From Candidatus Woesebacteria bacterium (lineage in GTDB: Bacteria > Patescibacteriota > Microgenomatia > UBA1400 > MFAQ01): 64,000 bases of DNA. A model generated the notes under the pieces. That model saw only the letters and a list, made by a program, of their open reading frames with translations, did no database searches and had not been told where the DNA came from. The stretch covers positions 446,218-510,217 of the forward strand of contig DAOORK010000001.1 in assembly GCA_035389185.1 (NCBI GenBank), read 5' to 3'. Position numbers and translations under genes: made by a program. Position 1 is the stretch's first letter, and each line of letters starts with the position of its first letter. Shown in pieces: positions 1-64,000 of the stretch.

Positions 1-40
1 ATTTTGACTAACCAGTGCATTGGTTATATCTTACCTTATA

Positions 41-64
41 CAAAAACCTCCCCGGGTGGGGAGG
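41..64 (-). terminator. intrinsic terminator (GC hairpin CCTCCCCGGGTGGGGAGG, U-run on - strand) after ORF 71..439
   Basis: perfect palindromic stem 47-64 centred on CCCGGG; A-run 41-46 on + gives U-run 3' of hairpin on - strand. Confidence 0.6.
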
Positions 65-70
65 AAGAAA

Positions 71-439
71 TTAGATATTGTTTATCATTAAGCAAGGGAC
101 ATAAATGACTTCTGTTTTTTTATTCCCTATGTCTATCAGCCATTGTTCAAGGACATCGGCAATCACTCTGATTTTTATGCAGTCAGTAAGCGACGGATCG
201 AAATAGACCATAATTGGCAAAAAGGTGTCCCTGCTATATGGTATTGAACCATCTTCGTGCCAGATGTCTTGGTTATGATGTATTTTCAGACTATAGTGGG
301 CACTACTGACACTGAAGTTACTTTCGTATTTCAATCCAGTCCTATCGCATATATTATTGATGAGTTCAAGCCTTTTAGTGTCGCCATCGCTGCTGATCGG
401 AATGCCGAGATTTTCCGGAAACTGAATCTTGAAATGCAT
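71..439 (-). CDS. hypothetical small acidic protein (122 aa), member of putative W/F-x-x-D-G small-protein family
   Basis: ORF with ATG preceded by AAGGAGG (revcomp of 445-451) at 5-nt spacing; own terminator downstream; no recognisable domain. Confidence 0.6.
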   Translation of the reverse strand: MHFKIQFPENLGIPISSDGDTKRLELINNICDRTGLKYESNFSVSSAHYSLKIHHNQDIWHEDGSIPYSRDTFLPIMVYFDPSLTDCIKIRVIADVLEQWLIDIGNKKTEVIYVPCLMINNI

Positions 440-478
440 TTATCCTCCTTGGAAAAGTGCGAATGGGCACATTATACC

Positions 479-506
479 AAAAACCCCGGAGCACCAGGGT
501 TTTGGG
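479..506 (-). terminator. possible terminator-like hairpin after rpsI (AAAACCC...GGGTTTT)
   Basis: imperfect inverted repeat ccaaaaacccc / gggttttggg between rpsI stop and next gene start. Confidence 0.3.
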
Positions 507-525
507 AAAGTATTGGTAATACTAA

Positions 526-1005
526 TTAACGTTTCGGAGACTGTTTCTTGGCACGAGCACGACCACCTTGACCGGCTTTTCTGGTTTCTTTCATACGAGA
601 GTCACGGGTTAGGAAACCACCATCACGCATGAGTTTCTTAAACTTGTCAGGATCAGCTTTGGTAAGAGCACGGCCGATACCATGGACAATAGCATTGGCT
701 TGAGCCACGGTGCCGCTACCTTCAACTTTGATACTTCCGGTGTATTGATTAAGAACATCACCGACGACAAAAGGAGCGTGAATCATTTTTTTGAGAGTAT
801 CACCTTTGAAATAAGTAGAAAGAGGTTTGCCATTAACGATTAACTCCGCTTTGCCTGGCCAAAGACGAACACGAGCGATAGCTGTTTTGCGGCGACCAAC
901 AGCGGAGAAATACTCCTTGGGCATGGCGAGAACTCCTTTTTTGACAGGAGTGGTCTTGACTGGTTTGACAGCAACTTTGGATTTTTTTGTTAGTTTTTGA
1001 GCCAT
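526..1005 (-). CDS. rpsI: 30S ribosomal protein S9 (uS9) with Lys-rich N-terminal extension
   Basis: motifs GRRKTAIARV, C-terminal GGRARAKKQSPKR typical of S9; 2 nt after rplM stop; alternative internal start at 924 (MPKEYF) possible. Confidence 0.9.
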   Translation of the reverse strand: MAQKLTKKSKVAVKPVKTTPVKKGVLAMPKEYFSAVGRRKTAIARVRLWPGKAELIVNGKPLSTYFKGDTLKKMIHAPFVVGDVLNQYTGSIKVEGSGTVAQANAIVHGIGRALTKADPDKFKKLMRDGGFLTRDSRMKETRKAGQGGRARAKKQSPKR

Positions 1006-1007
1006 AT

Positions 1008-1442
1008 TTATTTATCAGTTTTTTTGTTAAGACCTAGTTCAGTGGCGTAATTGTGTTTGTCATCGACAAACAATTTCAAACGTCTGAGCCTCCCCTGTTG
1101 ATGTTTATCTTTGGGAAGCATGCCTTTGACAGCTTTTTCGATCACTTTACGAGGATCCTTGGCCATCATCTGAGCGAGTGTAATTTCTTTAAGACCACCT
1201 GGATATCCAGAGTGTGAGTAATATATCTTGTCAGTCATTTTTTTGCCAGTGACCGTAATTTTGGCAGCATTGATAGCAACAACGTAATCTCCTTGATCAA
1301 GATGACCGGCGGTGAGGGCTTTACTCTTGCCCATTAATCGTTTGGCGATCTCCACTGCGGCACGGCCAAGAACTTGACCATCAAGATCAACGAGATGCCA
1401 GGCACGCTTAATATCGGTTGGTTTGAGTGTAGTGGTTTTCAT
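1008..1442 (-). CDS. rplM: 50S ribosomal protein L13 (uL13)
   Basis: WHLVDLDGQVLGRAA...SGYPGG; canonical rplM-rpsI pair. Confidence 0.93.
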   Translation of the reverse strand: MKTTTLKPTDIKRAWHLVDLDGQVLGRAAVEIAKRLMGKSKALTAGHLDQGDYVVAINAAKITVTGKKMTDKIYYSHSGYPGGLKEITLAQMMAKDPRKVIEKAVKGMLPKDKHQQGRLRRLKLFVDDKHNYATELGLNKKTDK

Positions 1443-1447
1443 AAGGG

Positions 1448-1867
1448 TTATTCAGTTTTCTTCTCTTTTTTAACTTCCTTTTTGACTTTTTTCTCTGCAA
1501 CCGGAGCTTGAGCAATTAGAGTGAGAGTGGCTAAAGAAACGGCATCACCTCTCTGGACAGAAACTTTTTGAATGGTGGTGAAACCACTTTTGCGTTCTCC
1601 CATAACAGGGATAATAGCATCAATAAGTCTGTTGGCTGTTTTGGGGGATCCGAGGGTAGCAGCAACGTTGCGACGGGAAGAGAGAGTTCCTTCGGTAGCC
1701 TTAGCGGCAAGCTTGTCAAACAAACGTTTGAGTATCTTGGCCTTGGTAACCGTGGTGGTTATTTTGCCATTCTCAATCAAGGCTTTAAGCTGAACTCTAA
1801 ATAGGGATTTTCTGGAGTTAGAGTCGCGATTGAGTTTGGGTATTTTTGATTGATGTCTGCGTCCCAT
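1448..1867 (-). CDS. rplQ: 50S ribosomal protein L17 (bL17) with Lys/Glu-rich C-terminal tail
   Basis: follows rpoA as in alpha operon; L17-like core (RRNVAATLGSPKTANRL), KKEVKKEKK tail. Confidence 0.88.
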   Translation of the reverse strand: MGRRHQSKIPKLNRDSNSRKSLFRVQLKALIENGKITTTVTKAKILKRLFDKLAAKATEGTLSSRRNVAATLGSPKTANRLIDAIIPVMGERKSGFTTIQKVSVQRGDAVSLATLTLIAQAPVAEKKVKKEVKKEKKTE

Positions 1868-1869
1868 AT

Positions 1870-2772
1870 TTATTCGATGTTAACGCCTTTTTCTTTGGCT
1901 TTCTCGACGACCTGCTGAGCAGATTTTTCACCGAGATTTTTGACCTTTTGGAGATCGGCAAAAGAGAGGGCTTTGAGATCTGATAATTTGTTGATGTTGG
2001 CTTTTTTGAGAGCGTTGAGCACACGAGTAGGAAGGTCAAGATCATCTACGAAACCGGCAGTTTCGATAACTGACTTGGATTTGACTTCCTTAATGTAAGC
2101 TTGCTCAGAGTTGACGTAGTCAAAGAAACCGGTAGCAATACGAGCGGCACTCTTGACTGCTTCTTCTGGAGTAACAGTACCGTTGGTGGTTAGAGCTAAA
2201 CGGACTTTGTCAAAGTTTGAAGAACGTCCGACACGTGCGGCTTCGACAATGTAGTTGGCTTTGATTACCGGAGAGAAAGAAGCGTCGAGCGGAATGACAC
2301 CGATTTCGTCGGTAGCATTGTCTTCAGCGGCAACATAACCCATTCCGTTGGCGACTGTGATCACGGCTGAAAGTTTGGCTTTGGCCGAAGTAAGGTGGCA
2401 AAGAACAACTTTGGGGTTGGCAATAGTGACGTTGGCAGGAAGTTCGATATCACTGGCTTTGACTTCAGTAATACCTGAGGCCTTAAGTTTAAGTTCAACT
2501 GGCTCTTCGGAATCAATGGAGAAGTTTAGAGTCTTAAGACTTAGAATGAGCTCTAAAATATCTTCTTTCATTCCGGCAAGAGTGGAGAATTGATGAGAAA
2601 CACCATCAATCTTGACACGAACGGCGGCGCCACCTTCGAGAGAGGTTAAAAGGACACGACGAAGAGAGTTACCAAGAGTGTGACCAAAATTTTGAGGAAG
2701 TGGTTCAATAATAACTTCGGCGGAGTTAACAGCGATATCTTTAACGGTGACTTTGAAATTGGGTTCTAACAT
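1870..2772 (-). CDS. rpoA: DNA-directed RNA polymerase subunit alpha (300 aa)
   Basis: N-terminal GHTLGNSLRRVLLTSLEG motif; C-terminal alphaCTD; position between rpsD and rplQ. Confidence 0.95.
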   Translation of the reverse strand: MLEPNFKVTVKDIAVNSAEVIIEPLPQNFGHTLGNSLRRVLLTSLEGGAAVRVKIDGVSHQFSTLAGMKEDILELILSLKTLNFSIDSEEPVELKLKASGITEVKASDIELPANVTIANPKVVLCHLTSAKAKLSAVITVANGMGYVAAEDNATDEIGVIPLDASFSPVIKANYIVEAARVGRSSNFDKVRLALTTNGTVTPEEAVKSAARIATGFFDYVNSEQAYIKEVKSKSVIETAGFVDDLDLPTRVLNALKKANINKLSDLKALSFADLQKVKNLGEKSAQQVVEKAKEKGVNIE

Positions 2773-2798
2773 TTTCTTTTGTACTAATTGCTAATTAA

Positions 2799-3422
2799 TT
2801 ACCTTGAGTAATACTCAATAATAAGATTTTCTTTAATATCACTGCCGATTTCGTCGCGAGTGGGAAGACGGTCAATTTTGCCTTCTGCACCTTTGCGAGA
2901 CAACCACTTGGCTGGAACACTTTTTTCGGTAAGGTTTGGAGAGACAAAGGTAAATTTGGTGGCTCTGTCGGTGAGTTTGATGGTTTGACCAGGTTTGGTT
3001 ATGTAAGAGGCAATGTCAATTTTTTTACCATTAACCAAGACATTTCCATGGGTGACAAGCTGACGAGCAAGAGAACGACTGGTAACGAGATTTAAACGGA
3101 AAACAGTATTGTCAAGACGAGACTCAAGAAGCTGCATCAGTACTTCACCAGTATTTTGAGCAGACTTAATAGCCGTTTCGTAGTATTTGTGGAATTGACT
3201 TTCGAGGACACCGTAGGTACGCTTGGCCTTCTGTTTTTCACGAAGCTGGATACCATAACCGGAAATACGGCCGTGAGTTCTTTTTTTGCCGTGTTGACCA
3301 GGAATCTGAGCACCTTTTTTCTCAATTGGACACTTAGAAGAGAAACAACGTTCTCCTTTTAAATAAAGCTTGACGCCTTCGCGGCGACAGAGTCTGCATT
3401 TTGGGTCGATGTATTTTGCCAT
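2799..3422 (-). CDS. rpsD: 30S ribosomal protein S4 (uS4)
   Basis: MAKYIDPKCRLCRREG...zinc-binding N-terminus, S4 domain; alpha operon order. Confidence 0.95.
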   Translation of the reverse strand: MAKYIDPKCRLCRREGVKLYLKGERCFSSKCPIEKKGAQIPGQHGKKRTHGRISGYGIQLREKQKAKRTYGVLESQFHKYYETAIKSAQNTGEVLMQLLESRLDNTVFRLNLVTSRSLARQLVTHGNVLVNGKKIDIASYITKPGQTIKLTDRATKFTFVSPNLTEKSVPAKWLSRKGAEGKIDRLPTRDEIGSDIKENLIIEYYSR

Positions 3423-3444
3423 ATATATATTTTCTTAGTGATTA

Positions 3445-3852
3445 TTAGACTCTTCTTGATTTTTTGGGACGACAACCGTTGTGAGGAATAGGTGTGGTGT
3501 CGGCCAACATATTAATTTCGATACCAGATGTCTTGAGAACACGAAGGGCGGCATCTTTGCCAGGACCGGGTCCTTTGAGGAAAACATCAACTGCTGTTAG
3601 ACCTAAGGATTTGGCTTTGCGGGTGCCTTCTTCGATGATGGTGGTTGCGGCGAAGGGAGTTGAACGTCTGGCACCTTTGAAACCGCAGGTTCCAGCTGAG
3701 CTCCAACAAATAACATCTCCGTTCATGTTGGTGAAAGAGACGTAGGTGGTGTTGAAAGTAGATTTGACGTACATTTTGCCTTGGCCACTTTTAAAGTGAA
3801 CCGTAGAGGCTTTTTTGGCTTTGGTGGTGACTTTTGTTTTTGTTTCTGGCAT
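3445..3852 (-). CDS. rpsK: 30S ribosomal protein S11 (uS11)
   Basis: GFKGARRSTPFAA...; operon position. Confidence 0.95.
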   Translation of the reverse strand: MPETKTKVTTKAKKASTVHFKSGQGKMYVKSTFNTTYVSFTNMNGDVICWSSAGTCGFKGARRSTPFAATTIIEEGTRKAKSLGLTAVDVFLKGPGPGKDAALRVLKTSGIEINMLADTTPIPHNGCRPKKSRRV

Positions 3853-3865
3853 GGTTATTTATGAA

Positions 3866-4264
3866 TTATTTCTTGGCGGCTTCAACCTTGGATGCGTCTT
3901 CTTTGGAGACGGCACCGATTGTCTTTCTCTTACCCTTGCGAGTACGAGCATTGGTGCGTGTTCTTTGACCATGAACGGGGAGCCCCATGGAATGACGAGA
4001 ACCACGATAGGCTTGAATTCTTTTTAATGTTTCAATGTTATTTCTGACAATTTGTCTCAGTTCACCTTCGGTAGGAAGAGTCTCAATGACAGATTGGATG
4101 CTTTTTAGTTCATCAGAAGTAAGATTTTTGGTTCGGATACTGGGATCAACCTTGGCTTGTTTGAGAATGTCTTTGGCGACCTTGTCTCCGATTCCAAAGA
4201 TATAGGTTAAAGCTATATCAATTCTTTTTTCGTTGGGGATGTCGATACCGGCTATTCTAGGCAT
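3866..4264 (-). CDS. rpsM: 30S ribosomal protein S13 (uS13)
   Basis: MPRIAGIDIPNEKRIDIALTYIFGIG N-terminus. Confidence 0.95.
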   Translation of the reverse strand: MPRIAGIDIPNEKRIDIALTYIFGIGDKVAKDILKQAKVDPSIRTKNLTSDELKSIQSVIETLPTEGELRQIVRNNIETLKRIQAYRGSRHSMGLPVHGQRTRTNARTRKGKRKTIGAVSKEDASKVEAAKK

Positions 4265-4278
4265 ATTATTTTTTACTA

Positions 4279-4392
4279 TTTATCCTTGACGCTGTTTGTG
4301 GCGGGGGTTGATACAAATAACCAACACCTTACCATGGCGTTTAATAATTTTGCAGTTTTTGCATCTAGGTCTTACAGACGATTGGACACGCA
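4279..4392 (-). CDS. rpmJ: 50S ribosomal protein L36 (bL36), 37 aa, not in ORF track (too short)
   Basis: hand translation of - strand: [38 protein letters not shown]-x2-C...C-x4-H zinc ribbon of L36; located between infA and rpsM as expected. Confidence 0.85.
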
Positions 4393-4456
4393 TGCGCGTT
4401 AAATTTTAGTTAATTAATGTTTTTGTATTATAAAGCAAACGGAAGAAGAAATGAGA

Positions 4457-4675
4457 TCAACCTTGCCGGTAAGTGATTCTGCCTTTGTCGGTGTCGTAGG
4501 GGCTCATTTCGAGCTTAACCTTGTCGCCGGGCATAACACGGATGCGATATAACCGCATCTTACCTGCAAGATGAGCCAAGATTTCTCTGCCGTCTTCGAG
4601 AGTCACCCGAAATTGTGTATTGGGTAAAGCCTCGGAAACGACTCCGTTTACCTCAGTCATCTGGTTTTTAGCCAT
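4457..4675 (-). CDS. infA: translation initiation factor IF-1
   Basis: 72 aa S1-like OB fold; [24 protein letters not shown]. Confidence 0.95.
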
Positions 4676-4680
4676 ATTTA

Positions 4681-4715
4681 GTTGTACGAGCGTTATTGTA
4701 CCAAAGATAGGTGCA
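4681..4715 (-). promoter_or_regulatory. possible extended -10 promoter (TGgTACAAT) for infA downstream of the inserted-cassette terminator
   Basis: - strand reads ...cttTGGTACAATaacgctcgtacaactaaatATG; weak -35; required because terminator at 4773-4799 isolates infA from map. Confidence 0.3.
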
Positions 4716-4772
4716 TTTTGCTAGTGCCTAGACACTGGTACAACTCGTAAAGATGATTTTACTATATAAAGC

Positions 4773-4799
4773 ACAAAAAAGCCTGACAATTAGTCAGGC
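4773..4799 (-). terminator. intrinsic terminator (GCCTGAC-AATT-AGTCAGGC + U-run on - strand) after ORF 4818..5201
   Basis: 7-bp perfect stem 4781-4799, A-run 4775-4780 on + strand. Confidence 0.7.
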
Positions 4800-4817
4800 T
4801 TTCAACTTTAAATTTTT

Positions 4818-5201
4818 TTAGAGCTTCATGATCTCATCGGTGAGCTTGTCAACTGCTTCATCGAACTGTTCTAAAAACGTCGTAAGGGCGTCAAGAATCT
4901 GTTCGAGTGAATAAATAACAATATCCCGATCTCTTTTACTACTTGGCGAAAGAAGATTTAGATAAGAGAGTGGCTCGTCGATGGCGTAGACCAGATTTAT
5001 CGTCTGGACTTCTGGATCGACAACCAAGATGTATGGATCGTCATCTTCAACTGACCAAAATAACTTGCCATCTTTTATCGAGATCAATTTGGAAGATAAA
5101 ACAAACATATTAAAAAATGGATGTTTGATAAGCTCTTTATACTTATCAAAAACTTCGTCAGGGAATCTTTCTGTTTCGGCTGGAATAGTTTTGGAATCCA
5201 C
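4818..5201 (-). CDS. hypothetical small acidic protein (127 aa) inserted between map and infA
   Basis: GTG start preceded by AGGAGG (revcomp 5207-5212) at 5 nt; own terminator; no recognisable domain; contains KLFWSVEDDDPY motif. Confidence 0.6.
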   Translation of the reverse strand: MDSKTIPAETERFPDEVFDKYKELIKHPFFNMFVLSSKLISIKDGKLFWSVEDDDPYILVVDPEVQTINLVYAIDEPLSYLNLLSPSSKRDRDIVIYSLEQILDALTTFLEQFDEAVDKLTDEIMKL

Positions 5202-5298
5202 GCTCTCCTCCTGTAGGAAGCAAAAATTAAATTGTCAATTGATGAGGTATGTTAGCACGAATATGCCTAAATGTCAAGTTATGGGATATATTTTGTGC

Positions 5299-6033
5299 CT
5301 AGTTTATGGCGGTGAGGATGATGGGGCCGTTCTGGGTGATATAGACGGTTTCTTCGAAATAGCCTGTTAAGGAGCCGTCTTGAGTGGAGATGGTCCAACC
5401 GTCTGGGTCTTCAACTAAGTGCCAGTCGCCCATGGCATACATGGTTTCAATGGCTATCGTCTGATCTACGGAAAGGATGTCTTTTTTATTTTGTTTGTCG
5501 GCAAAGCAGGGAATCCAAGGATCCATGTGGAGTTTGCGGCCGATACCATGGCCTGTGAGGTCACGAATTGAGCTAAAACCGGCCCCTTCGACCGTTTGCT
5601 GCATAGCCTGACTGATATCGTAAACCGTGTTCCCTGGCAAAGCTACAGCAATAGCAGCATTTTCCGCCTTCCTACCGACATCAAGGAAACCGGTTATTCT
5701 TGGATCAAGGGGGGGAATCTGAACGGTGATGGCAGTGTCAACATGATAGCCGTGATGAAAAAGTCCTAGATCAATTTTAACCACGTCTCCAGCTTTGAAG
5801 GGAGTCTTGTTGGGGATGCCGTGAACCATACCATCGTTAATGTTGATACAGGTGGCGTGATGATAGCCGGCCTCCATTTTGAAGGATGCTTTGTCTCCTC
5901 CTTCTTTGATTAGCCTATCGGCTAAAAATTCAATTTCCAGAGGAGTGACTCCAGCCTTAAGGGCGGCAACAAGTTGGCCTTTGATCCAGCCTAAACGGGC
6001 ACCACCTTCGGTCATGGCTTGAAGTTTTGTCAT
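5299..6033 (-). CDS. map: methionine aminopeptidase type I
   Basis: pita-bread fold motifs (GDVVKIDLG, metal-binding His/Asp/Glu pattern); 4-nt overlap with adk as in spc/alpha cluster. Confidence 0.93.
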   Translation of the reverse strand: MTKLQAMTEGGARLGWIKGQLVAALKAGVTPLEIEFLADRLIKEGGDKASFKMEAGYHHATCININDGMVHGIPNKTPFKAGDVVKIDLGLFHHGYHVDTAITVQIPPLDPRITGFLDVGRKAENAAIAVALPGNTVYDISQAMQQTVEGAGFSSIRDLTGHGIGRKLHMDPWIPCFADKQNKKDILSVDQTIAIETMYAMGDWHLVEDPDGWTISTQDGSLTGYFEETVYITQNGPIILTAIN

Positions 6034-6602
6034 ACAGCGTATTTTACGCCTGAATCGAGCTTATTGCAGATTTCCTTGAAAATTGTGTCGATATCAGGAG
6101 TGCCATCAATAACAAGGAGTTTCCCTTCCTGACGATATCTTTCCACGACAGGAAGAGTTTCTCTTTCGTAGATACTGAGTCTTTCGGTAATGGCTTCCGG
6201 TGTGTCATCGGTACGGTGTTCAATTTTAGCTCTTTTTGAAAGTCTTTCAAAACTAATTTCTCGGGGAATTTCCAAAAGAATAACCTTGTCGATATTGATT
6301 TTGTTTTGCGAAAGAAACCAGTCGAGGTATTCGGATTGACGAAGATCTCTAGGTGTACCATCGAGGATAAAACCTTTTGACGATTTAAGTTTGGGTTCGA
6401 GGACTTCAAAAATGGTATCAAACGGTACTAAGGCTCCAGACTCGAGTATTTTGGCGATGATTTTGCCTTTTTTACTGCCGCTTTTGGTTTCGGCTCGGAG
6501 AAGGTCGCCGGCAGAGATATGAATTAGACCATATTTTTCTGCAATCAGTTTGGCTTGAGTACCCTTGCCGGACCCTTGAGGACCAAGAATAATTAAATTC
6601 AT
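6030..6602 (-). CDS. adk: adenylate kinase
   Basis: P-loop GPQGSGKGTQA; position secY-adk-map. Confidence 0.93.
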   Translation of the reverse strand: MNLIILGPQGSGKGTQAKLIAEKYGLIHISAGDLLRAETKSGSKKGKIIAKILESGALVPFDTIFEVLEPKLKSSKGFILDGTPRDLRQSEYLDWFLSQNKINIDKVILLEIPREISFERLSKRAKIEHRTDDTPEAITERLSIYERETLPVVERYRQEGKLLVIDGTPDIDTIFKEICNKLDSGVKYAV

Positions 6603-6604
6603 AG

Positions 6605-7888
6605 TTAATCCAAGAACTTATCGTAACTGTACATATAGAGCTGTGAGTTAACAGACTTGAGAATTTCGAGCACAACCGAGACAACAATGAGAATACTGGT
6701 ACCCCCCATTGAGAGAGAGGTGATACTAGTTGCCTTGGAGATAATCGAGGGGAAAATAGCCACGAGACCGAGGAAACCGGCACCAACTAAAGTAATCCTT
6801 TTGAGAACGAAATTTAAGTAGTCGACGGTGTTGGGCCCTGGACGGATACCGGGGATAAAAGAGCCTGAAGAACGAAGATCTTTGGCAATTTTTTCCGGGT
6901 TAAAAACCACGGCAGTATAAAAATAAGTAAAGGCAACAACCAGAAAGAAATAAATACCGTTGTAAACGGGACTGCCGGAAGCAAAAAGATTGTTGAGAGA
7001 GTTAGCAAAATTGACAACTCCCGGATTGTTAACATTTGCCAGTACCCGACTGAGAAGACTGGGAATGAGCATAAAAGAGACGGCAAAAATAATGGGGATG
7101 ACGCCTGCTTGGTTTAAGCGAAGAGGTAGTGACCCTCCCGAAACAGCACTGTAGGAGGCTTGGCCTCGACGAGCGGACTGGATCGGAATTTCTCTTGTGG
7201 CTTCACCAACACGGACAATGGCGTAAACGGCGGCTAAAGCAAAGATGAAGAAGATTAGATAGGAGAAAATCTTGGTTTGATCCATGGCGGTAAAGGTCTG
7301 AACTACATCGATTGGCAAACGGCAGACAATACCAACAAAGATGATCATGCTGATGCCATTTCCCAACCCGTAGTCGTTGAGCTGTTCTCCAAGCCAGATT
7401 AAAAGACAGGTACCGGCGGCAAGAGTAAAGATAATTGAAGCTAATTGAAGTGGGTCGGCCGTTGTTACCAGGTTTTCTTTGTTTAGAATAAAAACGATAG
7501 CGAAAGCCTGAAGGAAACACAAGGGAACGGTGAGAAGACGAGTGTATTGATTGATTTTTTGACGACCGTAGTCCCCTTCTTTTTGGAGGGCTTCCAGTTT
7601 GGGAATTACCATACCCAACATCTGAATAATAATGGAGGCATTGATGTATGGATTGAGACCGAGAGCCATAATGGAGAAGTTTCCCATGGTACCGCCGGAG
7701 AAAATATCGAGAAGGGAAAGAACTGCCGAGGAATCAAAAAGGTTTCTTAGGGCAACAAGATTGATTCCCGGAGCCGGGATATGAGCAATTAAACGAAAAA
7801 TGGCAATAATAATGGCCGTAAAAATCAGACGACGACGAAGGTCTTTGATTTTCAAAACTGCACGAAGGGGTGCTAATAAATTGTTCAT
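6605..7888 (-). CDS. secY: preprotein translocase subunit SecY (start trimmed to internal [14 protein letters not shown])
   Basis: 10 TM segments, SecY signature; ORF track start 7966 adds 26 non-SecY residues overlapping the terminator hairpin, so ATG at 7888 preferred. Confidence 0.92.
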
Positions 7889-7955
7889 TGGTTTTATTTT
7901 AACAGTTTGCTTTGGATAGAATAGGCAAGAAAGGATTTTACAACAAATTGAGAAT

Positions 7956-7980
7956 AAAAAAACCACCCCGGGAGGGGTGG
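7956..7980 (-). terminator. intrinsic terminator (CCACCCCGGGAGGGGTGG + U-run on - strand) after ORF 7988..8479
   Basis: perfect palindrome 7963-7980; A7 run 7956-7962; near-identical to hairpin at 47-64. Confidence 0.7.
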
Positions 7981-7987
7981 TAAAAAC

Positions 7988-8479
7988 TTAATTGGAATCA
8001 ATGATACGGATGATATTTGATGCATTTTCACTGTCTATAATGACTGTCGGGGAAAGCTCTTCAATGTCGAGTGTGTGAAAATACTGGTTAAAAAATTCGT
8101 TTAATTTTGCTTTGGTTTCCTTGCTATCTTCTTCGAGTGGATCACGAAGGTGAGCTGTTAAGTACTCTTGTTCTTTTTTCTCAATTATTTCAGAAAAATC
8201 AGGGTTGGTAATACAGATTTTGTTTCCCAGGCGAAGGAGCAGTCGATTTCCGAGATTAAGAATTTTTTCCGATGACTCTGTGCTAAGGATATCTCCAATT
8301 TTCTTAAGCGCAGGATACAATTTTGAGGCAATATCGGCATTATTCTCCGAAAAATGAACAACATCTCCATCTGAATCGTATAGGTAGACTTGCGGAAACC
8401 AAGAGCTGACGTCTATTGCCGGTAAGATCTGAATAAAACCTTTTGATAAAGCAAAGCGAAACGCTTCTTTTTTCTCCAT
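7988..8479 (-). CDS. hypothetical acidic protein (163 aa), paralog of 8558..8935, inserted between rplO and secY
   Basis: ATG preceded by AAGGAG; shares SSWFPQVYLYDSDGD motif with neighbour (NWFPDVRLYDWQGN); own terminator. Confidence 0.65.
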   Translation of the reverse strand: MEKKEAFRFALSKGFIQILPAIDVSSWFPQVYLYDSDGDVVHFSENNADIASKLYPALKKIGDILSTESSEKILNLGNRLLLRLGNKICITNPDFSEIIEKKEQEYLTAHLRDPLEEDSKETKAKLNEFFNQYFHTLDIEELSPTVIIDSENASNIIRIIDSN

Positions 8480-8523
8480 GTTACTCTCCTTATGTTAAGT
8501 TACTTTTGAGGGGAATTATACAT

Positions 8524-8554
8524 TAAAAAAAGCTACCTCGGGTGGGGTGGTAAG
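8524..8554 (-). terminator. degenerate copy of the CCCGGG-type hairpin terminator after ORF 8558..8935
   Basis: A8 run 8524-8531 then CTACCTCGGGTGGGGTGGTAAG; matches element at 7963-7985 at about 20 of 23 positions. Confidence 0.45.
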
Positions 8555-8557
8555 AAC

Positions 8558-8935
8558 TCAAATTTTTTCGATGGCTTTGACGAGGGCTTCTGCTGCTTCG
8601 CTATCAATTGTGATAAGCGAGTTTTTTATGCGTTCTGATTTATTCGTTTCTTTTGGAAACAGGTAAAGAAAGCCTGCGATAACAGCAAAGGTGAGTTCGT
8701 CGAAGTCACTAGAAAAATCATCAATGTCACGATCGGTGTGATTTCGACTATCAAAAGAACCAAGAAAGGTTTCTTTTAGAACGTCATAAAGACGCAAAAC
8801 ATCAGATTTCACCATCCAAACGGTTTGATTTCCTTGCCAATCATAGAGGCGAACGTCCGGAAACCAGTTGTCTCTATCACCATGAGGCTCAGAAACAATG
8901 GCATAACCGTCAGTTAAAACGATCTTTTGTGCCAC
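8558..8935 (-). CDS. hypothetical acidic protein (125 aa), paralog of 7988..8479
   Basis: GTG start preceded by AAGGAGG (revcomp 8941-8947); WFP-x-V-x-LYD motif shared with neighbour. Confidence 0.65.
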   Translation of the reverse strand: MAQKIVLTDGYAIVSEPHGDRDNWFPDVRLYDWQGNQTVWMVKSDVLRLYDVLKETFLGSFDSRNHTDRDIDDFSSDFDELTFAVIAGFLYLFPKETNKSERIKNSLITIDSEAAEALVKAIEKI

Positions 8936-8977
8936 TTATCCTCCTTTATATTTTAAGTTGCTTTATGGGATTGTACC

Positions 8978-9006
8978 AAAAAAAGACCCCTTGGGGGGTC
9001 TTTTTT
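8978..9006 (-). terminator. bidirectional hairpin terminator (GACCCCTTGGGGGGTC flanked by A-run and T-run) after rplO
   Basis: stem 8985-9000; A7 upstream, T6 downstream. Confidence 0.65.
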
Positions 9007-9021
9007 AGTTTTAAATTTTAG

Positions 9022-9471
9022 TTACTTAGAAAAGGTGTATTTGCCGCCAGCTTTTTCGATAGCTTTGATAGCTCCGGCCGTGGCAAGAACATTAATCTCA
9101 AGTGCTTTCTCAAGTTTGCCGGTCTGGACTATCTTAAAGCCACGTTTGGCTTCTTTGTCGCTGATTTTTAAGATTTTTATTAGAGCTGTGGCATCGACTA
9201 TTGCTTTGTCTTCAAAATATTTGGAAAGAATATCAAAGTTGACGACAATAGGCTGGAGTTTAATGACTTGGAAGCGGTGTTTACCTTTGATAAAAGGGGT
9301 ACGGCGAACAATAGGTAGCTGACCACCTTCAAACCAGAGAGGCATGGTGCCACGAGTCTTTTGACCTTTTTGGCCACGGCCGACAGTGTGACCGCCAACT
9401 CCTGAGCCATATCCACGTCCAAGACGTTTTTTGCTGGTTTTGGTTGATTTAGGAAGATTTGACAATAACAT
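9022..9471 (-). CDS. rplO: 50S ribosomal protein L15 (uL15)
   Basis: Gly/Arg-rich N-terminus GRGYGSGVGGHTVGRGQKGQKTRG. Confidence 0.93.
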   Translation of the reverse strand: MLLSNLPKSTKTSKKRLGRGYGSGVGGHTVGRGQKGQKTRGTMPLWFEGGQLPIVRRTPFIKGKHRFQVIKLQPIVVNFDILSKYFEDKAIVDATALIKILKISDKEAKRGFKIVQTGKLEKALEINVLATAGAIKAIEKAGGKYTFSK

Positions 9472-9476
9472 AGTCT

Positions 9477-10004
9477 TTAGGCTTTAAGTTCTTTAAGAAG
9501 TTGATATTTGCGAGCGAGAGTTTCAATCTGTTTTAGGGCTTTGAAAGTAGCGCGAGCGTTACTGGTCTTGTTGCCAGAGCCTAATGATTTACAGACGATG
9601 TCGGTGATTCCAGAAGCTTCAACGACGGCACGGACGGAAGAACCAGCGATAATACCGGTACCTTTGGGAGCAGGACGGAAAAGAACCTTGGCGGCGCCGT
9701 ATTTGGAGATGGTTTCGTAAGGAATAGTGCCGTTGACCAGAGGAACCTGGACAAGATCACGATTACCGAGGCGGATGGCTTTTTTGATGGCATCAGCGAC
9801 GTTAGGAGCCTTGGCAAGACCGAGGCCGACCTTACCTTTTTTGTCACCGGTAACGACTAAGGCTGAAAAGGAGACATTGTTGCCACCTTGAGTTTTTTTG
9901 CTAACACGGCGGATCTGAAGAACTTGTTCAAAACCATCTTGCTGAGGACGGTCATCTCTTCTGGGACCACGCATGTTGTTGTTGGGTTTATTTGAAGGAT
10001 TCAT
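9477..10004 (-). CDS. rpsE: 30S ribosomal protein S5 (uS5)
   Basis: dsRBD plus S5 C-terminal domain motifs (GSSVRAVVEASGITDIVCKSLGS). Confidence 0.95.
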   Translation of the reverse strand: MNPSNKPNNNMRGPRRDDRPQQDGFEQVLQIRRVSKKTQGGNNVSFSALVVTGDKKGKVGLGLAKAPNVADAIKKAIRLGNRDLVQVPLVNGTIPYETISKYGAAKVLFRPAPKGTGIIAGSSVRAVVEASGITDIVCKSLGSGNKTSNARATFKALKQIETLARKYQLLKELKA

Positions 10005-10009
10005 ATGAT

Positions 10010-10357
10010 TTAGAATTTGATGCCTGATTTTCTAACAGCTTCAGCTAAGGCTTTAACACGACCATGGAAGCGATAAGCACCACGATCAAAGATTATGGTC
10101 TCGATTTTGTTGGCTTTGGCTTTTTCTCCAAGTAAAGTGCCGACTTCGATGGCCTGAGCAACCTTGGTGCCTTTGAATTTTTTAAGGCTTTGGGAAGTGG
10201 CTGACGCCAGAACTTTGCCTTCTCTATCAATAATTTGAGCCGAGATGTGCTGGTTAGAACGAAGCACAGTGAGTCGGGGTAGGGTGTTTCCGGCTAAAAG
10301 CTTGGCACGCACACGGTGCTGTCTTCTGGCCTGGGGGGTTGAGATGTTTTGAATCAT
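10010..10357 (-). CDS. rplR: 50S ribosomal protein L18 (uL18)
   Basis: RLTVLRSNQHISAQIID... FDRGAYRFHGRVKALAEAVR. Confidence 0.93.
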   Translation of the reverse strand: MIQNISTPQARRQHRVRAKLLAGNTLPRLTVLRSNQHISAQIIDREGKVLASATSQSLKKFKGTKVAQAIEVGTLLGEKAKANKIETIIFDRGAYRFHGRVKALAEAVRKSGIKF

Positions 10358-10375
10358 TTTTGTTGTTAATAATTA

Positions 10376-10936
10376 TTAAGCGGCGGCTTTGGCAGCGGTC
10401 TTACCTTGTTTCTTGATAACCACTTCGTCAACATAGCGAACACCTTTGCCTTTGTAAGGTTCGGGTTTCTTGAGCTCACGAATATTTGCGGCAACTTGAC
10501 CGACCAGCTGTTTGTCGATTCCGGAAATATGAATTTTGTCTTGTCCTTCGACGGTGATGGTGACTCCTTCGACTTTTTTGAAAACAACCGGATGTGAGAA
10601 ACCAAGAGAAAGGGAAATACCATCTGGATGGTTGGCAACACGATAACCGGTTCCTAGGAGCTGGAGATGTTTTTCATAACCTTCAGTAACTCCGGTAACA
10701 CAGTTCTGAGCCAAACGTCGGGCAAGACCGTGAAGGGCGCGAACTGCGGGGATATCGTTCTCACGGGTAAAAGTGAGGACTTTGTCTTGCTGTTCGACTT
10801 TGATACCTTCTGGGATAACCGATTCGAGGGTTCCTTTGGGACCTGTGAATTTAAGGGATTTGTCGAGTTTTTCAACTTGGACATTATCCGGGAGATATAG
10901 GGGTTTGCGGCCAATTCGACTCATATTTTTTACCAA
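10376..10936 (-). CDS. rplF: 50S ribosomal protein L6 (uL6)
   Basis: MSRIGRKPLYLPDNVQV N-terminus, duplicated L6 domains. Confidence 0.93.
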   Translation of the reverse strand: MVKNMSRIGRKPLYLPDNVQVEKLDKSLKFTGPKGTLESVIPEGIKVEQQDKVLTFTRENDIPAVRALHGLARRLAQNCVTGVTEGYEKHLQLLGTGYRVANHPDGISLSLGFSHPVVFKKVEGVTITVEGQDKIHISGIDKQLVGQVAANIRELKKPEPYKGKGVRYVDEVVIKKQGKTAAKAAA

Positions 10937-11319
10937 ATTTGACAGATAACTTCACCGCCAAGATGTTTTTCTCTAGCGGTTTTACCGGTCATAAGACCAG
11001 CGGATGTTGAAACAATAGTAGTGCCGGCGCCAGACAAGGCCTGGGGAATTTCGTTGTAACCGGAGTAGATACGAACACTGCTCTTACTGACACGCTTGAT
11101 GCCGGTAATTGCCGGAAGATTTTTGTCGAAGTAGCGAAGGGTCATAATCATTTTCTTTGAAGGCTTTGTGTTTTCAACAGAAAAATCAACAATAAAACCT
11201 TCTTTTTTGAGGAGTTGGGCTAAACCTTCACAGGTGTTGGTGTGTTTGGCCTCGACCACATCTTTTTTGGCCATGTACCCATTTCTGATAATAGTGAGAA
11301 AATCTGCGATAGTATCCAT
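10930..11319 (-). CDS. rpsH: 30S ribosomal protein S8 (uS8)
   Basis: MDTIADFLTIIRNG...; GGEVICQIW C-terminus. Confidence 0.93.
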   Translation of the reverse strand: MDTIADFLTIIRNGYMAKKDVVEAKHTNTCEGLAQLLKKEGFIVDFSVENTKPSKKMIMTLRYFDKNLPAITGIKRVSKSSVRIYSGYNEIPQALSGAGTTIVSTSAGLMTGKTAREKHLGGEVICQIW

Positions 11320-11320
11320 A

Positions 11321-11506
11321 TTATTTTGACATTTTGTAAACGCCTGGTAACTCGCCCTTGTGAGCTAGTTCTCTGAAACATAAACGACAAAGACCAAAGA
11401 TGCGAATAACTCCACGAGGTCTGCCACAGAGCTGGCAACGACGATGGTCACGAGTGGAGTGACCTTTTAGTCTTAGTGTTTTAGCGATTTTACTTTTTTT
11501 AGCCAT
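11321..11506 (-). CDS. rpsN: 30S ribosomal protein S14, zinc-binding type Z (61 aa)
   Basis: CQLCGRPRG...CRLCFRELA four-Cys motif. Confidence 0.93.
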
Positions 11507-11516
11507 GTTTTTCTAA

Positions 11517-12065
11517 TTAGCTTTCTTTGGTAAAAGGCATGCCGAGAGCGGTGAGAAGTTTCAGGGAAGACTCCGCATCTTTAGCACTGGTGGAGATAGT
11601 GATTTCCAAGCCTTGAATCCTGCCTATTTTATCATACTCGACCTCGGGAAACACGATCTGTTCGGAGAGACCAAGAGTATAGTTTCCGTTTTGGTCGAAA
11701 GTTTTGCGGGAAACGCCCTGAAAGTCCTTGATACGAGGAAGGACAATAGAGGTTAACTTTTGGAAAAAGTCATACATGCGATTGCCGTGAAGCGTAATTT
11801 TGAGACCAACGACTTCACCCTCACGAAGATTGAAAGCAGCAATACTGTGTTTGGCTTTTGTTTCTAAAGGGGTCTGACCGGTGACAATGGCCATCCAAGC
11901 CTTGGTTTTGGCTAGAAGCTCCTTGTCGGTTTTGAATTCGCGTGAAGAAGTGTTGAGGGTGATCTTAACCAACTTGGGTGTGGCTTCAACAGAAGAAAGC
12001 CCTAACTCTTTTTGAAGAGCCGGACGGATTTCTTTTAAATAGTTTTCTTTGAGAGATTGTGTCAT
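11517..12065 (-). CDS. rplE: 50S ribosomal protein L5 (uL5)
   Basis: operon position; L5 core motifs. Confidence 0.93.
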   Translation of the reverse strand: MTQSLKENYLKEIRPALQKELGLSSVEATPKLVKITLNTSSREFKTDKELLAKTKAWMAIVTGQTPLETKAKHSIAAFNLREGEVVGLKITLHGNRMYDFFQKLTSIVLPRIKDFQGVSRKTFDQNGNYTLGLSEQIVFPEVEYDKIGRIQGLEITISTSAKDAESSLKLLTALGMPFTKES

Positions 12066-12388
12066 TTTTTCTTAGTTTCATTGGTGATAATTTGGCGACA
12101 GCGATGACAAACTCTGACTTTGGGTTCTTGGGAGGCATCAAATCCAACACGAGTAGCCTTGCCACAACTTGGACAGACTAGGGCGACTGAAGCGGTTGAG
12201 ATGGGGCGAGGAAGTTCGAGTATTTTCCCCTGCTCATTACCTTTGGCTTTGAGGTGTTTTTTGTAGATATTTAGGCCTTCAACCAAGACCTTTTGATCTT
12301 GAGGAGAAACCTTAATAATTTTGCCAGTGCGACCTTTGTCTTTGCCGGCGGTGATTTTTACAGTATCGTTGATTTTGAATTTGAACAT
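12062..12388 (-). CDS. rplX: 50S ribosomal protein L24 (uL24) with C-terminal C4 zinc-ribbon-like extension
   Basis: KOW motif N-terminus (VKITAGKDKGRTGKI); C-terminal CPSCG-x17-CHRC. Confidence 0.9.
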   Translation of the reverse strand: MFKFKINDTVKITAGKDKGRTGKIIKVSPQDQKVLVEGLNIYKKHLKAKGNEQGKILELPRPISTASVALVCPSCGKATRVGFDASQEPKVRVCHRCRQIITNETKKK

Positions 12389-12393
12389 AGACT

Positions 12394-12768
12394 TTAGACA
12401 ACTTCGGGAGCTAGAGATGCAATCTTGGCAAAACCTGCGTCTTTGACCTCACGAGCAATGGGTCCAAAGATACGGGTACCGAGAGGTTGCTTCCCAGCAA
12501 TCGAATCAATAATAACGGCAGCATTGTCATCAAAACGGACGTAGGTACCGTCGGGACGACGGGTTTCCTTGCGGCAACGGACCACAACGGCTTTTACCAC
12601 TTGCTTGTCTTTGACGGTACCGTTGGTATCGGCACCTTCAACGGCTGCGGTGACGATGTCACCGACATAACCGAATCTACGGTGAGAACCACCGTGAACG
12701 AGCATGACTTTAATTAGTTTGGCGCCTGAGTTGTCGGCGACGTTTAGTACAGATCTGAGTTGAATCAT
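12394..12768 (-). CDS. rplN: 50S ribosomal protein L14 (uL14)
   Basis: [18 protein letters not shown]-terminus. Confidence 0.95.
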
Positions 12769-12992
12769 AGAACTTTAGTGATTTGCCAATGTTTATTTTT
12801 GCTCATAGGACGAATTTCTTTGAGTTGAACACGATCGCCTTCTTTGGCTCCAACTTCGTTGTGAGCAGCGTAGGATTTGTTGACCTTGATACGTTTGAGG
12901 TATTTGGGGTGAACTTGAAAATGAACGACATCAACGATGGCTGTTTTGACCATTTTGGCGCTTTTGACGATTCCAACGAGTTGTTTTTTCAT
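12765..12992 (-). CDS. rpsQ: 30S ribosomal protein S17 (uS17)
   Basis: OB-fold, [16 protein letters not shown]. Confidence 0.93.
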
Positions 12993-12993
12993 A

Positions 12994-13158
12994 TTATTTA
13001 GATTTAGTTAAGTGCTGAGCAATTTGCTTTTTGATTTTTTTGTGAGCATTAGTGTTTTTCTCATGACCAGCTTTGATCTTAAGCCTGATTTCAGCAAGCT
13101 TGATTTTTAACTCGTCGAGAGATTCCTGAGCGGTGTTTTCGATTTTGGCTTTAGGCAT
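12994..13158 (-). CDS. rpmC: 50S ribosomal protein L29 (uL29), 54 aa, not in ORF track
   Basis: hand translation MPKAKIENTAQESLDELKIKLAEIRLKIKAGHEKNTNAHKKIKKQIAQHLTKSK; ATG overlaps rplP stop (AATGCCTAA); sits between rplP and rpsQ. Confidence 0.8.
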   Translation of the reverse strand: MPKAKIENTAQESLDELKIKLAEIRLKIKAGHEKNTNAHKKIKKQIAQHLTKSK

Positions 13159-13564
13159 TGTCTTTTTCTACAAATTTAGTTTTAACTGAGATTTTGTGAC
13201 TAGCTAAACGAACGGCTTCGGCGGCAATTTCACGAGGAACACCGGAGAGCTCCATAAGAATCTGACCGGGTTTAACAACGGCCACATAAGCAGAGACATC
13301 AGACTTGCCTGAACCCATACGAGCACCGGGGGTTTTCCAACCGATTGGTTTCTGAGGAAAAACACGAAGGAAGAATTTACCAACACGTTTAGTGTGGTGA
13401 GTAATGGTACGACGAGCAGATTCGATCTCAGCGGCAGACATCCAACCGCATGTTTCGGCTTTGATTCCGTAGTCACCGAAGGCAAGGAAGTTGCTGCGAG
13501 TAGCAACGCCCCCCATGGAGCCTCTGAACTCTTTTCTGTATTTACGTCTTGATGGTTGTAGCAT
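13151..13564 (-). CDS. rplP: 50S ribosomal protein L16 (uL16)
   Basis: MLQPSRRKYRK...GKGxxxxW pattern. Confidence 0.95.
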   Translation of the reverse strand: MLQPSRRKYRKEFRGSMGGVATRSNFLAFGDYGIKAETCGWMSAAEIESARRTITHHTKRVGKFFLRVFPQKPIGWKTPGARMGSGKSDVSAYVAVVKPGQILMELSGVPREIAAEAVRLASHKISVKTKFVEKDNA

Positions 13565-13587
13565 AGTCTTTGATTGTTTTTGTGATT

Positions 13588-14241
13588 TTAGATAACGATG
13601 TCACCGGTATAGATCCAAACTTTGATGCCGACATAACCGGAACGAGTAAGAGCAGGTTTTTCGATATAGTCGATATTGGCACGAAGAGTTTGAGTAGGAA
13701 TACGGCCTTGTTTGAATTTTTCGGTACGAGCAATTTCGGCACCGTCGATACGGCCAGAAAAAACGACCTTAACACCTTTAGCACCAGCGGCCATGACTTT
13801 TTCGATAGCTTGGTTAGCAGCACGACGGAAGGGATAACGGTGTTCAAGCTGGTTAGCAAGACGGTCGGCAATAATACCAGCGGAGAGCTCAGGATTTTTG
13901 ATCTCAATTGGATGGAGGTTCACTTTGACAGCGTTTTTTGCTTTGTTGTTGATCTTGAGAAGCTTCTCAACATCTTTTTTGAGTTGTTCAAGGGATGAAC
14001 CACCACGTCCGATAACGACACCGGGACGAGAAACATACATGTAAATATCAATAGTGTTAATGCTACGCTTGATCTCAATGTTGGTGATTCCAGCGAGTTT
14101 TAATTTTTCCTCCAAATAACGGCGAATTTTGTTGTCCTCAAGAACGAGTTTGCTGTAGTTCTTGAAGTTACTAAACCAGACCGATTTGGTAGGAAAGATA
14201 TAGCCGGTTCTTAAAATGATTGGATTAACTTTTTTACCCAT
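13588..14241 (-). CDS. rpsC: 30S ribosomal protein S3 (uS3)
   Basis: KH domain plus S3 C-terminal domain; MGKKVNPIILRTG. Confidence 0.95.
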   Translation of the reverse strand: MGKKVNPIILRTGYIFPTKSVWFSNFKNYSKLVLEDNKIRRYLEEKLKLAGITNIEIKRSINTIDIYMYVSRPGVVIGRGGSSLEQLKKDVEKLLKINNKAKNAVKVNLHPIEIKNPELSAGIIADRLANQLEHRYPFRRAANQAIEKVMAAGAKGVKVVFSGRIDGAEIARTEKFKQGRIPTQTLRANIDYIEKPALTRSGYVGIKVWIYTGDIVI

Positions 14242-14243
14242 GT

Positions 14244-14687
14244 TTATTTAGTTTTTTTAGTGACGGCTTGTTTAGTTTTTTTAACTTCAGTCGCCTTTTT
14301 AACCTCAGCTTTAGGAGCAACAACTTTGGGAGCGGTTACTCTTAAATTCAGGGTAAGATGAGAGGAAATTCTCTCATAAGGCTTAGTACGTCCACGTCCA
14401 CCGATGTGTGCACGTTTGATAGTGCGACCTTTGGTGGCGAAGGCGGAGTCAATAATGAGACTGTCAGGAGAAACCTGTTTTTGAGAAACGGCATTACCAA
14501 TCCCCTGTTTGATGAGTTTGGCAATTGGGTCGGAAGCACGTTTTTGAATAACAGAAAGTTGTTTGATGGCCAAAAGTGCCGGTCTGCCAACAATTGCCTT
14601 AAGAATAAGGTTGGTTTTGCGAGGAGATACAAGCACGTGGCTGGCTTTCGCGGTGATGATAGTAATGTTTTCTTTGTTAGTAGCCAT
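14244..14687 (-). CDS. rplV: 50S ribosomal protein L22 (uL22) with Lys/Ala-rich C-terminal tail
   Basis: L22 core then AVTKKTK-type tail. Confidence 0.92.
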   Translation of the reverse strand: MATNKENITIITAKASHVLVSPRKTNLILKAIVGRPALLAIKQLSVIQKRASDPIAKLIKQGIGNAVSQKQVSPDSLIIDSAFATKGRTIKRAHIGGRGRTKPYERISSHLTLNLRVTAPKVVAPKAEVKKATEVKKTKQAVTKKTK

Positions 14688-14693
14688 AGTAGT

Positions 14694-14978
14694 TTAGGTT
14701 TTGCTGAGTGTTCTCTTAACAATACGGCCGTGACCACGGAAGTTGCGAGTGAGTGAGAATTCACCGAGACGATGACCAACCATATCTTCGGTAACAAAAA
14801 CTTCTTTGAAGACTTTGCCGTTGTGAACGAGGAAAGTGTAGCCAACAAACTCAGGAGGGATCTGGGAAGATCTAGCCCAGGTTTTGACGGGCTCTTTTTT
14901 GCCAGCGACTTTCATACGCTCAATTTTGATCATGAGCTTCTCGTCGACGAATGGTCCTTTGATACTGCTTCTGGACAT
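14694..14978 (-). CDS. rpsS: 30S ribosomal protein S19 (uS19)
   Basis: [12 protein letters not shown]...[16 protein letters not shown]. Confidence 0.95.
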
Positions 14979-14980
14979 AA

Positions 14981-15736
14981 TTAATGGTTATAGCGATGTT
15001 TAATAATTACTTTATTACTGTATTTCTTTTTGTTACGTGTACGCTTGCCGAGAGTTCTCTTACCCCATGGAGATTTAGGAGATTTCATACCGATACCGGA
15101 ACGACCTTCTCCGCCACCGTGTGGATGAGAACGAGGATCTTGGGCAACACCACGGACTTCTGGACGGCGGCCCATGTGGCGTGCGCGACCAGCTTTACCG
15201 ATGATCTCTTCTTTGTGATGTTCGTTGGTCAAACTACCAATAGTAGCTTTGCAACTGCCTTTAAAAATGCGGGTTTCACCAGAAGGAAGTTTGACAGAAA
15301 CGATTTCACCTTCTTTGGATTGAACTGTAGCGTAGTTACCAGCCGATCTTACCATCTGAGCACCTTTGCCAGGAGTAATTTCGAGGTTATGAATCTGGAT
15401 ACCGATAGGAATGTTCTTAAGGGGTAAACAGTTGCCAATTTTAATTTCAGCTGTTTCAGAAGAGATAACGACGTCGCCGATTTTGAGACCTTTGGGGGCC
15501 AAAATATAATCTTTGACACCGTTTGCGTAGACTAAAAGAGCAATATCAGCGGTACGATTTGGATCGTACTCAATTGAAGCCACCTTTGCAGAAACCGCAG
15601 TATTTCTCTTCCAGTCAAGATGACGAAGAAAACGCTTTTGGCGACCGCCTTGGTGACGAACAGTTATTTTACCAGAAAAGTTGCGTCCTGACGACTTGGG
15701 ATTGATGGATTTTAGTTTTTTAGGGGTAGTCTTCAT
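14981..15736 (-). CDS. rplB: 50S ribosomal protein L2 (uL2)
   Basis: GRNxxGxITxRHxGGGHK-type core ([12 protein letters not shown]), C-terminal GGGEGR. Confidence 0.95.
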
Positions 15737-15742
15737 ATGCTT

Positions 15743-16051
15743 TTAGGATTTAAGGGCGGAAAAGATTTCGATCTTTTGACCGGCTTTGATTTTAACAATA
15801 GCTTTTTTCTCAACAGAGGAAGTGACGTGACGTCCTGTGCGGTGAGATTTTTCGGTGCGAGCTCCCTTTTTGATAGTGTTGATACTCAAAACGTCAACTT
15901 TATAAAGATCCTTGATAGCTTTTTTTATCTGAGATTTGCTTGCATCAGGGGCGACTCGAAAAACGTACTTATCGAGGGCCGAGAGAGCATAGCTTTTCTC
16001 AGTAACAACAGGACTAATGATGGTATTTTGATGAACTAAAGGTGTAGACAT
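15743..16051 (-). CDS. rplW: 50S ribosomal protein L23 (uL23)
   Basis: operon position; ISPVVTEKS. Confidence 0.92.
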   Translation of the reverse strand: MSTPLVHQNTIISPVVTEKSYALSALDKYVFRVAPDASKSQIKKAIKDLYKVDVLSINTIKKGARTEKSHRTGRHVTSSVEKKAIVKIKAGQKIEIFSALKS

Positions 16052-16053
16052 AG

Positions 16054-16671
16054 TTATTTAGTTTGAGTAGAAATAACAGATTTGAGTCTTTCAACCAAAA
16101 TGGTGTAAGCGGCAGGAGTGATGACAATCTTGGGACATGTTGCTACTTTGTAGGCATTTAAGCGGGAGGCCGAAAGAAGAACAACATTGTCAAGATTTCC
16201 AACTGATTTTGTAAAACCAGCGTCCTCTTTGAAGTGAACCAGGCCGAGTTTGTCGTTACCTAAAACTTTGGAGGCAGATTTGGCCGAGGAGGCTTTAATC
16301 AAAGAGGCATCGAGAAGAGACAAACGGTTTTCTTTTTGATAAAGAGAAAGAATACCCATGAGAGCTTTTATCTTCATTTTTTTGTTGAGGGATTTCGGGG
16401 CAAGTTTTAAACCCTGAGGGCCGAAGACGATACCTCCGCCAACGAAAATAGGAGCAGATTTGGCACCATGACGAGCATTACCGGTGCCTTTTTGTTTGTA
16501 AGCTTTATGTTTTGTAAGATTAATCTCTCCGCGAGTTTTAACTTTTGAAGTTCCGGCGTGAGAGTTCTCTTGGTAAACGTAGATTGCCTGAGCAAGAAGC
16601 TTGGGTGAGACCTCCAAACTGAAAACCGAAAGGTCAGACTGGCTGGTGGTTGTGACTTTTTTTGTAGCCAT
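16054..16671 (-). CDS. rplD: 50S ribosomal protein L4 (uL4)
   Basis: operon position; KQKGTGNARHG motif. Confidence 0.93.
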   Translation of the reverse strand: MATKKVTTTSQSDLSVFSLEVSPKLLAQAIYVYQENSHAGTSKVKTRGEINLTKHKAYKQKGTGNARHGAKSAPIFVGGGIVFGPQGLKLAPKSLNKKMKIKALMGILSLYQKENRLSLLDASLIKASSAKSASKVLGNDKLGLVHFKEDAGFTKSVGNLDNVVLLSASRLNAYKVATCPKIVITPAAYTILVERLKSVISTQTK

Positions 16672-16676
16672 AGGTT

Positions 16677-17315
16677 TTAATTATTTGGATTCTTGGTAAT
16701 AGTAATTTTCGTAAGTGAACCTCGGAAACCGGGAATGGCGCCAGTGATTTGTAGAGTTCCGGTAGCGGCATCAAAAGAATGAACCTTTAGGTTTTTGATG
16801 GTGACGTTTTCAGCACCCATATGACCGGCCATGTGTTTACCTTTGACAACTCTACCTGGAGTAGTACCTCGTCCAATGGAGCCTGGGGCACGACTACGAT
16901 CAGATTGACCGTGAGTGCGGGGACCACCGTGCATACCCCAACGCTTCATAACGCCAGAAGTACCTTTTCCTTTGGAAACGGCAGTAACATTAACGGTTGA
17001 TCCAGGAGTAAGGATCGAAGAAAGATCAAAGTTTTCGGCTTCTTCAATAGAAACCTCCCTAATGTATTTAGGAGTATTTTCTAGGCCGAGTTTTTTCAGT
17101 TTACCCGAAAGAGGTTTATTGGCTTTCTTTTTGGTGCCAATAGCTAAGACAGTGGCTGAATAGCCGTCTTTTTCAATAGTTTTTTGAGAAATGACTGTGT
17201 GAGGATCTACCGAAAGAACGGTCAAGGGGATCCGCTTACCTTCGACGAAGGTCTGAGTCATACTCTTTTTGGTTGCGTATACTTGTTTATTCATTTTTTT
17301 AATATTTGTATTCAC
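16677..17315 (-). CDS. rplC: 50S ribosomal protein L3 (uL3)
   Basis: GKGTSGVMKRWGMHGGPRTHGQS motif. Confidence 0.95.
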   Translation of the reverse strand: MNTNIKKMNKQVYATKKSMTQTFVEGKRIPLTVLSVDPHTVISQKTIEKDGYSATVLAIGTKKKANKPLSGKLKKLGLENTPKYIREVSIEEAENFDLSSILTPGSTVNVTAVSKGKGTSGVMKRWGMHGGPRTHGQSDRSRAPGSIGRGTTPGRVVKGKHMAGHMGAENVTIKNLKVHSFDAATGTLQITGAIPGFRGSLTKITITKNPNN

Positions 17316-17346
17316 CTTATATTTACGTCGCCTGCTTGGCTAGTAA

Positions 17347-17372
17347 ACAAAAAACGCCCCCGATTTTCGGGG
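17347..17372 (-). terminator. hairpin + U-run between rpsJ and rplC (possible S10-operon attenuator)
   Basis: CCCCGA-TTT-TCGGGG stem 17358-17372, A-run 17347-17355 on + strand; 112-bp spacer where rpsJ-rplC are normally adjacent. Confidence 0.45.
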
Positions 17373-17427
17373 AAACCGAAAAACGGTGAGGGGAGTTTTT
17401 AGTAATTTAAAGAAAGCGACATATAGG

Positions 17428-17745
17428 TTACATCTTGATTTCAATACCGACACCGGCCGGGAGGTCAAGGTGTTGTAAAGAATCAATAGTCTTGTTGGTA
17501 GGATTCACAATATCGATGAGACGTTTGTGAGTGAGAATAGCGTATTGCTCACGAGCGTCTTTATCGGTGTGAGGAGAAGCGGTGACGATGATAACCTTCT
17601 TCTTGGTGGGCAGGGGGACAGGACCAACCACTTGAGCGCCTGAAACTAGGGCAGCCTGAATAATTTTCTTTGCTGCCTCATCGATAACACGATGATCGAA
17701 GGATTTTAGTTTGACGCGGATGCGCGGTTGGTCTGTCATGTTCAA
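17428..17745 (-). CDS. rpsJ: 30S ribosomal protein S10 (uS10)
   Basis: IRVKLKSFDHRVIDEA... Confidence 0.95.
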   Translation of the reverse strand: MNMTDQPRIRVKLKSFDHRVIDEAAKKIIQAALVSGAQVVGPVPLPTKKKVIIVTASPHTDKDAREQYAILTHKRLIDIVNPTNKTIDSLQHLDLPAGVGIEIKM

Positions 17746-17778
17746 GAAGAATAAATGTGCTAATTAATTGGTTGGAGC

Positions 17779-18954
17779 TTAGGCGACAACCTTGGTAATA
17801 ACACCAGCGCCGACAGTGAGACCACCTTCACGAATAGCGAAGTTTTGGCCATCTGACATAGCGATTGGCTGAATAAGCTCGACAGTCATCTTGGCGTTGT
17901 CACCAGGCATGATCATCTCAACACCTTCTGGGAGTTTAACTTCACCAGTAACATCGGTGGTGCGGATAAAGAATTGAGGTTTGTAGCCAGTGAACATAGG
18001 AGTGTGGCGACCACCTTCATCTTTGCCTAGGATATAAGCCTCGGCTTCGAATTTGGTGTGAGGAGTGATGGAACCTGGCTTGGCCAAGACCTGACCTCTT
18101 TGAACATCTTCTTTTTCGATACCTCTTAAGAGAAGACCGACGTTGTCACCTGCTTGACCCTGTTCGAGTTGCTGGTGGAACATTTCAACTCCAGTGACGA
18201 CTGATTTGGTGGTGTCTTTGATACCAACGATCTCGACTTCATCACCGATTTTGATGATTCCAGTTCCGATACGACCGGTAACAACTGTTCCACGACCTTT
18301 GATAGAGAAAACGTCTTCAACAGGCATGAGGAAGGGTTTATCAAGATCACGAACTGGATCTGGGATCCATTCGTCAACAGTGTCCATGAGTTTCATGATT
18401 CCTGCTTGAGCTTCTTTATCACCTTCGAGAGCTTTGAGGGCGGAAACACGAACGATTGGGGTGTCCTCTTCGAAGTGATATTTCTTTAGTTTTTCGCGGA
18501 TTTCCATTTCGACCAATTCGAGAAGTTCGGGATCGGAAACGGCGTCAACTTTATTTAGAGCAACGACCAAACGAGGAACGTTGACCTGGTGAGCCAAGAG
18601 CAAGTGTTCGTTGGTTTGGGGCATAGGACCATCAGTCGCAGCGACGACCAAGATAGCACCATCCATCTGAGCAGCACCGGTGATCATGTTTTTGATGTAG
18701 TCGCGGTGACCCGGACAGTCAATATGGGCGTAGTGGCGTTTGGCAGTCTCGTAAGGAACGTGAGAAATGTTGATAGTAACTCCACGCTCTCTCTCTTCAG
18801 GAGATTTATCAATTTGATCAAAAGGAAGAGCTTCCGCTAGTCCTTGAGCAGCTAAGGTAGTAGTAATAGCCGCAGTTAAAGTGGTCTTGCCGTGGTCAAC
18901 GTGACCGATAGTACCAATATTAACGTGGGGTTTGGTTCTTTGGTATGTAGCCAT
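17779..18954 (-). CDS. tuf: elongation factor Tu
   Basis: [20 protein letters not shown]-motifs; 391 aa. Confidence 0.97.
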
Positions 18955-19025
18955 TTTTTATTATTTTTTATTAATTTTTATAATTGCTTTTTTTAAGCCT
19001 ATTTATTTTAGCAGATTTTAACCTA

Positions 19026-21146
19026 TTATGCCGGATTTTTCAATAACTTCGCGGCTAGACTGTTTGGTAACTCTTGATAGTGACTGGGTTCCATGTAGTA
19101 AGAAGCACGTCCAGCAGTAAGTGAGCGAATAGCGGTTGAGTAAGCGGAGAGCTCGGAGAGAGGAACTTCAGCGGTAATGACACGAGCATTTCCTCGCTGG
19201 GTTGTTCCACCAATTTGAGCACGGCGAGAGGATAGATCACCGATAATGTCACCCATGTTGGCTTCCGGAGTGGTTACTTCGACCTTCATAATAGGTTCAA
19301 GAACTACAGGACCGGCATTCTTGACAGCATCTTGAAGAGCCATGGATCCAGCAATCTTGAAGGACATTTCGGAAGAGTCAACTTCGTGGTAGGAACCATC
19401 GACAACAGCGACATCGAGATCAACCATGGGGAAACCGGCAATAATACCGTTATCAAGCGCTTCGCGGACACCTTTTTCGATAGGACTAATGAATTCTTTG
19501 GGAATGGATCCTCCAACAATTTTATTGGTAAAGGTGAAACCTTCGCCACGAGATTTAGGAGTAACGACCAAAACGGCGTGACCATACTGACCGCGACCAC
19601 CGGATTGACGAATGTATTTTCCTTCACCTCTGGCCTCTTTGGTAATGGTTTCACGGTAAGCGACTTGAGGAGCACCGGTAGTAGCGTCGACTTTAAATTC
19701 ACGACGAAGACGGTCGACCAGGATTTCTAGGTGAAGCTCGCCCATACCGGAGATAACGGTTTGACCAGTTTCTTGGTTGGTTTTGATCTTGAAAGTTGGA
19801 TCTTCTTCGGCAAGACGACCTAAAGCAAGATCGAGTTTTTCCTGATCAGCTTTGGTTTTTGGCTCAATAGCAAGAGAGATAACTGGATCTGGGAACTCGA
19901 TAGATTCGAGAACTATTGGATGACCTTCATCACAAAGAGTGTCACCTGTTTTGGTAGCTCTAAGACCCACAACGCCTACGATTTCTCCTGCACCGACTTC
20001 GGGAATTTCTTCACGAGAGTTTGCGTGCATGAGCATTAAGCGTCCAATACGTTCTTTTTCTGCTTTACTGGCATTGTAAACATAAGAACCGGCTGAGATC
20101 TTGCCAGAGTAAACACGAACATAGGTGAGTTTACCGACATGGGGATCAGCCTGAATCTTGAAGGCTAGACCAGAAAAGGGTTCAGCCGGATCAGGTTTGC
20201 GAACTTCAGGTTCGTTAGTTTTGGGGTTTGTGCCTTGGGTATCTTCGATATCTAAAGGTGAAGGAAGGAAGTCAACAACAGCGTCGAGGACCGGCTGAAC
20301 ACCTTTGTTGCGAAGACATGAACCAGGGAAAACAGGAACTATGAGGTTGCCTATTGTGGCAACACGAAGAGCAGTTTTGAGTTCAGAGATAGAGAGTTCC
20401 TCGCCATTGAGGTATTTCTCCATCAATTTTTCATCGTTTTCAACAATAGACTCAATAAGCTTGGCGCGTTCGGATTCACATTGATCAGCTATGTCGGATG
20501 GGAAGCCTTCAAGAATATCGTATTTTGCACCAGTTTCGTCTCCCTGCCAGATAAGATGTTTCTTTTCGAGCAGAAGGGCGATACCTTTAAAGGTATTTTC
20601 AACACCGATAGGAAGAGCCATGATGGCTGTCTTGGCTCCAAGTTTTTCGTGGACGTCTTTAATGGTAGCCATAAAATCAGCACCCAAAACGTCCATTTTG
20701 TTGATTAGAGCGATACGAGGAACTTTGTATTTGTCAGCCTGACGCCAAACAGTTTCAGTTTGAGACTGAACACCGGAACCGGCATCAAGAACGATAATAC
20801 CGCCATCAAGAACACGCAAGGAACGCTCAACTTCAGCAGTGAAGTCAACGTGCCCTGGAGTATCGATAATGTTGAAACGGCATTCCTCTTTGAGATTAGA
20901 ATCAGGAAGAACAGGGGTCCAGAAAGTGGTGGTTGCGGCGGAAACGATAGTGATACCACGCTCACGTTCTTGGTCCATCCAGTCCATTTGGGTGTCACCC
21001 TCGTCGATGTCACCGATTTTGTATGTTTTGCCGGTATAGAAAAGAATACGTTCTGTGGTAGTAGTTTTACCAGCATCGATATGGGCGATAATACCAATAT
21101 TTCTCACACGACTGAGAGGGATTTGTTTCGAGACGGCTGCAGCCAT
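19026..21146 (-). CDS. fusA: elongation factor G
   Basis: [20 protein letters not shown]; 706 aa. Confidence 0.97.
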
Positions 21147-21267
21147 ACTTTTTTTATAGTTTGATCAATAATAATATTTGCCCTTCGAGTACGGAGGACG
21201 AGACGAGGAAAATAGGTCCAAAAACAGGACATAATTTCACGAGCTTAATTGTACCACAGCAGGATGG

Positions 21268-23325
21268 TTATTTACGATGGAAATGCCTTTTACCTTTTGA
21301 GTGATGATGACTTTCGGGGTAAGAGGATTGAACCTGACGATAGAAATCCGGAGCAATTTCTTTTAGCCAACTTCGTTTGATCTCGAGACAGTTACAGGCA
21401 AAAGTTTTGCCACGAGGGCTGATAAAGATTTCATTGGAAATAATTAGAGAACCTTTAGCAGGGAGACGATGGAACAGGATTGATCCCGGATGCACGAAAA
21501 TATTATTCTTTGTATCGTCGATTTTACGGAATGATGATCGGCCGACACTTTGCATAAGATTGCCAAGGAGACCGGCGGCAATAGCTTTGCCCAAAGAGTT
21601 TTTATCGATAAAGTTCGAAAGGTGCACATCAAAAGTAATGTCATGAGCTTCGAGAACATCGAGAATATCTTGGCGTACATTTCTAGCTTCTGCGAGGGCT
21701 TTTTCGTTAAGATAATTTTTCTTGGCCCAGGTATCACTAAAGTCACTTTTTTCGTAGCTTTTCCAAACATTAAGTAAGATATCGAAGTCCGACTCGGCAT
21801 CTTTTTGGAACTTGTGATGAGCTCTGTCTGCATCCAGCTGAAGTTCCTCTTCCGAAGGTCTGACAAAAATGTTTTTGCCGTCAAGGAAGGAAGCGATGAT
21901 AGTAACAGCATTTACGCACTGAAGGTCGGATTTTAGGGCTTCAATGATCATGCGGCCCAGATGAGGTTCAAGACTAAGTTCAACTAACCACTCGCCGACC
22001 TCAGTAAGCTGGCCATTGTCATCAAGGGCACCTAGAGTATTAAGGCTCTTCAGGGCTTGTCTAATAGCTTCCTTTCCAGGGTGATCTAAAAAGTCGAAAC
22101 CTTCAATGTCGCGGATACCAACCTTCTTCATGGCCAGTATAACCTGAGCCAGATTTGAGCGTTGAATCTCTGGAGTAGGAAAAAGAGGTCGCCTTTTGAG
22201 GCTATCTTCAGAAAATAAACGGTAACAGTAACCCGGAGCGGTACGACCGGCTCGGCCTTTTCGCTGTTCTAGACCACTGAGAGCATGTTCTGTCAGGATG
22301 AGCTGTTCCGTGCCTGATCGGGGGTTAAATTGATTTTGTTTGATTAACCCAGAATCGATGACATGGATGATACCGTCGATGGTGATCGAAGTTTCGGCAA
22401 TGTTGGTGGCAACAATAATCTTGCGTTTATCCATGGGCTCAAAAATACGATCTTGGTCTTCGGGCTGCATTTCAGAATGGAGTGGAATAAGCTCAATATC
22501 CTTTTCACCTACTAGAGAGGTTATCTTTTCGACGGTGTCGGCAATCTCCTGTTTCCCAGGCATGAAGATGAGAATATCGCCGTCCAGGTGTCGATCAATA
22601 ATTGACTTAACTTTTTCGGCAGCACCTTGGGTGAAGTCATAGTTGAAGGACACTTCATCTTCATAAGAAACCTGAACCGGAAATACTTTCCCTTCAATAG
22701 CCACGGAGTTTTCTTGATCACCATTGCCAATGTAGGATGCAAAGCGATTTCTCTCTATAGTGGCTGAAGTAATAACAACACGAACCTGGTCAAGACCTGA
22801 TTGCTGGCGGCGTTTATTGACATCTTTAAGGAGACCAAGACAAAGATCAATGTTGAGGCTGCGTTCGTGGGCTTCATCAATCATGACAACGGAGTATTCC
22901 GTGAGAAGAGGATCAAACTGGATTTTTCGAAGAAGAATACCATCGGTCATGAAAGTAATGTCGGTTTGGGGGTTGGTGATATTTTCGAAGCGAACGTGAT
23001 AACCAACTTGATCACCAACTTCTGACTCCATCATACCGGCGACACGTTCGGTAATGCTCTTTGTCGCGACACGACGAGGTTGAGTAACAGCAATACCACC
23101 CTCGAGTCCAAGTTCATCACGAAGTTCGAGAAGAAGCGGGGGCAAACAGGTGGTTTTGCCCGAGCCGGTTTCACCAATTAGGACAAAGTTAGAATGAAGA
23201 CGGATTTCCTGACGAAGGTGTTCTCGAAGTTGGACTACGGGGAGATTATCAAGATCTAAAAAAGCATATTCCGAGGATCGGTTACCACAAGTTTTTTCTG
23301 GTTGTTTTTGATTAGTTTCGACCAT
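21268..23325 (-). CDS. DEAH-box ATP-dependent RNA helicase, HrpB/HrpA-like (685 aa)
   Basis: Walker A GETGSGKTT, motif II DEAHERS, motif III SAT, motif VI QRKGRAGR; HA2/OB-like C-terminus; His-rich C-terminal tail. Confidence 0.85.
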   Translation of the reverse strand: MVETNQKQPEKTCGNRSSEYAFLDLDNLPVVQLREHLRQEIRLHSNFVLIGETGSGKTTCLPPLLLELRDELGLEGGIAVTQPRRVATKSITERVAGMMESEVGDQVGYHVRFENITNPQTDITFMTDGILLRKIQFDPLLTEYSVVMIDEAHERSLNIDLCLGLLKDVNKRRQQSGLDQVRVVITSATIERNRFASYIGNGDQENSVAIEGKVFPVQVSYEDEVSFNYDFTQGAAEKVKSIIDRHLDGDILIFMPGKQEIADTVEKITSLVGEKDIELIPLHSEMQPEDQDRIFEPMDKRKIIVATNIAETSITIDGIIHVIDSGLIKQNQFNPRSGTEQLILTEHALSGLEQRKGRAGRTAPGYCYRLFSEDSLKRRPLFPTPEIQRSNLAQVILAMKKVGIRDIEGFDFLDHPGKEAIRQALKSLNTLGALDDNGQLTEVGEWLVELSLEPHLGRMIIEALKSDLQCVNAVTIIASFLDGKNIFVRPSEEELQLDADRAHHKFQKDAESDFDILLNVWKSYEKSDFSDTWAKKNYLNEKALAEARNVRQDILDVLEAHDITFDVHLSNFIDKNSLGKAIAAGLLGNLMQSVGRSSFRKIDDTKNNIFVHPGSILFHRLPAKGSLIISNEIFISPRGKTFACNCLEIKRSWLKEIAPDFYRQVQSSYPESHHHSKGKRHFHRK

Positions 23326-23423
23326 ATGAGCTGAGCAAGATTAACACAGTTATGGCCAAATGAGTATAAGGAAAACAAAAATACAGGGGGCTTAACTAAA
23401 AGTTGGATGTTTGCGCAATTTAC

Positions 23424-23447
23424 AAAAAAGAGCGCCGTGAGGCGCTC
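23424..23447 (-). terminator. intrinsic terminator (GAGCGCC-GTGA-GGCGCTC + U-run on - strand)
   Basis: 7-bp perfect stem 23430-23447; A6 23424-23429. Confidence 0.6.
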
Positions 23448-23457
23448 GGGGGGTAGA

Positions 23458-23607
23458 CTATTCTGGTTCGGAAGGGGGTGGAGAATCGTCGGTGTGGAAG
23501 TGTATAAGTTCTTCCGTGGTGATGTCCCGAGGTTTCTCCGGTTTCCGAGGATCGGAGTTTCCAGAGGGTGGCGATTGAAGATTCCCTAAATTATTTTGAT
23601 CGGTCAA
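23458..23607 (-). CDS. candidate small protein (49 aa, TTG start), Pro/acidic-rich
   Basis: TAAGGAGGagtaaTTG: perfect SD 5 nt upstream of an in-frame TTG immediately after a stop codon; bracketed by the rpsG terminator upstream and its own hairpin terminator downstream; hand translation MTDQNNLGNLQSPPSGNSDPRKPEKPRDITTEELIHFHTDDSPPPSEPE. Confidence 0.4.
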   Translation of the reverse strand: MTDQNNLGNLQSPPSGNSDPRKPEKPRDITTEELIHFHTDDSPPPSEPE

Positions 23608-23647
23608 TTACTCCTCCTTAAAGTGCGTGGTGGGCATATTTTACAAC

Positions 23648-23674
23648 AAAAAGTCCCCTATCAGGGGACTTTTT
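23648..23674. terminator. bidirectional intrinsic terminator after rpsG (AGTCCCC-TATC-AGGGGACT flanked by A5 and T5)
   Basis: 7-bp stem 23652-23669 with A-run 5' and T-run 3'. Confidence 0.7.
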
Positions 23675-23695
23675 GAATTGATTGACAATTTTTAA

Positions 23696-24172
23696 TTACC
23701 AACGGAAGTGAGCGAAGGCTTTATTGGCTTCGGCCATCTTGTGAGTGTCGAGTTTCTTCTTGATAGCTGCACCGGTGTTTTCATGGGCTTCCATGATTTC
23801 GGCTGCAAGTTTGTCGGCTAAGGTTCTTGTGGGGTTGTTGGAACGGGCCTTAGCGGCGGCAATAATCCAACGGATAGCAAGAGTGTCGCGACGCTCGGGA
23901 CGAATGGGAGAAGGTACTTGATATGAAGCACCACCTACACGACGAGAACGAACTTCAATGGTGGGTTTAACGTTTTCGATAGCTTCAGAAAGGTACTCCA
24001 AACCATCCTTACCTGATTGTTCGGCGATAAGTTCGATAGCTTTATAGATTTGTTTGGCAGCGACGGATTTTTTGCCATCGAGCATACAACCGTTGATGAT
24101 TTTGGCAACCAACTGACTACCGTAAATCGGATCGGTTTGTACTTTTTTGGCGGGGGTTTTCTTTGATCTCAT
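23696..24172 (-). CDS. rpsG: 30S ribosomal protein S7 (uS7)
   Basis: PDPIYGSQLVAKIINGCMLDGKKSVA; str-operon position after rpsL. Confidence 0.95.
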   Translation of the reverse strand: MRSKKTPAKKVQTDPIYGSQLVAKIINGCMLDGKKSVAAKQIYKAIELIAEQSGKDGLEYLSEAIENVKPTIEVRSRRVGGASYQVPSPIRPERRDTLAIRWIIAAAKARSNNPTRTLADKLAAEIMEAHENTGAAIKKKLDTHKMAEANKAFAHFRW

Positions 24173-24178
24173 AGGATT

Positions 24179-24595
24179 TTATTTTGCACTGGGGCGTTTG
24201 GTACCGTATTTGCTACGACTGGTACGGCGTTTTTCGATACCGGCGGTATCGAGTTTGCCACGAATAATATGGTATTTGACACCAGGTAGATCACGAACGC
24301 GGCCACCACGAATCAAAACAATACTGTGTTCGGCCAAGTTGTGGCCCTCACCCATGATGTAGGCGGTGACTTCTTGTTTGTTAGAAAGTCTCACACGAGC
24401 AATTTTACGAAGCGCGGAGTTTGGCTTCTTGGGGGTCATAGTTTTGACCTGAAGACAAACACCAGCCTTTTGAGGAGACTGGGTCTCCACCATGCGACGT
24501 TTAACGGAGTTGAAACTCTTGCGAAGTGCAGTAGTTTTGACTTTTGTGGCAGTACTATGACGGCCCTTCTTGATTAATTGATTAGTTGTAGGCAT
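24179..24595 (-). CDS. rpsL: 30S ribosomal protein S12 (uS12)
   Basis: [11 protein letters not shown]...[10 protein letters not shown] motif. Confidence 0.96.
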
Positions 24596-24612
24596 AACAG
24601 GCGTATATTTTA

Positions 24613-27600
24613 TCAGATGTTCTCGATTTTTGCTCTCAGCTTACTGGTAGGCACCAAGCGACCGATAATAACGTTTTCCTTCATACCGATGAGGTGATCA
24701 ATTTTCCCTTGAACAGCGGCGTCGGTGAGAACGGAAGTGGTGTCTTGGAAAGAAGCGGCGGAGAGCCAAGAATCAGTGTGAAGTGCAGCTCTAATAGCAC
24801 CAAGAATCAAATTCGTGGCTGTGGCTGGTTCACCACCCTCGGCGATGACGGCTTCGTTGGCCATCTCATAAGCACCACGACTGATTACGTCTCCAGCAAC
24901 TAGAGCAGTGTCTCCGACAGAGTCGATGCGAACATAATCGCACATCTTGCGGATGACAACTTCAAAGTGTTTGTCGTGAATACTAATACCTTGGGATTCA
25001 TAGATCGACTGGATCTCACTAATGAGATAGTTTTGGGTGGCTCGTAAACCTTTGATTCTGAGGAGTTCTTTGATGTCCAGTCCTCCGGAAGAAAGTGGAG
25101 TACCGACAGAAACGAGATCGCCATCAGATACTTTGAGGGTCATAGCAAGAGGTACGAGATACTCTTTACGATCTTCCTTGGTTTTACCTGTAGGAGTAAT
25201 CGTAACGAGATTACCATTATCTGTCTCAACCACTTTAACCTTGCCAGATACTTCCGAGAGAGGAGCAACAAGTTTGGGAGTACGTACTTCAAGAAGTTCT
25301 GTCACACGGGGAAGACCTTGGGTAACGTCTGTTCCGCCAGCAGCACCTCCTGAGTGTTTGGTACGCATGGTTAACTGAGTACCAGGCTCACCGATGGATT
25401 GAGCGGCAACGATACCTACCGGATCACCAATGATGGCAGTCTTGTTGGAAGCGGCGTTGTGACCATAACACTTGGTACAGAGACCGAAGCGTAGCTTACA
25501 GGTGATAGGAGATCTTACTTCGACTTCTTTGACACCGTCGTTTTCGATAATGGCGGCTATTTCTTCGGTGATCATTTCACCGGCGTCGACTAGGACTTTC
25601 TTGGTTTTGGGAGAAACGACTTTCTTGGCCGCAAAACGATGAACAATGCGCTTACCGAAAATTTTGGTGCGTTCTTCTGCAGAAATAGTGATGAACTCAT
25701 CGGTACCACAGTCTTCGGCACGAATAATAGCGTCATGACTGACGTCGACTAAACGACGAGTAAGATAACCAGCGTCGGCGGTACGTAAAGCAGTATCTGT
25801 CAGACCTTTACGAGAACCTCTAATGGAAGTAACGTACTCGAAGATAGAAAGACCTTCGCGGAAGTTACCCTTAATAGGAAGTTCGATCAAGTTACCTAGA
25901 GGATCAGCAATAAGTCCACGCATAGCGGAAAGCTGTTCGATGGAGTTTTTGGTGACACGACCAGAAGCGGAGTCAATGACTAAACGAATAGGATTGGTCT
26001 TGGAGAAGGTTGCCCAGGTCTTTTCAGCCAGATCAGCAGCGGTTTCGCGCCACATATTGATGGTAAGTTTGCTTCTTTCACTATCAGTGATTAAACCAAG
26101 CTTGTAGTTGTCCTCAATCTCAGCCGCTTTTTTGTTTCCTGCAGCAATAACTTCAGCTTTTTGACCGTATGTTTCGTTATCGGAGATGGCGAAACTGAAA
26201 CTACTGACTGTTGCGTACTCGAAACCAATGTTTTTGACAGCATCGATGAGTTTGACGACACGTTTGGTATCACAAGTTTTGATAGCACGAGCAAACAAAT
26301 TGGACATATCCTTACCGGTGTAACTCTTATTTTGGAACTCCCATTCTTCGGGGAGAATCTGATTGAAGATGATACGACCCACAGTGGTCTCGACCAATTC
26401 AACGTTTTTGGGGTTTAGGCGAACGCTGATGGGTTGTCTGACGGCAATGATCTTATTTTCATAGGCAGTAATAGCCTCAGCGGCACTACCAAATGGATAA
26501 GGATAGATTGAAAGGGTTTCGTCGATAGAAGTTAGGTAATAGACACCAACGGCCATTTCTTTACGGGAAGGAATGTTGACACTTTGTCCGGATGAAGGTT
26601 TAAGAAGGTTGAACTGAGGCAACATGTATTTCTTGGCCTCGCGAATAGCTTTTTTGGTTAGTGGCACATGGACGGCCATTTGGTCTCCATCAAAGTCAGC
26701 GTTAAAACCTTCACAAACAACCGGGTGTAAACGAATAGCAGACCCATCAACAAGAACGGGCATGAAAGCCAAAATAGAGAGCTTGTGGAGTGTAGGAGCA
26801 CGGTTTAAAAGGATGGGGTGTTTCTTGGTAATTCTTTCCAAGATATCAAAAACCTCAGGCTGACGTTTTTCTATCAAAGCTTTGGCGGCTTTGACGTTGG
26901 GAGCAAGATCTTGCTTGATGATCTCATGAAGAACGAAGGGCTTGAACATTTCAAGAGCCATGTCTTTGGGAAGACCACACTGATTTAACTTAAGCTCAGG
27001 ACCAACGACGATAACGGAACGACCCGAGTAATCGACACGTTTACCCAAAAGATTTTGGCGGAAACGACCCTGTTTACCTCTAAGCATGTCAGAAAGGGAT
27101 TTGAGGGTTTTGCCGGTACGGGAACGACGAGTGGAACGAGCTTGAGAGGAGTCGATAAGGGAGTCAACTGCTTCCTGAAGCATGCGTTTCTCGTTTCTTA
27201 AAATAATCTCAGGAGCACCAAGGTCGATCAAATGTTTCAAACGATTATTACGATTGATAACACGACGATAAAGGTCATTTAGATCTGAGGCCGCAAAGCG
27301 TCCACCAGAAAGCTGCACCATTGGACGAAGGTCAGGAGGAATAACCGGAAGCACAGAAAGAACCATCCATTCCGGTTTTACTTTGGAGTCTAGTAAACCG
27401 CGAACAACTTGAAGACGCTTGGTGGCTCTGAGACGTTTGGCTTCGGAGTTACTGTTGGCATCTTCTTTTAACTGAGCTGAAAGTTCTTCAAGATTGATCT
27501 TTTGAAGAGCTTCAAGAATAGCTTCTGATCCCATCCCGGCGGTTAACCAGTCAGTGAGGTCATATTCAGCCAGTTTGGCGTATTCAGAGTCAGAAAGTAA

Positions 27601-28323
27601 AGAATTAACCTGAATTTTTTCAATGACCGAACTAAGCTTGTTATAGATTTCTTCGGTATAGGCAAACTCAACAACCATTTGTTCTCTGAGAGAAGCAATT
27701 TTTTGCTTAGTTTTTTGTTTGAGGTCCTCGGACTTGATTTCCAGTTCGTCTTTTGCCTTGGTCTTTTTCTTAACATCTTTAAGTTCTTGGAGACCTTCTT
27801 TTTTGACGTCTTCGATCTGTTTATCAAAGTTATCTCGAACCTCGTCTAGCTTAGCTTCTTTTTGAGTAGTAATACCCTTTTGGGCTTCTTCACGTTTATC
27901 TTCATCGACAGCCATAACGAGATATTTACTGAAGTAAATGACAGAAGTTAGAGCTTTGGGGGAGATATCCAGAAGAAGAGAGAGTTTTGAAGGGGCTCCT
28001 TTGAAGAACCAAACGTGGGCAACAGGAGCGGCGAGCTCAAGATGACCCATACGTTCACGTCTGACGCGACTTAGGGTAACCTCAACTCCACACTTGTCAC
28101 AGACAATACCTTTGAAACGGACACGTTTGTACTTACCACAGTAACATTCCCAGTCTTTGACAGGTCCAAAAATTCTTTCACAGAAAAGACCGTCTTTTTC
28201 AGGTTTCTGAGTACGGTAGTTAATGGTTTCAGGTTTGGTAACTAAACCATGAGACCATTTGCGAACGTCTTCTGGACTGGCTAGTCTGATTTGTAAACCG
28301 GAGAAATCGACAATGTTGTTCAT
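24613..28323 (-). CDS. rpoC: DNA-directed RNA polymerase subunit beta' (1236 aa)
   Basis: zinc-binding CxxC N-terminus, NADFDGD catalytic motif ([14 protein letters not shown]). Confidence 0.97.
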
Positions 28324-28332
28324 AGGTTTTAT

Positions 28333-31300
28333 TTATTCTTCACTTGCGTTGGTAACACCCGCTTCAGCGGCTTCTTCGGAAACTTCTTCCGGTTGTCCTT
28401 CATTTTCTTCTTCCTCGTCTTCGAAGGTAGCAGCTTGGAGTTCTTCACTCATGGCTGTGGCTTCGGAGATCTCTGCCGCAACATCAGGTTTGATGGCGGT
28501 TTGATCTTCCTCAGCAACTTCGACTGAGCCGGTTGGAACGATGGCCAACCCAAGAGAGTTAAGCTCTTTGGTAAGGACTTTGAATGACTCTGGAACAGAA
28601 GACATGGGGATAGTTTCGCCTTTGACAATGGATTCGAAGGCTTTGGAACGGCCAACGACGTCATCAGACTTGATAGTAAGCATTTCTTGGAGTGTGTAGG
28701 CAGCTTTGTGTGCTTCGAGAGCCCAGACTTCCATTTCTCCCAAACGCTGACCACCCATTTGAGCTTTACCTCCAAGAGGTTGCTGAGTAACTAAACTGTA
28801 GGGTCCAATAGAACGAGCATGAGTCTTGTCTTCGACCATGTGATTTAGCTTGATGATGTAGGTTACACCAACGGCAGTTTCTTGATCAAAAGCTTCACCA
28901 GTACGTCCATCGTAGAGCTGGATTTTGCCCGAAACCGGAAGACCTGCTTCTTTGACGACCGAGGCAATCTTGTCTTCGGAAACCGGTTCAAAAACAGGAA
29001 CAGAGAAACGTTTGTTGAGTATGGCACCGGCGAAACCTAGTTCGGCTTCCATAAGCTGACCTAGATTCATACGAGAAAGAACTGAAAGAGGTGAGATGAG
29101 GATGTCCATGGCAGTACCGTCGGCCATGTGAGGCATATCGGCTTGAGAAACAATCTTACTGATGACTCCTTTGTTTCCGTGGCGACCGGCAACTTTGTCA
29201 CCGACAGTGATTTTTCTTAGCTGGGCAACTTTAATTTTGATTTGTTTGATGACACCGGCATCAAGCTCGTCTCCTTCTTCGCGGTTTAGGACGCGAACAG
29301 AGATAATGACTCCCTGCTCACCGTGAGGCATTCGCAGAGAAGTATCACGAACTTCACGGGCTTTCTCACCAAAAATGGCTCGGAGTAAACGCTCTTCAGC
29401 AGTGAGTTCTGTTTCGCCTTTAGGAGCAATTTTGCCAACTAGGATATCGTTGGGACCGACAACGGAACCGATAGCAATGATACCGTCGTTATCGAGGTTT
29501 CTGAGATCAGATTCGGCAACGTTGGGGATATCGCGAGTTAGCTCTTCGGGTCCAAGCTTTGTATCCATAACATCACAAGTGTGTTCGTGGATATGAACAG
29601 AGGACAAGAGATCTTCTTTGACACAGCGATCAGAAACAACGATGGCATCTTCGTAACCAAGACCTTCAAAAGCAGCGTAGCCGATGAGAAGGTTTTGACC
29701 AAGGGCGAGCTCACCATTTTCGGCAGCCGGTCCGTTGATGATGACGTCCCCTTTCTTAACTTTGTCTCCAAGATCAACTAAGGGGTGTTGATTGTAGGAA
29801 GTGTCTTGAGAAGAGTTACTGTATTTGCGAATAGAGTAGGTAACAATATCCTTGTTGACCTCAATAAAACCGTAGTCAAAAGGAGAGATTTTTGAAGCAG
29901 CAATTTTTGCATTTTCGGCAGTAACTTTTAGGGAGATGTGGTCAGCGTCAACGGAGATAACTTCACCGTCGAACAGTGATTTCACAACCCAGCCCATGCC
30001 TTGAGCCACGGAATTTTCCATACCGGTACCGACAATAGGAGCAGATGGTTTAACCAAGGGCAAAGCTTGAGTAAGGTGGTGCGTACCCATAAGAGCACGA
30101 GTACCTTCGTCTTGCTGAATGAAAGGAATTAAGGACGCGGATGTTCCCAAAACCTGTCGAGGGACGACATCAATGTATTGAATAAGATTAACGTCAACTT
30201 CGATATATTTCCCTTGGAAACGAGCAGGGACCCATTTCTGTGTAATAACATTACCATCACGCTCAATACCTGCGTGGGTAATGTAGGCATCTTCCTCATC
30301 ATCGGCAGCGAGATAGATAATTTCTTTACCGATTTGGTAGGTAGATTTTCCTCCTTTGGTGACTTTTTCAACCTTGAGATAAGGAGATTCGAGGAAACCA
30401 AAGTCGTTGATACGAGCGTAAAGCGCAAGATAAGTAACCAAACCAATGTTTGGACCTTCGGGAGATCTTACCGGACAGATACGGGAATACTGAGAAGAGT
30501 GAATATCACGCATGGAGAAACTGGCACGTTCTCTGGTGATACCACCAGGACCCATGACAGAGATACGACGAAGGTTATCAATTTCCGAAAGAGGATTAAC
30601 TTGATCGAGAATTGAAGAAAGTCTGTTGCGGCGGAAGAACTCGGTGATGGCGGAGATAATTGGACGAGGGTTAACGAAAGCAGCCGGAGTTGGAAGCTCA
30701 TCTGGTTTGGCAAGAGACATCTTTTCCTTGATGGAACGTTCGAGTCTTAGAAGTCCTGCTTTGAATGAAGTTTGGTTGACAAGTTCACCAACACAGCGAA
30801 GACGACGATTGGCCAAATGATCAATATCATCAGTTTTTCCTTTACCGTTTTGGAGACTAATCAAATACTTGATTGAACCAACAAAATCATCAACACTTAA
30901 AGTGACGTGTTGTCTGTCAACCGGAGTAGAGATACCGAGTTTACGGTTCATCTTGTAACGACCAACAGTACCAAGATTGTAGCGACGAGAATCGAAGAAC
31001 ATTTGGTGAAGTAAGGCTTTGGCGTTTTCAAGAACGGCAGGTTCTCCAGGACGAACTTTTTGATAGAACTCTAGCAAAGCTTCTTCTGTGTTGGTAGTAG
31101 TGTCTTTTAGAAGCGTGGTAGCGATGTATTGATGATCTTTGTCAGTATCAACCTCGGCAAAGAGAGCGACGATTTCTTCGTTGGTACTGAAACCTAAAGC
31201 ACGAATAAGAGTAGTGGCAGAAATCTTGCGATGACGATCAATACGGACCGAGAGATGATCGTTGCGACTTACCAAAACCTCAAGCCAGGAACCACGCATG

Positions 31301-31776
31301 GGGCGAATTTCGGCCTGATGAATAGCACGACCTGAGTGAGGATCAACTTCGCGAGTGAAATAAACACCAGGAGAACGAACAAGTTGGTTAACAACGACAC
31401 GTTCAACACCATTAATGATGAAAGTACCTGTGGAGGTCATCATGGGGATATCACCAAGGAAAATTTCCTGTTGCTGGGTGGCTTTGGAGTGAAGATTGGT
31501 CAGTTTGACAGTAGCCCAAAGAGGAGCTTCAAAAGTGACGCCTTTTTCGATGGCAAGTTTAGGGGAGATTTTGGGTAAACCAATGCGATTACTAAGAAAT
31601 TCAAATTCAAATACCTTACCGGTGAAGTCTTTGATAGGGTTTAGTTCGGTGAGAGACTCACTTATACCTTCTTCGAGAAATTGTTTGTATGAATCAAGTT
31701 GAATCTGAGTCAGGTTCAATTCTGGTAATACAGGGGAAATTTTGCCCCAGTTTTCACGATTGGTTTGTTTATTCAT
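28333..31776 (-). CDS. rpoB: DNA-directed RNA polymerase subunit beta (1147 aa) with acidic C-terminal tail
   Basis: rifampicin-cluster and catalytic-region signatures; C-terminal FEDEEEENEGQPEEV tail. Confidence 0.97.
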   Translation of the reverse strand: MNKQTNRENWGKISPVLPELNLTQIQLDSYKQFLEEGISESLTELNPIKDFTGKVFEFEFLSNRIGLPKISPKLAIEKGVTFEAPLWATVKLTNLHSKATQQQEIFLGDIPMMTSTGTFIINGVERVVVNQLVRSPGVYFTREVDPHSGRAIHQAEIRPMRGSWLEVLVSRNDHLSVRIDRHRKISATTLIRALGFSTNEEIVALFAEVDTDKDHQYIATTLLKDTTTNTEEALLEFYQKVRPGEPAVLENAKALLHQMFFDSRRYNLGTVGRYKMNRKLGISTPVDRQHVTLSVDDFVGSIKYLISLQNGKGKTDDIDHLANRRLRCVGELVNQTSFKAGLLRLERSIKEKMSLAKPDELPTPAAFVNPRPIISAITEFFRRNRLSSILDQVNPLSEIDNLRRISVMGPGGITRERASFSMRDIHSSQYSRICPVRSPEGPNIGLVTYLALYARINDFGFLESPYLKVEKVTKGGKSTYQIGKEIIYLAADDEEDAYITHAGIERDGNVITQKWVPARFQGKYIEVDVNLIQYIDVVPRQVLGTSASLIPFIQQDEGTRALMGTHHLTQALPLVKPSAPIVGTGMENSVAQGMGWVVKSLFDGEVISVDADHISLKVTAENAKIAASKISPFDYGFIEVNKDIVTYSIRKYSNSSQDTSYNQHPLVDLGDKVKKGDVIINGPAAENGELALGQNLLIGYAAFEGLGYEDAIVVSDRCVKEDLLSSVHIHEHTCDVMDTKLGPEELTRDIPNVAESDLRNLDNDGIIAIGSVVGPNDILVGKIAPKGETELTAEERLLRAIFGEKAREVRDTSLRMPHGEQGVIISVRVLNREEGDELDAGVIKQIKIKVAQLRKITVGDKVAGRHGNKGVISKIVSQADMPHMADGTAMDILISPLSVLSRMNLGQLMEAELGFAGAILNKRFSVPVFEPVSEDKIASVVKEAGLPVSGKIQLYDGRTGEAFDQETAVGVTYIIKLNHMVEDKTHARSIGPYSLVTQQPLGGKAQMGGQRLGEMEVWALEAHKAAYTLQEMLTIKSDDVVGRSKAFESIVKGETIPMSSVPESFKVLTKELNSLGLAIVPTGSVEVAEEDQTAIKPDVAAEISEATAMSEELQAATFEDEEEENEGQPEEVSEEAAEAGVTNASEE

Positions 31777-31915
31777 CCGTTTTTTGGATTTAAGGAAAAG
31801 TAAATAACAATGGACAACAGACGAAAACCTGACCGAGACAAATTCCAGCCAAGTTTATAGCAGTGGCAATAGGATATCATAAAATCAAGGCCGTTGTCAA
31901 CCTGGAGATTTTTGT

Positions 31916-32983
31916 TTACTGACAGTCCTTTTGGAGATAAGTACAGACGTTTTGGTTGTGTTGTTCAATAGTGTTAGCAAAGTGAATCTGGCCGTTATTG
32001 TCATGAAGATAGAACCAGGCTGAAGTAGTTTTGGGGTTGGCGGCGGCGGCAAGGGCGGATTTTCCCGGATTACTTATTGGCTTGGGAGGAAGACCCTGAT
32101 TGATATACGTGTTGTAGGAAGATTTGTATTGAAGATCGGCTTTACTTAAAGACTTTGGCCACCAGTCACAGTCAAGTTTTTTACATTTGGCAGTAGAAAG
32201 AGCGTACTGAACCGTGGCATCAATCTGCAGTGGCCAACTGGCCTGAAGACGGTTTTCAATAACGCCAGCAATCTCGGGCATTTCGTCTGAGTTCGCCGCT
32301 TCTCTCTCTAAAAGAGAGGCAATGATAATAATTCTGTCAGTGTTTTTGGTGCTGATTTTTAATTGATCGGCAATTTGGATGAAACGGTCATCGAACTTAC
32401 CGATGATGGTACGAGTGTCGGACTTTGGATCAAAATCATAGGTATCGGGAAAAAGTCGACCCTCTTTGCTTTCGGTGAGAGACAGGAATTCAGATGTCGC
32501 AAACTTGGCACCGTCTACTTCCTTAAAAGCTTTTTCTAGAATGACTGCAATTTCCTGACGCCGCAGACCTTCAGGGATGGTGACTCTAACCTGTCTGACG
32601 GTAGCGTGAGTAAGAGCTTTGGCAATATCGGTAAGACTCATGTCTGGGGAGAGACGGAAGAATCCAGCCTGGATTTTGTTGGAAATACCCAGTGTGACAA
32701 CGGTAATTTTGAAGGCTGAACGAGAACGAATGAGTTTCATGGCACTGAGCTCCTGACCAATACGATCAACACCCCAACCAGTTTTTATTTCGAATTCAAC
32801 TGGGGAGGTTTGACTGTAAGTGACTGGCCGAGTTGAAATGTAAAACCAAAAAAAGAACCCAAAAGCAAGAATGCCTAGGGCAACTAGCAAACGTCCCAAA
32901 CCTAAAAATGAGTGATTAGACTTCGCTGAGGAGTGCACGGCGGTAAGTATTTGTTTTAGGGTTGTAAATAAAAATGCGGCCAC
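31916..32983 (-). CDS. mltG: endolytic murein transglycosylase MltG (YceG-like), GTG start
   Basis: N-terminal TM anchor then YceG-like domain; synteny ruvX-(small)-mltG as in Firmicutes; start ambiguous (overlaps upstream ORF by 68 nt). Confidence 0.8.
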   Translation of the reverse strand: MAAFLFTTLKQILTAVHSSAKSNHSFLGLGRLLVALGILAFGFFFWFYISTRPVTYSQTSPVEFEIKTGWGVDRIGQELSAMKLIRSRSAFKITVVTLGISNKIQAGFFRLSPDMSLTDIAKALTHATVRQVRVTIPEGLRRQEIAVILEKAFKEVDGAKFATSEFLSLTESKEGRLFPDTYDFDPKSDTRTIIGKFDDRFIQIADQLKISTKNTDRIIIIASLLEREAANSDEMPEIAGVIENRLQASWPLQIDATVQYALSTAKCKKLDCDWWPKSLSKADLQYKSSYNTYINQGLPPKPISNPGKSALAAAANPKTTSAWFYLHDNNGQIHFANTIEQHNQNVCTYLQKDCQ

Positions 32984-33122
32984 ATTTACAGGTAACCTGA
33001 TCGCAACCTTTTACGGTTTTTGAAGGTACCCTCTCACCTTCGGTAAGAGAAGTGCCACACCCAACACAAGAGCCCTTAGAAAGGAGCCAGGCCTGGACAG
33101 GGGCGATAATGTTCTTGAACAT
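32916..33122 (-). CDS. small zinc-ribbon protein (68 aa)
   Basis: CVGCG-x17-CDQVTCKCG cysteine pattern; ATG start; sits in the slot occupied by a small DUF gene between ruvX and mltG in other bacteria. Confidence 0.5.
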   Translation of the reverse strand: MFKNIIAPVQAWLLSKGSCVGCGTSLTEGERVPSKTVKGCDQVTCKCGRIFIYNPKTNTYRRALLSEV

Positions 33123-33134
33123 ATGTTTATTGTA

Positions 33135-33527
33135 TCAAAGAGAGTCGAGGTAGTCCTCGAGAATTAGAGCAGCGGCGGTTTGATGTTCAGTTTGCTGACG
33201 ACGGGAAAGATTTTTGCCGGTATTTTTGAGAAGAGATTTGGCTGACCGAGAAGAAAGATCCTCTGAGAAAAGCACAATTTCGCCTGAGAATACTTTGGCT
33301 AACTTTTTTTGAAAACATTGGACACTTTCGACTAGAGGCCCATGATGAGGAATGCCGATAACAATAGTGTCTGGATTGATTTTGGCGATAAAAGGTAAAA
33401 GTTTACCCAGGAGTTTATCTGTATTTGTTTCAAAGATGGTAGTTAGGGGTTCTGCCAAAATCCCCTCGTGGGAAATAGCGAGGCCAGTGTGGGCAGTACC
33501 AAGGTCGAGACATAAAATAACGGACAT
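33135..33527 (-). CDS. ruvX: Holliday-junction-resolvase-like nuclease YqgF/RuvX (pre-16S rRNA nuclease)
   Basis: ILCLDLGTAHTGLAIS RNase H-like N-terminus; 130 aa; synteny with alaS/mltG. Confidence 0.85.
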   Translation of the reverse strand: MSVILCLDLGTAHTGLAISHEGILAEPLTTIFETNTDKLLGKLLPFIAKINPDTIVIGIPHHGPLVESVQCFQKKLAKVFSGEIVLFSEDLSSRSAKSLLKNTGKNLSRRQQTEHQTAAALILEDYLDSL

Positions 33528-33561
33528 GGGTTGATTATATGGCAGTTGGTATGTTTTATTG

Positions 33562-34329
33562 TCAATCCGAAATGAGAGTACCTTCTACAACGAGACGTCT
33601 AAGAGTAGTTCCAGGAGGAACACAAGTAATAACTTTGATCGTCTTTGACGAATAGTTCTGTTTGAGAACCCAAAGTTCTGAAGGTTTTACTTCGATAGTA
33701 TTGGTCACACGATAGGTGTATTCCTTGTCAACATACTTAACGATAATATCGGAGCCTACTTTGAGTTTGGTGAGATTGGAAAAAATGGTGGTGTATTTTT
33801 TGGAGTCATAGAACTGGGGTAAGGTGGAATGACCAAAAATAACCGGAGATCCTGATTGTCCTGGGAGAGCAGTTTGAGGGTACTGAACCAAATGTTTGGT
33901 GAGATCTTCATCAAAAAGAGCAACTTCGGCATCGGTAAGACCGAGCGAGGGAATAGATATCAAGTAGGTATCAGGAATATCAGGATTGTATTCTTTTTGA
34001 TTGGCGGCAAAAAGATTATTTTGGCCACTCCCCGGGAACCAAGTACTAGCTTTGGTGTAGTCAAGATCGGTCAGAACTTTGGGTTCTTGATCGGAACTGG
34101 CTTTGGTTTCGTAATAAACCGGAGAGAGAAGTCCGGAGTCATTTGACTGCGAAGGTTTTAGAGTTTTGAGTTGATAACTAACAACTGGGTAAGCAACAGC
34201 ACCGAGAATACCAAGTCCTAGGGCAGAGATTAGAGTGGGTACTGTCTTAAGATAAAGAGGTATTCTTCTGCCGGGATGAGGGTTTTTGGCAGTTGCTTTT
34301 TTGTAACCGTAAAGCATGTTAGTTGGCAA
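33562..34329 (-). CDS. sortase (class A/E-like transpeptidase) with N-terminal membrane anchor
   Basis: catalytic His (VIFGHSTL), TLxTC-like motif (KVITCVPPGTTLRR) with downstream Arg. Confidence 0.8.
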   Translation of the reverse strand: MPTNMLYGYKKATAKNPHPGRRIPLYLKTVPTLISALGLGILGAVAYPVVSYQLKTLKPSQSNDSGLLSPVYYETKASSDQEPKVLTDLDYTKASTWFPGSGQNNLFAANQKEYNPDIPDTYLISIPSLGLTDAEVALFDEDLTKHLVQYPQTALPGQSGSPVIFGHSTLPQFYDSKKYTTIFSNLTKLKVGSDIIVKYVDKEYTYRVTNTIEVKPSELWVLKQNYSSKTIKVITCVPPGTTLRRLVVEGTLISD

Positions 34330-36508
34330 CTAAAGAGAACTTGATTTTGGATAGCGGCAGAATTTTGGTATAGACGGGTATTGCCGGACTAATTCTGACA
34401 TTTAAGTGATCAAAACCTTGAATAGTGGTAAAAAGAGGGCGAATACCGGAAACTTGTTTACCTTTGACAAAACTCTTGTATTTTTCCTCGTCGATTATGG
34501 GAAAAATACTGGCTTCGACATCGACCTTTGCCTGGTAGACTTTGTCAACAAGTGAAGGTGTGGCCAGTTTGATAGCGGTATTTCCTTGGAAGATCTCAGA
34601 ACCGGCGGGAATTTGAGAAGCGATTTCGGTAGACACTAGCTGATAAAGACTGTCATCCGAGTAAACAAGGGTTTCGGTCGAACCTTCGAGACTAAGGTTG
34701 AGATTGGTAGCTTCTTCCCCGACGTTTTTATCGAAGGTTTTTTTGGTAATCGCAAAATCAGATAGAACTAGAGAACTGAATCCTGGGGTTTGAGCTTGAG
34801 TTGATTGCTGAACTTGGGCTTTTATTTTGTCTGTGGCTGTCTGTAAAAGTTTGTCTTGATCTGCTTTGGAAACAGCGCGGACTGCCCGGGACGTGCCGCC
34901 GGAAAAATCTGTATCGGCAACTGCATAGGCAACACTTCTGGAATAGTTGTCAACCGAGAAAGTGGTGTTTTTGGATAAATTGTAGTCAGCCCCGATTTTT
35001 GATGCGGTAACACCGACACCTGTGGCTTTGCCATAGGTTTCCTGAAAGGTAAGCGGGTCGGCGCTCTTGGAGGCAATGGTGACAGCGTCGTTTAGAGAAT
35101 ATGCATATTTGCCGTTTTCGGAAAGAATGGTAGCTCCGGCTTTGAGAGTAATTGGAGAAACTGATTTGTTGGCAATAGTGATAGTGCCGGAGGCTTTGTC
35201 GCCAACAGTGGCTTCACCTGAAGTTTCGATTGAGTCTTGGGTATTCCCTGAAACTACTTTTTTGGAGGCTAGAAGAGTCGGAATGCCAGAGACTGAGCTT
35301 TCAGCAATGGCAATAGTAAACTGGCTGGTAATTTTTTGTGGTTTGAAAGAGATTAAAATTTCTGCTTCTCCAAAGATAAGATAAGCAATGAAACCAAGAA
35401 GTAGAAGTGCTGGGGCGGCAAGAAGATAGAGAAGTGATGGTTTCCCCTTGGTAAATTTGGGAAAAGAAAATTTGGGAACTTTGGGTAGGGTTAGAGCAAA
35501 TTGAGGTTTGCTAACAGGAGTTTCTTCGACTTGAGGAGGAGTTACTTCAGCGTCTTGGGCATCGGCGGTAAAGGCATATTCCGGTTCATCAGAGACAGCT
35601 TGCGGCTCGGGGGTGATGTCTTTTTCCACCGATTCCGGGGCGGTTGTTTCTTCGTAAGTAAAGCCGAGATCGGTGATGGAACTAGGAGTGTTTTGGGGGA
35701 CAACAATGTTGGATTCTTCTTTAGGTAAAGCAGAATTGTCGTCAGAAGAGTCATCTTTGGCAACTCCAGAATTGTTGTACTCGATGGCTTCCAGGCCGCC
35801 GGTGAGAGCAATAGCTTTAATACTAAAATCAACCGGAAGAACCTCAACTTTGGGCATGTGTTGGAAGGAAAGGCGCTCTTGCCAAGGGTGAGAGGTTATA
35901 CGCTGTTCTTCTTCCTCGAGATTACCTCCATTGGTGAGAATGAATCTAGATGGGAAGTTTTCGTCACTTATGGTGGTGAGCCCTTCTTCGACGTCTTGAG
36001 CAATGTCGCCTGAGCGAGCCGCTTCTTCGGACGAAGTAATTTCTCCTTGTTTGATAACAGAGACTACGACTTTGGTAGTGTAGATCTCAAGAAGAATAGC
36101 TGTTGGGGGAATACCTTCCAGCTTTTTCATGTAGTGAGCAATGGCTGAGTTAATCGGTACCATGCCGATCGGAGATAATTCCAGTTCTTTAACGAGACGA
36201 TTCAGAAGTCTGTTTTTGCTGGCATGAATTTTGCCATCCTCGATCCAGGTGTCAGGTAGACCAAAAATTACTTTTCTTGGCTGAGCGTTTATGGCTCTCA
36301 CCGCTTGCTCAAGTGAGGCATCCACGCCATTGATTAACGATTCTTCGTCTGCCCAGGACTCGTAAGAACCGATGTTGACAATAGCAGGCGTCCCTTCAGT
36401 TACTCCCCAGAGAGCTGTCTTGATGAGCGATTCGTGAATTTCGATGGCCAGATAGTATTCTGGTTCAACGGTTTTTGTCTTATTTCCAAATAAGTTAACT
36501 AGGTTCAT
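34319..36508 (-). CDS. large single-pass membrane protein (729 aa): N-terminal cytoplasmic domain (possibly FtsA/PilM/GspL-like, tentative), acidic/Pro-rich linker, TM, about 360-aa Ser/Thr/Ala-rich extracytoplasmic domain
   Basis: hydrophobic segment LLYLLAAPALLLLGFIAYLIFG about residues 350-372; weak actin-fold-like N-terminus (LAIEIHESLIKTALWG, IGMVPINSAIAHY); no LPXTG. Confidence 0.7.
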   Translation of the reverse strand: MNLVNLFGNKTKTVEPEYYLAIEIHESLIKTALWGVTEGTPAIVNIGSYESWADEESLINGVDASLEQAVRAINAQPRKVIFGLPDTWIEDGKIHASKNRLLNRLVKELELSPIGMVPINSAIAHYMKKLEGIPPTAILLEIYTTKVVVSVIKQGEITSSEEAARSGDIAQDVEEGLTTISDENFPSRFILTNGGNLEEEEQRITSHPWQERLSFQHMPKVEVLPVDFSIKAIALTGGLEAIEYNNSGVAKDDSSDDNSALPKEESNIVVPQNTPSSITDLGFTYEETTAPESVEKDITPEPQAVSDEPEYAFTADAQDAEVTPPQVEETPVSKPQFALTLPKVPKFSFPKFTKGKPSLLYLLAAPALLLLGFIAYLIFGEAEILISFKPQKITSQFTIAIAESSVSGIPTLLASKKVVSGNTQDSIETSGEATVGDKASGTITIANKSVSPITLKAGATILSENGKYAYSLNDAVTIASKSADPLTFQETYGKATGVGVTASKIGADYNLSKNTTFSVDNYSRSVAYAVADTDFSGGTSRAVRAVSKADQDKLLQTATDKIKAQVQQSTQAQTPGFSSLVLSDFAITKKTFDKNVGEEATNLNLSLEGSTETLVYSDDSLYQLVSTEIASQIPAGSEIFQGNTAIKLATPSLVDKVYQAKVDVEASIFPIIDEEKYKSFVKGKQVSGIRPLFTTIQGFDHLNVRISPAIPVYTKILPLSKIKFSLVAN

Positions 36509-36531
36509 GTTTACTTGCCCTCGAGGGGCTT

Positions 36532-38373
36532 TTACATGTCAAACTGTAGATAAAGACGGCGCGTTCCGGCGCCAAGAGACTCTTGTTTGACTATCTTTAT
36601 CTTAGCAAGTTCTGCCGTGTTCGTCACATGTGGTCCGCCGCAGATCTCTTTGGAGAAAGGATTCTTGGAGTTACCGATCGTGTAGACACTAACAACGTCG
36701 GGATATTTCTGACCGAAAAAAGCAAGAGCGCCGGAAGCGGTTGCCTTATCTTTGGGCATTTCTGAGCGAGAAACAGGCAACTTTTCGACGATTTTTTGGT
36801 TGATAAGATCTTCAACTAATTTTAGTTGTTCATCGGTTAATTTTTCTGGATGATTAAAATCAAAACGAAGTCTTTCGGAGGTATTGTTGGAACCCTTTTG
36901 GCCAACATGATCACCAAGAATCTGACGAAGAGAAGCCTGCAAAAGATGGGTAATGGTGTGATATTTCATATTGGTCTCGGAGTGATCGGCCAAACCGCCT
37001 TTGAACATACCGGCTGAAGCAGAACGAGAAAGTTCTTTGTGTTTTTCAAACTCTTTCTCAAACTGTTTGGTATCGATCTTGATGTTCATTTGAGAAAGAA
37101 TTTCGGAGGTGATTTCCATGGGGAAACCGTAGTTTTGATAGAGATCAAAAGCGGCTTTACCATCGATATGGGGATTTTTTTCTAGTTCTTTTACTCCCTT
37201 ATCTAGAGAAATACCGAACTTTTTGATTTCGGATCTGATGGTTTCAAAAATGGGTGGTGTGTCTTTTTTGACATCGAAATAGAGAGGTGAATAAAACTGG
37301 GCCACGAGAGTACTAAGAGGGGCAATCTTCTCGAGAGTTTCAAGACTGTTGGTGAGGAAATAAAGCTTAACTGCGGCACGACGGAGAAGACGTCTTAAGA
37401 CATAGCCCTGGGCTTTGTTGGTCGGGAAAACTCCGTCTTTGATAAGGAAGGTAGCAGCGGTAAGATGATCGGCAATAATTCGCATTGATGGCTGGTTAGC
37501 TGGATCGGAGTAAGGTTTGCCCGAAATTGTTTCTATTTCCTGAATTAAAGGGAGGAGACTGCTAATTTTGAACATGTCCGGATCATTATTGGTAGCTGCT
37601 TCCAATCGAGTAAGTCCACCTCCAAAATCGATATTTTTGCGAGGAAGTTCTTCGAGAGTGCCATCGTCTTTTTTGAGATACTGCATGAAAACGTTATTAC
37701 CGATTTCCAAGAAACGCCCGCAGTCACAATTGGGATGACATTTATCATTTTTGAAGGGTGAGCTTTCATGGAGTTTGAGGTTGGCGCCAAAATCGTAAAA
37801 AACCTCAGAGTCGGGCCCGCCCGGTTCACCAGCAGGCATATTTTCGGGAACTCCGGCACGAGACCACCAGTTTTTTGTGGCCGGGTAAGCAAAAATATGA
37901 CCCCCCTCTTTGGTACTAATACCCACTTTTGCAAATAAAGCTTGCCAGATCCTAATAGCGTCTTCATCCTTGGGGACACCGGATCCTCCCTCATAAACGG
38001 TGACAAAAATCTTTTTGGGGTCAAGACCCAGACCGTTTTCTTTGTTTGTCAGAAAATTAAAAAACCACTCAAGCTGTTTGTCCTTGAAGTAGTCTCCGAG
38101 AGACCAGTTACCAAGCATTTCAAAAAAGGTGGTGTGACGATTATCACCGATATTATCGATATCGACTGATCTGAAACACTTTTGGGAGTCAGCCAAACGA
38201 GTACCAAGAGGATGTTTTTGGCCCAAAAGATAGGGCATCATGGACTGCATACCGGCAGATGTAAAAAGAGTGGTGGCGTCCCCTTCAGGGACAAGAGAAG
38301 CAGAAGGGATAATAGTGTGACCACGCTTTTCCATAAAACTGAGATACCGAGTACGAATTTCGTTGATGGTCAT
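36532..38373 (-). CDS. alaS: alanine--tRNA ligase, short form (613 aa; catalytic + editing HxxxH region, no C-Ala domain)
   Basis: class II aaRS motifs, AlaRS N-terminus MTINEIRTRYLSFMEKRGH; editing-domain HTITHLL...H. Confidence 0.93.
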   Translation of the reverse strand: MTINEIRTRYLSFMEKRGHTIIPSASLVPEGDATTLFTSAGMQSMMPYLLGQKHPLGTRLADSQKCFRSVDIDNIGDNRHTTFFEMLGNWSLGDYFKDKQLEWFFNFLTNKENGLGLDPKKIFVTVYEGGSGVPKDEDAIRIWQALFAKVGISTKEGGHIFAYPATKNWWSRAGVPENMPAGEPGGPDSEVFYDFGANLKLHESSPFKNDKCHPNCDCGRFLEIGNNVFMQYLKKDDGTLEELPRKNIDFGGGLTRLEAATNNDPDMFKISSLLPLIQEIETISGKPYSDPANQPSMRIIADHLTAATFLIKDGVFPTNKAQGYVLRRLLRRAAVKLYFLTNSLETLEKIAPLSTLVAQFYSPLYFDVKKDTPPIFETIRSEIKKFGISLDKGVKELEKNPHIDGKAAFDLYQNYGFPMEITSEILSQMNIKIDTKQFEKEFEKHKELSRSASAGMFKGGLADHSETNMKYHTITHLLQASLRQILGDHVGQKGSNNTSERLRFDFNHPEKLTDEQLKLVEDLINQKIVEKLPVSRSEMPKDKATASGALAFFGQKYPDVVSVYTIGNSKNPFSKEICGGPHVTNTAELAKIKIVKQESLGAGTRRLYLQFDM

Positions 38374-38405
38374 TTGAGTATGAATTATAGCCTAAAAAAA
38401 GGATA

Positions 38406-38433
38406 ACAAAAAAGCGGATGCAATGATCCGCTT
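38406..38433 (-). terminator. intrinsic terminator (AAGCGGAT-GCAATG-ATCCGCTT + U-run on - strand) after micro-protein gene
   Basis: 8-bp perfect stem 38412-38433, A-run 38406-38411. Confidence 0.65.
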
Positions 38434-38461
38434 AACTGACTTTGATATTGGTGTGGCAGAA

Positions 38462-38683
38462 TCACCATGGGAAAATTAGAATGCCGACAAAAAGAAAGGC
38501 GATGAAACAAACTATCTGATACACGTGTTCACAGCCGCGAATTTCTTCGGCTCCACCCTTGACATAAATTTGCTTAATTTCTTCCTTGTGTTTATGCCAT
38601 TTGACCTCGTCAACAATGAACCAAACAAGCACGGCTGCGGCTATAGCAAGAAATATTAGCGAAAAGATTGTCTGCCCTATCAT
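38462..38683 (-). CDS. two-TM micro membrane protein (73 aa)
   Basis: ATG preceded by AAGGAGG; two hydrophobic helices; N-terminus MIGQTIFSLIFLAIAAAVLV resembles neighbour. Confidence 0.6.
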   Translation of the reverse strand: MIGQTIFSLIFLAIAAAVLVWFIVDEVKWHKHKEEIKQIYVKGGAEEIRGCEHVYQIVCFIAFLFVGILIFPW

Positions 38684-38724
38684 AAATCCTCCTTTGATGT
38701 TTTGAAACTATCGATAAAACGAGA

Positions 38725-38898
38725 TTAGAGTGCTAAGACAAGGCCCCAAAAAATGGATATTAAGGCGAAGGAAATGAAGATAAAACCTTCCGAACTTGGA
38801 TATTGCTCCTTTCGCCGTATAAAAATGACGGCAAGCACTAAAAATACTGCGGCAATGACAAAGCAGATGATAGCGCCAATTGTCTGACTGATAACCAT
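38725..38898 (-). CDS. two-TM micro membrane protein (57 aa), paralog of 38462..38683; not in ORF track
   Basis: hand translation MVISQTIGAIICFVIAAVFLVLAVIFIRRKEQYPSSEGFIFISFALISIFWGLVLAL; ATG preceded by TAAGGAGGaaat. Confidence 0.55.
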   Translation of the reverse strand: MVISQTIGAIICFVIAAVFLVLAVIFIRRKEQYPSSEGFIFISFALISIFWGLVLAL

Positions 38899-38969
38899 AT
38901 TTCCTCCTTATTGAATCAAAGTACTTACTTTTGTGGGTATTCTATCGCAAAAAAGTTGAAGGGTCAATC

Positions 38970-39272
38970 TTATTGTGGACGATATGGATGGACGGCAGGA
39001 GGAGGAGGAGGCGGTGCTTCAAAATCGTAGGTAGAGTGATGCGGAGTTTCAAGCGAGGGAATCAGAGGAACGGAGAGTGTTTCAGATTCGTGATGGGGAT
39101 GAACAATGTTTTCAGGAATTTTTTTATATTTTTCTGGAATAGCGTCAAGGGCCTCTTTGACAATTTTTCTACCCTCATCTGTGGCAAAGAGAAGGGCGGC
39201 AACGACACCAACAAAAACTCCTGTTGCAAATGGAGCAAACTTATTATTTGATTTGTTGTTAGCGGGATTCAT
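38970..39272 (-). CDS. YtxH-like membrane protein (start trimmed to MNPANNK; alternative 39308)
   Basis: N-terminal GVFVGVVAALLFATDEGRK helix typical of YtxH family; ORF-track start 39416 overlaps upstream gene extensively; Pro-rich C-terminus. Confidence 0.55.
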   Translation of the reverse strand: MNPANNKSNNKFAPFATGVFVGVVAALLFATDEGRKIVKEALDAIPEKYKKIPENIVHPHHESETLSVPLIPSLETPHHSTYDFEAPPPPPPAVHPYRPQ

Positions 39273-39558
39273 TTTCTTCGAGATTGACTGGAGGAGTTTT
39301 TTTGTCATGGCCAAATAGCCCGGAAATTGTCTCAATGATTCTGCCTGATTGACGGAAGCCCTCAATAACAGCCAGTACTCCTGCTGCCGGTTCAGAAATT
39401 TTCTGCAGCGTGTCATCGGCAGTGTCTAAAGTACGATTGAGTTTGAGAAGAGAGTTTTTGAGCTCCTTAAGAACAATAATTAGCTCGATACCGACAATGA
39501 CGGCGATAACAGTGAGCGCAGATATGGAAATTAAAGAAATTATTTGGGACAGGGTCAT
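39259..39558 (-). CDS. DUF948-like (YtxG-like) membrane-anchored coiled-coil protein
   Basis: N-terminal TM then LKELKNSLLKLNRTLDTADDTLQKI coil; pairs with YtxH-like gene as in Bacillus ytxG-ytxH. Confidence 0.55.
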   Translation of the reverse strand: MTLSQIISLISISALTVIAVIVGIELIIVLKELKNSLLKLNRTLDTADDTLQKISEPAAGVLAVIEGFRQSGRIIETISGLFGHDKKTPPVNLEENESR

Positions 39559-39591
39559 ACAACCATGATAGCAAATTTTTTCCCTTGAGTC

Positions 39592-40218
39592 TTATTTGGA
39601 GATGACAGTGATTGGTACTGTTGTGGTGGTACTGCGAGAAAAACGATTAGTGGCTTTTATCTTGATGGTCGTTTCACCAACGGCTAGGTTGAGACTGGTT
39701 TGAAAATGACCATCTTGGTCAGGCTTAACTACAATATCGTCGTTGATGGTCACTAGGGAGTCGGAAGACGTGATGCCCTGAACATCGATCGGGGAAGCGG
39801 TAACAGAGTTTGTAAGGGGTTGGGATAAGGATAATGGCGGCGGAGTGAGAATCACCCGAAACTGGAATCCGAGATAGATAATAAAAACCGTGACCCCAAG
39901 GGCAATGGAGATCAATTGGGTTGAGGGGTGAAACGAGTGATGCGAACCACGATACTGGATTGTCTTTTTAATCCCTTGATCCGGATGGCGAAAGTCACGA
40001 CGGAAAACAGCAACCAACTCATTTGGATCGGCATTTAGGGTTAGAGCAATGTTTCTGATAAACCCTTTGGCGAAAGTTTCTGAAGGAAGCAAGTCATAAC
40101 GATCGGCCTCAAGAGCCTCAATATATTTTGGGTCAATTCGCGTGGCAGAAGATAACTCTCCAATAGAGATATTTTGTCTATTTCTTTCTGTATGTAGAAG
40201 TTGACCGACTGTTTTCAT
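39592..40218 (-). CDS. RodZ-like protein (XRE-type HTH + TM + extracytoplasmic domain)
   Basis: N-terminal HTH (ISIGELSSATRIDPKYIEALE), central TM LISIALGVTVFIIYLGF, C-terminal beta-rich domain. Confidence 0.55.
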   Translation of the reverse strand: MKTVGQLLHTERNRQNISIGELSSATRIDPKYIEALEADRYDLLPSETFAKGFIRNIALTLNADPNELVAVFRRDFRHPDQGIKKTIQYRGSHHSFHPSTQLISIALGVTVFIIYLGFQFRVILTPPPLSLSQPLTNSVTASPIDVQGITSSDSLVTINDDIVVKPDQDGHFQTSLNLAVGETTIKIKATNRFSRSTTTTVPITVISK

Positions 40219-40224
40219 AACAGT

Positions 40225-42351
40225 TTATTCTTCGGATTCTTCGTTTTGGGGCAGATATTCTTCAAAACTATTAACAATAATTTCACGAGGCTTATTACCT
40301 TCGGCATGGGCGAGAATTCCTGCCTGTTCAAGCTGGTCTAGAATTCTGGCGGCTCTGGCATAGCCAATTTCCAAACGACGTTGTAGGAGAGAGGCGGACC
40401 CTTTGCCTTCGGCTATACAAAGACGAGCCGCTTCTTCGAATTTTTCATCGACGTTGCCCATGTCTTGGCCAGTGGCTGAGATAGTGCCTCGAGGAGTACT
40501 TCCCTTGGTAATATTTTCATCGTTTTTGGCTTCAACTCCCATGCTGTGAATGAACTTGAGCATATCACCTATCTCTTTATCAGAGACAAAAGCACCTTGA
40601 ATACGTTTGGGTTTGGCTACATCCGGAGGAATGAAAAGCATGTCACCCTTACCTAGTAGTTTTTCAGCACCTGGAGAATCGATGATGACACGAGAGTCAA
40701 TCATGGAAGTCACCTGGAAGGCAATACGAGCAGGGATGTTGGCTTTGATTAGACCGGTAAGGACATTTACGGATGGACGCTGTGTGGCAAGAACAAGATG
40801 AATACCAACTGCGCGAGCCATTTGGGCGATACGGACAATATGATTTTCCACATCGCCGGCATTCTTACTCATCATAATGTCGGCCATTTCGTCGACAATG
40901 ATGATGATATAAGGCATTGACTGAAAAGCTTTACTTTCGTTGTAAGAGGCAATATTTTTGACGCCAACCTCCTGGAAAATTTTGTAGCGACGCTCCATTT
41001 CGGCCACTGCCCAACCAAGAGCGTTAACAACTTTATCAACTTCGGTGATGACGTCGGTCAAAAGATGAGGAATACCATTGTAGGGAGTTAGTTCGACACG
41101 CTTGGGATCGACCATAATGAATTTGACCTCTTCGGGAGAAGAACGGAACAAGATTGAGGAAATAAAAGCGTTGATAAGAACGGATTTTCCGGAACCTGTG
41201 GTACCGGCGATGAGGATGTGGGGCATTTTGGCGATATCTACGACACACGGAGAACCAGAAACGTCGAGACCGAGAGAAACAACAGTTTTTGATTTATTCC
41301 CCTGCATAACAGAGGATGAAAGCATGTCGCGCAGAGAAACAAACTCTAGCGAACGATTGGGAATTTCGATACCGACTAAATCGCGACCGGGAATGGGGGC
41401 TTCGATACGAATCTGACCCTGGGGTGCAGCAAGGGCTAAGGCGAGATCTGATTGCAAAGCGTTGATTTTGGAAAGCTTGGTGCCCATAGCAATTGTAAGA
41501 GCATACTGAGTAACAGCCGGACCTTTGTGGACTTCGGAAACGTGTGCTTGAATACCAAACGACTCGAGAGTGTTTTGGATTACTTCGATGTTTTTATTGA
41601 TATCTCCTCGGTCTGCTTTACCCATTTTTTGGTCGGAGAGAATAGAGAGAGGTGGATACTGCCAGATGATAGCCGTAGCGCCTTCAAGCAGAGGTTTGGG
41701 GGGAAGGGGTGCCACAGAAGTATTTTTGTGTTTTTGAGATTCGTCGATGTGAACAACTGCTGATGCCGCGGAGTAGTTGTCTTCACCGCCAGTAATTTTG
41801 ACTGCGGTTGGTCTGCTGACAAAGCCACCTTTCTTACCGAGAGAAAGAGCTTTGAGTTTGTCACTAGTTTCCCCAAGTTTTTTGGAGCTTTCTTGGATAA
41901 GTACTACTAGATCCTCAATAGAGGTTTCAAACAAAATAAAGATGCCGATAATAGTGCCAACAACGAAGAAAACAATCGCTCCAGGAACGGAGATTAGTGA
42001 GGCGACCGAGTCTCTCATACCCGTGCCAATACTGCCAGAACCAGAAAGACCACTTAGGGAAATCATGGTGATGACACTGCCAAGAAGGACGTGGGGCGAG
42101 GCTATAGCAAGTTTGACATGGGTAAGAAGCAAACCACCGACGATAAAGATAAAGGGCAAAAAAATGAGGGGCCATCCAATAAAATCACGACCTATTTCGT
42201 AGACCTTGGTAAGAAATTCTCCTTGCTGAGAAAAGGAAATGGCAATAAGAGCTCCAATGCCCATGATTACCACGGCCAAGATGGAGTTGACGGTATCTTT
42301 TTTCAGATTTAGCTTGTACGGCTTTGAACGGCGACCTTTTTTACGAGCCAT
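40225..42351 (-). CDS. ftsK: DNA translocase FtsK/SpoIIIE
   Basis: N-terminal TM segments, Walker A GTTGSGKSV, C-terminal gamma winged helix (LLQRRLEIGYARAARILDQLE). Confidence 0.93.
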   Translation of the reverse strand: MARKKGRRSKPYKLNLKKDTVNSILAVVIMGIGALIAISFSQQGEFLTKVYEIGRDFIGWPLIFLPFIFIVGGLLLTHVKLAIASPHVLLGSVITMISLSGLSGSGSIGTGMRDSVASLISVPGAIVFFVVGTIIGIFILFETSIEDLVVLIQESSKKLGETSDKLKALSLGKKGGFVSRPTAVKITGGEDNYSAASAVVHIDESQKHKNTSVAPLPPKPLLEGATAIIWQYPPLSILSDQKMGKADRGDINKNIEVIQNTLESFGIQAHVSEVHKGPAVTQYALTIAMGTKLSKINALQSDLALALAAPQGQIRIEAPIPGRDLVGIEIPNRSLEFVSLRDMLSSSVMQGNKSKTVVSLGLDVSGSPCVVDIAKMPHILIAGTTGSGKSVLINAFISSILFRSSPEEVKFIMVDPKRVELTPYNGIPHLLTDVITEVDKVVNALGWAVAEMERRYKIFQEVGVKNIASYNESKAFQSMPYIIIIVDEMADIMMSKNAGDVENHIVRIAQMARAVGIHLVLATQRPSVNVLTGLIKANIPARIAFQVTSMIDSRVIIDSPGAEKLLGKGDMLFIPPDVAKPKRIQGAFVSDKEIGDMLKFIHSMGVEAKNDENITKGSTPRGTISATGQDMGNVDEKFEEAARLCIAEGKGSASLLQRRLEIGYARAARILDQLEQAGILAHAEGNKPREIIVNSFEEYLPQNEESEE

Positions 42352-42385
42352 AGATAACTTTTAGTATAGCTTAAGAGTTTAAAAA

Positions 42386-44167
42386 TTAAACCTCTAGAAG
42401 TATGGCGATGACCAATGGACGTCTTTGGGTGTGATCGAAAGCGAACTTCTCCAACTGGCCTTCAATCTTTTTGCGAATGAATCCCCAGTCTGTTGCTTGG
42501 CCTTTGAGATCTTTGAGACAGGCGTAAACATGTTTGCGGGCGTCGTTGATTAACTCTTGTGACTCTTTTTGGTAAACAAAACCACGAGAGATAATTTCGA
42601 TGTCGCCGGCAACTTGGGAGTTGTCTTTACGTAAAGGAACAATGGCGAGGAGAACTCCATCTTCGGACATTACTTGACGATCACGAAGAACAACTGTGCC
42701 AACGTCGCCAATTCCCAGACCATCAACATAGACGTTTCTGGTTTCGAATTTGGGGCCTTCTTTAATAATATGGTTTTCAATAATGATCGACTGACCTTCA
42801 GAAAGAATAGTAACGGCATCCGGACTTAGGTTCATGTCTTTGGCGAGGTTTTTGTAGAGCATCATGTGACGAAGGTCGCCTCCGATGGGGATGATGTTTT
42901 TGGGTTTGATAAGTCGGGCGAGAAGGGCAAGATCTCCCTTGTAACCATGACCGGAAACGTGGAGGTGTTCAGAAGTACCGGAGTAAATGACATCGATATT
43001 GTTTTTGTACAGAGTATCCATGAGGTTAAAAATATCAGCATCGTTACCAGTGCCCGGAATAGCAGTGGAACTAATGATGACCTTATCCCCTTTCTTCAGG
43101 CGAACCATACGGTGCTCGCCGTTGGCTAGTCTATGCATGGCCGAACCTGCCTGACCCTGTGAACCGGAGACAATCATGGTGACTTGACCTGCCGGAAGAG
43201 TGTTGGCCTGTTGGGGTTTGATAAAGACACCTGCGGGAACTTTCATGAAACCAGTTTTGATGGCCGCTTCAATATTTTGCTCCACAGAACGTCCAATGAT
43301 AGCCACCTTGCGGTGATATTTCATCGAAGCTTCGATCGCAATTTGAAAACGAGAAATGGAAGAGGACATGCCGGTGAAGATGACTTTACCAACAGTATTG
43401 CGGATTTCATTATCGATAGCGGTAACAAGAGATCTTTCCGAAGGACAAAAACCTTCTTTCTCGATACCCAGACAGTCGGTGAGCAACAAATCGACACCTT
43501 CAACACCGGCGGCAGCCATACTGCCAAGATCTGGGGGAAGGTTGTCGATGGGGGTGAGATCGAACTTGTAATCAGCACCATGGTAGACAGTACTATTGGG
43601 GGTTTTGATCAAAAGATGAAAACAGTCCGGAACAGAGTGGGTGGAGTGAATAAGTTCAATATGAAAAGGACCAAGGTCTAAGTGCCCTTCAACAGTGGTC
43701 ATACGATTGGGAATGCCAAACTCACGAACTTTGATCTCGGCCATGGCAATGGCGAGTCTGCCGCCAAAAACTTCGACATTTTTGAGTCGGGGAAGAATGT
43801 AGGGAAGACCGCCGATATGATCCATGTGAGGATGGGTAACAACGATACCGAGCAGATTTTTACCTGGTTTTTCCAGATAACTAATATCCGGGATGACAGA
43901 GTCAACACCAAGGGCATTATCCTGGGGGAAACCCATACCGCAGTCGACAACGAGTTGGTCGTCGCCATATTCGTAAACATACATATTTTTGGTGACCGAA
44001 CCGACACCGCCAAGAGGAATAATTTTTAAACTCGGGAAATGAGAAATTGGTTTCTCGGGAATTGGTTTGTAGGCCGAAACGGGTTTCTCCGGGTTCTGTT
44101 TGAAACCAAACCTAGGTTTTTCCGTTTTTGGCATAGCTGATAACTGGGGATTTTTATTTATATCCAT
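42386..44167 (-). CDS. rnj: ribonuclease J (beta-CASP metallo-beta-lactamase) with about 50-aa N-terminal extension
   Basis: HPHMDHIGG motif, beta-CASP and C-terminal domain; 593 aa. Confidence 0.9.
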   Translation of the reverse strand: MDINKNPQLSAMPKTEKPRFGFKQNPEKPVSAYKPIPEKPISHFPSLKIIPLGGVGSVTKNMYVYEYGDDQLVVDCGMGFPQDNALGVDSVIPDISYLEKPGKNLLGIVVTHPHMDHIGGLPYILPRLKNVEVFGGRLAIAMAEIKVREFGIPNRMTTVEGHLDLGPFHIELIHSTHSVPDCFHLLIKTPNSTVYHGADYKFDLTPIDNLPPDLGSMAAAGVEGVDLLLTDCLGIEKEGFCPSERSLVTAIDNEIRNTVGKVIFTGMSSSISRFQIAIEASMKYHRKVAIIGRSVEQNIEAAIKTGFMKVPAGVFIKPQQANTLPAGQVTMIVSGSQGQAGSAMHRLANGEHRMVRLKKGDKVIISSTAIPGTGNDADIFNLMDTLYKNNIDVIYSGTSEHLHVSGHGYKGDLALLARLIKPKNIIPIGGDLRHMMLYKNLAKDMNLSPDAVTILSEGQSIIIENHIIKEGPKFETRNVYVDGLGIGDVGTVVLRDRQVMSEDGVLLAIVPLRKDNSQVAGDIEIISRGFVYQKESQELINDARKHVYACLKDLKGQATDWGFIRKKIEGQLEKFAFDHTQRRPLVIAILLEV

Positions 44168-44364
44168 AACAATTTTTATTTAATTACTAAACTGATCAAT
44201 ACAGCCGCGCTGCTTGAACACGCCAACAAAAAGCTGGCTTACTTAAATTCATTTTACACTTACTAAGGAAATTGTTTGGGGACCGGAGCTGCAATATAAA
44301 ACTCTTGGGTAACTAACGCTATCTTAGTCAAAGTCTAAACGTAATATGGGGTTATTATACACTA

Positions 44365-44398
44365 AAAGAAAACCCCGCTGATTAGCGGGGCTTGTTTT
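44365..44398 (-). terminator. hairpin terminator (CCCCGCTG-ATTA-GCGGGG) after ORF 44412..44699
   Basis: stem 44373-44390; A-rich 5' on + strand (U-run on -), T-run 3' as well. Confidence 0.6.
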
Positions 44399-44411
44399 TT
44401 ATTCGAACAGC

Positions 44412-44699
44412 TTATTCTCTAGCTCTTGTGAGAACACCTCTTGTCTCTAAGGCAATATAGATCATCGACTTCATTAACTTTTGTTCGGGTGACCCACTCT
44501 TTGCAATCTCCTCTAAGTTAACTAATTTCCACCCTTTGTTCTCCTTGTCAGCGTTAATTTCACCTGCACTCACAAAGTAATGATCAAACAATTCGTTTGG
44601 TTTAGTGATAAAAATAGCTTCATTTTCTTTGACAACAACACCAAACGTATCTCCAGTCTCAGACGTGAAACTATCTCCAACTTCAAACACAATCTTCAT
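44412..44699 (-). CDS. hypothetical small acidic protein (95 aa)
   Basis: ATG preceded by GGAGGA 4 nt upstream; own terminator; no recognisable domain. Confidence 0.6.
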   Translation of the reverse strand: MKIVFEVGDSFTSETGDTFGVVVKENEAIFITKPNELFDHYFVSAGEINADKENKGWKLVNLEEIAKSGSPEQKLMKSMIYIALETRGVLTRARE

Positions 44700-44787
44700 T
44701 TAATCCTCCAAAATTTCAAAGAATGTTATTGCTTTCTGCTGCTGGTATTGTAATATCCCGAACGTGAAATGTCAAGCTATAGGGTAG

Positions 44788-45852
44788 TTACCACTTGGGG
44801 AGGAAGGACTTGATGTTCTCAGGAGTAAGAGATACCGTTTTAACTTGGCCGGTAACAAGAAGCATGGCTACTTTACGAACAACTCCTTCAATGGTGCGGT
44901 TTAGAGTACGAATACCAGCATCATAACCTAGAGGCCGGATGATTGTTGGCCACAAAGCCGGGTCGATGGTGATGAGAGTCGGGTCCATACCGGCTGCTTC
45001 TAAGGCTTTGGGGAACAAATAATCCTGGGCAATATGGGATTTCTCATCATCGGTGTAAGAAGGCATTTGAATCGGTTCAAGACGATCCATAACAGCCGTC
45101 GCTAGATTGCCGGTGTTGTTGGCCGTGGCAATAAACATGACCTCGGAGAGATCGACAGGGTAATCGATGAAATGATCGAGGAAACGATTGTTTTGAGTGG
45201 GGTCAAGGAGCTCAACCAAAACACCCATGATGTCGGCTCTGGCGCTTTCGGTAACACGATCAATTTCGTCAAGAAGAATAATAGGGTTTTTGACACCTGA
45301 GTCACAGAGAGCTCTAACAATATAACCAGGTTCAGCTTCAAGATGAAGACGAGACTCACCGCGAAGGTCTTTGGCTGAACCAAGCCCTCCAAAAGGAATA
45401 CGGGCGATGGGACGGCCGAGAGCTTCTGAAAGCGCATAGGCAAAGGTGGTTTTTCCGGTACCAACCAAGCCGACGAGACAGATAATAGGAGCGCGAGCAA
45501 CACCCATATTACGTGACGAACGGAGTTTAAGAACAGACATGTACTCAAGAATACGTTCTTTGACATCGTTCATTCCGTAGTGATGTTTATCGAGTGTATC
45601 TTTGATCGAAACTAGATCAATTGGTCTTTCTACCCGTTTGTTCCATGGTACTTTGGACACCCAGTTGATGTAGTGGCTTAGTTTTTCGTATTCTTCCGAG
45701 AAAAAACCCTGACTCGACAGACGCTCAAGACGAGCGATCATATCTAAAGTATTGTCTTTTAGCTCGGGAGGTACCTCAATCGTCTGGATCTTCTGACGAA
45801 GATCGTCAAGCATAGAGGAAGGTTGGGTTGGTGCCTGGGCAGAAGGATCCAT
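44788..45852 (-). CDS. Lon-like AAA+ ATPase lacking both the N-terminal LON domain and the C-terminal protease domain (354 aa)
   Basis: collinear with Lon residues about 230-590: pre-AAA helical region (HYGMNDVKERILEYMSVLKL), Walker A GLVGTGKTT, Walker B ILLDEID, sensor TANN, YTDDEK...GIRTLNRTIEGV; ends before S-K protease domain. Confidence 0.8.
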   Translation of the reverse strand: MDPSAQAPTQPSSMLDDLRQKIQTIEVPPELKDNTLDMIARLERLSSQGFFSEEYEKLSHYINWVSKVPWNKRVERPIDLVSIKDTLDKHHYGMNDVKERILEYMSVLKLRSSRNMGVARAPIICLVGLVGTGKTTFAYALSEALGRPIARIPFGGLGSAKDLRGESRLHLEAEPGYIVRALCDSGVKNPIILLDEIDRVTESARADIMGVLVELLDPTQNNRFLDHFIDYPVDLSEVMFIATANNTGNLATAVMDRLEPIQMPSYTDDEKSHIAQDYLFPKALEAAGMDPTLITIDPALWPTIIRPLGYDAGIRTLNRTIEGVVRKVAMLLVTGQVKTVSLTPENIKSFLPKW

Positions 45853-45882
45853 AGATTCATTATATATGGACTATTGAAGAAA

Positions 45883-45908
45883 CAAAAAGCCCCGGTTCCT
45901 CCCGGGGC
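45883..45908 (-). terminator. intrinsic terminator (GCCCCGG-TTCCT-CCGGGGC + U-run on - strand) after pnp
   Basis: 7-bp stem 45889-45908, A-run 45883-45888. Confidence 0.7.
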
Positions 45909-45940
45909 TTTCATAAGCTAAGGCCTGTACTAATTGTACA

Positions 45941-48139
45941 TTAACGACTGTCTCTGAAGTTACGGAAGTTTGGGCGACTACCACCATTTCTTTGACCACC
46001 ACGATCTTCACCAAATCTTGGTCTATCCCCGCCTCCCATTGGACGTTCGGCTCTTATGGGAGCTTCACCTTCCTTGAGCATGGTGAGATTGACACGACCC
46101 ATGGAGTCAACTTCGTAACAACGAACCTCGACTTTGTCACCGATCTTCATTGCTTTGAAGACTTCCGGCTGAACCTGGGAAATATGAACAAGGCCATCTT
46201 TTCCGGGGATGATATTCACGAAAGCACCAAAGGCTTCGATTCTGGCGACAGTGCCTTGATATGTTTTACCAACTTCGGCTTCGGCAACGATGGAGTCAAT
46301 ATAGGCGCGAGCGCCGTCGACTTTGGCTTGATCGGAACCGGTAACGGTGACAGTGCCATCATCTTCAATATTAACTTCAACCAAGAAATCATCTTGAATC
46401 TGATGGATGATCTTGCCACCTGAACCAATAACGTCACCGATCTTGGCAACCGGGACTTTGGTGGAAACAATCTTGGGAGCATATTGGGAAAGTTTCTCAC
46501 GAGGAGCGGCGATGGCTTCGGTCATAAGTTCAAGAATCTTCAATCTGGCGCGCTTGGCTTGTTCAACAGCTTGGGTTAGAACTTCGGCTTTGATTCCAGT
46601 GACTTTGACATCCATCTGAAGCGCGGTAATACCGTCGACTGTACCAGCAACTTTGAAGTCCATATCACCAAGGTGATCTTCAAGACCACAGATATCGGTT
46701 AGAGTAACAAACTTATCTCCTTCGGTAATAAGACCCATGGCTGTACCAGCAACAGGTTTTCTGATTGGAACACCAGCGTCCATGAGGGACAAAGTGGAAC
46801 CACAAATAGAAGCTTGAGAGGTGGAACCGTTTGAAGACATGACTTCGGAAACAATACGAATGGCGTAAGGAAACTCATTTTGGTCAGGAAGAACCGGAAT
46901 AAGAGCTCTTTCGGCTAGTGCACCGTGACCAACTTCACGACGGCCAGTACCTGGGCGCCCTACCTCACCGGCAGCAAAGCCAGGCATGTTGTAGTGATGC
47001 ATGTAGCGCTTGGTGGACTCGCCTTTCATACCATCGATAAGCTGTTCACGGGCTGGTGAACCAAGGGTGACGACTGAGAGAACATGAGTGAGACCTCTTT
47101 GGAAGAAAGCCGAACCGTGGGTTCGAGGAAGAAGACCAACTTCAATGTTTATTGGGCGAATCTCTTCGACATCACGACCGTCTGGACGCTGTTTTTTCTC
47201 AATAATATTTTTTCGAGCTAAGTCACGAAGCATATTGTCGGCTGTTTCAGCGATATGGCTAGGATTATGTTCGGGGTGAGCGGCAATAATGGAATCGACT
47301 ATTTCTCTTGCTTGAGTACCGGTTTTGGTGGCTTCGTTTTTAAGAATTGCTTCCAAATCACCAATCTCATCGGCAACAAATTTTTTGATTTCAGGATCCA
47401 TTTCTATGCGGGCAATGGTACGTTTGGTTTTGCCATGTTCTTTGGCGAATTTTTCGATACCACTGGCGATGGTGTCGATGTATTCCTGAGCGAAAGCCAA
47501 AGCACCGGTCATTTTTTCTTCCGAGACTTCATTGGCACCAGCCTCAACCATACAGATACCACCTTTGGGTCCGGAAACAACCAGGTCCATTGGAGAGGTA
47601 TTTTTTTGTTCTTCTGTGGGGTTGACGATGTATTCTCCTTCGGGAGTCATACCAATACGAACTGCACCAACAGGTCCAGCCCAGGGATAGTCGGAAATGG
47701 AGATGGCAGCGGAAGCGGCAACGATGGCAAGAATTTCTGGTTCTTCAACTCCGTCTATAGAAAGAGGAGAGACAAGAACTTGAACTTCGTTTCTGCTGGA
47801 TTGATCGAAAAGAGGTCTTATGGAACGGTCGATTACGCGACCGGTGAGAATTTCGGTTTCTGCGGGTCGGCCTTCACGTTTGATAAAACGACTGGAGCTA
47901 ATGACTCCACCTGCATAAAGTTTTTCTTGGTATTCGATAGAAAGAGGAAAATAATCAATTCCTTCTTTAACACGATTTGTGGCTACACAAGAAGCAATAA
48001 CGACGGTGTCGCCGCATCTGACGGTCACAGAACCTGAGGCCTGGGCGCCAAAACGACCGGTCTCGATTGTAATAGTTTTACCATTGAGGACAATGGTGGT
48101 TTGAGGATGTGTCATCCTGAATCCTTTCTTTCGCGCCAC
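45941..48139 (-). CDS. pnp: polyribonucleotide nucleotidyltransferase (PNPase) with RGG-rich C-terminal tail
   Basis: two RNase PH domains, KH and S1 domains; 732 aa. Confidence 0.96.
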   Translation of the reverse strand: MARKKGFRMTHPQTTIVLNGKTITIETGRFGAQASGSVTVRCGDTVVIASCVATNRVKEGIDYFPLSIEYQEKLYAGGVISSSRFIKREGRPAETEILTGRVIDRSIRPLFDQSSRNEVQVLVSPLSIDGVEEPEILAIVAASAAISISDYPWAGPVGAVRIGMTPEGEYIVNPTEEQKNTSPMDLVVSGPKGGICMVEAGANEVSEEKMTGALAFAQEYIDTIASGIEKFAKEHGKTKRTIARIEMDPEIKKFVADEIGDLEAILKNEATKTGTQAREIVDSIIAAHPEHNPSHIAETADNMLRDLARKNIIEKKQRPDGRDVEEIRPINIEVGLLPRTHGSAFFQRGLTHVLSVVTLGSPAREQLIDGMKGESTKRYMHHYNMPGFAAGEVGRPGTGRREVGHGALAERALIPVLPDQNEFPYAIRIVSEVMSSNGSTSQASICGSTLSLMDAGVPIRKPVAGTAMGLITEGDKFVTLTDICGLEDHLGDMDFKVAGTVDGITALQMDVKVTGIKAEVLTQAVEQAKRARLKILELMTEAIAAPREKLSQYAPKIVSTKVPVAKIGDVIGSGGKIIHQIQDDFLVEVNIEDDGTVTVTGSDQAKVDGARAYIDSIVAEAEVGKTYQGTVARIEAFGAFVNIIPGKDGLVHISQVQPEVFKAMKIGDKVEVRCYEVDSMGRVNLTMLKEGEAPIRAERPMGGGDRPRFGEDRGGQRNGGSRPNFRNFRDSR

Positions 48140-48214
48140 CCATTCTTGAGAAGAAAACAGAAAATACCCAAAGGCATGGCCTTCGGATGGATATACTCTA
48201 TTTACTCCTCAAGC

Positions 48215-48505
48215 TTATTCTGCGGAGTCGCGCAACTGACTGTTAATGTTTAGAGACTTGGTAACTTCGAGATAGTCTTTGGTGTTTGATTTGGCTAGGT
48301 AGTTTAAGAGACGGCGTCTCTTGGAGATGATTTTCAATAAACCACGACGGGAGTGATTGTCCTTTTTGTGAACCTTGAGGTGGCCGGTGAGTTCTTCGAT
48401 TTGAGAAGTAAGAAGGGCAATTTGCACGCGAGGAGAACCGGTGTCTTTATCACTGGCGGCGAATTTTTTGATAATGTCGATTTTTATTTCTGATTTAAGA
48501 GCCAT
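48215..48505 (-). CDS. rpsO: 30S ribosomal protein S15 (bS15), start trimmed to MALKSEIK
   Basis: DTGSPRVQIALLTSQIEELTGHLKVHKKDNHSRRGLL; ORF-track start 48649 adds 48 non-S15 residues. Confidence 0.9.
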   Translation of the reverse strand: MALKSEIKIDIIKKFAASDKDTGSPRVQIALLTSQIEELTGHLKVHKKDNHSRRGLLKIISKRRRLLNYLAKSNTKDYLEVTKSLNINSQLRDSAE

Positions 48506-48552
48506 ATCGGTGTGTATTGTAACAGATATATATATTTTTGCCAAGAAGGAAG

Positions 48553-48795
48553 CTAGTTTTCTTTGTCGTGAGTGGTTTGGGACATTTCGATAAAAGTGGG
48601 CTTGGGAGTAGGATTTACTGGTTCTGGTGTCATACCCATGTTTTTCCAAAATTTTACTTCATCTGGATTTAACATCACAATCTGATCTATTGATGTTTGT
48701 TTTACGGGATCTGATATTTGCTGATAAGAACCATCGGGATTCCTTAGTTTGAAGGGAAGTGTGATATCTGATTGTTTTTCGCCTGTTTCGCCCAT
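48553..48795 (-). CDS. hypothetical small protein (80 aa)
   Basis: ORF only; no SD seen; occupies the slot where rbfA/truB normally sit. Confidence 0.35.
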   Translation of the reverse strand: MGETGEKQSDITLPFKLRNPDGSYQQISDPVKQTSIDQIVMLNPDEVKFWKNMGMTPEPVNPTPKPTFIEMSQTTHDKEN

Positions 48796-48813
48796 AGATT
48801 ATTCTAGCAAGAG

Positions 48814-49713
48814 TTAATCGTTCTTACTGTTGACGCGGAATATTTTGGGTTTACTCCAGTCGGAAGGCACCGGGGCGTCTTCCTCTTGAGGTAAAGGAAT
48901 GTTTTCTTCCACCTGGGGAAGTGACGATGTTTCCGAGGCATCGAAAAATGGAGGTTGAGAAAAACGAGGTGCCGGTATTTCTTCACGAGGTACTGTAGCA
49001 CCGGAGCGCATGAGGAAAGCAATGGCGGCAAAAGTATCAGCAGTGAGACGGCCGGCGGTAAGGTTGTTGGTCGAGTCGTATATATTGTTCAGGAGTTTTT
49101 GAGCAACTTCGATATTAGTATTGAGTTCTATGATTTCCAAAAGAGAAGCAATCAACTCTGAAAATGAACCACAGTTTTTATGAAAAGAGTTTCCGGTAAA
49201 GGCTGCTGGTTTGAGGGAGTTGCTTAGACTAATGATATTGGCGTTATCTAGGAAATGTTTTTCTTCAGCATAGATTTTGCCAAGCTCTTCGAGTGAGCTA
49301 ACCCCAAGGGTAATGACAAGATCGGCATTTGCACCGGAGTATGAGAACTTAACGTCTCTAACCTCGGGGACAGGAGCGTTCACTTTGGGTTTGACAAGTA
49401 AGTAAAACTTCCCGTCTTCACGAACATCGTAATCGACTTTATCAAGATCCTCTTCTTTGTAATCAAAAGAGATAATCAAATTACGACTGCCGATGGTGTC
49501 AGGAATTTCTGCGATGCCGGCGATTGGTGAGTCAAGATGAACTTCACTTCCGCAGCCGAGTTTGGAGACTTTTCCTGATTCGGCCAGAGAAAGATGGAGA
49601 CAAGTAGCGGCCGTGATAAGATCTTTTCCAGGATCGGAAGGGAGAATAACGATAATAGACTTGGCAGTATCAACTAAGTTTTTGATAGTTGAGAAATTGT
49701 TTTTGTCTTCCAT
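48814..49713 (-). CDS. DHH-family (NrnA-like) protein with degenerate catalytic motifs, no DHHA1 domain
   Basis: architecture collinear with the NrnA DHH domain but DHH replaced by SLS and DTG by STN; acidic Pro-rich C-terminus; directly downstream of infB where nrnA/rbfA lie in other bacteria. Confidence 0.55.
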   Translation of the reverse strand: MEDKNNFSTIKNLVDTAKSIIVILPSDPGKDLITAATCLHLSLAESGKVSKLGCGSEVHLDSPIAGIAEIPDTIGSRNLIISFDYKEEDLDKVDYDVREDGKFYLLVKPKVNAPVPEVRDVKFSYSGANADLVITLGVSSLEELGKIYAEEKHFLDNANIISLSNSLKPAAFTGNSFHKNCGSFSELIASLLEIIELNTNIEVAQKLLNNIYDSTNNLTAGRLTADTFAAIAFLMRSGATVPREEIPAPRFSQPPFFDASETSSLPQVEENIPLPQEEDAPVPSDWSKPKIFRVNSKND

Positions 49714-49714
49714 A

Positions 49715-51118
49715 TTATTTTTCTATGGTTGTGGCGGTCATTATATCACCAGCTTTGATGTCAATGGAAGGCGAAAGAACAAGACCACATTCCTGATCTT
49801 TTTTAGCTTCCTGAACATCTTCTTTACCAACTTTTAAAGAGGTGATTTGGGAATCTTTGACAGTGTCACCAATACTAATTTTGCCAGAGGTTACTTGACA
49901 GCCATAAACGATGGTGCCGCCAAAATTGAAAACTTTGAGGATTTTTGCTTCACCGGTGATGATGACTTTGGGAGCGGCTTGGGCATCTTTTTGTTCTTTG
50001 AGTTCTTTGAGGTAGTCAAAAAGCTGATAAATAATACGGAAATTACTGAATTTGACATGTTCCACTTCGGCTAGTTTGGTCACTGAAGCGGGCATTTTAA
50101 CATTGAAGCCGAGGATCTCAGCACCGGTGGCAATAGCGGTCTCAATGTCGGTGTCTGTAACCTGGCCAACAGAACTTTCGACAATATTTGCTTGATCTTG
50201 AATACTATCTACAATAGCTTCGAGTGAACCTTGAACGTCGGCCTTGAGAACAATAGTTGGTTTTTCTTCATTGATGACATCAGAAGCACCAGAAGTTGAT
50301 TTTGTCACCTTGTCCGAGCAGGGCTCGCTGGTAATAATGTCTCCAACGCTAGGAACTTTGGAAAAACCAATCACTTGAAAGGGGGTAGAAGGAATAGCCT
50401 TGTCCAAAAACTTTGCTGAGTAATCTATCATGGAGCGGATTTTGCCAAAATCGGTTTTTCCATCAAAAAGAGGATCATTTTTGACAAAAGTACCGCTTTT
50501 TACCAGAAGAGTAGCGAGAGGTCCTTTTTGAGGGTGCATGGAAGACTCGATGACAAGTGCGGTGGCCGGACAAGCATCTGAGTTATCTTTGAGTTCTTCA
50601 AGTTCAGCCAGGAGCAAAATAATTTCAAGAAGTTCATCAACTCCTTCACCGGTTTTGGCTGAGATATTTACGATCGGGACATTGCCTCCATAACCTTCAA
50701 CAAAAACACCTTCGTTGGCAAGATCGGTTTTGACTCTTTCGGGATTAACACCAGGGAGATCGGTTTTGTTGACGGCAACAACAAAAGGAATGCCGGCAGA
50801 CTTAATATGTTCGATAGATTCTTTGGTTTGGGGCATAACTGAGTCGTCGGCGGCCACGATTAAGATAGCCACATCGGCGGCTTGTCCACCACGACGACGC
50901 ATAGCTGAAAAAGCGGCATGCCCAGGAGTATCAATAAAAGTAATTTTTTTATCATTATGCTCGATCTGGTATGCACCGATAGCTTGGGTAATACCACCAA
51001 TTTCGCCAGCCGCAACCGTCGCATGACGTATACGATCTAAAAGAGATGTCTTCCCGTGGTCGACGTGCCCGAGGATAGTAACCACCGGAGGCCTGGTGGC
51101 ATAAGTTGAGTCCGGCAT
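49715..51118 (-). CDS. infB: translation initiation factor IF-2, short form (467 aa; G domain plus beta-barrels, no N-terminal domains)
   Basis: [21 protein letters not shown]. Confidence 0.95.
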   Translation of the reverse strand: MPDSTYATRPPVVTILGHVDHGKTSLLDRIRHATVAAGEIGGITQAIGAYQIEHNDKKITFIDTPGHAAFSAMRRRGGQAADVAILIVAADDSVMPQTKESIEHIKSAGIPFVVAVNKTDLPGVNPERVKTDLANEGVFVEGYGGNVPIVNISAKTGEGVDELLEIILLLAELEELKDNSDACPATALVIESSMHPQKGPLATLLVKSGTFVKNDPLFDGKTDFGKIRSMIDYSAKFLDKAIPSTPFQVIGFSKVPSVGDIITSEPCSDKVTKSTSGASDVINEEKPTIVLKADVQGSLEAIVDSIQDQANIVESSVGQVTDTDIETAIATGAEILGFNVKMPASVTKLAEVEHVKFSNFRIIYQLFDYLKELKEQKDAQAAPKVIITGEAKILKVFNFGGTIVYGCQVTSGKISIGDTVKDSQITSLKVGKEDVQEAKKDQECGLVLSPSIDIKAGDIMTATTIEK

Positions 51119-51126
51119 AGGTTTAT

Positions 51127-52371
51127 TTAGTTTTTATAAACGGCGAGTTGAGCCTTGATCTTTTCGAGAGTCTTGGGACCAATACCCTTGACTGTGTCAA
51201 GTTTCTCGGAAGTAAGATCTTCGATGTGAGTTAGTTCGGCTTCAACTAAGATATTTCTGGTTTTGGTATCGAGACCCAATTGATCGATTTCGTATTCTTC
51301 GGAACCGGTGGCGACGATACTGGCTTCGGTGTCCTTGGCTTCATCGGAAACGATACGGAGTTTGGTTTGGGTAAGTTTGGCAGCAAGTTTGACGTTTTGG
51401 CCACCACGACCGATAGCTAAAGAAAGCTGATCGGCAGGAACTTTGACGACGGTTTCGCCGGTGTTTTTATCAAACTTGATATCCATGCCTTCGGCAGGAG
51501 CTAAAGCAGACTTGATGTATTTTTCTTTATCTTCTGAGTACTGGATAATGTCGATTTTTTCGTTGTTTAGATCATTTATGACAGCCTGAACACGAACTCC
51601 TTTTTGGCCCACACACGAACCGACTGGATCAACACCGGGTTGAGTAGACTCGACAGCGACTTTAGAGCGGGACCCTGGTTCTCTGGCAACACCTCTGATG
51701 ATCACACTGCCGGAACTAACTTCAGGGACTTCTCTTTCAAAAAGGCCTGAGAGAAGACGGTCGTCGGAACGGGAGACAATTATCTGACGGCCTCTGACGG
51801 TCTCGGTGATTTCTTTTAGATAAACGGAGATGCGTGAGTTTAGACGGTAAAACTCGGTGGGTGATTGTTCCTCGGGAGGCATGACAGCCTGACCGCGACC
51901 AAGATCGATGATAACGTTGCGACCATCCATACGCTGAACCATGCCGGTCATAACTTCACCGATGTGTTCTTGATAGTCTGTAAGGATGGATTCGTGTTCA
52001 GCTTCACGGATGGTCTGTTGGATAACAGTCTTGGCGGCTTGGGCGGCAATACGACCGAAACCAGGAGGGGTGATCTCTTTAAGATCTTTCTTTTTGGCTC
52101 CTTCTTCACCTGCAAAAAGACGGAACTGACCATTGTCAGAGTCGACATCGGCGGTGATAACTTTGCCTTCTTCTTCAAACTTTAAGGATTGTTCGGGGTA
52201 GTCTTTTTTGAAAGAAGCAACTAAAGCATTATTTATTGCAGTAAGAACCGTTTCAGTAGCAATGCCCCTCTCAGAACAAATCTGATTAATGGCGGCAGCA
52301 AACTCGGTTCTGGCGGTCAAGGTTTGTGTATCCATATTTTGTTTTGTATTTTTACGCAAAGGGACGGTCAA
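51127..52371 (-). CDS. nusA: transcription termination/antitermination factor NusA
   Basis: S1 + KH1/KH2 + C-terminal HhH region; upstream of infB. Confidence 0.93.
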   Translation of the reverse strand: MTVPLRKNTKQNMDTQTLTARTEFAAAINQICSERGIATETVLTAINNALVASFKKDYPEQSLKFEEEGKVITADVDSDNGQFRLFAGEEGAKKKDLKEITPPGFGRIAAQAAKTVIQQTIREAEHESILTDYQEHIGEVMTGMVQRMDGRNVIIDLGRGQAVMPPEEQSPTEFYRLNSRISVYLKEITETVRGRQIIVSRSDDRLLSGLFEREVPEVSSGSVIIRGVAREPGSRSKVAVESTQPGVDPVGSCVGQKGVRVQAVINDLNNEKIDIIQYSEDKEKYIKSALAPAEGMDIKFDKNTGETVVKVPADQLSLAIGRGGQNVKLAAKLTQTKLRIVSDEAKDTEASIVATGSEEYEIDQLGLDTKTRNILVEAELTHIEDLTSEKLDTVKGIGPKTLEKIKAQLAVYKN

Positions 52372-52474
52372 CGCCGCCCCTGTGCACTCTTAATCGAGGT
52401 TATTATAGCATGATTGATGGCGTTAGAAAACAAAAGGGTATAATACGAAACTAAGTTCATTAAAAGGAGGAAGC

Positions 52475-52786
52475 GTGACAACGAGGGAAGAGGCAGAAAA
52501 GTTGGACCCTGATGTGATTTTTTGGGTGGATGGGAAGACAATTATCCCTGATGACGATATCCCAAAAGCATTGGAGATCAACTCTCAGCTAAGAAAAACC
52601 GATTCTCGGAAACGAGCTCGAGCGATTTTCAGCCAGGATGCGGTTGTCGCAACTGGGTTATGGACACCAGAAGAAGCTGGTGATGTGGCTGATCGGATGA
52701 TTTTTGGATTAGGTGGTGAATATGTGGATCCAAAAGAAAACATTTTTCGGAGACTGTTGCGCCGCTTGGGTTTTCCTCAATATTAG
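52475..52786 (+). CDS. hypothetical small acidic protein (103 aa), GTG start
   Basis: AGGAGG 4 nt upstream of GTG; followed by strong terminator; contains DPDVIFWVDGKTIIPDDD motif like other cassette proteins. Confidence 0.55.
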   Translation: MTTREEAEKLDPDVIFWVDGKTIIPDDDIPKALEINSQLRKTDSRKRARAIFSQDAVVATGLWTPEEAGDVADRMIFGLGGEYVDPKENIFRRLLRRLGFPQY

Positions 52787-52798
52787 TATTTCCGAATT

Positions 52799-52826
52799 GA
52801 CCTGATTAATCAGGTCTTTTTTTTTA
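52799..52826 (+). terminator. intrinsic terminator GACCTGATTAATCAGGTC + T9
   Basis: 8-bp stem then nine-T run. Confidence 0.8.
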
Positions 52827-53411
52827 TTTTTTTCTGTCTGCTGACCAACCACCTGTGTTCCACCAATCACTGGGGTTTTGAACAATTATTTCCTGAGCTA
52901 TTTTTTGGGCAGACGGAGAAGACAAACGTTTGGCCTGTTCATTGTCTTGGAGCCAGACAGTTGCTTCTTGATTCCCTTGCCATGAATATTCTTTGAGAAG
53001 TAGTATTTGATCTAAAAGATCGGCATCTTTGGCTAATTTGGCTTCTTTCGATTCTCTTCCTTCATATTCTTTTGAAATTTCGAGAAGTTCATCGGATCCG
53101 GGAAGTTTTGAGAACTGATCAAAAATCACCTCTTGTTCGTAAGTTTTGACATATTTTTTGTGAATCCAGTTTTGATCCCCAGTGCGAGTTTCACTGGTAT
53201 CGTGTAGTAGACACATCAAAAGGACTTTGTAGGGGTCGGCTTTCTCAAGTTTTGAGAGAAACCAACCGATGGCAATGACGCGAAATGAATGAGAGGAAAT
53301 ATTGTCGGAGAGATCGTCGGTGAGGAGTGATTGACGGTGACTACGGGCAATTTTTCTGAGAGTGCCGAGTTCATACAGATAATGAGTAAGTTGGGTAAGC
53401 TGGTTAGTCAT
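52824..53411 (-). CDS. HD-domain phosphohydrolase (YfbR-like 5'-deoxynucleotidase family)
   Basis: H...HD...D metal-binding pattern (HSFRV, LLHDTSE, DADLLD). Confidence 0.75.
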   Translation of the reverse strand: MTNQLTQLTHYLYELGTLRKIARSHRQSLLTDDLSDNISSHSFRVIAIGWFLSKLEKADPYKVLLMCLLHDTSETRTGDQNWIHKKYVKTYEQEVIFDQFSKLPGSDELLEISKEYEGRESKEAKLAKDADLLDQILLLKEYSWQGNQEATVWLQDNEQAKRLSSPSAQKIAQEIIVQNPSDWWNTGGWSADRKK

Positions 53412-54010
53412 TTTTTAATTTGAGGTACTTTGGATGCTTGATAAAGATGCTCAACTGTTCCCGACTGCCACCAACCGGCTTGTTCTGTCTGAGGAATGTT
53501 TTCCGGATGACTGGCAGGGATTCTGCCTGGACTCCAGCGCCAACCAGATGGCCAGGTAGTTGGGTCGGTATCTGGCTTACCCTCACGGACTTGGATGGGG
53601 TTTTCCCCTTGGAAGGCGAGATTAAGTATATTTTCCAAGGCAATATTAAGGGCGACATTGTGAAATTGGTTGGGGTGACCTGGTTTTTCAAAAAGGAAGA
53701 GGGGATCAAAAGCTTCCTCTTTGGTCACGAGTTCTTTATCGTAGGCATAGGCAAAGTTTTGAGTAAGATAAAGAGCTTCATCCATATGAAGGCGAAAATA
53801 GTCTGCATAACTTTCGATGTACTGGGCAAAAACTCCGGGGTAATCGAGCACCTCACCTGAGGCCATCTGCCACACTAGACGCCAGTTGTCTTTTCCATAT
53901 TCTGCGTCCCAAGCGGCAATTTGCTGGTCTTTATTTTTCCCTAAAAAACCAGGTCTGCCAACAGTGACCCAGGTTTTTGTTTGGAGTTCTGCTTCTTTAC
54001 TCATAAGCAA
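53408..54010 (-). CDS. hypothetical Trp-rich protein (200 aa), translationally coupled to the HD hydrolase
   Basis: 4-nt overlap with downstream HD gene; no recognisable domain. Confidence 0.55.
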   Translation of the reverse strand: MLMSKEAELQTKTWVTVGRPGFLGKNKDQQIAAWDAEYGKDNWRLVWQMASGEVLDYPGVFAQYIESYADYFRLHMDEALYLTQNFAYAYDKELVTKEEAFDPLFLFEKPGHPNQFHNVALNIALENILNLAFQGENPIQVREGKPDTDPTTWPSGWRWSPGRIPASHPENIPQTEQAGWWQSGTVEHLYQASKVPQIKK

Positions 54011-54075
54011 ATCCTAAAAAAATAGTCAAGATATTGATAGAGCATGATGTAGATAGAAAACTAGCCATCTTGGGA

Positions 54076-54104
54076 TTGACAAGACGAATAAAATGTCATA
54101 AATT
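54076..54104 (+). promoter_or_regulatory. candidate sigma70-type promoter for nrdR (TTGACA-N17-TAAATT)
   Basis: perfect -35 hexamer, 17-nt spacer, AT-rich -10; 26 nt upstream of nrdR ATG. Confidence 0.35.
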
Positions 54105-54130
54105 GAGAAAAATAATAACTAGATATAGCT

Positions 54131-54592
54131 ATGGAATGTCCATATTGTCATAAAGAAAATAACGAAGTAATAAACTCTAGACCAACAAAGAAAAACACAC
54201 AAACATGGAGAAGAAGAAAGTGTTTGTCTTGTGGAGAAGTATTCACAACCCAGGAGATAGTAGACCTTTCTCATTTGGTGGTGATAAAGAAATCTGGAAA
54301 GCCTACAGTTTTTCGTAGTATTAAATTGTTTGCTGGGATTTATGGAGCCACTATTGGTTCGAAGACACTGAATCGAGAAATGGTGGTAGAAAAAATTACC
54401 CGAGAAGTCGAAAGAGAAATAATGTTTTTGAAGAAAAAGAGGATCACTTCCGATGAAATTGCCGATATCGTGCTGAGGAAATTAAAAAACGCTCAAACGG
54501 CAACGTTTATGAGATTTTTGGCGTACACAAAAGATATTTCGAGCGAGGCACAGATGAGACGGGAATTAAAGAAATATGTGGGGAGTAGTTAG
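54131..54592 (+). CDS. nrdR: transcriptional repressor NrdR
   Basis: N-terminal zinc ribbon CPYC...CLSC followed by ATP-cone domain; 153 aa. Confidence 0.88.
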   Translation: MECPYCHKENNEVINSRPTKKNTQTWRRRKCLSCGEVFTTQEIVDLSHLVVIKKSGKPTVFRSIKLFAGIYGATIGSKTLNREMVVEKITREVEREIMFLKKKRITSDEIADIVLRKLKNAQTATFMRFLAYTKDISSEAQMRRELKKYVGSS

Positions 54593-55446
54593 TCGTTGAA
54601 ACTTTCGAGAAGAGTTTTTTGGCGACGAGAAAGACGCTCGGGGAATTTGATGACGAAACGAATGTAGAGATCGCCGTGATGATTGCCCTGGACATGTTTG
54701 ACCCCTTTGCCAGTAAGGCGGATGGCCGATTCAGGTTGAGTGCCGGGGCGGATCTTGATCTTCAAGTCACCATCGAGGGTTGGAACAGTAGTCTCGCCCC
54801 CCAAAATGGCAAGAGTAAAAGGAATTTCGTGATTAACGATAACATCATAACCCTCACGTTTGAATGTTCGACTTGCGCGAACGTCGAAACTGATATCAAA
54901 ATCGGAGTAGCGGATGCGGGTGCCGGTGTCGGCACCGGCAGGAATTCTAATGGTGTACTTTTTCCCCTGGTGAACAATAGTTTTTTCGGCCCCATGAACA
55001 GCGTCGTCAAAATCAATTTTGAGCGAGTACTGAGGTTTTTGGGGACGTCGTGGACCGGCACCGAAACCGGCACCGCCGAAGAAACTGCTAAAAATATCGA
55101 AGGGGTCAGAGAAACCTCCGGCACCACCAAAAAGATCTTCAAAATTGATACTGCCCCCTGCCTGACTATAACTGCCAAAAGGATTACCGCCGGAACCAAA
55201 GGGGCTACCACCTCCCCCATTACCAAAAGCCGCATTACCAAACTGGTCGAACTTGGCTTTTTTCTCGGGGTTACCTAGGACTTCGTAGGCTTCGTTGATT
55301 TCTTTGAATTTTTCCGCGGCGTCTTTTTCTTTGTTGCGGTCTGGGTGCCACTTGAGAGCCAGTTTTCTGTAGGCAGATTTAATCTCTGCCGCAGAGGCAG
55401 ATTTGTTTACTCCAAGAATATCGTAGTAGTCTCTTTTTGTGGCCAT
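54589..55446 (-). CDS. dnaJ: DnaJ-family co-chaperone, type II (J domain + G/F-rich + C-terminal domains, no zinc finger; zero Cys)
   Basis: J domain with HPD (KWHPDRN); G/F-rich segment; located downstream of dnaK. Confidence 0.88.
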   Translation of the reverse strand: MATKRDYYDILGVNKSASAAEIKSAYRKLALKWHPDRNKEKDAAEKFKEINEAYEVLGNPEKKAKFDQFGNAAFGNGGGGSPFGSGGNPFGSYSQAGGSINFEDLFGGAGGFSDPFDIFSSFFGGAGFGAGPRRPQKPQYSLKIDFDDAVHGAEKTIVHQGKKYTIRIPAGADTGTRIRYSDFDISFDVRASRTFKREGYDVIVNHEIPFTLAILGGETTVPTLDGDLKIKIRPGTQPESAIRLTGKGVKHVQGNHHGDLYIRFVIKFPERLSRRQKTLLESFND

Positions 55447-55503
55447 ACAAACAAACCATTTTAACAGGGGCCGGACTAATCCGACCCCCGCAAATTATCA
55501 TTA

Positions 55504-57405
55504 TTAGTTGACAACTTCGCCTTCCTCGGCTGTCTTGGTATCTGTTTTGGCCTCTTCTTTACCATCTTCAGCTTTTGGTTCTTCTGTTGGCTTGTCTTTT
55601 TCACCAGCGGCTTTGTAGAGAGCTTCGGCGTGCTTTTGAACTAGTTCTGTGGCAGTTTTTAATTTGGTGTCAACTGCTTCAGTAGTAGTGTCGGCTTTCT
55701 TAATCTCTTCTTCCAATTCATTGAGAGACTTTTCAATCTCTTCTTTGGCAGCAGCATCAAATTTGTCACCGGAGTCTTTGAGAACTTTACGAGTTTGAAT
55801 AATTAAAGTGTCGGCCTCGTTTTTCTTGTCAACCAACTCTTTTTTCTTCTTGTCGTCTTCGGCATATTTCTCAGCTTCCTGTTTCATTCTTTCTACTTCG
55901 TCGTCGCTGAGATTCGTGGCGTTTTTGATGGTGATCTTTTGCTCTTTTCCGGTCGCTTTATCTTTGGCAGAGACATTTAAGATACCGTTGGCATCGATGT
56001 CGAAGGTGACCTCGATTTGAGGGATACCGCGGGGAGCGGCGGGAATACCATCGAGGATGAAACTACCTAGTGTCTTGTTGTCAGCGGCCATAGGACGCTC
56101 TCCCTGGAGAATGTGAATCTCGACTTGGGGCTGATTGTCGCTGGCAGTACTGAATACTTGAGACTTGCTGGAAGGAACAGTGGTGTTGCGCTCAATCAAG
56201 GGGGTCATAACACTGCCCATGGTTTCGATACCCAGGGTAAGAGGAGTAACGTCGAGGAGCAAAACATCTTTGACGTCTCCGGAAATGACACCACCTTGAA
56301 TAGCGGCACCTAGGGCAACGGCTTCATCCGGGTTAACTGACTTGTTGGGTTCTTTGCCGAAGAATTCCTTAACAACTTGCTGAACCTTGGGCATACGAGT
56401 CATTCCTCCAACCAAAATTACTTCACCAATAGCGGATTTTTCGATTTTGGCGTCTGAGAGCGCTTTCTTACAAGGCTCAATGGTTTTTTGAATCAAGTCA
56501 TCGACGAGTTCTTCGAGTTTGGCTCTCCCAATCTTCATAGTTAGGTGAAGAGGTTGGCCATCACGTTGGGTGATGAAGGGCTGATTTATCTCAGTTTCGG
56601 TGGCGCTAGATAGTTCGATTTTGGCTTTTTCAGCAGCGTCTTTAATACGCTGAAGAGCTTGTTTGTCTTGGGCAAGATCAACACCATTTTCCTTTTTGAA
56701 CTCAGCCACAATATACTCAATGATCTTGTGATCAAAATCATCACCGCCAAGGAAGGTATCTCCATTGGTGGATTTAACTTCAAAGACACCATCACCTAGT
56801 TCGAGAATAGAAACATCAAAAGTTCCGCCTCCCAGGTCATAAACAACGACGGTTTCGTTTTTGCCTTTATCCAAACCGTAGGCTAGAGCAGCGGCAGTTG
56901 GTTCATTAACGATACGCTGGACATTGAGTCCGGCGATTTCACCGGCTTGTTTGGTGGCTTGGCGTTGGGAGTCATCGAAGTATGCAGGAACAGTGATGAC
57001 GGCATCTGTGACAGTGGTACCAAGATAGGCTTCGGCATCTGCTTTGGCCTTTTGTAAAATCTTGGCGGAGATTTCCTGAGGAGTGTATTCTTTACCGCCA
57101 AGCTTAATGATGGCGGAGCCATCCTTGCCGGAAGCAATTTCAAAAGGAGCAATTTCTTTGGTTTTTTGAGCTTGTTTGCCGGAGAATTTCTGACCCATTA
57201 AGCGTTTGACACTAAAAATAGTGTTTTCGGCATTGAGGATCATCTGACGTTTGGCGACATCACCAACGAGGTTTTTAACGGGTTCTACAATTGAAGGAAA
57301 AGTATTTTTGCCTTCTGCTGTAGGGATGATTTTGGCAGTGCCTCCTTCCATGACAGCGATAGCGCTGTTGGTGGTACCGAGGTCGATTCCGATGATTTTA
57401 GACAT
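55504..57405 (-). CDS. dnaK: molecular chaperone DnaK (Hsp70)
   Basis: [18 protein letters not shown] signatures; 633 aa. Confidence 0.97.
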
Positions 57406-57439
57406 ATTATTTTGTTAATAATTTATAATCCGAAGCAAA

Positions 57440-57889
57440 TTATTTGGTGCCTGAACCGACTTTAACTTTGGCTGGGCGAAGGACTTTGTCAAAAAGAAAA
57501 TACCCCTTGGAAATAGTTTCCACGACTTGATTCTTTTCTCCGGCAACGACTTCAATGCAGTCCATAGTTAGGGGGTTAAAAGTTTTGTCATCCGATTCAA
57601 TTAATTGAAGTCCTTCTGTTTTTAAGGTTTCAAAAAGTTGTTTGATAACGATACCAAGGCCGGAGTCTTGGAGATGTTTTTGAGCAAGTTCAAGTGAGTC
57701 TAGATTGAGAAGAATTTTCTCGAGAAGAGAGGCACTAGCAAATTTGATTATTTGGCTTTGGGTCTCCTTGAAACGACGTTCTTGGTTTTGATAATCGGCT
57801 AAAACACGTTTGTAATTCTCTTCCAACTCGGAGATACGAGTAGTGAGTTTTTCGATTTCTTTGGAAGAAGTGGGGGCTTTTTTTACCAT
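57440..57889 (-). CDS. grpE: nucleotide exchange factor GrpE
   Basis: coiled-coil N-terminus then GrpE beta domain; operon position. Confidence 0.9.
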   Translation of the reverse strand: MVKKAPTSSKEIEKLTTRISELEENYKRVLADYQNQERRFKETQSQIIKFASASLLEKILLNLDSLELAQKHLQDSGLGIVIKQLFETLKTEGLQLIESDDKTFNPLTMDCIEVVAGEKNQVVETISKGYFLFDKVLRPAKVKVGSGTK

Positions 57890-58608
57890 TCTTGAGCTAT
57901 TTGATTAACTAAATTGGCAACATAACGAACGAAGGGAATATTACGATCGTATTCCTGACGACTAGAACCGATGATGCCGAGACTTCCTCTGTGACCGCCG
58001 ATATTGATATCGGCAAAAACACAACTAGCAGGGCGGAGAAGTGTAATACCCATTTCATCACCCACCAATATATGAATAGGTGAGTTGTTACCGGCACGGT
58101 TAAAGATATCTAAGAGGCGTTGATTTTGGTCTAGGAGAAAAAAGATTTCTTTCGCTGTTTCAAAATCCTGGAATTCAATGTCGTTGAAAATATTGGCGTA
58201 ACCAGCGTGATACATCTGACCTTCATCGGTAGTTGCTACACAGAGAGCCTTGGTTCTTTCGGAGAGGACTTTGGTTGCTTCACGGAGAAGGTCGTCGGGG
58301 TTATAGCGATGATCCCAAACACGAGATTTGACGTTGACTTCTTCGGCTACAGAAAGATCTTTTTCTTTCATCAGTTCGTTGACATAGAACTTGATCGCCA
58401 TGGGAGTAGGAACACGACCAGCGGATGTGTGAGGCTGGCTAAGGAAACCCTTTTCCTCTAGAACGGCCATTTCGTTTCTGAGAGTTGCCGGGGAAACGCC
58501 CAGACGATATTTGTTTTCCAAAGAGACTGAACCGACCGGTTCGGCCGTTTCGGTAAACTCTTCAACAATCGTTTTTATGATTTGTATCTGTCTTTCAGTT
58601 AGATCCAT
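57883..58608 (-). CDS. hrcA: heat-inducible transcription repressor HrcA (short, 241 aa)
   Basis: N-terminal wHTH MDLTERQIQIIKTIVEEF...PVGS; heads the hrcA-grpE-dnaK-dnaJ operon; CIRCE upstream. Confidence 0.85.
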   Translation of the reverse strand: MDLTERQIQIIKTIVEEFTETAEPVGSVSLENKYRLGVSPATLRNEMAVLEEKGFLSQPHTSAGRVPTPMAIKFYVNELMKEKDLSVAEEVNVKSRVWDHRYNPDDLLREATKVLSERTKALCVATTDEGQMYHAGYANIFNDIEFQDFETAKEIFFLLDQNQRLLDIFNRAGNNSPIHILVGDEMGITLLRPASCVFADINIGGHRGSLGIIGSSRQEYDRNIPFVRYVANLVNQIAQEW

Positions 58609-58617
58609 AATCTTTTG

Positions 58618-58668
58618 TTATCACTCTCGTAATGAAAGTGCTTAGCAGTAATATAACATGAGTGATAA
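58618..58668. promoter_or_regulatory. two overlapping CIRCE-like operators (TTAtCACTC-N9-aAGTGCTtA and TTAGCAgTa-N9-GAGTGaTAA) overlapping a TTGACT-N17-TTATAT promoter for hrcA
   Basis: CIRCE consensus TTAGCACTC-N9-GAGTGCTAA; outer arms 58618-58626 and 58660-58668 are perfect reverse complements; -35 (revcomp) 58674-58679, -10 58651-58656 on - strand. Confidence 0.7.
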
Positions 58669-58705
58669 ATGGGAGTCAAGTGAGTAAATGATGTAAAGTA
58701 AATCT

Positions 58706-60097
58706 ATGGCTACCAGAAGAGAAATGATTAAAGGATTGATACCGCTCTTTATTGGATTGGCAGTGATTGTTCTGGTCACAATAGCTATTCCAACAGCAAT
58801 TAGACTAACAGGAAAAGCTTCCGGGCAGGCAGCAAACTTGATTTTTAACTATGAAGGGATCTTGGGAAAAATGCCAACTCCATGGAAGAATCTGGCCCAA
58901 GGAGGAGAGGAGGCGAAAGATATGATAGCGAACGTGGTGCCTGAAGTTAAAGCCTTGCAACCTGCTTACATCAGAATAGATCATATTTACGACGCGTTTA
59001 AAGTTGTATCCGGTACGAGTGGTAACTTGAGCTATGACTGGAGCGGACTGGACAGAGCAGTGGACTCGATCCTGGCTACAGGAGCAAAACCGATGCTGTC
59101 ACTCTCATATATGCCAACGGCAATTTCAAAAGGAGACATGGTTTCGACTCCCCGTGACTGGAATGACTGGGGGCAGGTTGTTGGGGCGACGATCAAGCAT
59201 TTTAGCGGAAGAGACCAAAGAAACATTACCGGGGTAATTTATGAAGTATGGAACGAGCCGGATTTGTTTGGAGGATATAAGACATATGGCCAAACAAATT
59301 ATCTGGATATGTATGGAGTTTCGGCACGGGCGGCGATGAACATAACTAATGTTAATGACTTTGAGATTGGTGGACCAGCGACAACAGCGCTGTATCAAAA
59401 CTGGCTGGAAAATCTAATTAAATATGTAGATACCAATAAATTGAGAATGGATTTTTTGAGTTGGCACAGATATACAACAGACCTGACTCAGTTTGAAAAA
59501 GACGTGCAACAAGCAAGGAACTGGGCGGAAAAGATACCTGCCCTAACTAATCTTAAATACTACGTTACTGAGTGGGGTTTTAATAGTGAAAACGATAAAG
59601 GTTATGACGAAAAAAGCGGAGCAATTCACACCATTGCGGCGGCAAGAACAATGATGGGAGTGGTGGATAAAGCTTTTGTCTTTGAGATTAAAGATGGACC
59701 GGGAAATGAAAAATACTGGGGAAGATGGGGATTACTGACCAACGAGAAATTCGGAACACCGGAGAAGAAGCCAAGATATAATGCTCTTCTTTTTCTTAGT
59801 TCTTTATGGCCATATCGGATGAGTGTTTCTGGTGAGGGTTCATGGGTAAAAAGTATTGCCTCAAGCAATGATGACGGAAACCTAAAAATATTAGTAGTTA
59901 ACTATGACCCGACCGGAAAACATGCGGAGTCGGTGCCCATGACATTTGAGAACTTACCACAACAAACATTTACGATAACCAGACAGGACTTTATGGGAGA
60001 CAGCAGAAGTGTAAAAATAGCCACGGATAGTGCGACTTGGCAAACGAGAGAGTATTTTGAACCGAACTCGGCGGCGATGTTTACAGTGGAGTTTTAG
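58706..60097 (+). CDS. secreted/membrane-anchored glycoside hydrolase, clan GH-A (GH39/GH5-like)
   Basis: N-terminal signal anchor; catalytic acid/base WNEPD and nucleophile VTEWG motifs. Confidence 0.7.
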   Translation: MATRREMIKGLIPLFIGLAVIVLVTIAIPTAIRLTGKASGQAANLIFNYEGILGKMPTPWKNLAQGGEEAKDMIANVVPEVKALQPAYIRIDHIYDAFKVVSGTSGNLSYDWSGLDRAVDSILATGAKPMLSLSYMPTAISKGDMVSTPRDWNDWGQVVGATIKHFSGRDQRNITGVIYEVWNEPDLFGGYKTYGQTNYLDMYGVSARAAMNITNVNDFEIGGPATTALYQNWLENLIKYVDTNKLRMDFLSWHRYTTDLTQFEKDVQQARNWAEKIPALTNLKYYVTEWGFNSENDKGYDEKSGAIHTIAAARTMMGVVDKAFVFEIKDGPGNEKYWGRWGLLTNEKFGTPEKKPRYNALLFLSSLWPYRMSVSGEGSWVKSIASSNDDGNLKILVVNYDPTGKHAESVPMTFENLPQQTFTITRQDFMGDSRSVKIATDSATWQTREYFEPNSAAMFTVEF

Positions 60098-61863
60098 GCT
60101 TTGACAACGGCGAGGAAGGCACTCTGTGGAAGCTGGACTTTGCCAAATTGCTTCATGCGTGCTTTGCCCTTTTTCTGTTTGTTGAGGAGCTTGAGGTTAC
60201 GAGTGAAATCACCGCCGTGGAGCTTGGCGTCGACGTCTTTTCTATAGGCAGTGATCGTTTCACGAGCGATAATTTGACCACCTATCGCCACCTGAATTGG
60301 AATCTCGAATTGCTGACGCGGAATAGCTTCCTTGAGCTTGGCGGCAATGGCTTTGGCTTTGAAGCTGGATTTCTCTTTGACGGTGATAATGCTCATAGGG
60401 GTAAAGACTTCGTGGTTAAGAAGTACATCCAAACGGACCAGCTCGGCTTTTTGCCAGCCGGAAAGTTCATAGTCTAGGGAAGCAAATCCCTGTGAGACAC
60501 TCTTGAGGCTATCATGAAGAGCGGTGATGACCTCGATGAGAGGTAACGAGTAATCAATCTCAACTAATTGATCAAGATATGAAACGTCGATCATACTGCC
60601 ACGAAGATCTTGGCAAAGCTGCATGACAGCCCCGACATACTGATCTGTAACGACAATTTTGACATTGGCCAGAGGCTCGAATCCTTCGGCAATAATAGCG
60701 GGGTCAGGGAAATCGGCTGCTGAGCTAAAAATTTTCTCGGTACCGTTACGAAGTTTTACTTTGTATTCAACGGAAGGAGAAACAGCGATAACAGGAAGAC
60801 CAAATTCACGATCCAGTCTTTCGCCTACAACTTCGGAGTGAAGGAGCCCCAAGAATCCTACCTTAACACCCTGACCTAGTATGGGTGAGTTGATTCCTTG
60901 GGTAGTGAGAGCGGAGTCGTTGAGTTTGAGTTTCTCGAGGGCATCGACTAGATCACGATACTGAGAACCGTCGGCCGGATACATATCTAGATATACATTG
61001 GGGTGGATGTGTCTGAAACCGGGTAAGGGGGAGACTTCTTTACTTTGGGAAGCTAAACAAAGGGTATCTCCGACCAAGATACGTCTGATGTCTTTGAGAC
61101 CGGTGATAATGTAACCGACGTTGCCGGCAGTAATAGTTTCTTTTTCTTGTCTTTGGGGTGAGAAAACACCAATTTCGGAAGCTGCTAGAGTCTGACCAGA
61201 GTTTAAAAATCCAAGTTTGTCCCCTTTTTGGAGATTGCCGGAGATGACTCTGACGAAAGCGATAACACCCAGATGAGTATCAAAAACAGAGTTAAAAACA
61301 AGAGCCTGAAGCGGTTTGTCCTCAATTTTGGGAGCAGGTAAATCGGAGATGACTTTATCCAAAAGTTCGGCGACACCTTCACCGGTTTTGGCTGAGACCA
61401 TAAATGGTTCTTGGGTAATGTTGAGAAGTTGCTTGATCTGACGGGCAGAAGCGGCAATATCAGCGAGAGGAGCATCGATCTTGTTGATTACCGGAACGAT
61501 GGTAAGACCAAGATTCTTGGCAAGCCTGAGGTTGGCCACGGTTTGGGCCTGAACACCTTTGGTAGCGTCAACAAGGAGGATGGCCCCATCGCAGGCTTCC
61601 AAGGCGCGCTCAACTTCGTAATTAAAATCCACATGACCCGGGGTATCAATAAGATTAAGGGTGTGTCCTTTGTAGTTCATGGTGACCGGAGCCAGTTTGA
61701 TGGTGATTCCCCTTTCGCGTTCGATGGGATTACTATCAAGAAGCTGGGCCACCATTTTGTCTTTTTGGACTGTGCCGGTGATTTCCAGCATACGATCCGC
61801 CAGAGTGGATTTACCAGCGTCGATATGAGCAATGATAGAAAAGTTGCGAATTTTGTTTTCCAT
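60094..61863 (-). CDS. lepA: elongation factor 4 (LepA)
   Basis: [23 protein letters not shown]; LepA-specific C-terminal domain; 589 aa. Confidence 0.95.
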   Translation of the reverse strand: MENKIRNFSIIAHIDAGKSTLADRMLEITGTVQKDKMVAQLLDSNPIERERGITIKLAPVTMNYKGHTLNLIDTPGHVDFNYEVERALEACDGAILLVDATKGVQAQTVANLRLAKNLGLTIVPVINKIDAPLADIAASARQIKQLLNITQEPFMVSAKTGEGVAELLDKVISDLPAPKIEDKPLQALVFNSVFDTHLGVIAFVRVISGNLQKGDKLGFLNSGQTLAASEIGVFSPQRQEKETITAGNVGYIITGLKDIRRILVGDTLCLASQSKEVSPLPGFRHIHPNVYLDMYPADGSQYRDLVDALEKLKLNDSALTTQGINSPILGQGVKVGFLGLLHSEVVGERLDREFGLPVIAVSPSVEYKVKLRNGTEKIFSSAADFPDPAIIAEGFEPLANVKIVVTDQYVGAVMQLCQDLRGSMIDVSYLDQLVEIDYSLPLIEVITALHDSLKSVSQGFASLDYELSGWQKAELVRLDVLLNHEVFTPMSIITVKEKSSFKAKAIAAKLKEAIPRQQFEIPIQVAIGGQIIARETITAYRKDVDAKLHGGDFTRNLKLLNKQKKGKARMKQFGKVQLPQSAFLAVVKA

Positions 61864-61869
61864 AAAGGA

Positions 61870-63513
61870 CTAGTTGGCAACAGGAGCCTCGATGACCTCG
61901 TCGGTTTCTCCGAGAACTTTGCGCCAGTTGCCTAGTTTACCAAAGAGTGTCTTAACATCATCGAGCTGTTTGACTCTAAGAAGAGAAGATAAACCATAGT
62001 AAACACCAAAACCAATAAGGCTGACAATGGCCGTAAGAACTAACAAAGGCACTGTACGGGTAGTGTCAAAAACAAACGTATCTAATAATCTCATAGGAAC
62101 CCAAAGGGCAAAGGCGGTTAAAACACTAACAAAGAACATTTTAAAGATTTCTTTGGTAAGACCCATGCTGGGAATACGAGAACGAATAACAAGATAAAGA
62201 ATAATGAAATTAAGGGCGTTGCAAAGACTCATGGCCAGAGACATACCTAAAACTCCCAGGGAAAGGCTGTTGGTAAAGAGATAAGAAGTGATGATAAAGA
62301 GAACTATGGTGGCAATATTGATAATGAGAGGGGTTTTGGTATCTTTTTTGGCGTAAAAGGCACGAGTGAGAACCTGAACTGCGGCTTGAGGAGCAATAGA
62401 GAGAGAAAAAACGGCCAGGGCTTTACCGGTAAGCAATGTGGCTTCCCAAGGAAAGTTTTTGGCACCAAAAACAATACGCACAATAGGAATTCTGAGTATC
62501 AGCATTAAAACAGAAGTAAGGAAACAGAAAAAGAACAGTTGGAGAATCGTTTTGCCTAGAGTGCTGGCAAATTTTGTTTGATCTTTACTGAGAGCTTCTT
62601 CAGATAGAGTGGGAAAGGAAGCCTGGCCAAGAGAGACGCCAAAAAGAGAAATTGGCAAGACATAGACCTGACGAGCAAAATTAAAGATGGTAAACGAACC
62701 GGCGGAGAGAGCAGAGGCTAGATTGAGAGAGACGATGCGTTCAACCTGAATCAGAGCCAAGGAAAGAGTGCGAGGGGGCATAAGGCGCAACATACGAATC
62801 ACTCCCCGATGTCGACGAAAACGAATTTTGGGGTAGTAATGAAGACTCAGTGAAGGAGGTATCTGCACAAGCATATGAAGAAGGGAGCCAAAAATCACAC
62901 CGATGGCAGCTGCATAGATACCAAGATAAGGAGTGAGAATGAGAATACCCAGAATGGTCCCCAGATTGTAAAAAAGTGGAGCAATGGCAGGAATTAAAAA
63001 GCGTTGCTGAGCCTGAAGAATACCGGTAAGGAAAGAGGATAGGGTAAAAAATATCTGAGCAATCGACATGAGCCGGATCAGATCGACCATGAGATCAAGC
63101 TGGGCGCCGGTGTAGTGAGAAATTAACTGGCTAAGGGGTTTGGCAAAGATGGCGATGAGGATGGAAATTATTAATAGGATAGAGGTGACCCAAGTAAGAG
63201 CAACGTTGGCCATAAAGTTGGCTTTTTTGACGGATTTTTTGAGATAACTCTGGTAAATCGGAATAAAAGCGGCGGAAACTGCACCAACGACAAAAAGCTG
63301 AAAAACGGTGTCCGGAATAATAAAGGCGGCAAAGTAAGCGTCGAGATTCCCTTCGAGTCCACCAAAAAAACGAGCTGCTAATAGACGATTCCTAATGAGC
63401 CCCAAAAAGGCCGACAGCAAAAATGAGGCCGCTATGATCGTTGCGGCAGAAAGAATACTAGAACTTTTACGGTTAAGTAACTCTTGTGATCGTGAAAATA
63501 TTTTTTGAACCAC
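61870..63513 (-). CDS. murJ: lipid II flippase MurJ (MviN family)
   Basis: about 14 TM helices, MurJ N-terminal signature (AATIIAASFLLSAFLGLIRNRLLAARFG). Confidence 0.88.
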   Translation of the reverse strand: MVQKIFSRSQELLNRKSSSILSAATIIAASFLLSAFLGLIRNRLLAARFFGGLEGNLDAYFAAFIIPDTVFQLFVVGAVSAAFIPIYQSYLKKSVKKANFMANVALTWVTSILLIISILIAIFAKPLSQLISHYTGAQLDLMVDLIRLMSIAQIFFTLSSFLTGILQAQQRFLIPAIAPLFYNLGTILGILILTPYLGIYAAAIGVIFGSLLHMLVQIPPSLSLHYYPKIRFRRHRGVIRMLRLMPPRTLSLALIQVERIVSLNLASALSAGSFTIFNFARQVYVLPISLFGVSLGQASFPTLSEEALSKDQTKFASTLGKTILQLFFFCFLTSVLMLILRIPIVRIVFGAKNFPWEATLLTGKALAVFSLSIAPQAAVQVLTRAFYAKKDTKTPLIINIATIVLFIITSYLFTNSLSLGVLGMSLAMSLCNALNFIILYLVIRSRIPSMGLTKEIFKMFFVSVLTAFALWVPMRLLDTFVFDTTRTVPLLVLTAIVSLIGFGVYYGLSSLLRVKQLDDVKTLFGKLGNWRKVLGETDEVIEAPVAN

Positions 63514-63543
63514 TGTAAAGTGATTTTAATTCAAGATGATGAC

Positions 63544-63571
63544 TTGCGCTAGGTGGAGCTCGTGGTAAAAT
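63544..63571 (+). promoter_or_regulatory. candidate promoter TTGCGC-N16-TAAAAT giving a leaderless rpsT mRNA
   Basis: -10 hexamer ends 6 nt before the ATG at 63578; no room for an SD. Confidence 0.4.
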
Positions 63572-63577
63572 TAGCGC

Positions 63578-63814
63578 ATGCCAATAACCAAATCAGCAAT
63601 AAAAAAACTTCGATCCGACAAAAAGAAGGCAGTTTTCAACAAGTCTTCGAAAACAAAAGCCAAGTCAGCAATTGACGCTTTCAAAAAAGCGTTGACCTCG
63701 GAAAATCTTTCCAAGGCGTTTTCTATGGTGGACAAAGCCGCCAAAAAAGGCGTCATTAAAAAAGGTAAGGCGGATAGAATTAAGGCTCGTTTAGCCAAAA
63801 AAGTCACCCCCTAA
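63578..63814 (+). CDS. rpsT: 30S ribosomal protein S20 (bS20)
   Basis: MPITKSAIKKLRSDKKKAVFNKSSK; all-helical Lys/Ala-rich 78 aa. Confidence 0.92.
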   Translation: MPITKSAIKKLRSDKKKAVFNKSSKTKAKSAIDAFKKALTSENLSKAFSMVDKAAKKGVIKKGKADRIKARLAKKVTP

Positions 63815-64000
63815 CGTCGCTATTTTTTGATACACTGGAAGTGTGGCTATAAAGCGAGGTGTTTCTGGTATCAATTTACTACCTAAGGATAGTTTTGAAT
63901 TCTCAATCTTCGGGAAGATTTTAAAATGGGTAACAACCATAGGCAGAGTGTTGGTCGTTATGACCGAGTTCGTGGTGCTTTTGGCTTTTGGATCCAGATT

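What the first reader, a model, noticed from the sequence alone, without database searches (positions are those of the whole stretch)
71..8935. Loosely related family of small acidic 'cassette' proteins scattered at operon junctions (71..439, 4818..5201, 7988..8479, 8558..8935, also 52475..52786 and possibly 44412..44699)
Five to six ORFs of 95-163 aa are acidic and carry a strong SD. Each is bracketed by its own hairpin terminator. Their N-termini show an aromatic-Trp ... Asp-x-x-Gly stretch: DIWHEDGSIPY, KLFWSVEDDDPY, SSWFPQVYLYDSDGD, NWFPDVRLYDWQGN, DVIFWVDGKTIIPDDD. They interrupt otherwise textbook syntenies. If they are homologous, this would be a multi-copy lineage-specific family behaving like mobile single-gene cassettes, and candidate immunity or anti-defence-like small proteins. 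The similarity is weak and judged by eye only.
Basis: inference. Interest (0 to 1): 0.55.

Follow-up and report, generated by a model that had tools for sequence, protein, structure and literature searches.

The report
Orphan gene cassettes between core operons
The six small acidic proteins are not one family: they are mostly unrelated, lineage-specific orphan genes, each a self-contained promoter-gene-terminator unit, sitting in gaps between core operons that in this CPR clade (Collierbacteria-like) are hot spots where such units are gained, lost, duplicated and swapped.

Summary
All six ORFs are real, acidic (pI 4.3-5.4) and each has a promoter-like -10 box, a consensus SD and a downstream hairpin terminator. 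The proposed shared family is not supported. Only C (7988-8479) and D (8558-8935) are homologous; they are tandem paralogues (E 3.7e-8 against a profile built without C). B belongs to a different small Collierbacteria-restricted family. A and F are strict ORFans. E is a vertically inherited lineage gene. None matches Pfam, NCBIfam, PADLOC or PHROGs.

The "cassette" intuition is partly right. In 25 related genomes the normally fixed rplO-secY junction holds 555-6327 bp (1-10 ORFs), against 13-169 bp in 29 outgroups. The map|infA, rpsI| and other junctions vary too; 171 gap ORFs fall into 80 families.

The C unit, from promoter to terminator, is 95-100% identical to a genome whose flanking secY is 75% identical (dS 0.07 vs 1.46 for rplO). 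The similarity breaks exactly at two copies of a conserved hairpin, ACCACCC-loop-GGGTGGT-T5. In the DNA examined this hairpin follows ORFs of at least 9 unrelated families and occurs almost only in rplO|secY islands.

Best reading: MGE-poor recombination hot spots carrying orphan accessory genes. Protein functions remain unknown.

The parts
71..439 (-). ORF A, 122 aa, pI 5.4. Strict ORFan inserted between rpsI and a PGA_cap gene.
   Evidence: It matches only itself among 5.8e9 proteins (cluster size 1). L153 shows rpsI-A-PGA_cap, and relatives hold nothing or other genes at this junction. Coding evidence is the weakest of the six: its codon score ties with the antisense frame.
42..64 (-). Terminator hairpin after A (CCTCCCCACCCGGGGAGG-T5). 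Same loop as the T hairpin but a different stem.
471..503 (-). rpsI terminator (479-503) abutting the extended -10 box TGGTATAAT (471-479) of A. SD at 444-450.
   Evidence: An orthologous terminator is present in L002 and L007.
4818..5201 (-). ORF B, 127 aa, pI 4.3. Member of a small Collierbacteria-restricted family. Here it lies in the map|infA slot; elsewhere the family is mostly in rplO|secY islands as tandem or fused copies.
   Evidence: Family of 11 ORFs in the loci; 20 clusters in 5.8e9 proteins; 19 representatives in 1.84e9, one of them spurious. An ortholog at 77% identity sits in the same slot in L147-L150, dN/dS 0.34.
5249..5277 (-). Promoter-like site of B (TTGACA-17-TAACAT). SD at 5205-5212.
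4775..4803 (-). Terminator of B (GAAAGCCTGAC-TAATT-GTCAGGCTTTTTT).
   Evidence: Conserved only at the orthologous position in L147-L150.
8558..8935 (-). ORF D, 125 aa, pI 4.6. C/D family, first gene after rplO.
   Evidence: Family alignments A1 and A5. Homologues occupy the same position in L002, L003, L006 and L031. Against L152: dN/dS 0.28, dS 0.137, versus rplO dS 0.54. AF2 model has pLDDT 78, but in only 1 of 5 models.
8970..9006 (-). rplO terminator (8978-9006, palindromic) abutting the extended -10 box TGGTACAAT of D (8970-8978). SD at 8940-8946.
   Evidence: Conserved in L152.
8525..8551 (-). T hairpin copy after D, degenerate here (ACCACCCCACCCGAGGTAGC-T7) but intact in L152. It marks the left boundary of the C cassette.
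7988..8479 (-). ORF C, 163 aa, pI 4.8. Tandem paralogue of D with an insertion of about 40 aa.
   Evidence: D-type profile built without C finds C at E 3.7e-8. Against L145/L146: 94.9% nt identity, dS 0.067, dN/dS 0.74, while secY is 74.9% identical and rplO dS is 1.46.
8486..8522 (-). Promoter (TGTATAAT, 8515-8522), 5' UTR and SD (8486-8491) of C. 51/51 nt identical to L145 and L146.
7956..7981 (-). T hairpin after C (ACCACCCC-TCCC-GGGGTGGT-T7). It marks the right boundary of the C cassette. The secY promoter-like TGTAAAAT (7935-7942) and the secY ATG (7888) follow.
52475..52786 (+). ORF E, 103 aa, pI 5.0. Lineage-restricted but vertically inherited small gene between the HD-domain gene and nusA, on the opposite strand. 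Terminator at 52799-52823.
   Evidence: Orthologs in the same slot in L130 (75% aa identity over the full length; 74% by tblastn) and L076 (49%). dN/dS 0.10 and dS 1.78, similar to the neighbouring HD gene (dS 2.03). Terminator conserved in L067, L076 and L130.
44412..44699 (-). ORF F, 95 aa, pI 5.05. ORFan in the variable junction between the Lon-like AAA gene and RNase J. Promoter at 44747-44775, terminator at 44364-44392.
   Evidence: Its cluster holds 3 near-identical members. No homolog in 80 NusA-anchored loci, where this gap varies from 222 to 2357 bp. Coordinates.

Best explanation
The six ORFs have heterogeneous origins. There is one tandem paralogue pair (C/D), one member of a separate small family (B), two ORFans (A, F) and one ordinary lineage-specific gene (E). 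What they share is architecture and location, not ancestry.

Each is an autonomous transcription unit: an extended -10 or -35/-10 promoter, a consensus SD, a short ORF and an intrinsic terminator. Each lies in a gap between core operons. In this Collierbacteria-like clade those gaps (rplO|secY above all, then map|infA, rpsI|, secY|adk, lonL|rnj and others) are turnover hot spots. They fill with co-oriented, mostly orphan genes that are gained, lost, duplicated in tandem and exchanged between species.

Shown here:
- The junctions are hypervariable.
- The occupants are unrelated.
- Terminators insulate them from the r-protein operons.
- The C unit was exchanged recently and precisely, from one hairpin to the next.

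Inferred:
- Exchange occurs by recombination of taken-up DNA. The conserved terminator hairpin/promoter junctions (and, for larger swaps, the flanking core genes) would serve as the homology.
- No dedicated mobile-element machinery is involved.
- The proteins are non-enzymatic, fast-evolving cytoplasmic accessory proteins. My best guess is binding proteins used in conflict or host interaction (about 0.3). For C/D this may involve a PUR/Whirly-like (bbbba)x2 fold.
For: Homology tests:
- Only C and D are related (E 3.7e-8 against a profile lacking C).
- B family vs C/D family gives hhalign probability 0.6%. A, E and F match nothing.

Rarity:
- The C/D profile finds 5 clusters in 5.8e9 proteins.
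- The B family has 20 clusters and 19 representatives in 1.84e9.
- A finds only itself.

Hot spots:
- The rplO-secY gap is 555-6327 bp (median 2336, n=25) in the clade, against 13-169 bp (median 26, n=29) in outgroups.
- map-infA is 60-7910 bp. Neighbouring r-protein junctions are invariant.
- There are 1-10 ORFs per rplO|secY island, 93-96% co-oriented.
- 171 gap ORFs fall into 80 families, 58 of them singletons.
- Junctions around nusA...rnj and rpsI|PGA_cap vary as well.

Insulation: terminator-like hairpins follow 40-50% of gap ORFs, 42% of rplO and 57% of rpsI, but 0-3% of other core genes.

Exchange:
- C promoter 51/51 identical and C ORF 94.9% identical (dS 0.067), against secY 74.9% identical, rplO dS 1.46 and rpsE dS 0.97.
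- The high-identity HSP ends inside the T-run of one hairpin and at the last base of the next.
- In L145 the D slot holds an unrelated 183-aa membrane ORF.
- Other cassettes are also younger than their flanks: dS 0.07 vs 0.94-1.37, 0.35 vs 1.12, 0.38 vs 1.37. D has dS 0.137 against rplO 0.54.

Coding: dN/dS is 0.34 (B), 0.28 (D) and 0.10 (E). The in-frame codon score is the best frame for 5 of 6 ORFs, yet lower than for native small genes, as expected for foreign or young genes.

Framework: hot spots without mobile elements that diversify by recombination are described in PMC5635113.
Against: - Only one cassette (C) gives a clean two-sided breakpoint. The other low-dS cases are one-sided or limited by contig ends.
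- The C tract does not extend into the flanking core genes, as the classical 'double crossover in core genes' model predicts. It ends at 24-nt hairpins, which is very short homology for RecA-type exchange.
- Most comparison sequences are MAG or metagenome contigs. However, L145 and L146 come from different samples, agree with each other, and differ from the window by 5%, which argues against chimeric assembly.
- Function is not established for any of the six.
- The D fold rests on 1 confident model of 5 and on TM scores of about 0.5. The B model failed (pLDDT 43).
- Competence for DNA uptake in this organism is assumed from general knowledge of CPR genomes and was not checked here.
Confidence: 0.68

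Rival explanations
1. One reading: all five or six proteins are diverged members of one lineage-specific family that spreads as single-gene cassettes.
For: All are small, acidic and similarly packaged. C and D are indeed paralogues. The B family is multi-copy in other genomes, with three tandem copies in L024 and fused two-domain forms. It is remotely linked to three other island families: hhalign 83% and 56% directly, and 85% via the first of these.
Against: No pair other than C-D reaches significance by BLASTP, phmmer clustering, hhalign (0.6% or less) or HMM search. The quoted motif is low-information. E is vertically inherited at the pace of its neighbour.
Confidence: 0.04
2. The rplO|secY island is a site-specific cassette array, analogous to an integron or to hairpin-recognising HUH/Y1 systems. 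The conserved hairpin ACCACCC-loop-GGGTGGT-T5 would be the recombination site, recognised as a folded strand by a recombinase encoded elsewhere. Units of promoter-ORF-hairpin would be inserted 3' of an existing hairpin.
For: The same hairpin, with compensatory stem changes, follows ORFs of at least 9 unrelated families 5-24 nt after the stop. There are up to 3 copies per island, in one orientation, across species whose synonymous sites are saturated. In the DNA examined it is nearly confined to rplO|secY islands. Other terminators are conserved only at orthologous single positions. The C exchange tract runs exactly hairpin to hairpin. In L006 an IS200-type Y1 transposase element sits immediately 3' of one copy.
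Against: No integrase or recombinase lies in or next to any island. The larger island ORFs that were scanned are peptidase-, Rieske-, methyltransferase- or KilA-N-like, plus one IS. The hairpin is a 20-nt canonical terminator, not an attC-like site of 57 nt or more. The cassettes carry their own promoters. The L006 IS has its own, different end hairpins. Only one precise exchange was seen. Gene conversion, or selection for an efficient terminator, could homogenise the copies. No copies were found in 2.9 M viral contigs beyond chance.
Confidence: 0.12
3. Purely vertical history: an ancestral multi-gene island decayed differentially, and its genes evolve so fast that homology is lost. No horizontal exchange is needed.
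For: D-like genes hold the same first position after rplO in the window, L002, L003, L006 and L031 but are only 27-36% identical. The DUF2284 gene sits directly before secY in 11 loci. Most shared cassette pairs have saturated dS like their flanks. B and E orthologs stay in the same slots.
Against: It cannot explain C at dS 0.067 beside rplO at 1.46, nor the other three low-dS cassettes. It cannot explain the replacement of D by an unrelated gene in L145. It also cannot explain B's family lying in rplO|secY elsewhere but in map|infA here.
Confidence: 0.12
4. The genes are functional partners of the ribosome or Sec machinery, for example CPR-specific ribosome-associated or SecY-associated factors, and sit in the operon for co-regulation.
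For: They are located and co-oriented within the S10-spc-alpha cluster. CPR ribosomes lack uL30, and the rpsE-rplO gap here is 5 nt (PMC9297842).
Against: No family is universal in the slot. The window lacks the commonest one (DUF2284), and 58 of 80 families are singletons. Terminators and separate promoters uncouple them from the operon. Equally variable slots exist at junctions unrelated to translation.
Confidence: 0.05

Closest known systems
Horizontal-transfer hot spots flanked by core genes and lacking recognisable mobile elements (Oliveira et al. 2017, PMC5635113)
   Same: Variable gene content sits between conserved core genes and turns over rapidly among relatives. Integrases and transposases are mostly absent (one IS200 in 32 islands). 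There is evidence of recombinational exchange.
   Different: The hot spot lies inside the r-protein/secY cluster, where 29 outgroup genomes keep rplO and secY 13-169 bp apart. The units are single genes, each with its own promoter and terminator. The one resolved exchange ends at conserved 24-nt hairpins rather than within the flanking core genes.
Integron gene-cassette arrays (ORF + attC)
   Same: Co-oriented arrays of unrelated, mostly orphan single-gene units. Each ends in a related hairpin-forming element that marks the unit boundary.
   Different: No intI gene is present. There is no attI/attC architecture, since the element is a 20-nt perfect stem-loop with a T-run, that is, an intrinsic terminator. 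The cassettes have their own promoters.
IS200/IS605 elements and their non-autonomous hairpin-bounded derivatives (PATE/REP-type); named from general knowledge
   Same: Directly repeated, similar hairpins flank a mobile segment. An IS200-like Y1 transposase occurs in one island right after a hairpin copy.
   Different: That IS carries different end hairpins. No Y1 transposase was seen in the window or in the other islands. The left hairpin is not part of the exchanged C segment.
PUR-alpha / Whirly-like (bbbba)x2 nucleic-acid-binding fold (PDB 8cht)
   Same: The predicted secondary-structure order of D is b4-a-b4-a. The best Foldseek PDB hit has probability 0.99 and TMq 0.49-0.56. Similar small uncharacterised phage proteins match at TM about 0.5.
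   Different: No sequence similarity. No detectable internal repeat. The protein is acidic rather than basic. The model is confident in only 1 of 5 runs.
Tandem arrays of diverged immunity-type paralogues in polymorphic-toxin loci (e.g. SUKH/Imm families); a resemblance from general knowledge
   Same: The B family occurs as tandem, highly diverged copies and two-domain fusions of about 125-aa acidic proteins.
   Different: No Pfam immunity family matches any of 10 members, even at E <= 10. No toxin gene is adjacent. The window has a single copy.

Membership tests
   Only C-D is related. B family vs C/D family gives hhalign probability 0.6%. A, E and F are unlinked.
C/D family (new, unnamed) | Conserved N-terminal G[FY]AIV...WFP..(L/F)(Y/F).xxG(N/D) and C-terminal (S/x)L(V/I)xID(S/x)xxA...(I/L) motifs; position in the rplO|secY island | tested here: met
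   Alignments A1 and A5 have invariant W24, F25, P26, G35, D111 and A115. C is found at E 3.7e-8 by a profile that excludes it. All members lie between rplO and secY.
B family (new, unnamed) | Profile match over about 125 aa with the central aromatic-W/F...Y.(V/I)(D/N) hairpin motif | tested here: met
   B clusters with 10 ORFs by phmmer. Profile searches recover 20 and 19 clusters. B lacks the C-terminal NPxxYxPGxCFSxC tail that most members have.
Integron cassette array | Adjacent intI tyrosine recombinase and attI site | tested here: not met
   No recombinase was found among island ORFs or among the core genes between rpsH and rpsI. The large ORFs were scanned. Whole genomes were not examined.
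Integron cassette array | attC sites: imperfect inverted repeats of about 57-141 nt with R/L boxes and extrahelical bases | tested here: not met
   The element is a 7-8 bp perfect stem, a 4-6 nt loop and a T-run, about 24 nt in all.
Integron cassette array | Unrelated, co-oriented ORFs that each end in a related boundary element | tested here: met
   The hairpin follows at least 9 unrelated families and 96% of ORFs are co-oriented.
MGE-free HGT hot spot (PMC5635113) | An interval between two core genes with high gene turnover among related genomes | tested here: met
MGE-free HGT hot spot (PMC5635113) | Elevated homologous recombination in the flanking core genes | tested here: inconclusive
   In the C case the recombinant tract stops at the hairpins and secY/rplO are not included. 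D plus its intergenic regions are more similar than rplO in L152. No population-level test was possible.
IS200/IS605-type or PATE element | Y1 (HUH) transposase acting on the element's own subterminal hairpins | tested here: not met
   There is one Y1_Tnp gene (L006), and its end hairpins differ from the island hairpin. None is present in the window or the other loci.
Intrinsic (Rho-independent) terminator | GC-rich stem-loop followed by a T-run, just after a stop codon, with the stem maintained by compensatory change | tested here: met
   It lies 5-24 nt after stops. Variants such as A..T to C..G, and ACCATCC/GGATGGT, keep the pairing. Termination activity itself was not tested.
PUR / Whirly-like fold | Two bbbba repeats forming one domain; basic nucleic-acid-binding surface | tested here: inconclusive
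Known defence / anti-defence / phage protein families | Match to PADLOC, PHROG or Pfam models | tested here: not met
   No hit better than E 0.007 for the six. Island family representatives also lack PADLOC hits, apart from a DUF559-like nuclease.

The most novel reading that the evidence does not exclude
The rplO|secY island of Collierbacteria is a previously undescribed, integrase-independent cassette system. A conserved 24-nt terminator hairpin would double as the recombination site. Through it, self-expressed single-gene units (promoter-ORF-hairpin) of unrelated orphan families would be inserted, duplicated and exchanged between species, inside the most conserved gene cluster of the genome.
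Probability: 0.12. Interest if true: 0.8.

Novelty: new variant of a known kind. Interest (0 to 1): 0.45.

Why it matters
The rplO-secY adjacency was unbroken in all 29 outgroup genomes examined, and is widely regarded as one of the most stable gene neighbourhoods in prokaryotes. It is often used as a fixed landmark for binning and phylogenomics of uncultured bacteria.

In a whole CPR clade this junction is instead the genome's most plastic spot. It holds up to ten mostly orphan genes, and at least one hairpin-to-hairpin exchange has occurred between species. This gives a concrete, alignable locus for studying how tiny, reduced genomes acquire and test new genes.

It also offers a short list of candidate accessory proteins (the C/D and B families) that are under selection. 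Finally, it is a caution that contigs anchored on r-protein markers can carry strain-variable cargo. If the hairpin proves to be a recombination site, this would be a new cassette mechanism.

Tried and rejected
- **One family.** Tested with BLASTP (word size 2), phmmer clustering, hhalign among 25 island families, and an HMM search. Rejected.
- **Shared Trp...DxxG motif.** Regex frequency and shuffling show it is uninformative.
- **Known-family assignment.** Pfam, NCBIfam, PADLOC and PHROGs were searched, as were PDB sequence profiles. Nothing was found.
- **Structure of B.** AF2 on a 15-sequence alignment gave pLDDT 43 and was unusable, so no fold search was run on it.
- **Hairpin as a known RNA.** No Rfam family reached its gathering score anywhere in the window. 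At E <= 1, window 1-9100 gave one weak chance hit elsewhere.
- **Hairpin in viral contigs.** One match in 2.9 M contigs, which is chance level.
- **Hairpin as the end of the IS200-like element in L006.** Rejected, because that IS has its own different hairpins.
- **Islands as defence islands.** No PADLOC support.
- **Structured RNA in the 244-nt gap after F.** z-score 0.09, rejected.
- **Literature.** No paper was found describing a variable rplO|secY junction in CPR.

Full report
**What is there.** The window is a conserved stretch of a CPR genome. Public records call it 'Candidatus Woesebacteria bacterium' (proteins HOX96243 and others). By SecY identity (71-80%) it groups with Collierbacteria MAGs.

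The S10-spc-alpha ribosomal cluster runs on the minus strand. They are acidic, with pI 4.3-5.4. Each has a promoter-like -10 box (often TG-extended and abutting the previous terminator's T-run), a consensus SD and a downstream GC-stem/T-run hairpin. A, C and D also have a hairpin upstream. B, E and F have one only downstream.

In-frame codon scores are the best frame for five of the six; A ties with its antisense frame. All six score lower than the native small genes.

**Are they one family? No.**
- All-against-all BLASTP gives only C-D (30% over 56 aa, E 1e-3).
- I clustered the six with 243 ORFs taken from the same junctions in 31 related genomes. C and D fall together with ORFs from L002, L003 and L006. 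B falls into a different 11-member family. A, E and F remain singletons.
- Profile-profile comparison gives 0.6% probability for B family vs C/D family, and nothing for A, E or F.
- An HMM of D-type sequences that excludes C finds C at E 3.7e-8 and a further member in L031. It finds none of A, B, E or F at E <= 10.
- The quoted Trp...DxxG motif follows 13% of all Trp residues in the other proteins of the window. It arises in 2-29% of shuffles.
- None of the six matches Pfam, NCBIfam, PADLOC or PHROGs.

**How rare are they?**
- The C/D profile finds 5 clusters in 5.8 billion proteins.
- The B profile finds 20 clusters. An exhaustive HMMER pass over 1.84 billion representatives finds 19, one of them a spurious repeat protein.
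- A finds only itself.
- The F cluster has three near-identical members, and F has no homolog in 80 NusA-anchored loci.
- E has orthologs in the same HD|nusA slot in L130 (75% aa identity over the full length; 74% by tblastn) and L076 (49%). It evolves like its neighbour: dN/dS 0.10, dS 1.78 vs 2.03. It is therefore an ordinary vertically inherited lineage gene.
- B's ortholog (77% identity) stays in map|infA in four metagenome contigs, with dN/dS 0.34.
- D vs L152 gives dN/dS 0.28.

B, D and E are therefore real genes under purifying selection. C is a real family member, but its dN/dS of 0.74 over a very short divergence is noisy.

**The junctions are the real story.** I anchored on SecY across one genome per species.
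- The rplO-secY gap is 555-6327 bp (median 2336, n=25) in the Collierbacteria-like clade.
- It is 13-169 bp (median 26, n=29) in outgroups, including other Microgenomates.
- map-infA ranges from 60 to 7910 bp, and secY-adk from 2 to 2191 bp. Junctions such as rpsD-rpoA (27-36 bp) are fixed.
- The rplO|secY islands hold 1-10 ORFs and the map|infA islands 0-5. Of these, 93-96% are on the operon strand.
- The 171 ORFs fall into 80 families, 58 of them singletons.
- A few are recognisable (DUF2284, M28-like peptidase, methyltransferase, Rieske, KilA-N, ABC transporter, one IS200 transposase). Most are not. There are no PADLOC matches of note.
- A sits between rpsI and a PGA_cap gene. That junction is empty in L003 and holds other genes elsewhere.
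- Junctions around nusA...RNase J vary as well: lonL|rnj 222-2357 bp, pnp|lonL 24-1905 bp.
- Terminator-like hairpins follow 40-50% of gap ORFs, 42% of rplO and 57% of rpsI, but 0-3% of other core genes.

The cluster is thus cut into separate transcription units at exactly these points.

**Evidence for cassette exchange.** C's closest relative (P0004) lies on contigs L145 and L146, from two different JGI samples.

| Segment (window vs L145) | Identity or dS |
|---|---|
| C promoter and 5' UTR | 51/51 identical |
| C ORF | 94.9% nt, dS 0.067 |
| secY coding, immediately downstream | 74.9% nt |
| rplO | dS 1.46 |
| rpsE | dS 0.97 |

The high-identity tract begins in the T-run of the hairpin upstream of C. 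It ends at the last base of the hairpin downstream. In L145 the position of D is taken by an unrelated 183-aa membrane ORF.

D and its intergenic regions are 94% identical to L152, where rplO is 87% identical (dS 0.137 vs 0.54). In L152 D's terminator is intact, whereas the window copy is degenerate.

Three more cassette pairs in other genomes have dS of 0.07-0.38 beside flanks at 0.9-1.9. Most shared cassettes, however, are as diverged as their flanks.

**The hairpin.** The terminators after C and D are copies of one element: ACCACCC(C/T)-loop-GGGTGGT-T5.
- With 5 or fewer mismatches it occurs about 30 times in 20 loci, up to three times per island, always in gene orientation.
- Three weak matches in the NusA loci and the partly similar terminator after A are the only occurrences outside rplO|secY islands.
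- The stem is kept by compensatory changes.
- It follows ORFs of at least 9 unrelated families, 5-24 nt after the stop. The copy before secY is followed by a conserved TGGTGTAAAAT promoter.
- Other terminators (those of B, rplO, rpsI and E) are conserved only at single orthologous positions in close relatives.
- It matches no Rfam family and is absent from viral contigs beyond chance.
- In L006 an IS200-like element lies immediately 3' of one copy but uses different end hairpins.

**What the proteins might do.** AF2 failed for B (pLDDT 43).

For D, one of five models is confident (pLDDT 78, pTM 0.73), with topology b4-a-b4-a. Foldseek's best PDB match is the two-repeat PUR domain of human PURA (probability 0.99, E 7.6e-3, TMq 0.49-0.56). 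The best viral matches are uncharacterised phage proteins of about 125-136 aa (TM about 0.5). There is no sequence support, no detectable internal repeat, and the protein is acidic. I treat the fold as a lead only.

The B family forms tandem and fused copies in other genomes (three in a row in L024). Most members, but not B itself, end in NPxxYxPGxCFSxC.

**Interpretation.** The best-supported account is as follows. These are unrelated, lineage-restricted accessory genes packaged as autonomous promoter-ORF-terminator units. They sit in recombination-permissive junctions between core operons. This is a CPR version of the hot spots without mobile elements described by Oliveira et al. (PMC5635113).

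Two features are unusual. The main hot spot splits rplO from secY. And a conserved terminator hairpin delimits the units and coincides with the one resolved pair of exchange breakpoints.

Whether that hairpin is merely portable homology, or a terminator homogenised by gene conversion, or a true recombination site, cannot be decided here. I give the last option about 12%. The immunity or anti-defence idea is not excluded but has no direct evidence.

**Verdict.** Individually the genes are ordinary orphans. The locus-level pattern is a moderately interesting new variant of a known kind.

Noticed in passing
window 21268-23325 (-): A 685-aa DEAH/HrpA-like helicase (Pfam DEAD, Helicase_C, HA2, OB_NTP_bind) lies between rpsG (23696-24172) and fusA (19026-21146). 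This is another interruption of a textbook operon (str).
   Followed up: partly
L006 8719-9320: An IS200-like element (Y1_Tnp, E 6.5e-26) with its own left and right end hairpins is inserted immediately 3' of a T-hairpin copy inside the rplO|secY island. It is the only recognisable mobile element seen in 32 islands.
   Followed up: yes
L001, L002, L003, L010, L012, L014, L016, L019, L020, L023, L027 (directly upstream of secY in most): A DUF2284 'predicted metal-binding' gene (about 165-190 aa) is the most frequent occupant of the rplO|secY slot (11 loci). In several loci no terminator separates it from secY. It is absent from the window.
   Followed up: partly
map|infA slot of 16 loci (e.g. 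L008 13297-13704): A 22-member orphan family (114-186 aa, no Pfam or PADLOC hit) dominates the map|infA slot in relatives, often as tandem pairs. It is not present in the window, where B occupies the slot.
   Followed up: partly
L024 6043-7262; L016 8742-9809; L021 7759-8814; L028 919-1740: B-family genes occur as three tandem paralogues or as fused two-domain proteins. They are followed in a conserved order by family c13, an M28-like peptidase and a 237-420-aa charged protein (c06) before secY.
   Followed up: partly
window 10004-9471 (rpsE-rplO junction): Only 5 nt separate rpsE and rplO, so there is no uL30 gene. Outgroups have about 275 nt there. This is consistent with the reported loss of uL30 in CPR (PMC9297842).
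   Followed up: no
L027 13982-14549; L028 9995-10769: By eye, a pair resembling a BrnT/BrnA toxin-antitoxin module sits in the map|infA island of two genomes. The antitoxin-like gene is 84% identical between them although the flanks are saturated.
   Followed up: no
L013 12013-12375 vs L015 3814-4176 (adk|map slot): A 120-aa orphan gene is 95% identical (dS 0.07) between two species whose adk and secY have dS of 0.94 and 1.37. L015 also has an extra 285-aa membrane gene between secY and adk.
   Followed up: partly
window 44168-44363 (-): The long (244-nt) gap between F and RNase J looked structured, but it folds no better than shuffled sequence (z = 0.09).
   Followed up: yes
L001-L031 record titles: Several MAGs carrying this Collierbacteria-type locus are labelled 'uncultured Pseudomonadales' or 'Spirochaetia' in their public titles. 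These labels are probably wrong.
   Followed up: no

Follow-up and report, generated by a model that had tools for sequence, protein, structure and literature searches.

A Lon-type AAA+ ATPase without a protease domain, conserved between pnp and rnj in CPR bacteria

ClpX and HslU, which belong to the HCLR clade of AAA+ proteins, are single-module unfoldases encoded apart from their protease, and polypeptide threading by AAA+ proteins makes use of a pore loop of the aromatic-hydrophobic-Gly type. In LonA, the protease (P) domain also contributes to oligomerization. The ATPase of Lon can perform assembly and chaperone work without proteolysis, as is known from proteolytically inactive Lon, namely the active-site mutant of yeast Pim1. 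Lon is defined as a chain in which an AAA+ motor and a protease are fused, and the current classes LonA, LonB, LonC and LonBA all require a protease domain; in the classification of the family, every Lon protease has an A domain with a P domain after it (PMC9569914). Limited proteolysis of E. coli Lon yields a stable, ADP-binding fragment, EcLon(235-584), whose AAA+ modules are packed into an open helical hexamer (PMC6722904), and in LonC (Lon-like-Ms, from Meiothermus/Thermus) the protease is kept while the ATPase is dead (PMC3391209, PMC13069640).

The window, by which we mean the whole 64-kb stretch of DNA analysed here, carries on its minus strand a gene whose 354-aa product is collinear with the central part of Lon only, as the initial annotation had proposed. 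The open reading frame runs from ATG to TAA, is bounded by an in-frame stop upstream and cannot be extended in its frame, in agreement with the clean start and stop claimed for it (Table 1). Pfam recognizes an AAA domain (PF00004) at residues 124-261, followed by a Lon_lid domain (PF22667), and the top matches in a sequence search of the PDB are all Lon (E ~1e-69), with residues 13-353 of the query corresponding to Lon ~244-580. When E. coli Lon was compared with the window by tblastn, a single AAA-module match was obtained, in which EcLon 254-579 aligned with window positions 45801-44800 at 37% identity (E 2e-65). Alignment to Lon profiles, which had been suggested as a means of delimiting the protein, places it at positions 252-568 of the 795 positions of the NCBIfam model lon (TIGR00763) and nowhere else (E 6e-92); the score of 309.4 bits falls under the curated cut-off of 608.05, NF008053 scores 237 against a cut-off of 891, and the protein reaches the cut-off of no curated NCBIfam family. 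Neither PADLOC nor NCBIfam returned a match to BrxL.

In an AF2 model (pLDDT 82) the protein is composed of a three-helix bundle, an alpha/beta nucleotide-binding domain and a helical lid, preceded by ten variable residues modelled with low confidence. The bundle, residues 11-67, represents the C-terminal part of the HI(CC)/NTD-3H region of LonA (EcLon ~250-305). Foldseek placed human LONP1 first among the structural matches, followed by the Lon proteins of Y. pestis, E. coli and M. taiwanensis, with a TM-score of ~0.77. Sequence families, PDB matches and fold comparison thus all describe a Lon-type AAA+ module with a Lon lid, and we confirm that the protein matches LonA over ~250-579 only, that is, over the three-helix bundle, the AAA+ alpha/beta domain and the lid. 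A defence (BrxL) or phage origin was considered and set aside: PADLOC gave weak generic AAA matches only, the best of them to DolB (E 1e-6), and the sole strong PHROG match is to a full-length Lon-like family.

Table 1. Positions of the Lon-like gene, its neighbours and the parts of its product in the window
Feature	Position	Strand	Basis or remark
Stand-alone Lon-type AAA+ ATPase gene (354 aa)	44788..45852	-	Pfam, NCBIfam, PDB search, tblastn, AF2, Foldseek
N-terminal three-helix bundle, residues 11-67	45652..45822	-	AF2 helices 11-24, 29-47, 51-67; aligned to Lon 244-300
Walker A GLVGTGKT, residues 128-135	45448..45471	-	K134 = EcLon K362; Lys in 251/251
Pore-loop 1 ESRLHLEAEPG, residues 166-176	45325..45357	-	Alignment to Lon
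Walker B IILLDEID, residues 191-198	45259..45282	-	D and E in 251/251
Pore-loop 2 region VTESARADIMG, residues 200-210	45223..45255	-	G434 -> A, P436 -> I; aromatic at EcLon 432 position lost
Sensor-1 TANN (N245 = EcLon N473) to trans Arg finger R257 (= EcLon R484)	45082..45126	-	Each 251/251
Lon lid, alpha-helical small domain, residues 286-338	44839..44997	-	Carries sensor-2 R315 (44908-44910)
C-terminal tail FLPKW, residues 350-354, conserved	44791..44805	-	Ends at Lon AAA-to-protease linker (EcLon ~579-585)
Terminator-like hairpin after pnp	45885..45912	-	33 nt upstream of Lon-like ATG
pnp (polynucleotide phosphorylase)	45941..48139	-	Conserved upstream neighbour, same strand
rnj (RNase J)	42386..44167	-	Conserved downstream neighbour, same strand
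95-aa acidic orphan ORF, pI 5.0	44412..44699	-	Variable slot, Lon-like gene to rnj

Neither of the domains that enclose this module in LonA is encoded by the gene. The LON N-terminal domain (PF02190) has no Pfam match in the protein, whose alignment to the lon profile begins at position 252, and the S16 Ser-Lys protease domain is absent, the chain ending at the equivalent of EcLon ~579-585. Searched by tblastn with the N, AAA and P parts of E. coli Lon, the flanks of the gene contain no N- or P-domain remnant, which speaks against simple pseudogenization; the best P-domain match anywhere in the window has an E of 0.58, and a weak N-domain match (E 0.002) lying inside rnj was taken as chance. 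An HMM made from six Lon protease domains likewise matched neither the ORFs of the window nor its six-frame translation. The immediate surroundings are those described in the initial annotation, with the pnp stop at 45941 and its hairpin upstream and the small acidic ORF downstream, and they leave intergenic spacers of 88 nt on either side of the gene, which are too short to conceal a lost domain. The search was extended to 80 related loci with 10 kb on each side, where tblastn matched only EcLon ~250-579 and the P-domain HMM matched nothing. No protease gene is a conserved neighbour in these 80 and seven further loci (within 10 kb on either side), and Pfam annotation of the genes in five loci of other CPR subgroups includes no protease family. 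The view that no protease domain is encoded nearby, and that the gene encodes a stand-alone Lon-derived ATPase, is therefore borne out by Pfam, NCBIfam, the PDB search, tblastn and the P-domain HMM.

This short architecture is not peculiar to one genome. Eight independent contigs (among them JAKQJP010000175.1 of GCA_029561095.1) encode the identical protein, and all of the 120 best homologues, which stem from Microgenomates and Collierbacteria and are named "AAA family ATPase" or "Lon protease" in the databases, are 310-455 aa long (nearly all 351-375) at identities of 65-91%. When a single genome was scanned for each species, relatives turned up in at least 557 species-level Microgenomates genomes, the best 80 of which belong to Collier-, Woese-, Shapiro-, Gottesman-, Beckwith-, Chisholm- and Cerribacteria. 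An exhaustive search of representative sequences added more short relatives that lack the protease, at 38-52% identity, and a profile made from the short relatives retrieved 120 proteins of 342-456 aa that contain only AAA-type and Lon_lid domains and carry the names of Dojkabacteria, Nomurabacteria, Saccharimonadales and Patescibacteria. The chain ends 1-9 residues past the same aromatic residue (F/Y350) in 249 of 251 proteins, with tails that are conserved by subfamily (LPKW in Microgenomates, of the MPEGIGTLS type elsewhere), and many members possess N-terminal extensions that are disordered and of low complexity. Fusions to RNA-binding domains do not occur among the homologues listed.

The gene is under strong purifying selection, pairwise dN/dS being 0.047-0.072 against relatives at 80-90% identity, a range at which dS is near saturation. 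Midpoint rooting of a first neighbour-joining (NJ) tree was uninformative. NJ analysis of the AAA+ module gathered 250 of 252 protease-less sequences in a single unmixed clade, outside which fell an incomplete Lon fragment from Deinococcus and one member on a long branch; a second NJ sample placed all 69 protease-less sequences in a single clade. The shared end points and the single clade together point to one ancient truncation followed by vertical inheritance across the phylum. A close full-length ancestor from CPR was sought as well: among the nearest protease-bearing Lons, those that bear a name are of Deinococcus and Eubacteriales, and none of the nearest, named or not, is especially close.

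Comparison of 251 protease-less family members with 81 full-length Lons reveals that the ATPase site has been preserved and the pore rebuilt. The residues equivalent to EcLon K362, D423, E424, N473, R484 and R542 are each present in 251 of 251 family members, and the protein of the window accordingly keeps all of its ATPase catalytic residues (K134, D195/E196, N245, R257 and R315). Judged from its sequences, the family passes every test for a catalytically competent AAA+ ATPase of the HCLR clade. Its Walker A reads GL.G.GKT as opposed to GPPGVGKT in Lon, and P357L in this motif is one of several family signatures, the others being D387S, R395S and T536G.

The pore loops, in contrast, differ from those of Lon. 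The Lon pore-loop-1 motif T-Y-[IV]-G-x-[ML]-P-G has given way to a loop that is acidic and specific to the family, so that T-Y-I-G-S-M-P-G of E. coli Lon corresponds to L-H-L-E-A-E-P-G in the window protein, with Y398 changed to H170, G400 to E172 and M402 to E174. The position of Tyr398 is Tyr in 79 of the 81 full-length Lons; in the 251 family members it is H in 120 (all of them of the Microgenomates type), F in 31, Y in 27, S in 21 and N in 15. At the G400 position, Gly is found in 76/81 full-length Lons as against 15/251 family members, 229 of which have E or D, and the M402 position, mostly M or L in full-length Lons, is E in 246 of 251. Pore-loop 2 has been altered too, G434 being replaced by A, S or M, P436 by I or V, and the aromatic residue common at position 432 being lost. 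Some threading ability may persist in those members, about a quarter of the family (58/251), that keep F or Y at the Tyr398 position.

The gene lies in a cluster encoded on one strand, which in the window comprises nusA, a short infB, an unknown gene of 299 aa, rpsO, pnp, the Lon-like gene, an orphan ORF, rnj, ftsK, a RodZ-like HTH gene and alaS, and which follows the pattern nusA-infB-X-rpsO-pnp-[gene]-(udg)-rnj-ftsK across CPR. Of the 80 related loci, 62 have pnp upstream (on the same strand in 58 of 59 that could be scored) and 65 have rnj downstream, without exception on the same strand; fewer than 150 nt separate pnp from the gene in about half of the loci that could be scored, and the same order recurs in loci of the Nomura-, Dojka- and Saccharimonadales type. 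What lies between the Lon-like gene and rnj varies from locus to locus: a family-4 UDG, an ATP-grasp-like gene on the reverse strand, a NUDIX gene or the orphan ORF. Exclusive linkage to pnp or to rnj is not supported, since at breaks of synteny the gene follows either neighbour (rnj alone in six loci, pnp alone in three). Nor did clustering of the ORFs of the 80 loci reveal a conserved partner next door, as only housekeeping neighbours emerged; inspected by eye, three conserved clusters that lie between the gene and rnj and have no counterpart in the window look from their sequences like family-4 UDG (25 loci), the reverse-strand ATP-grasp-like protein (15) and a phosphoesterase (7). The 95-aa acidic ORF of the window, which has a strong promoter-like site of its own at 44775-44747 and its own terminator at 44393-44370, is an orphan and was rejected as a conserved partner. 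The location thus shows an old, stable housekeeping site among genes of RNA metabolism and translation, and a specific partnership is not proven by this context.

Taken together, these observations establish that the Lon-like gene encodes a Lon-type ATPase that is intact, under selection and devoid of a protease domain. As to its function, we lean, with modest confidence, towards a vertically inherited, protease-less descendant of LonA that would act as an ATP-dependent remodeller, chaperone or disassembly factor and would engage basic clients through its acidic pore. The protein would assemble as a ring or spiral oligomer and cycle ATP as the Lon motor does, because the invariant Arg finger acts across the subunit interface; oligomerization without a P domain is deduced here only from this conserved Arg finger and from the crystal packing of the E. 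coli fragment. Unfolded hydrophobic polypeptides are most likely not threaded for degradation, given that the protease chamber is gone, that the Thr-Tyr-Ile/Val-Gly grip motif has become an acidic loop and that pore-loop 2 has lost its Gly and Pro. By way of speculation, basic proteins of the ribosome or associated with RNA would be the most plausible clients, considering the position of the gene in the nusA-infB-rpsO-pnp-[gene]-rnj cluster. This link to RNA and the ribosome is weak, as the gene order is ancient as a whole block and the gene stays with pnp or with rnj where the block is broken.

Other readings of the gene have to be weighed against this one. The initial annotation had raised the possibility of a recently truncated pseudogene and that of a full-length Lon disrupted by a sequencing-error frameshift. 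Apart from the truncated architecture itself, nothing favours a pseudogene or an assembly or frameshift artefact of lon, and both are refuted by the eight contigs with the identical protein, by boundaries that recur in hundreds of genomes, by an architecture of 342-456 aa conserved across CPR with 249 of 251 common end points, by a dN/dS of about 0.05 and by the invariant motifs; as tblastn and the P-domain HMM find no remnant of either domain in any frame of the window, and as the spacers measure just 88 nt per side, we assign a practically negligible probability to an origin of this kind. A further suggestion, that of an unfoldase partnering with another protease, would amount to a split Lon, in which a protease ring encoded by another gene (an S16 P domain standing alone, or some other peptidase) receives the ATPase in trans, in the manner of HslUV or ClpXP, with the C-terminal tail of the FLPKW or MPEGIGTLS type serving as the docking element. 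The ATPase site is intact, the chain ends exactly at the linker between the AAA and P domains, and the short tail is conserved within subfamilies, all of which would suit such a partner; moreover, ClpX and HslU of the same clade do work in two-component fashion. However, the tail varies between subfamilies, no Lon P domain was found by tblastn or HMM in the window or within 10 kb of the 80 Microgenomates loci, the five gene tables from other CPR subgroups contain no protease, and the three neighbour clusters look by eye like non-proteases. With no conserved protease neighbour in the 80 and seven loci, with acidic residues in place of the pore-loop-1 threading motif and with pore-loop 2 altered, this suggestion is not supported and we hold a split Lon to be rather unlikely.

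It is also conceivable that the module binds RNA or DNA, as the alpha-domain of the Lon AAA+ module can, and that, as an accessory ATPase of a degradosome-like kind, it modulates PNPase or RNase J. Such a role would fit the fact that in most loci, and in several CPR subgroups, pnp and rnj flank the gene immediately and share its strand, as well as the fact that the E. coli fragment to which the entire protein corresponds was deposited in the PDB (6n2i) as "DNA-binding ATP-dependent protease La". Yet adjacency need not mean function where the whole block from nusA to ftsK is syntenic; variable genes (udg, NUDIX or the orphan ORF) are inserted before rnj, the gene is found with either neighbour where synteny breaks, and no listed homologue has acquired an RNA-binding domain. 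An acidic pore in a protein with a pI of 5.5 also argues against direct threading of nucleic acids, and we consider a role of this kind quite improbable. Very doubtful in our view is a nucleotide switch that forms no ring, that is, a monomer or dimer acting as an ATP-gated adaptor or regulator. It would be in keeping with the loss of the P and N domains that drive hexamer formation, the P domain by its contribution noted above and many members having only disordered, low-complexity extensions at their N-termini. LonA's N-terminal region, too, contributes to oligomerization (PMC6722904). Against this, a trans Arg finger kept in 251 of 251 proteins makes sense only with an active site shared between subunits, and the corresponding fragment of E. 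coli Lon is packed into a helical hexamer.

A protease-less remodeller of LonA descent, the reading that we prefer, can be extended into a bolder proposal, which we regard as possible, if on the whole unlikely: a CPR-wide, Lon-derived ring ATPase with an acidic pore at the pnp-rnj site would represent a new class of AAA+ remodellers for basic clients associated with the ribosome or with RNA, would perhaps be the sole Lon homologue of these cells, and would imply that Lon proteolysis has been given up throughout the phylum. In the searchable literature on Lon in CPR, Patescibacteria, Microgenomates or Saccharibacteria, and on Lon without a protease, we found no description of the family. Its recognition would bear on several fields. 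A motor-only family that is strongly selected, spread across a phylum and rebuilt in its pore suggests that the Lon ATPase was recruited to a non-proteolytic job; for the study of AAA+ proteins it offers a natural minimal Lon motor, in which one may ask how a ring assembles without a P domain and what an acidic pore loop grips; and for CPR biology it adds a conserved, uncharacterized housekeeping protein that is at present mis- or under-annotated. The label "Lon protease" is unsuitable for it, because the protein lacks both the N and the P domain, scores below the curated cut-off and has no canonical pore loop, and where that label is used the proteolytic capacity deduced for the reduced CPR genomes is overstated.

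Of the systems described so far, LonA (E. coli Lon, human LONP1, M. taiwanensis Lon) is homologous to the window protein over ~250-579, at 37% identity to E. coli Lon, and shares with it the three-helix bundle, the AAA+ alpha/beta domain, the Lon lid, Walker A and B, sensor-1, the Arg finger and sensor-2. LonA possesses in addition a LON substrate-binding domain, a long coiled-coil helix and the S16 Ser-Lys protease, all of which are missing from the family, and its pore-loop 1 reads Tyr-Ile/Val-Gly where the window protein has His-Leu-Glu followed by Ala-Glu; the Gly and Pro of pore-loop 2 are lost too. BrxL and LonB/LonBA are, like the 354-aa protein, Lon-related AAA+ modules. However, BrxL acts in the setting of BREX defence, whereas the Lon-like gene sits in a housekeeping setting with pnp and rnj adjoining, and LonB/LonBA have a membrane-anchor insertion within or before the AAA+ module as well as a P domain, whereas the Lon-like protein aligns with LonA without a gap from Walker A to Walker B, with no sign of an anchor insertion in the module, and has no P domain. 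ClpX and HslU resemble it as motors encoded apart from a protease, but their pore loops are aromatic, their docking elements are defined (IGF loops, C-terminal tails), and their protease genes are usually adjacent; the Lon-like family has an acidic pore loop, and no protease is its conserved neighbour in the 80 and seven loci. The inactive Pim1 is a full-length point mutant made in the laboratory, while the family has arisen by natural domain loss. Almost exactly co-extensive with the natural 354-aa protein is EcLon(235-584) (PDB 6N2I), which, however, was cut artificially from a protease, has canonical pore loops and is not a natural, selected gene product. LonC, finally, is the mirror case, with an active P domain and a degenerate ATPase, and the Lon-like family, with an intact ATPase and no P domain, is its natural counterpart.

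The interval between the gene for the stand-alone Lon-like ATPase and rnj is occupied in the window by an acidic orphan ORF of 95 aa, which is equipped with a GGAGG Shine-Dalgarno sequence, a promoter-like site and a terminator of its own. Its product found zero matches in Pfam, NCBIfam, PADLOC and PHROG, and no homologue was found in the 80 related loci, which are those around the best 80 of at least 557 species-representative genomes with a relative of the Lon-like gene. This slot is variable, as elsewhere it accommodates a UDG gene, a NUDIX gene or an ATP-grasp-like gene on the reverse strand. On the other side of the Lon-like gene, an unannotated 320-aa gene is inserted after pnp in a Saccharimonadales-labelled genome (L085, 6955-7917).

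Residues 29-109 of the E. coli Lon N-domain weakly match window 43112-43381 (-) by tblastn (28% identity, E 0.002 in a small database), within the RNase J metallo-beta-lactamase region of rnj. We considered a remnant of the Lon N-domain at this site and take the match as chance.

Features of the window discussed here
Feature	Window position	Strand	Remarks
95-aa orphan ORF	44412-44699	-	acidic, pI 5.0; between Lon-like gene and rnj
Promoter-like site of 95-aa ORF	44775-44747	-	sigma-70-like, 11/12
Terminator of 95-aa ORF	44393-44370	-	its own
rpsO	48215-48649	-	mechanical ORF, 144 aa, TTG start
299-aa protein gene	48814-49713	-	between infB and rpsO
infB	49715-51118	-	short IF-2, 467 aa

Outside the window, three proteins stood at the top of the search of representative sequences with the Lon-like protein when ranked by summed score, namely P0121 (1675 aa), P0123 (1233 aa) and P0125 (1157 aa). 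In each of them a single S16 protease domain comes after two or three Lon-type AAA+ modules in tandem; judged by this architecture, they would be candidate multi-motor Lons.

Many related loci, L007 and L049 among them, are typical CPR loci in species-representative MAG records titled 'uncultured Pseudomonadales', 'uncultured Gammaproteobacteria', 'Spirochaetia bacterium' or 'Candidatus Bathyarchaeia archaeon', and these taxonomic labels look wrong or like placeholders.

The IF-2 of the window lacks the N-terminal region, its GTPase domain standing right at the start, and the related loci likewise encode a short IF-2 without this region (496-533 aa). Because the S15 domain spans only residues 56-135 of the rpsO ORF and the product in the public record (L087) measures 96 aa, the true rpsO start must lie inside this ORF. 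The same record calls an extra 80-aa gene (7058-7300) between the 299-aa gene and rpsO. The 299-aa protein, for which there was no match in Pfam or PHROG, is kept between infB and rpsO in 52 of the 80 Microgenomates loci; other CPR subgroups hold unannotated proteins of 219-442 aa at this position, which in other bacteria is occupied by rbfA and truB.
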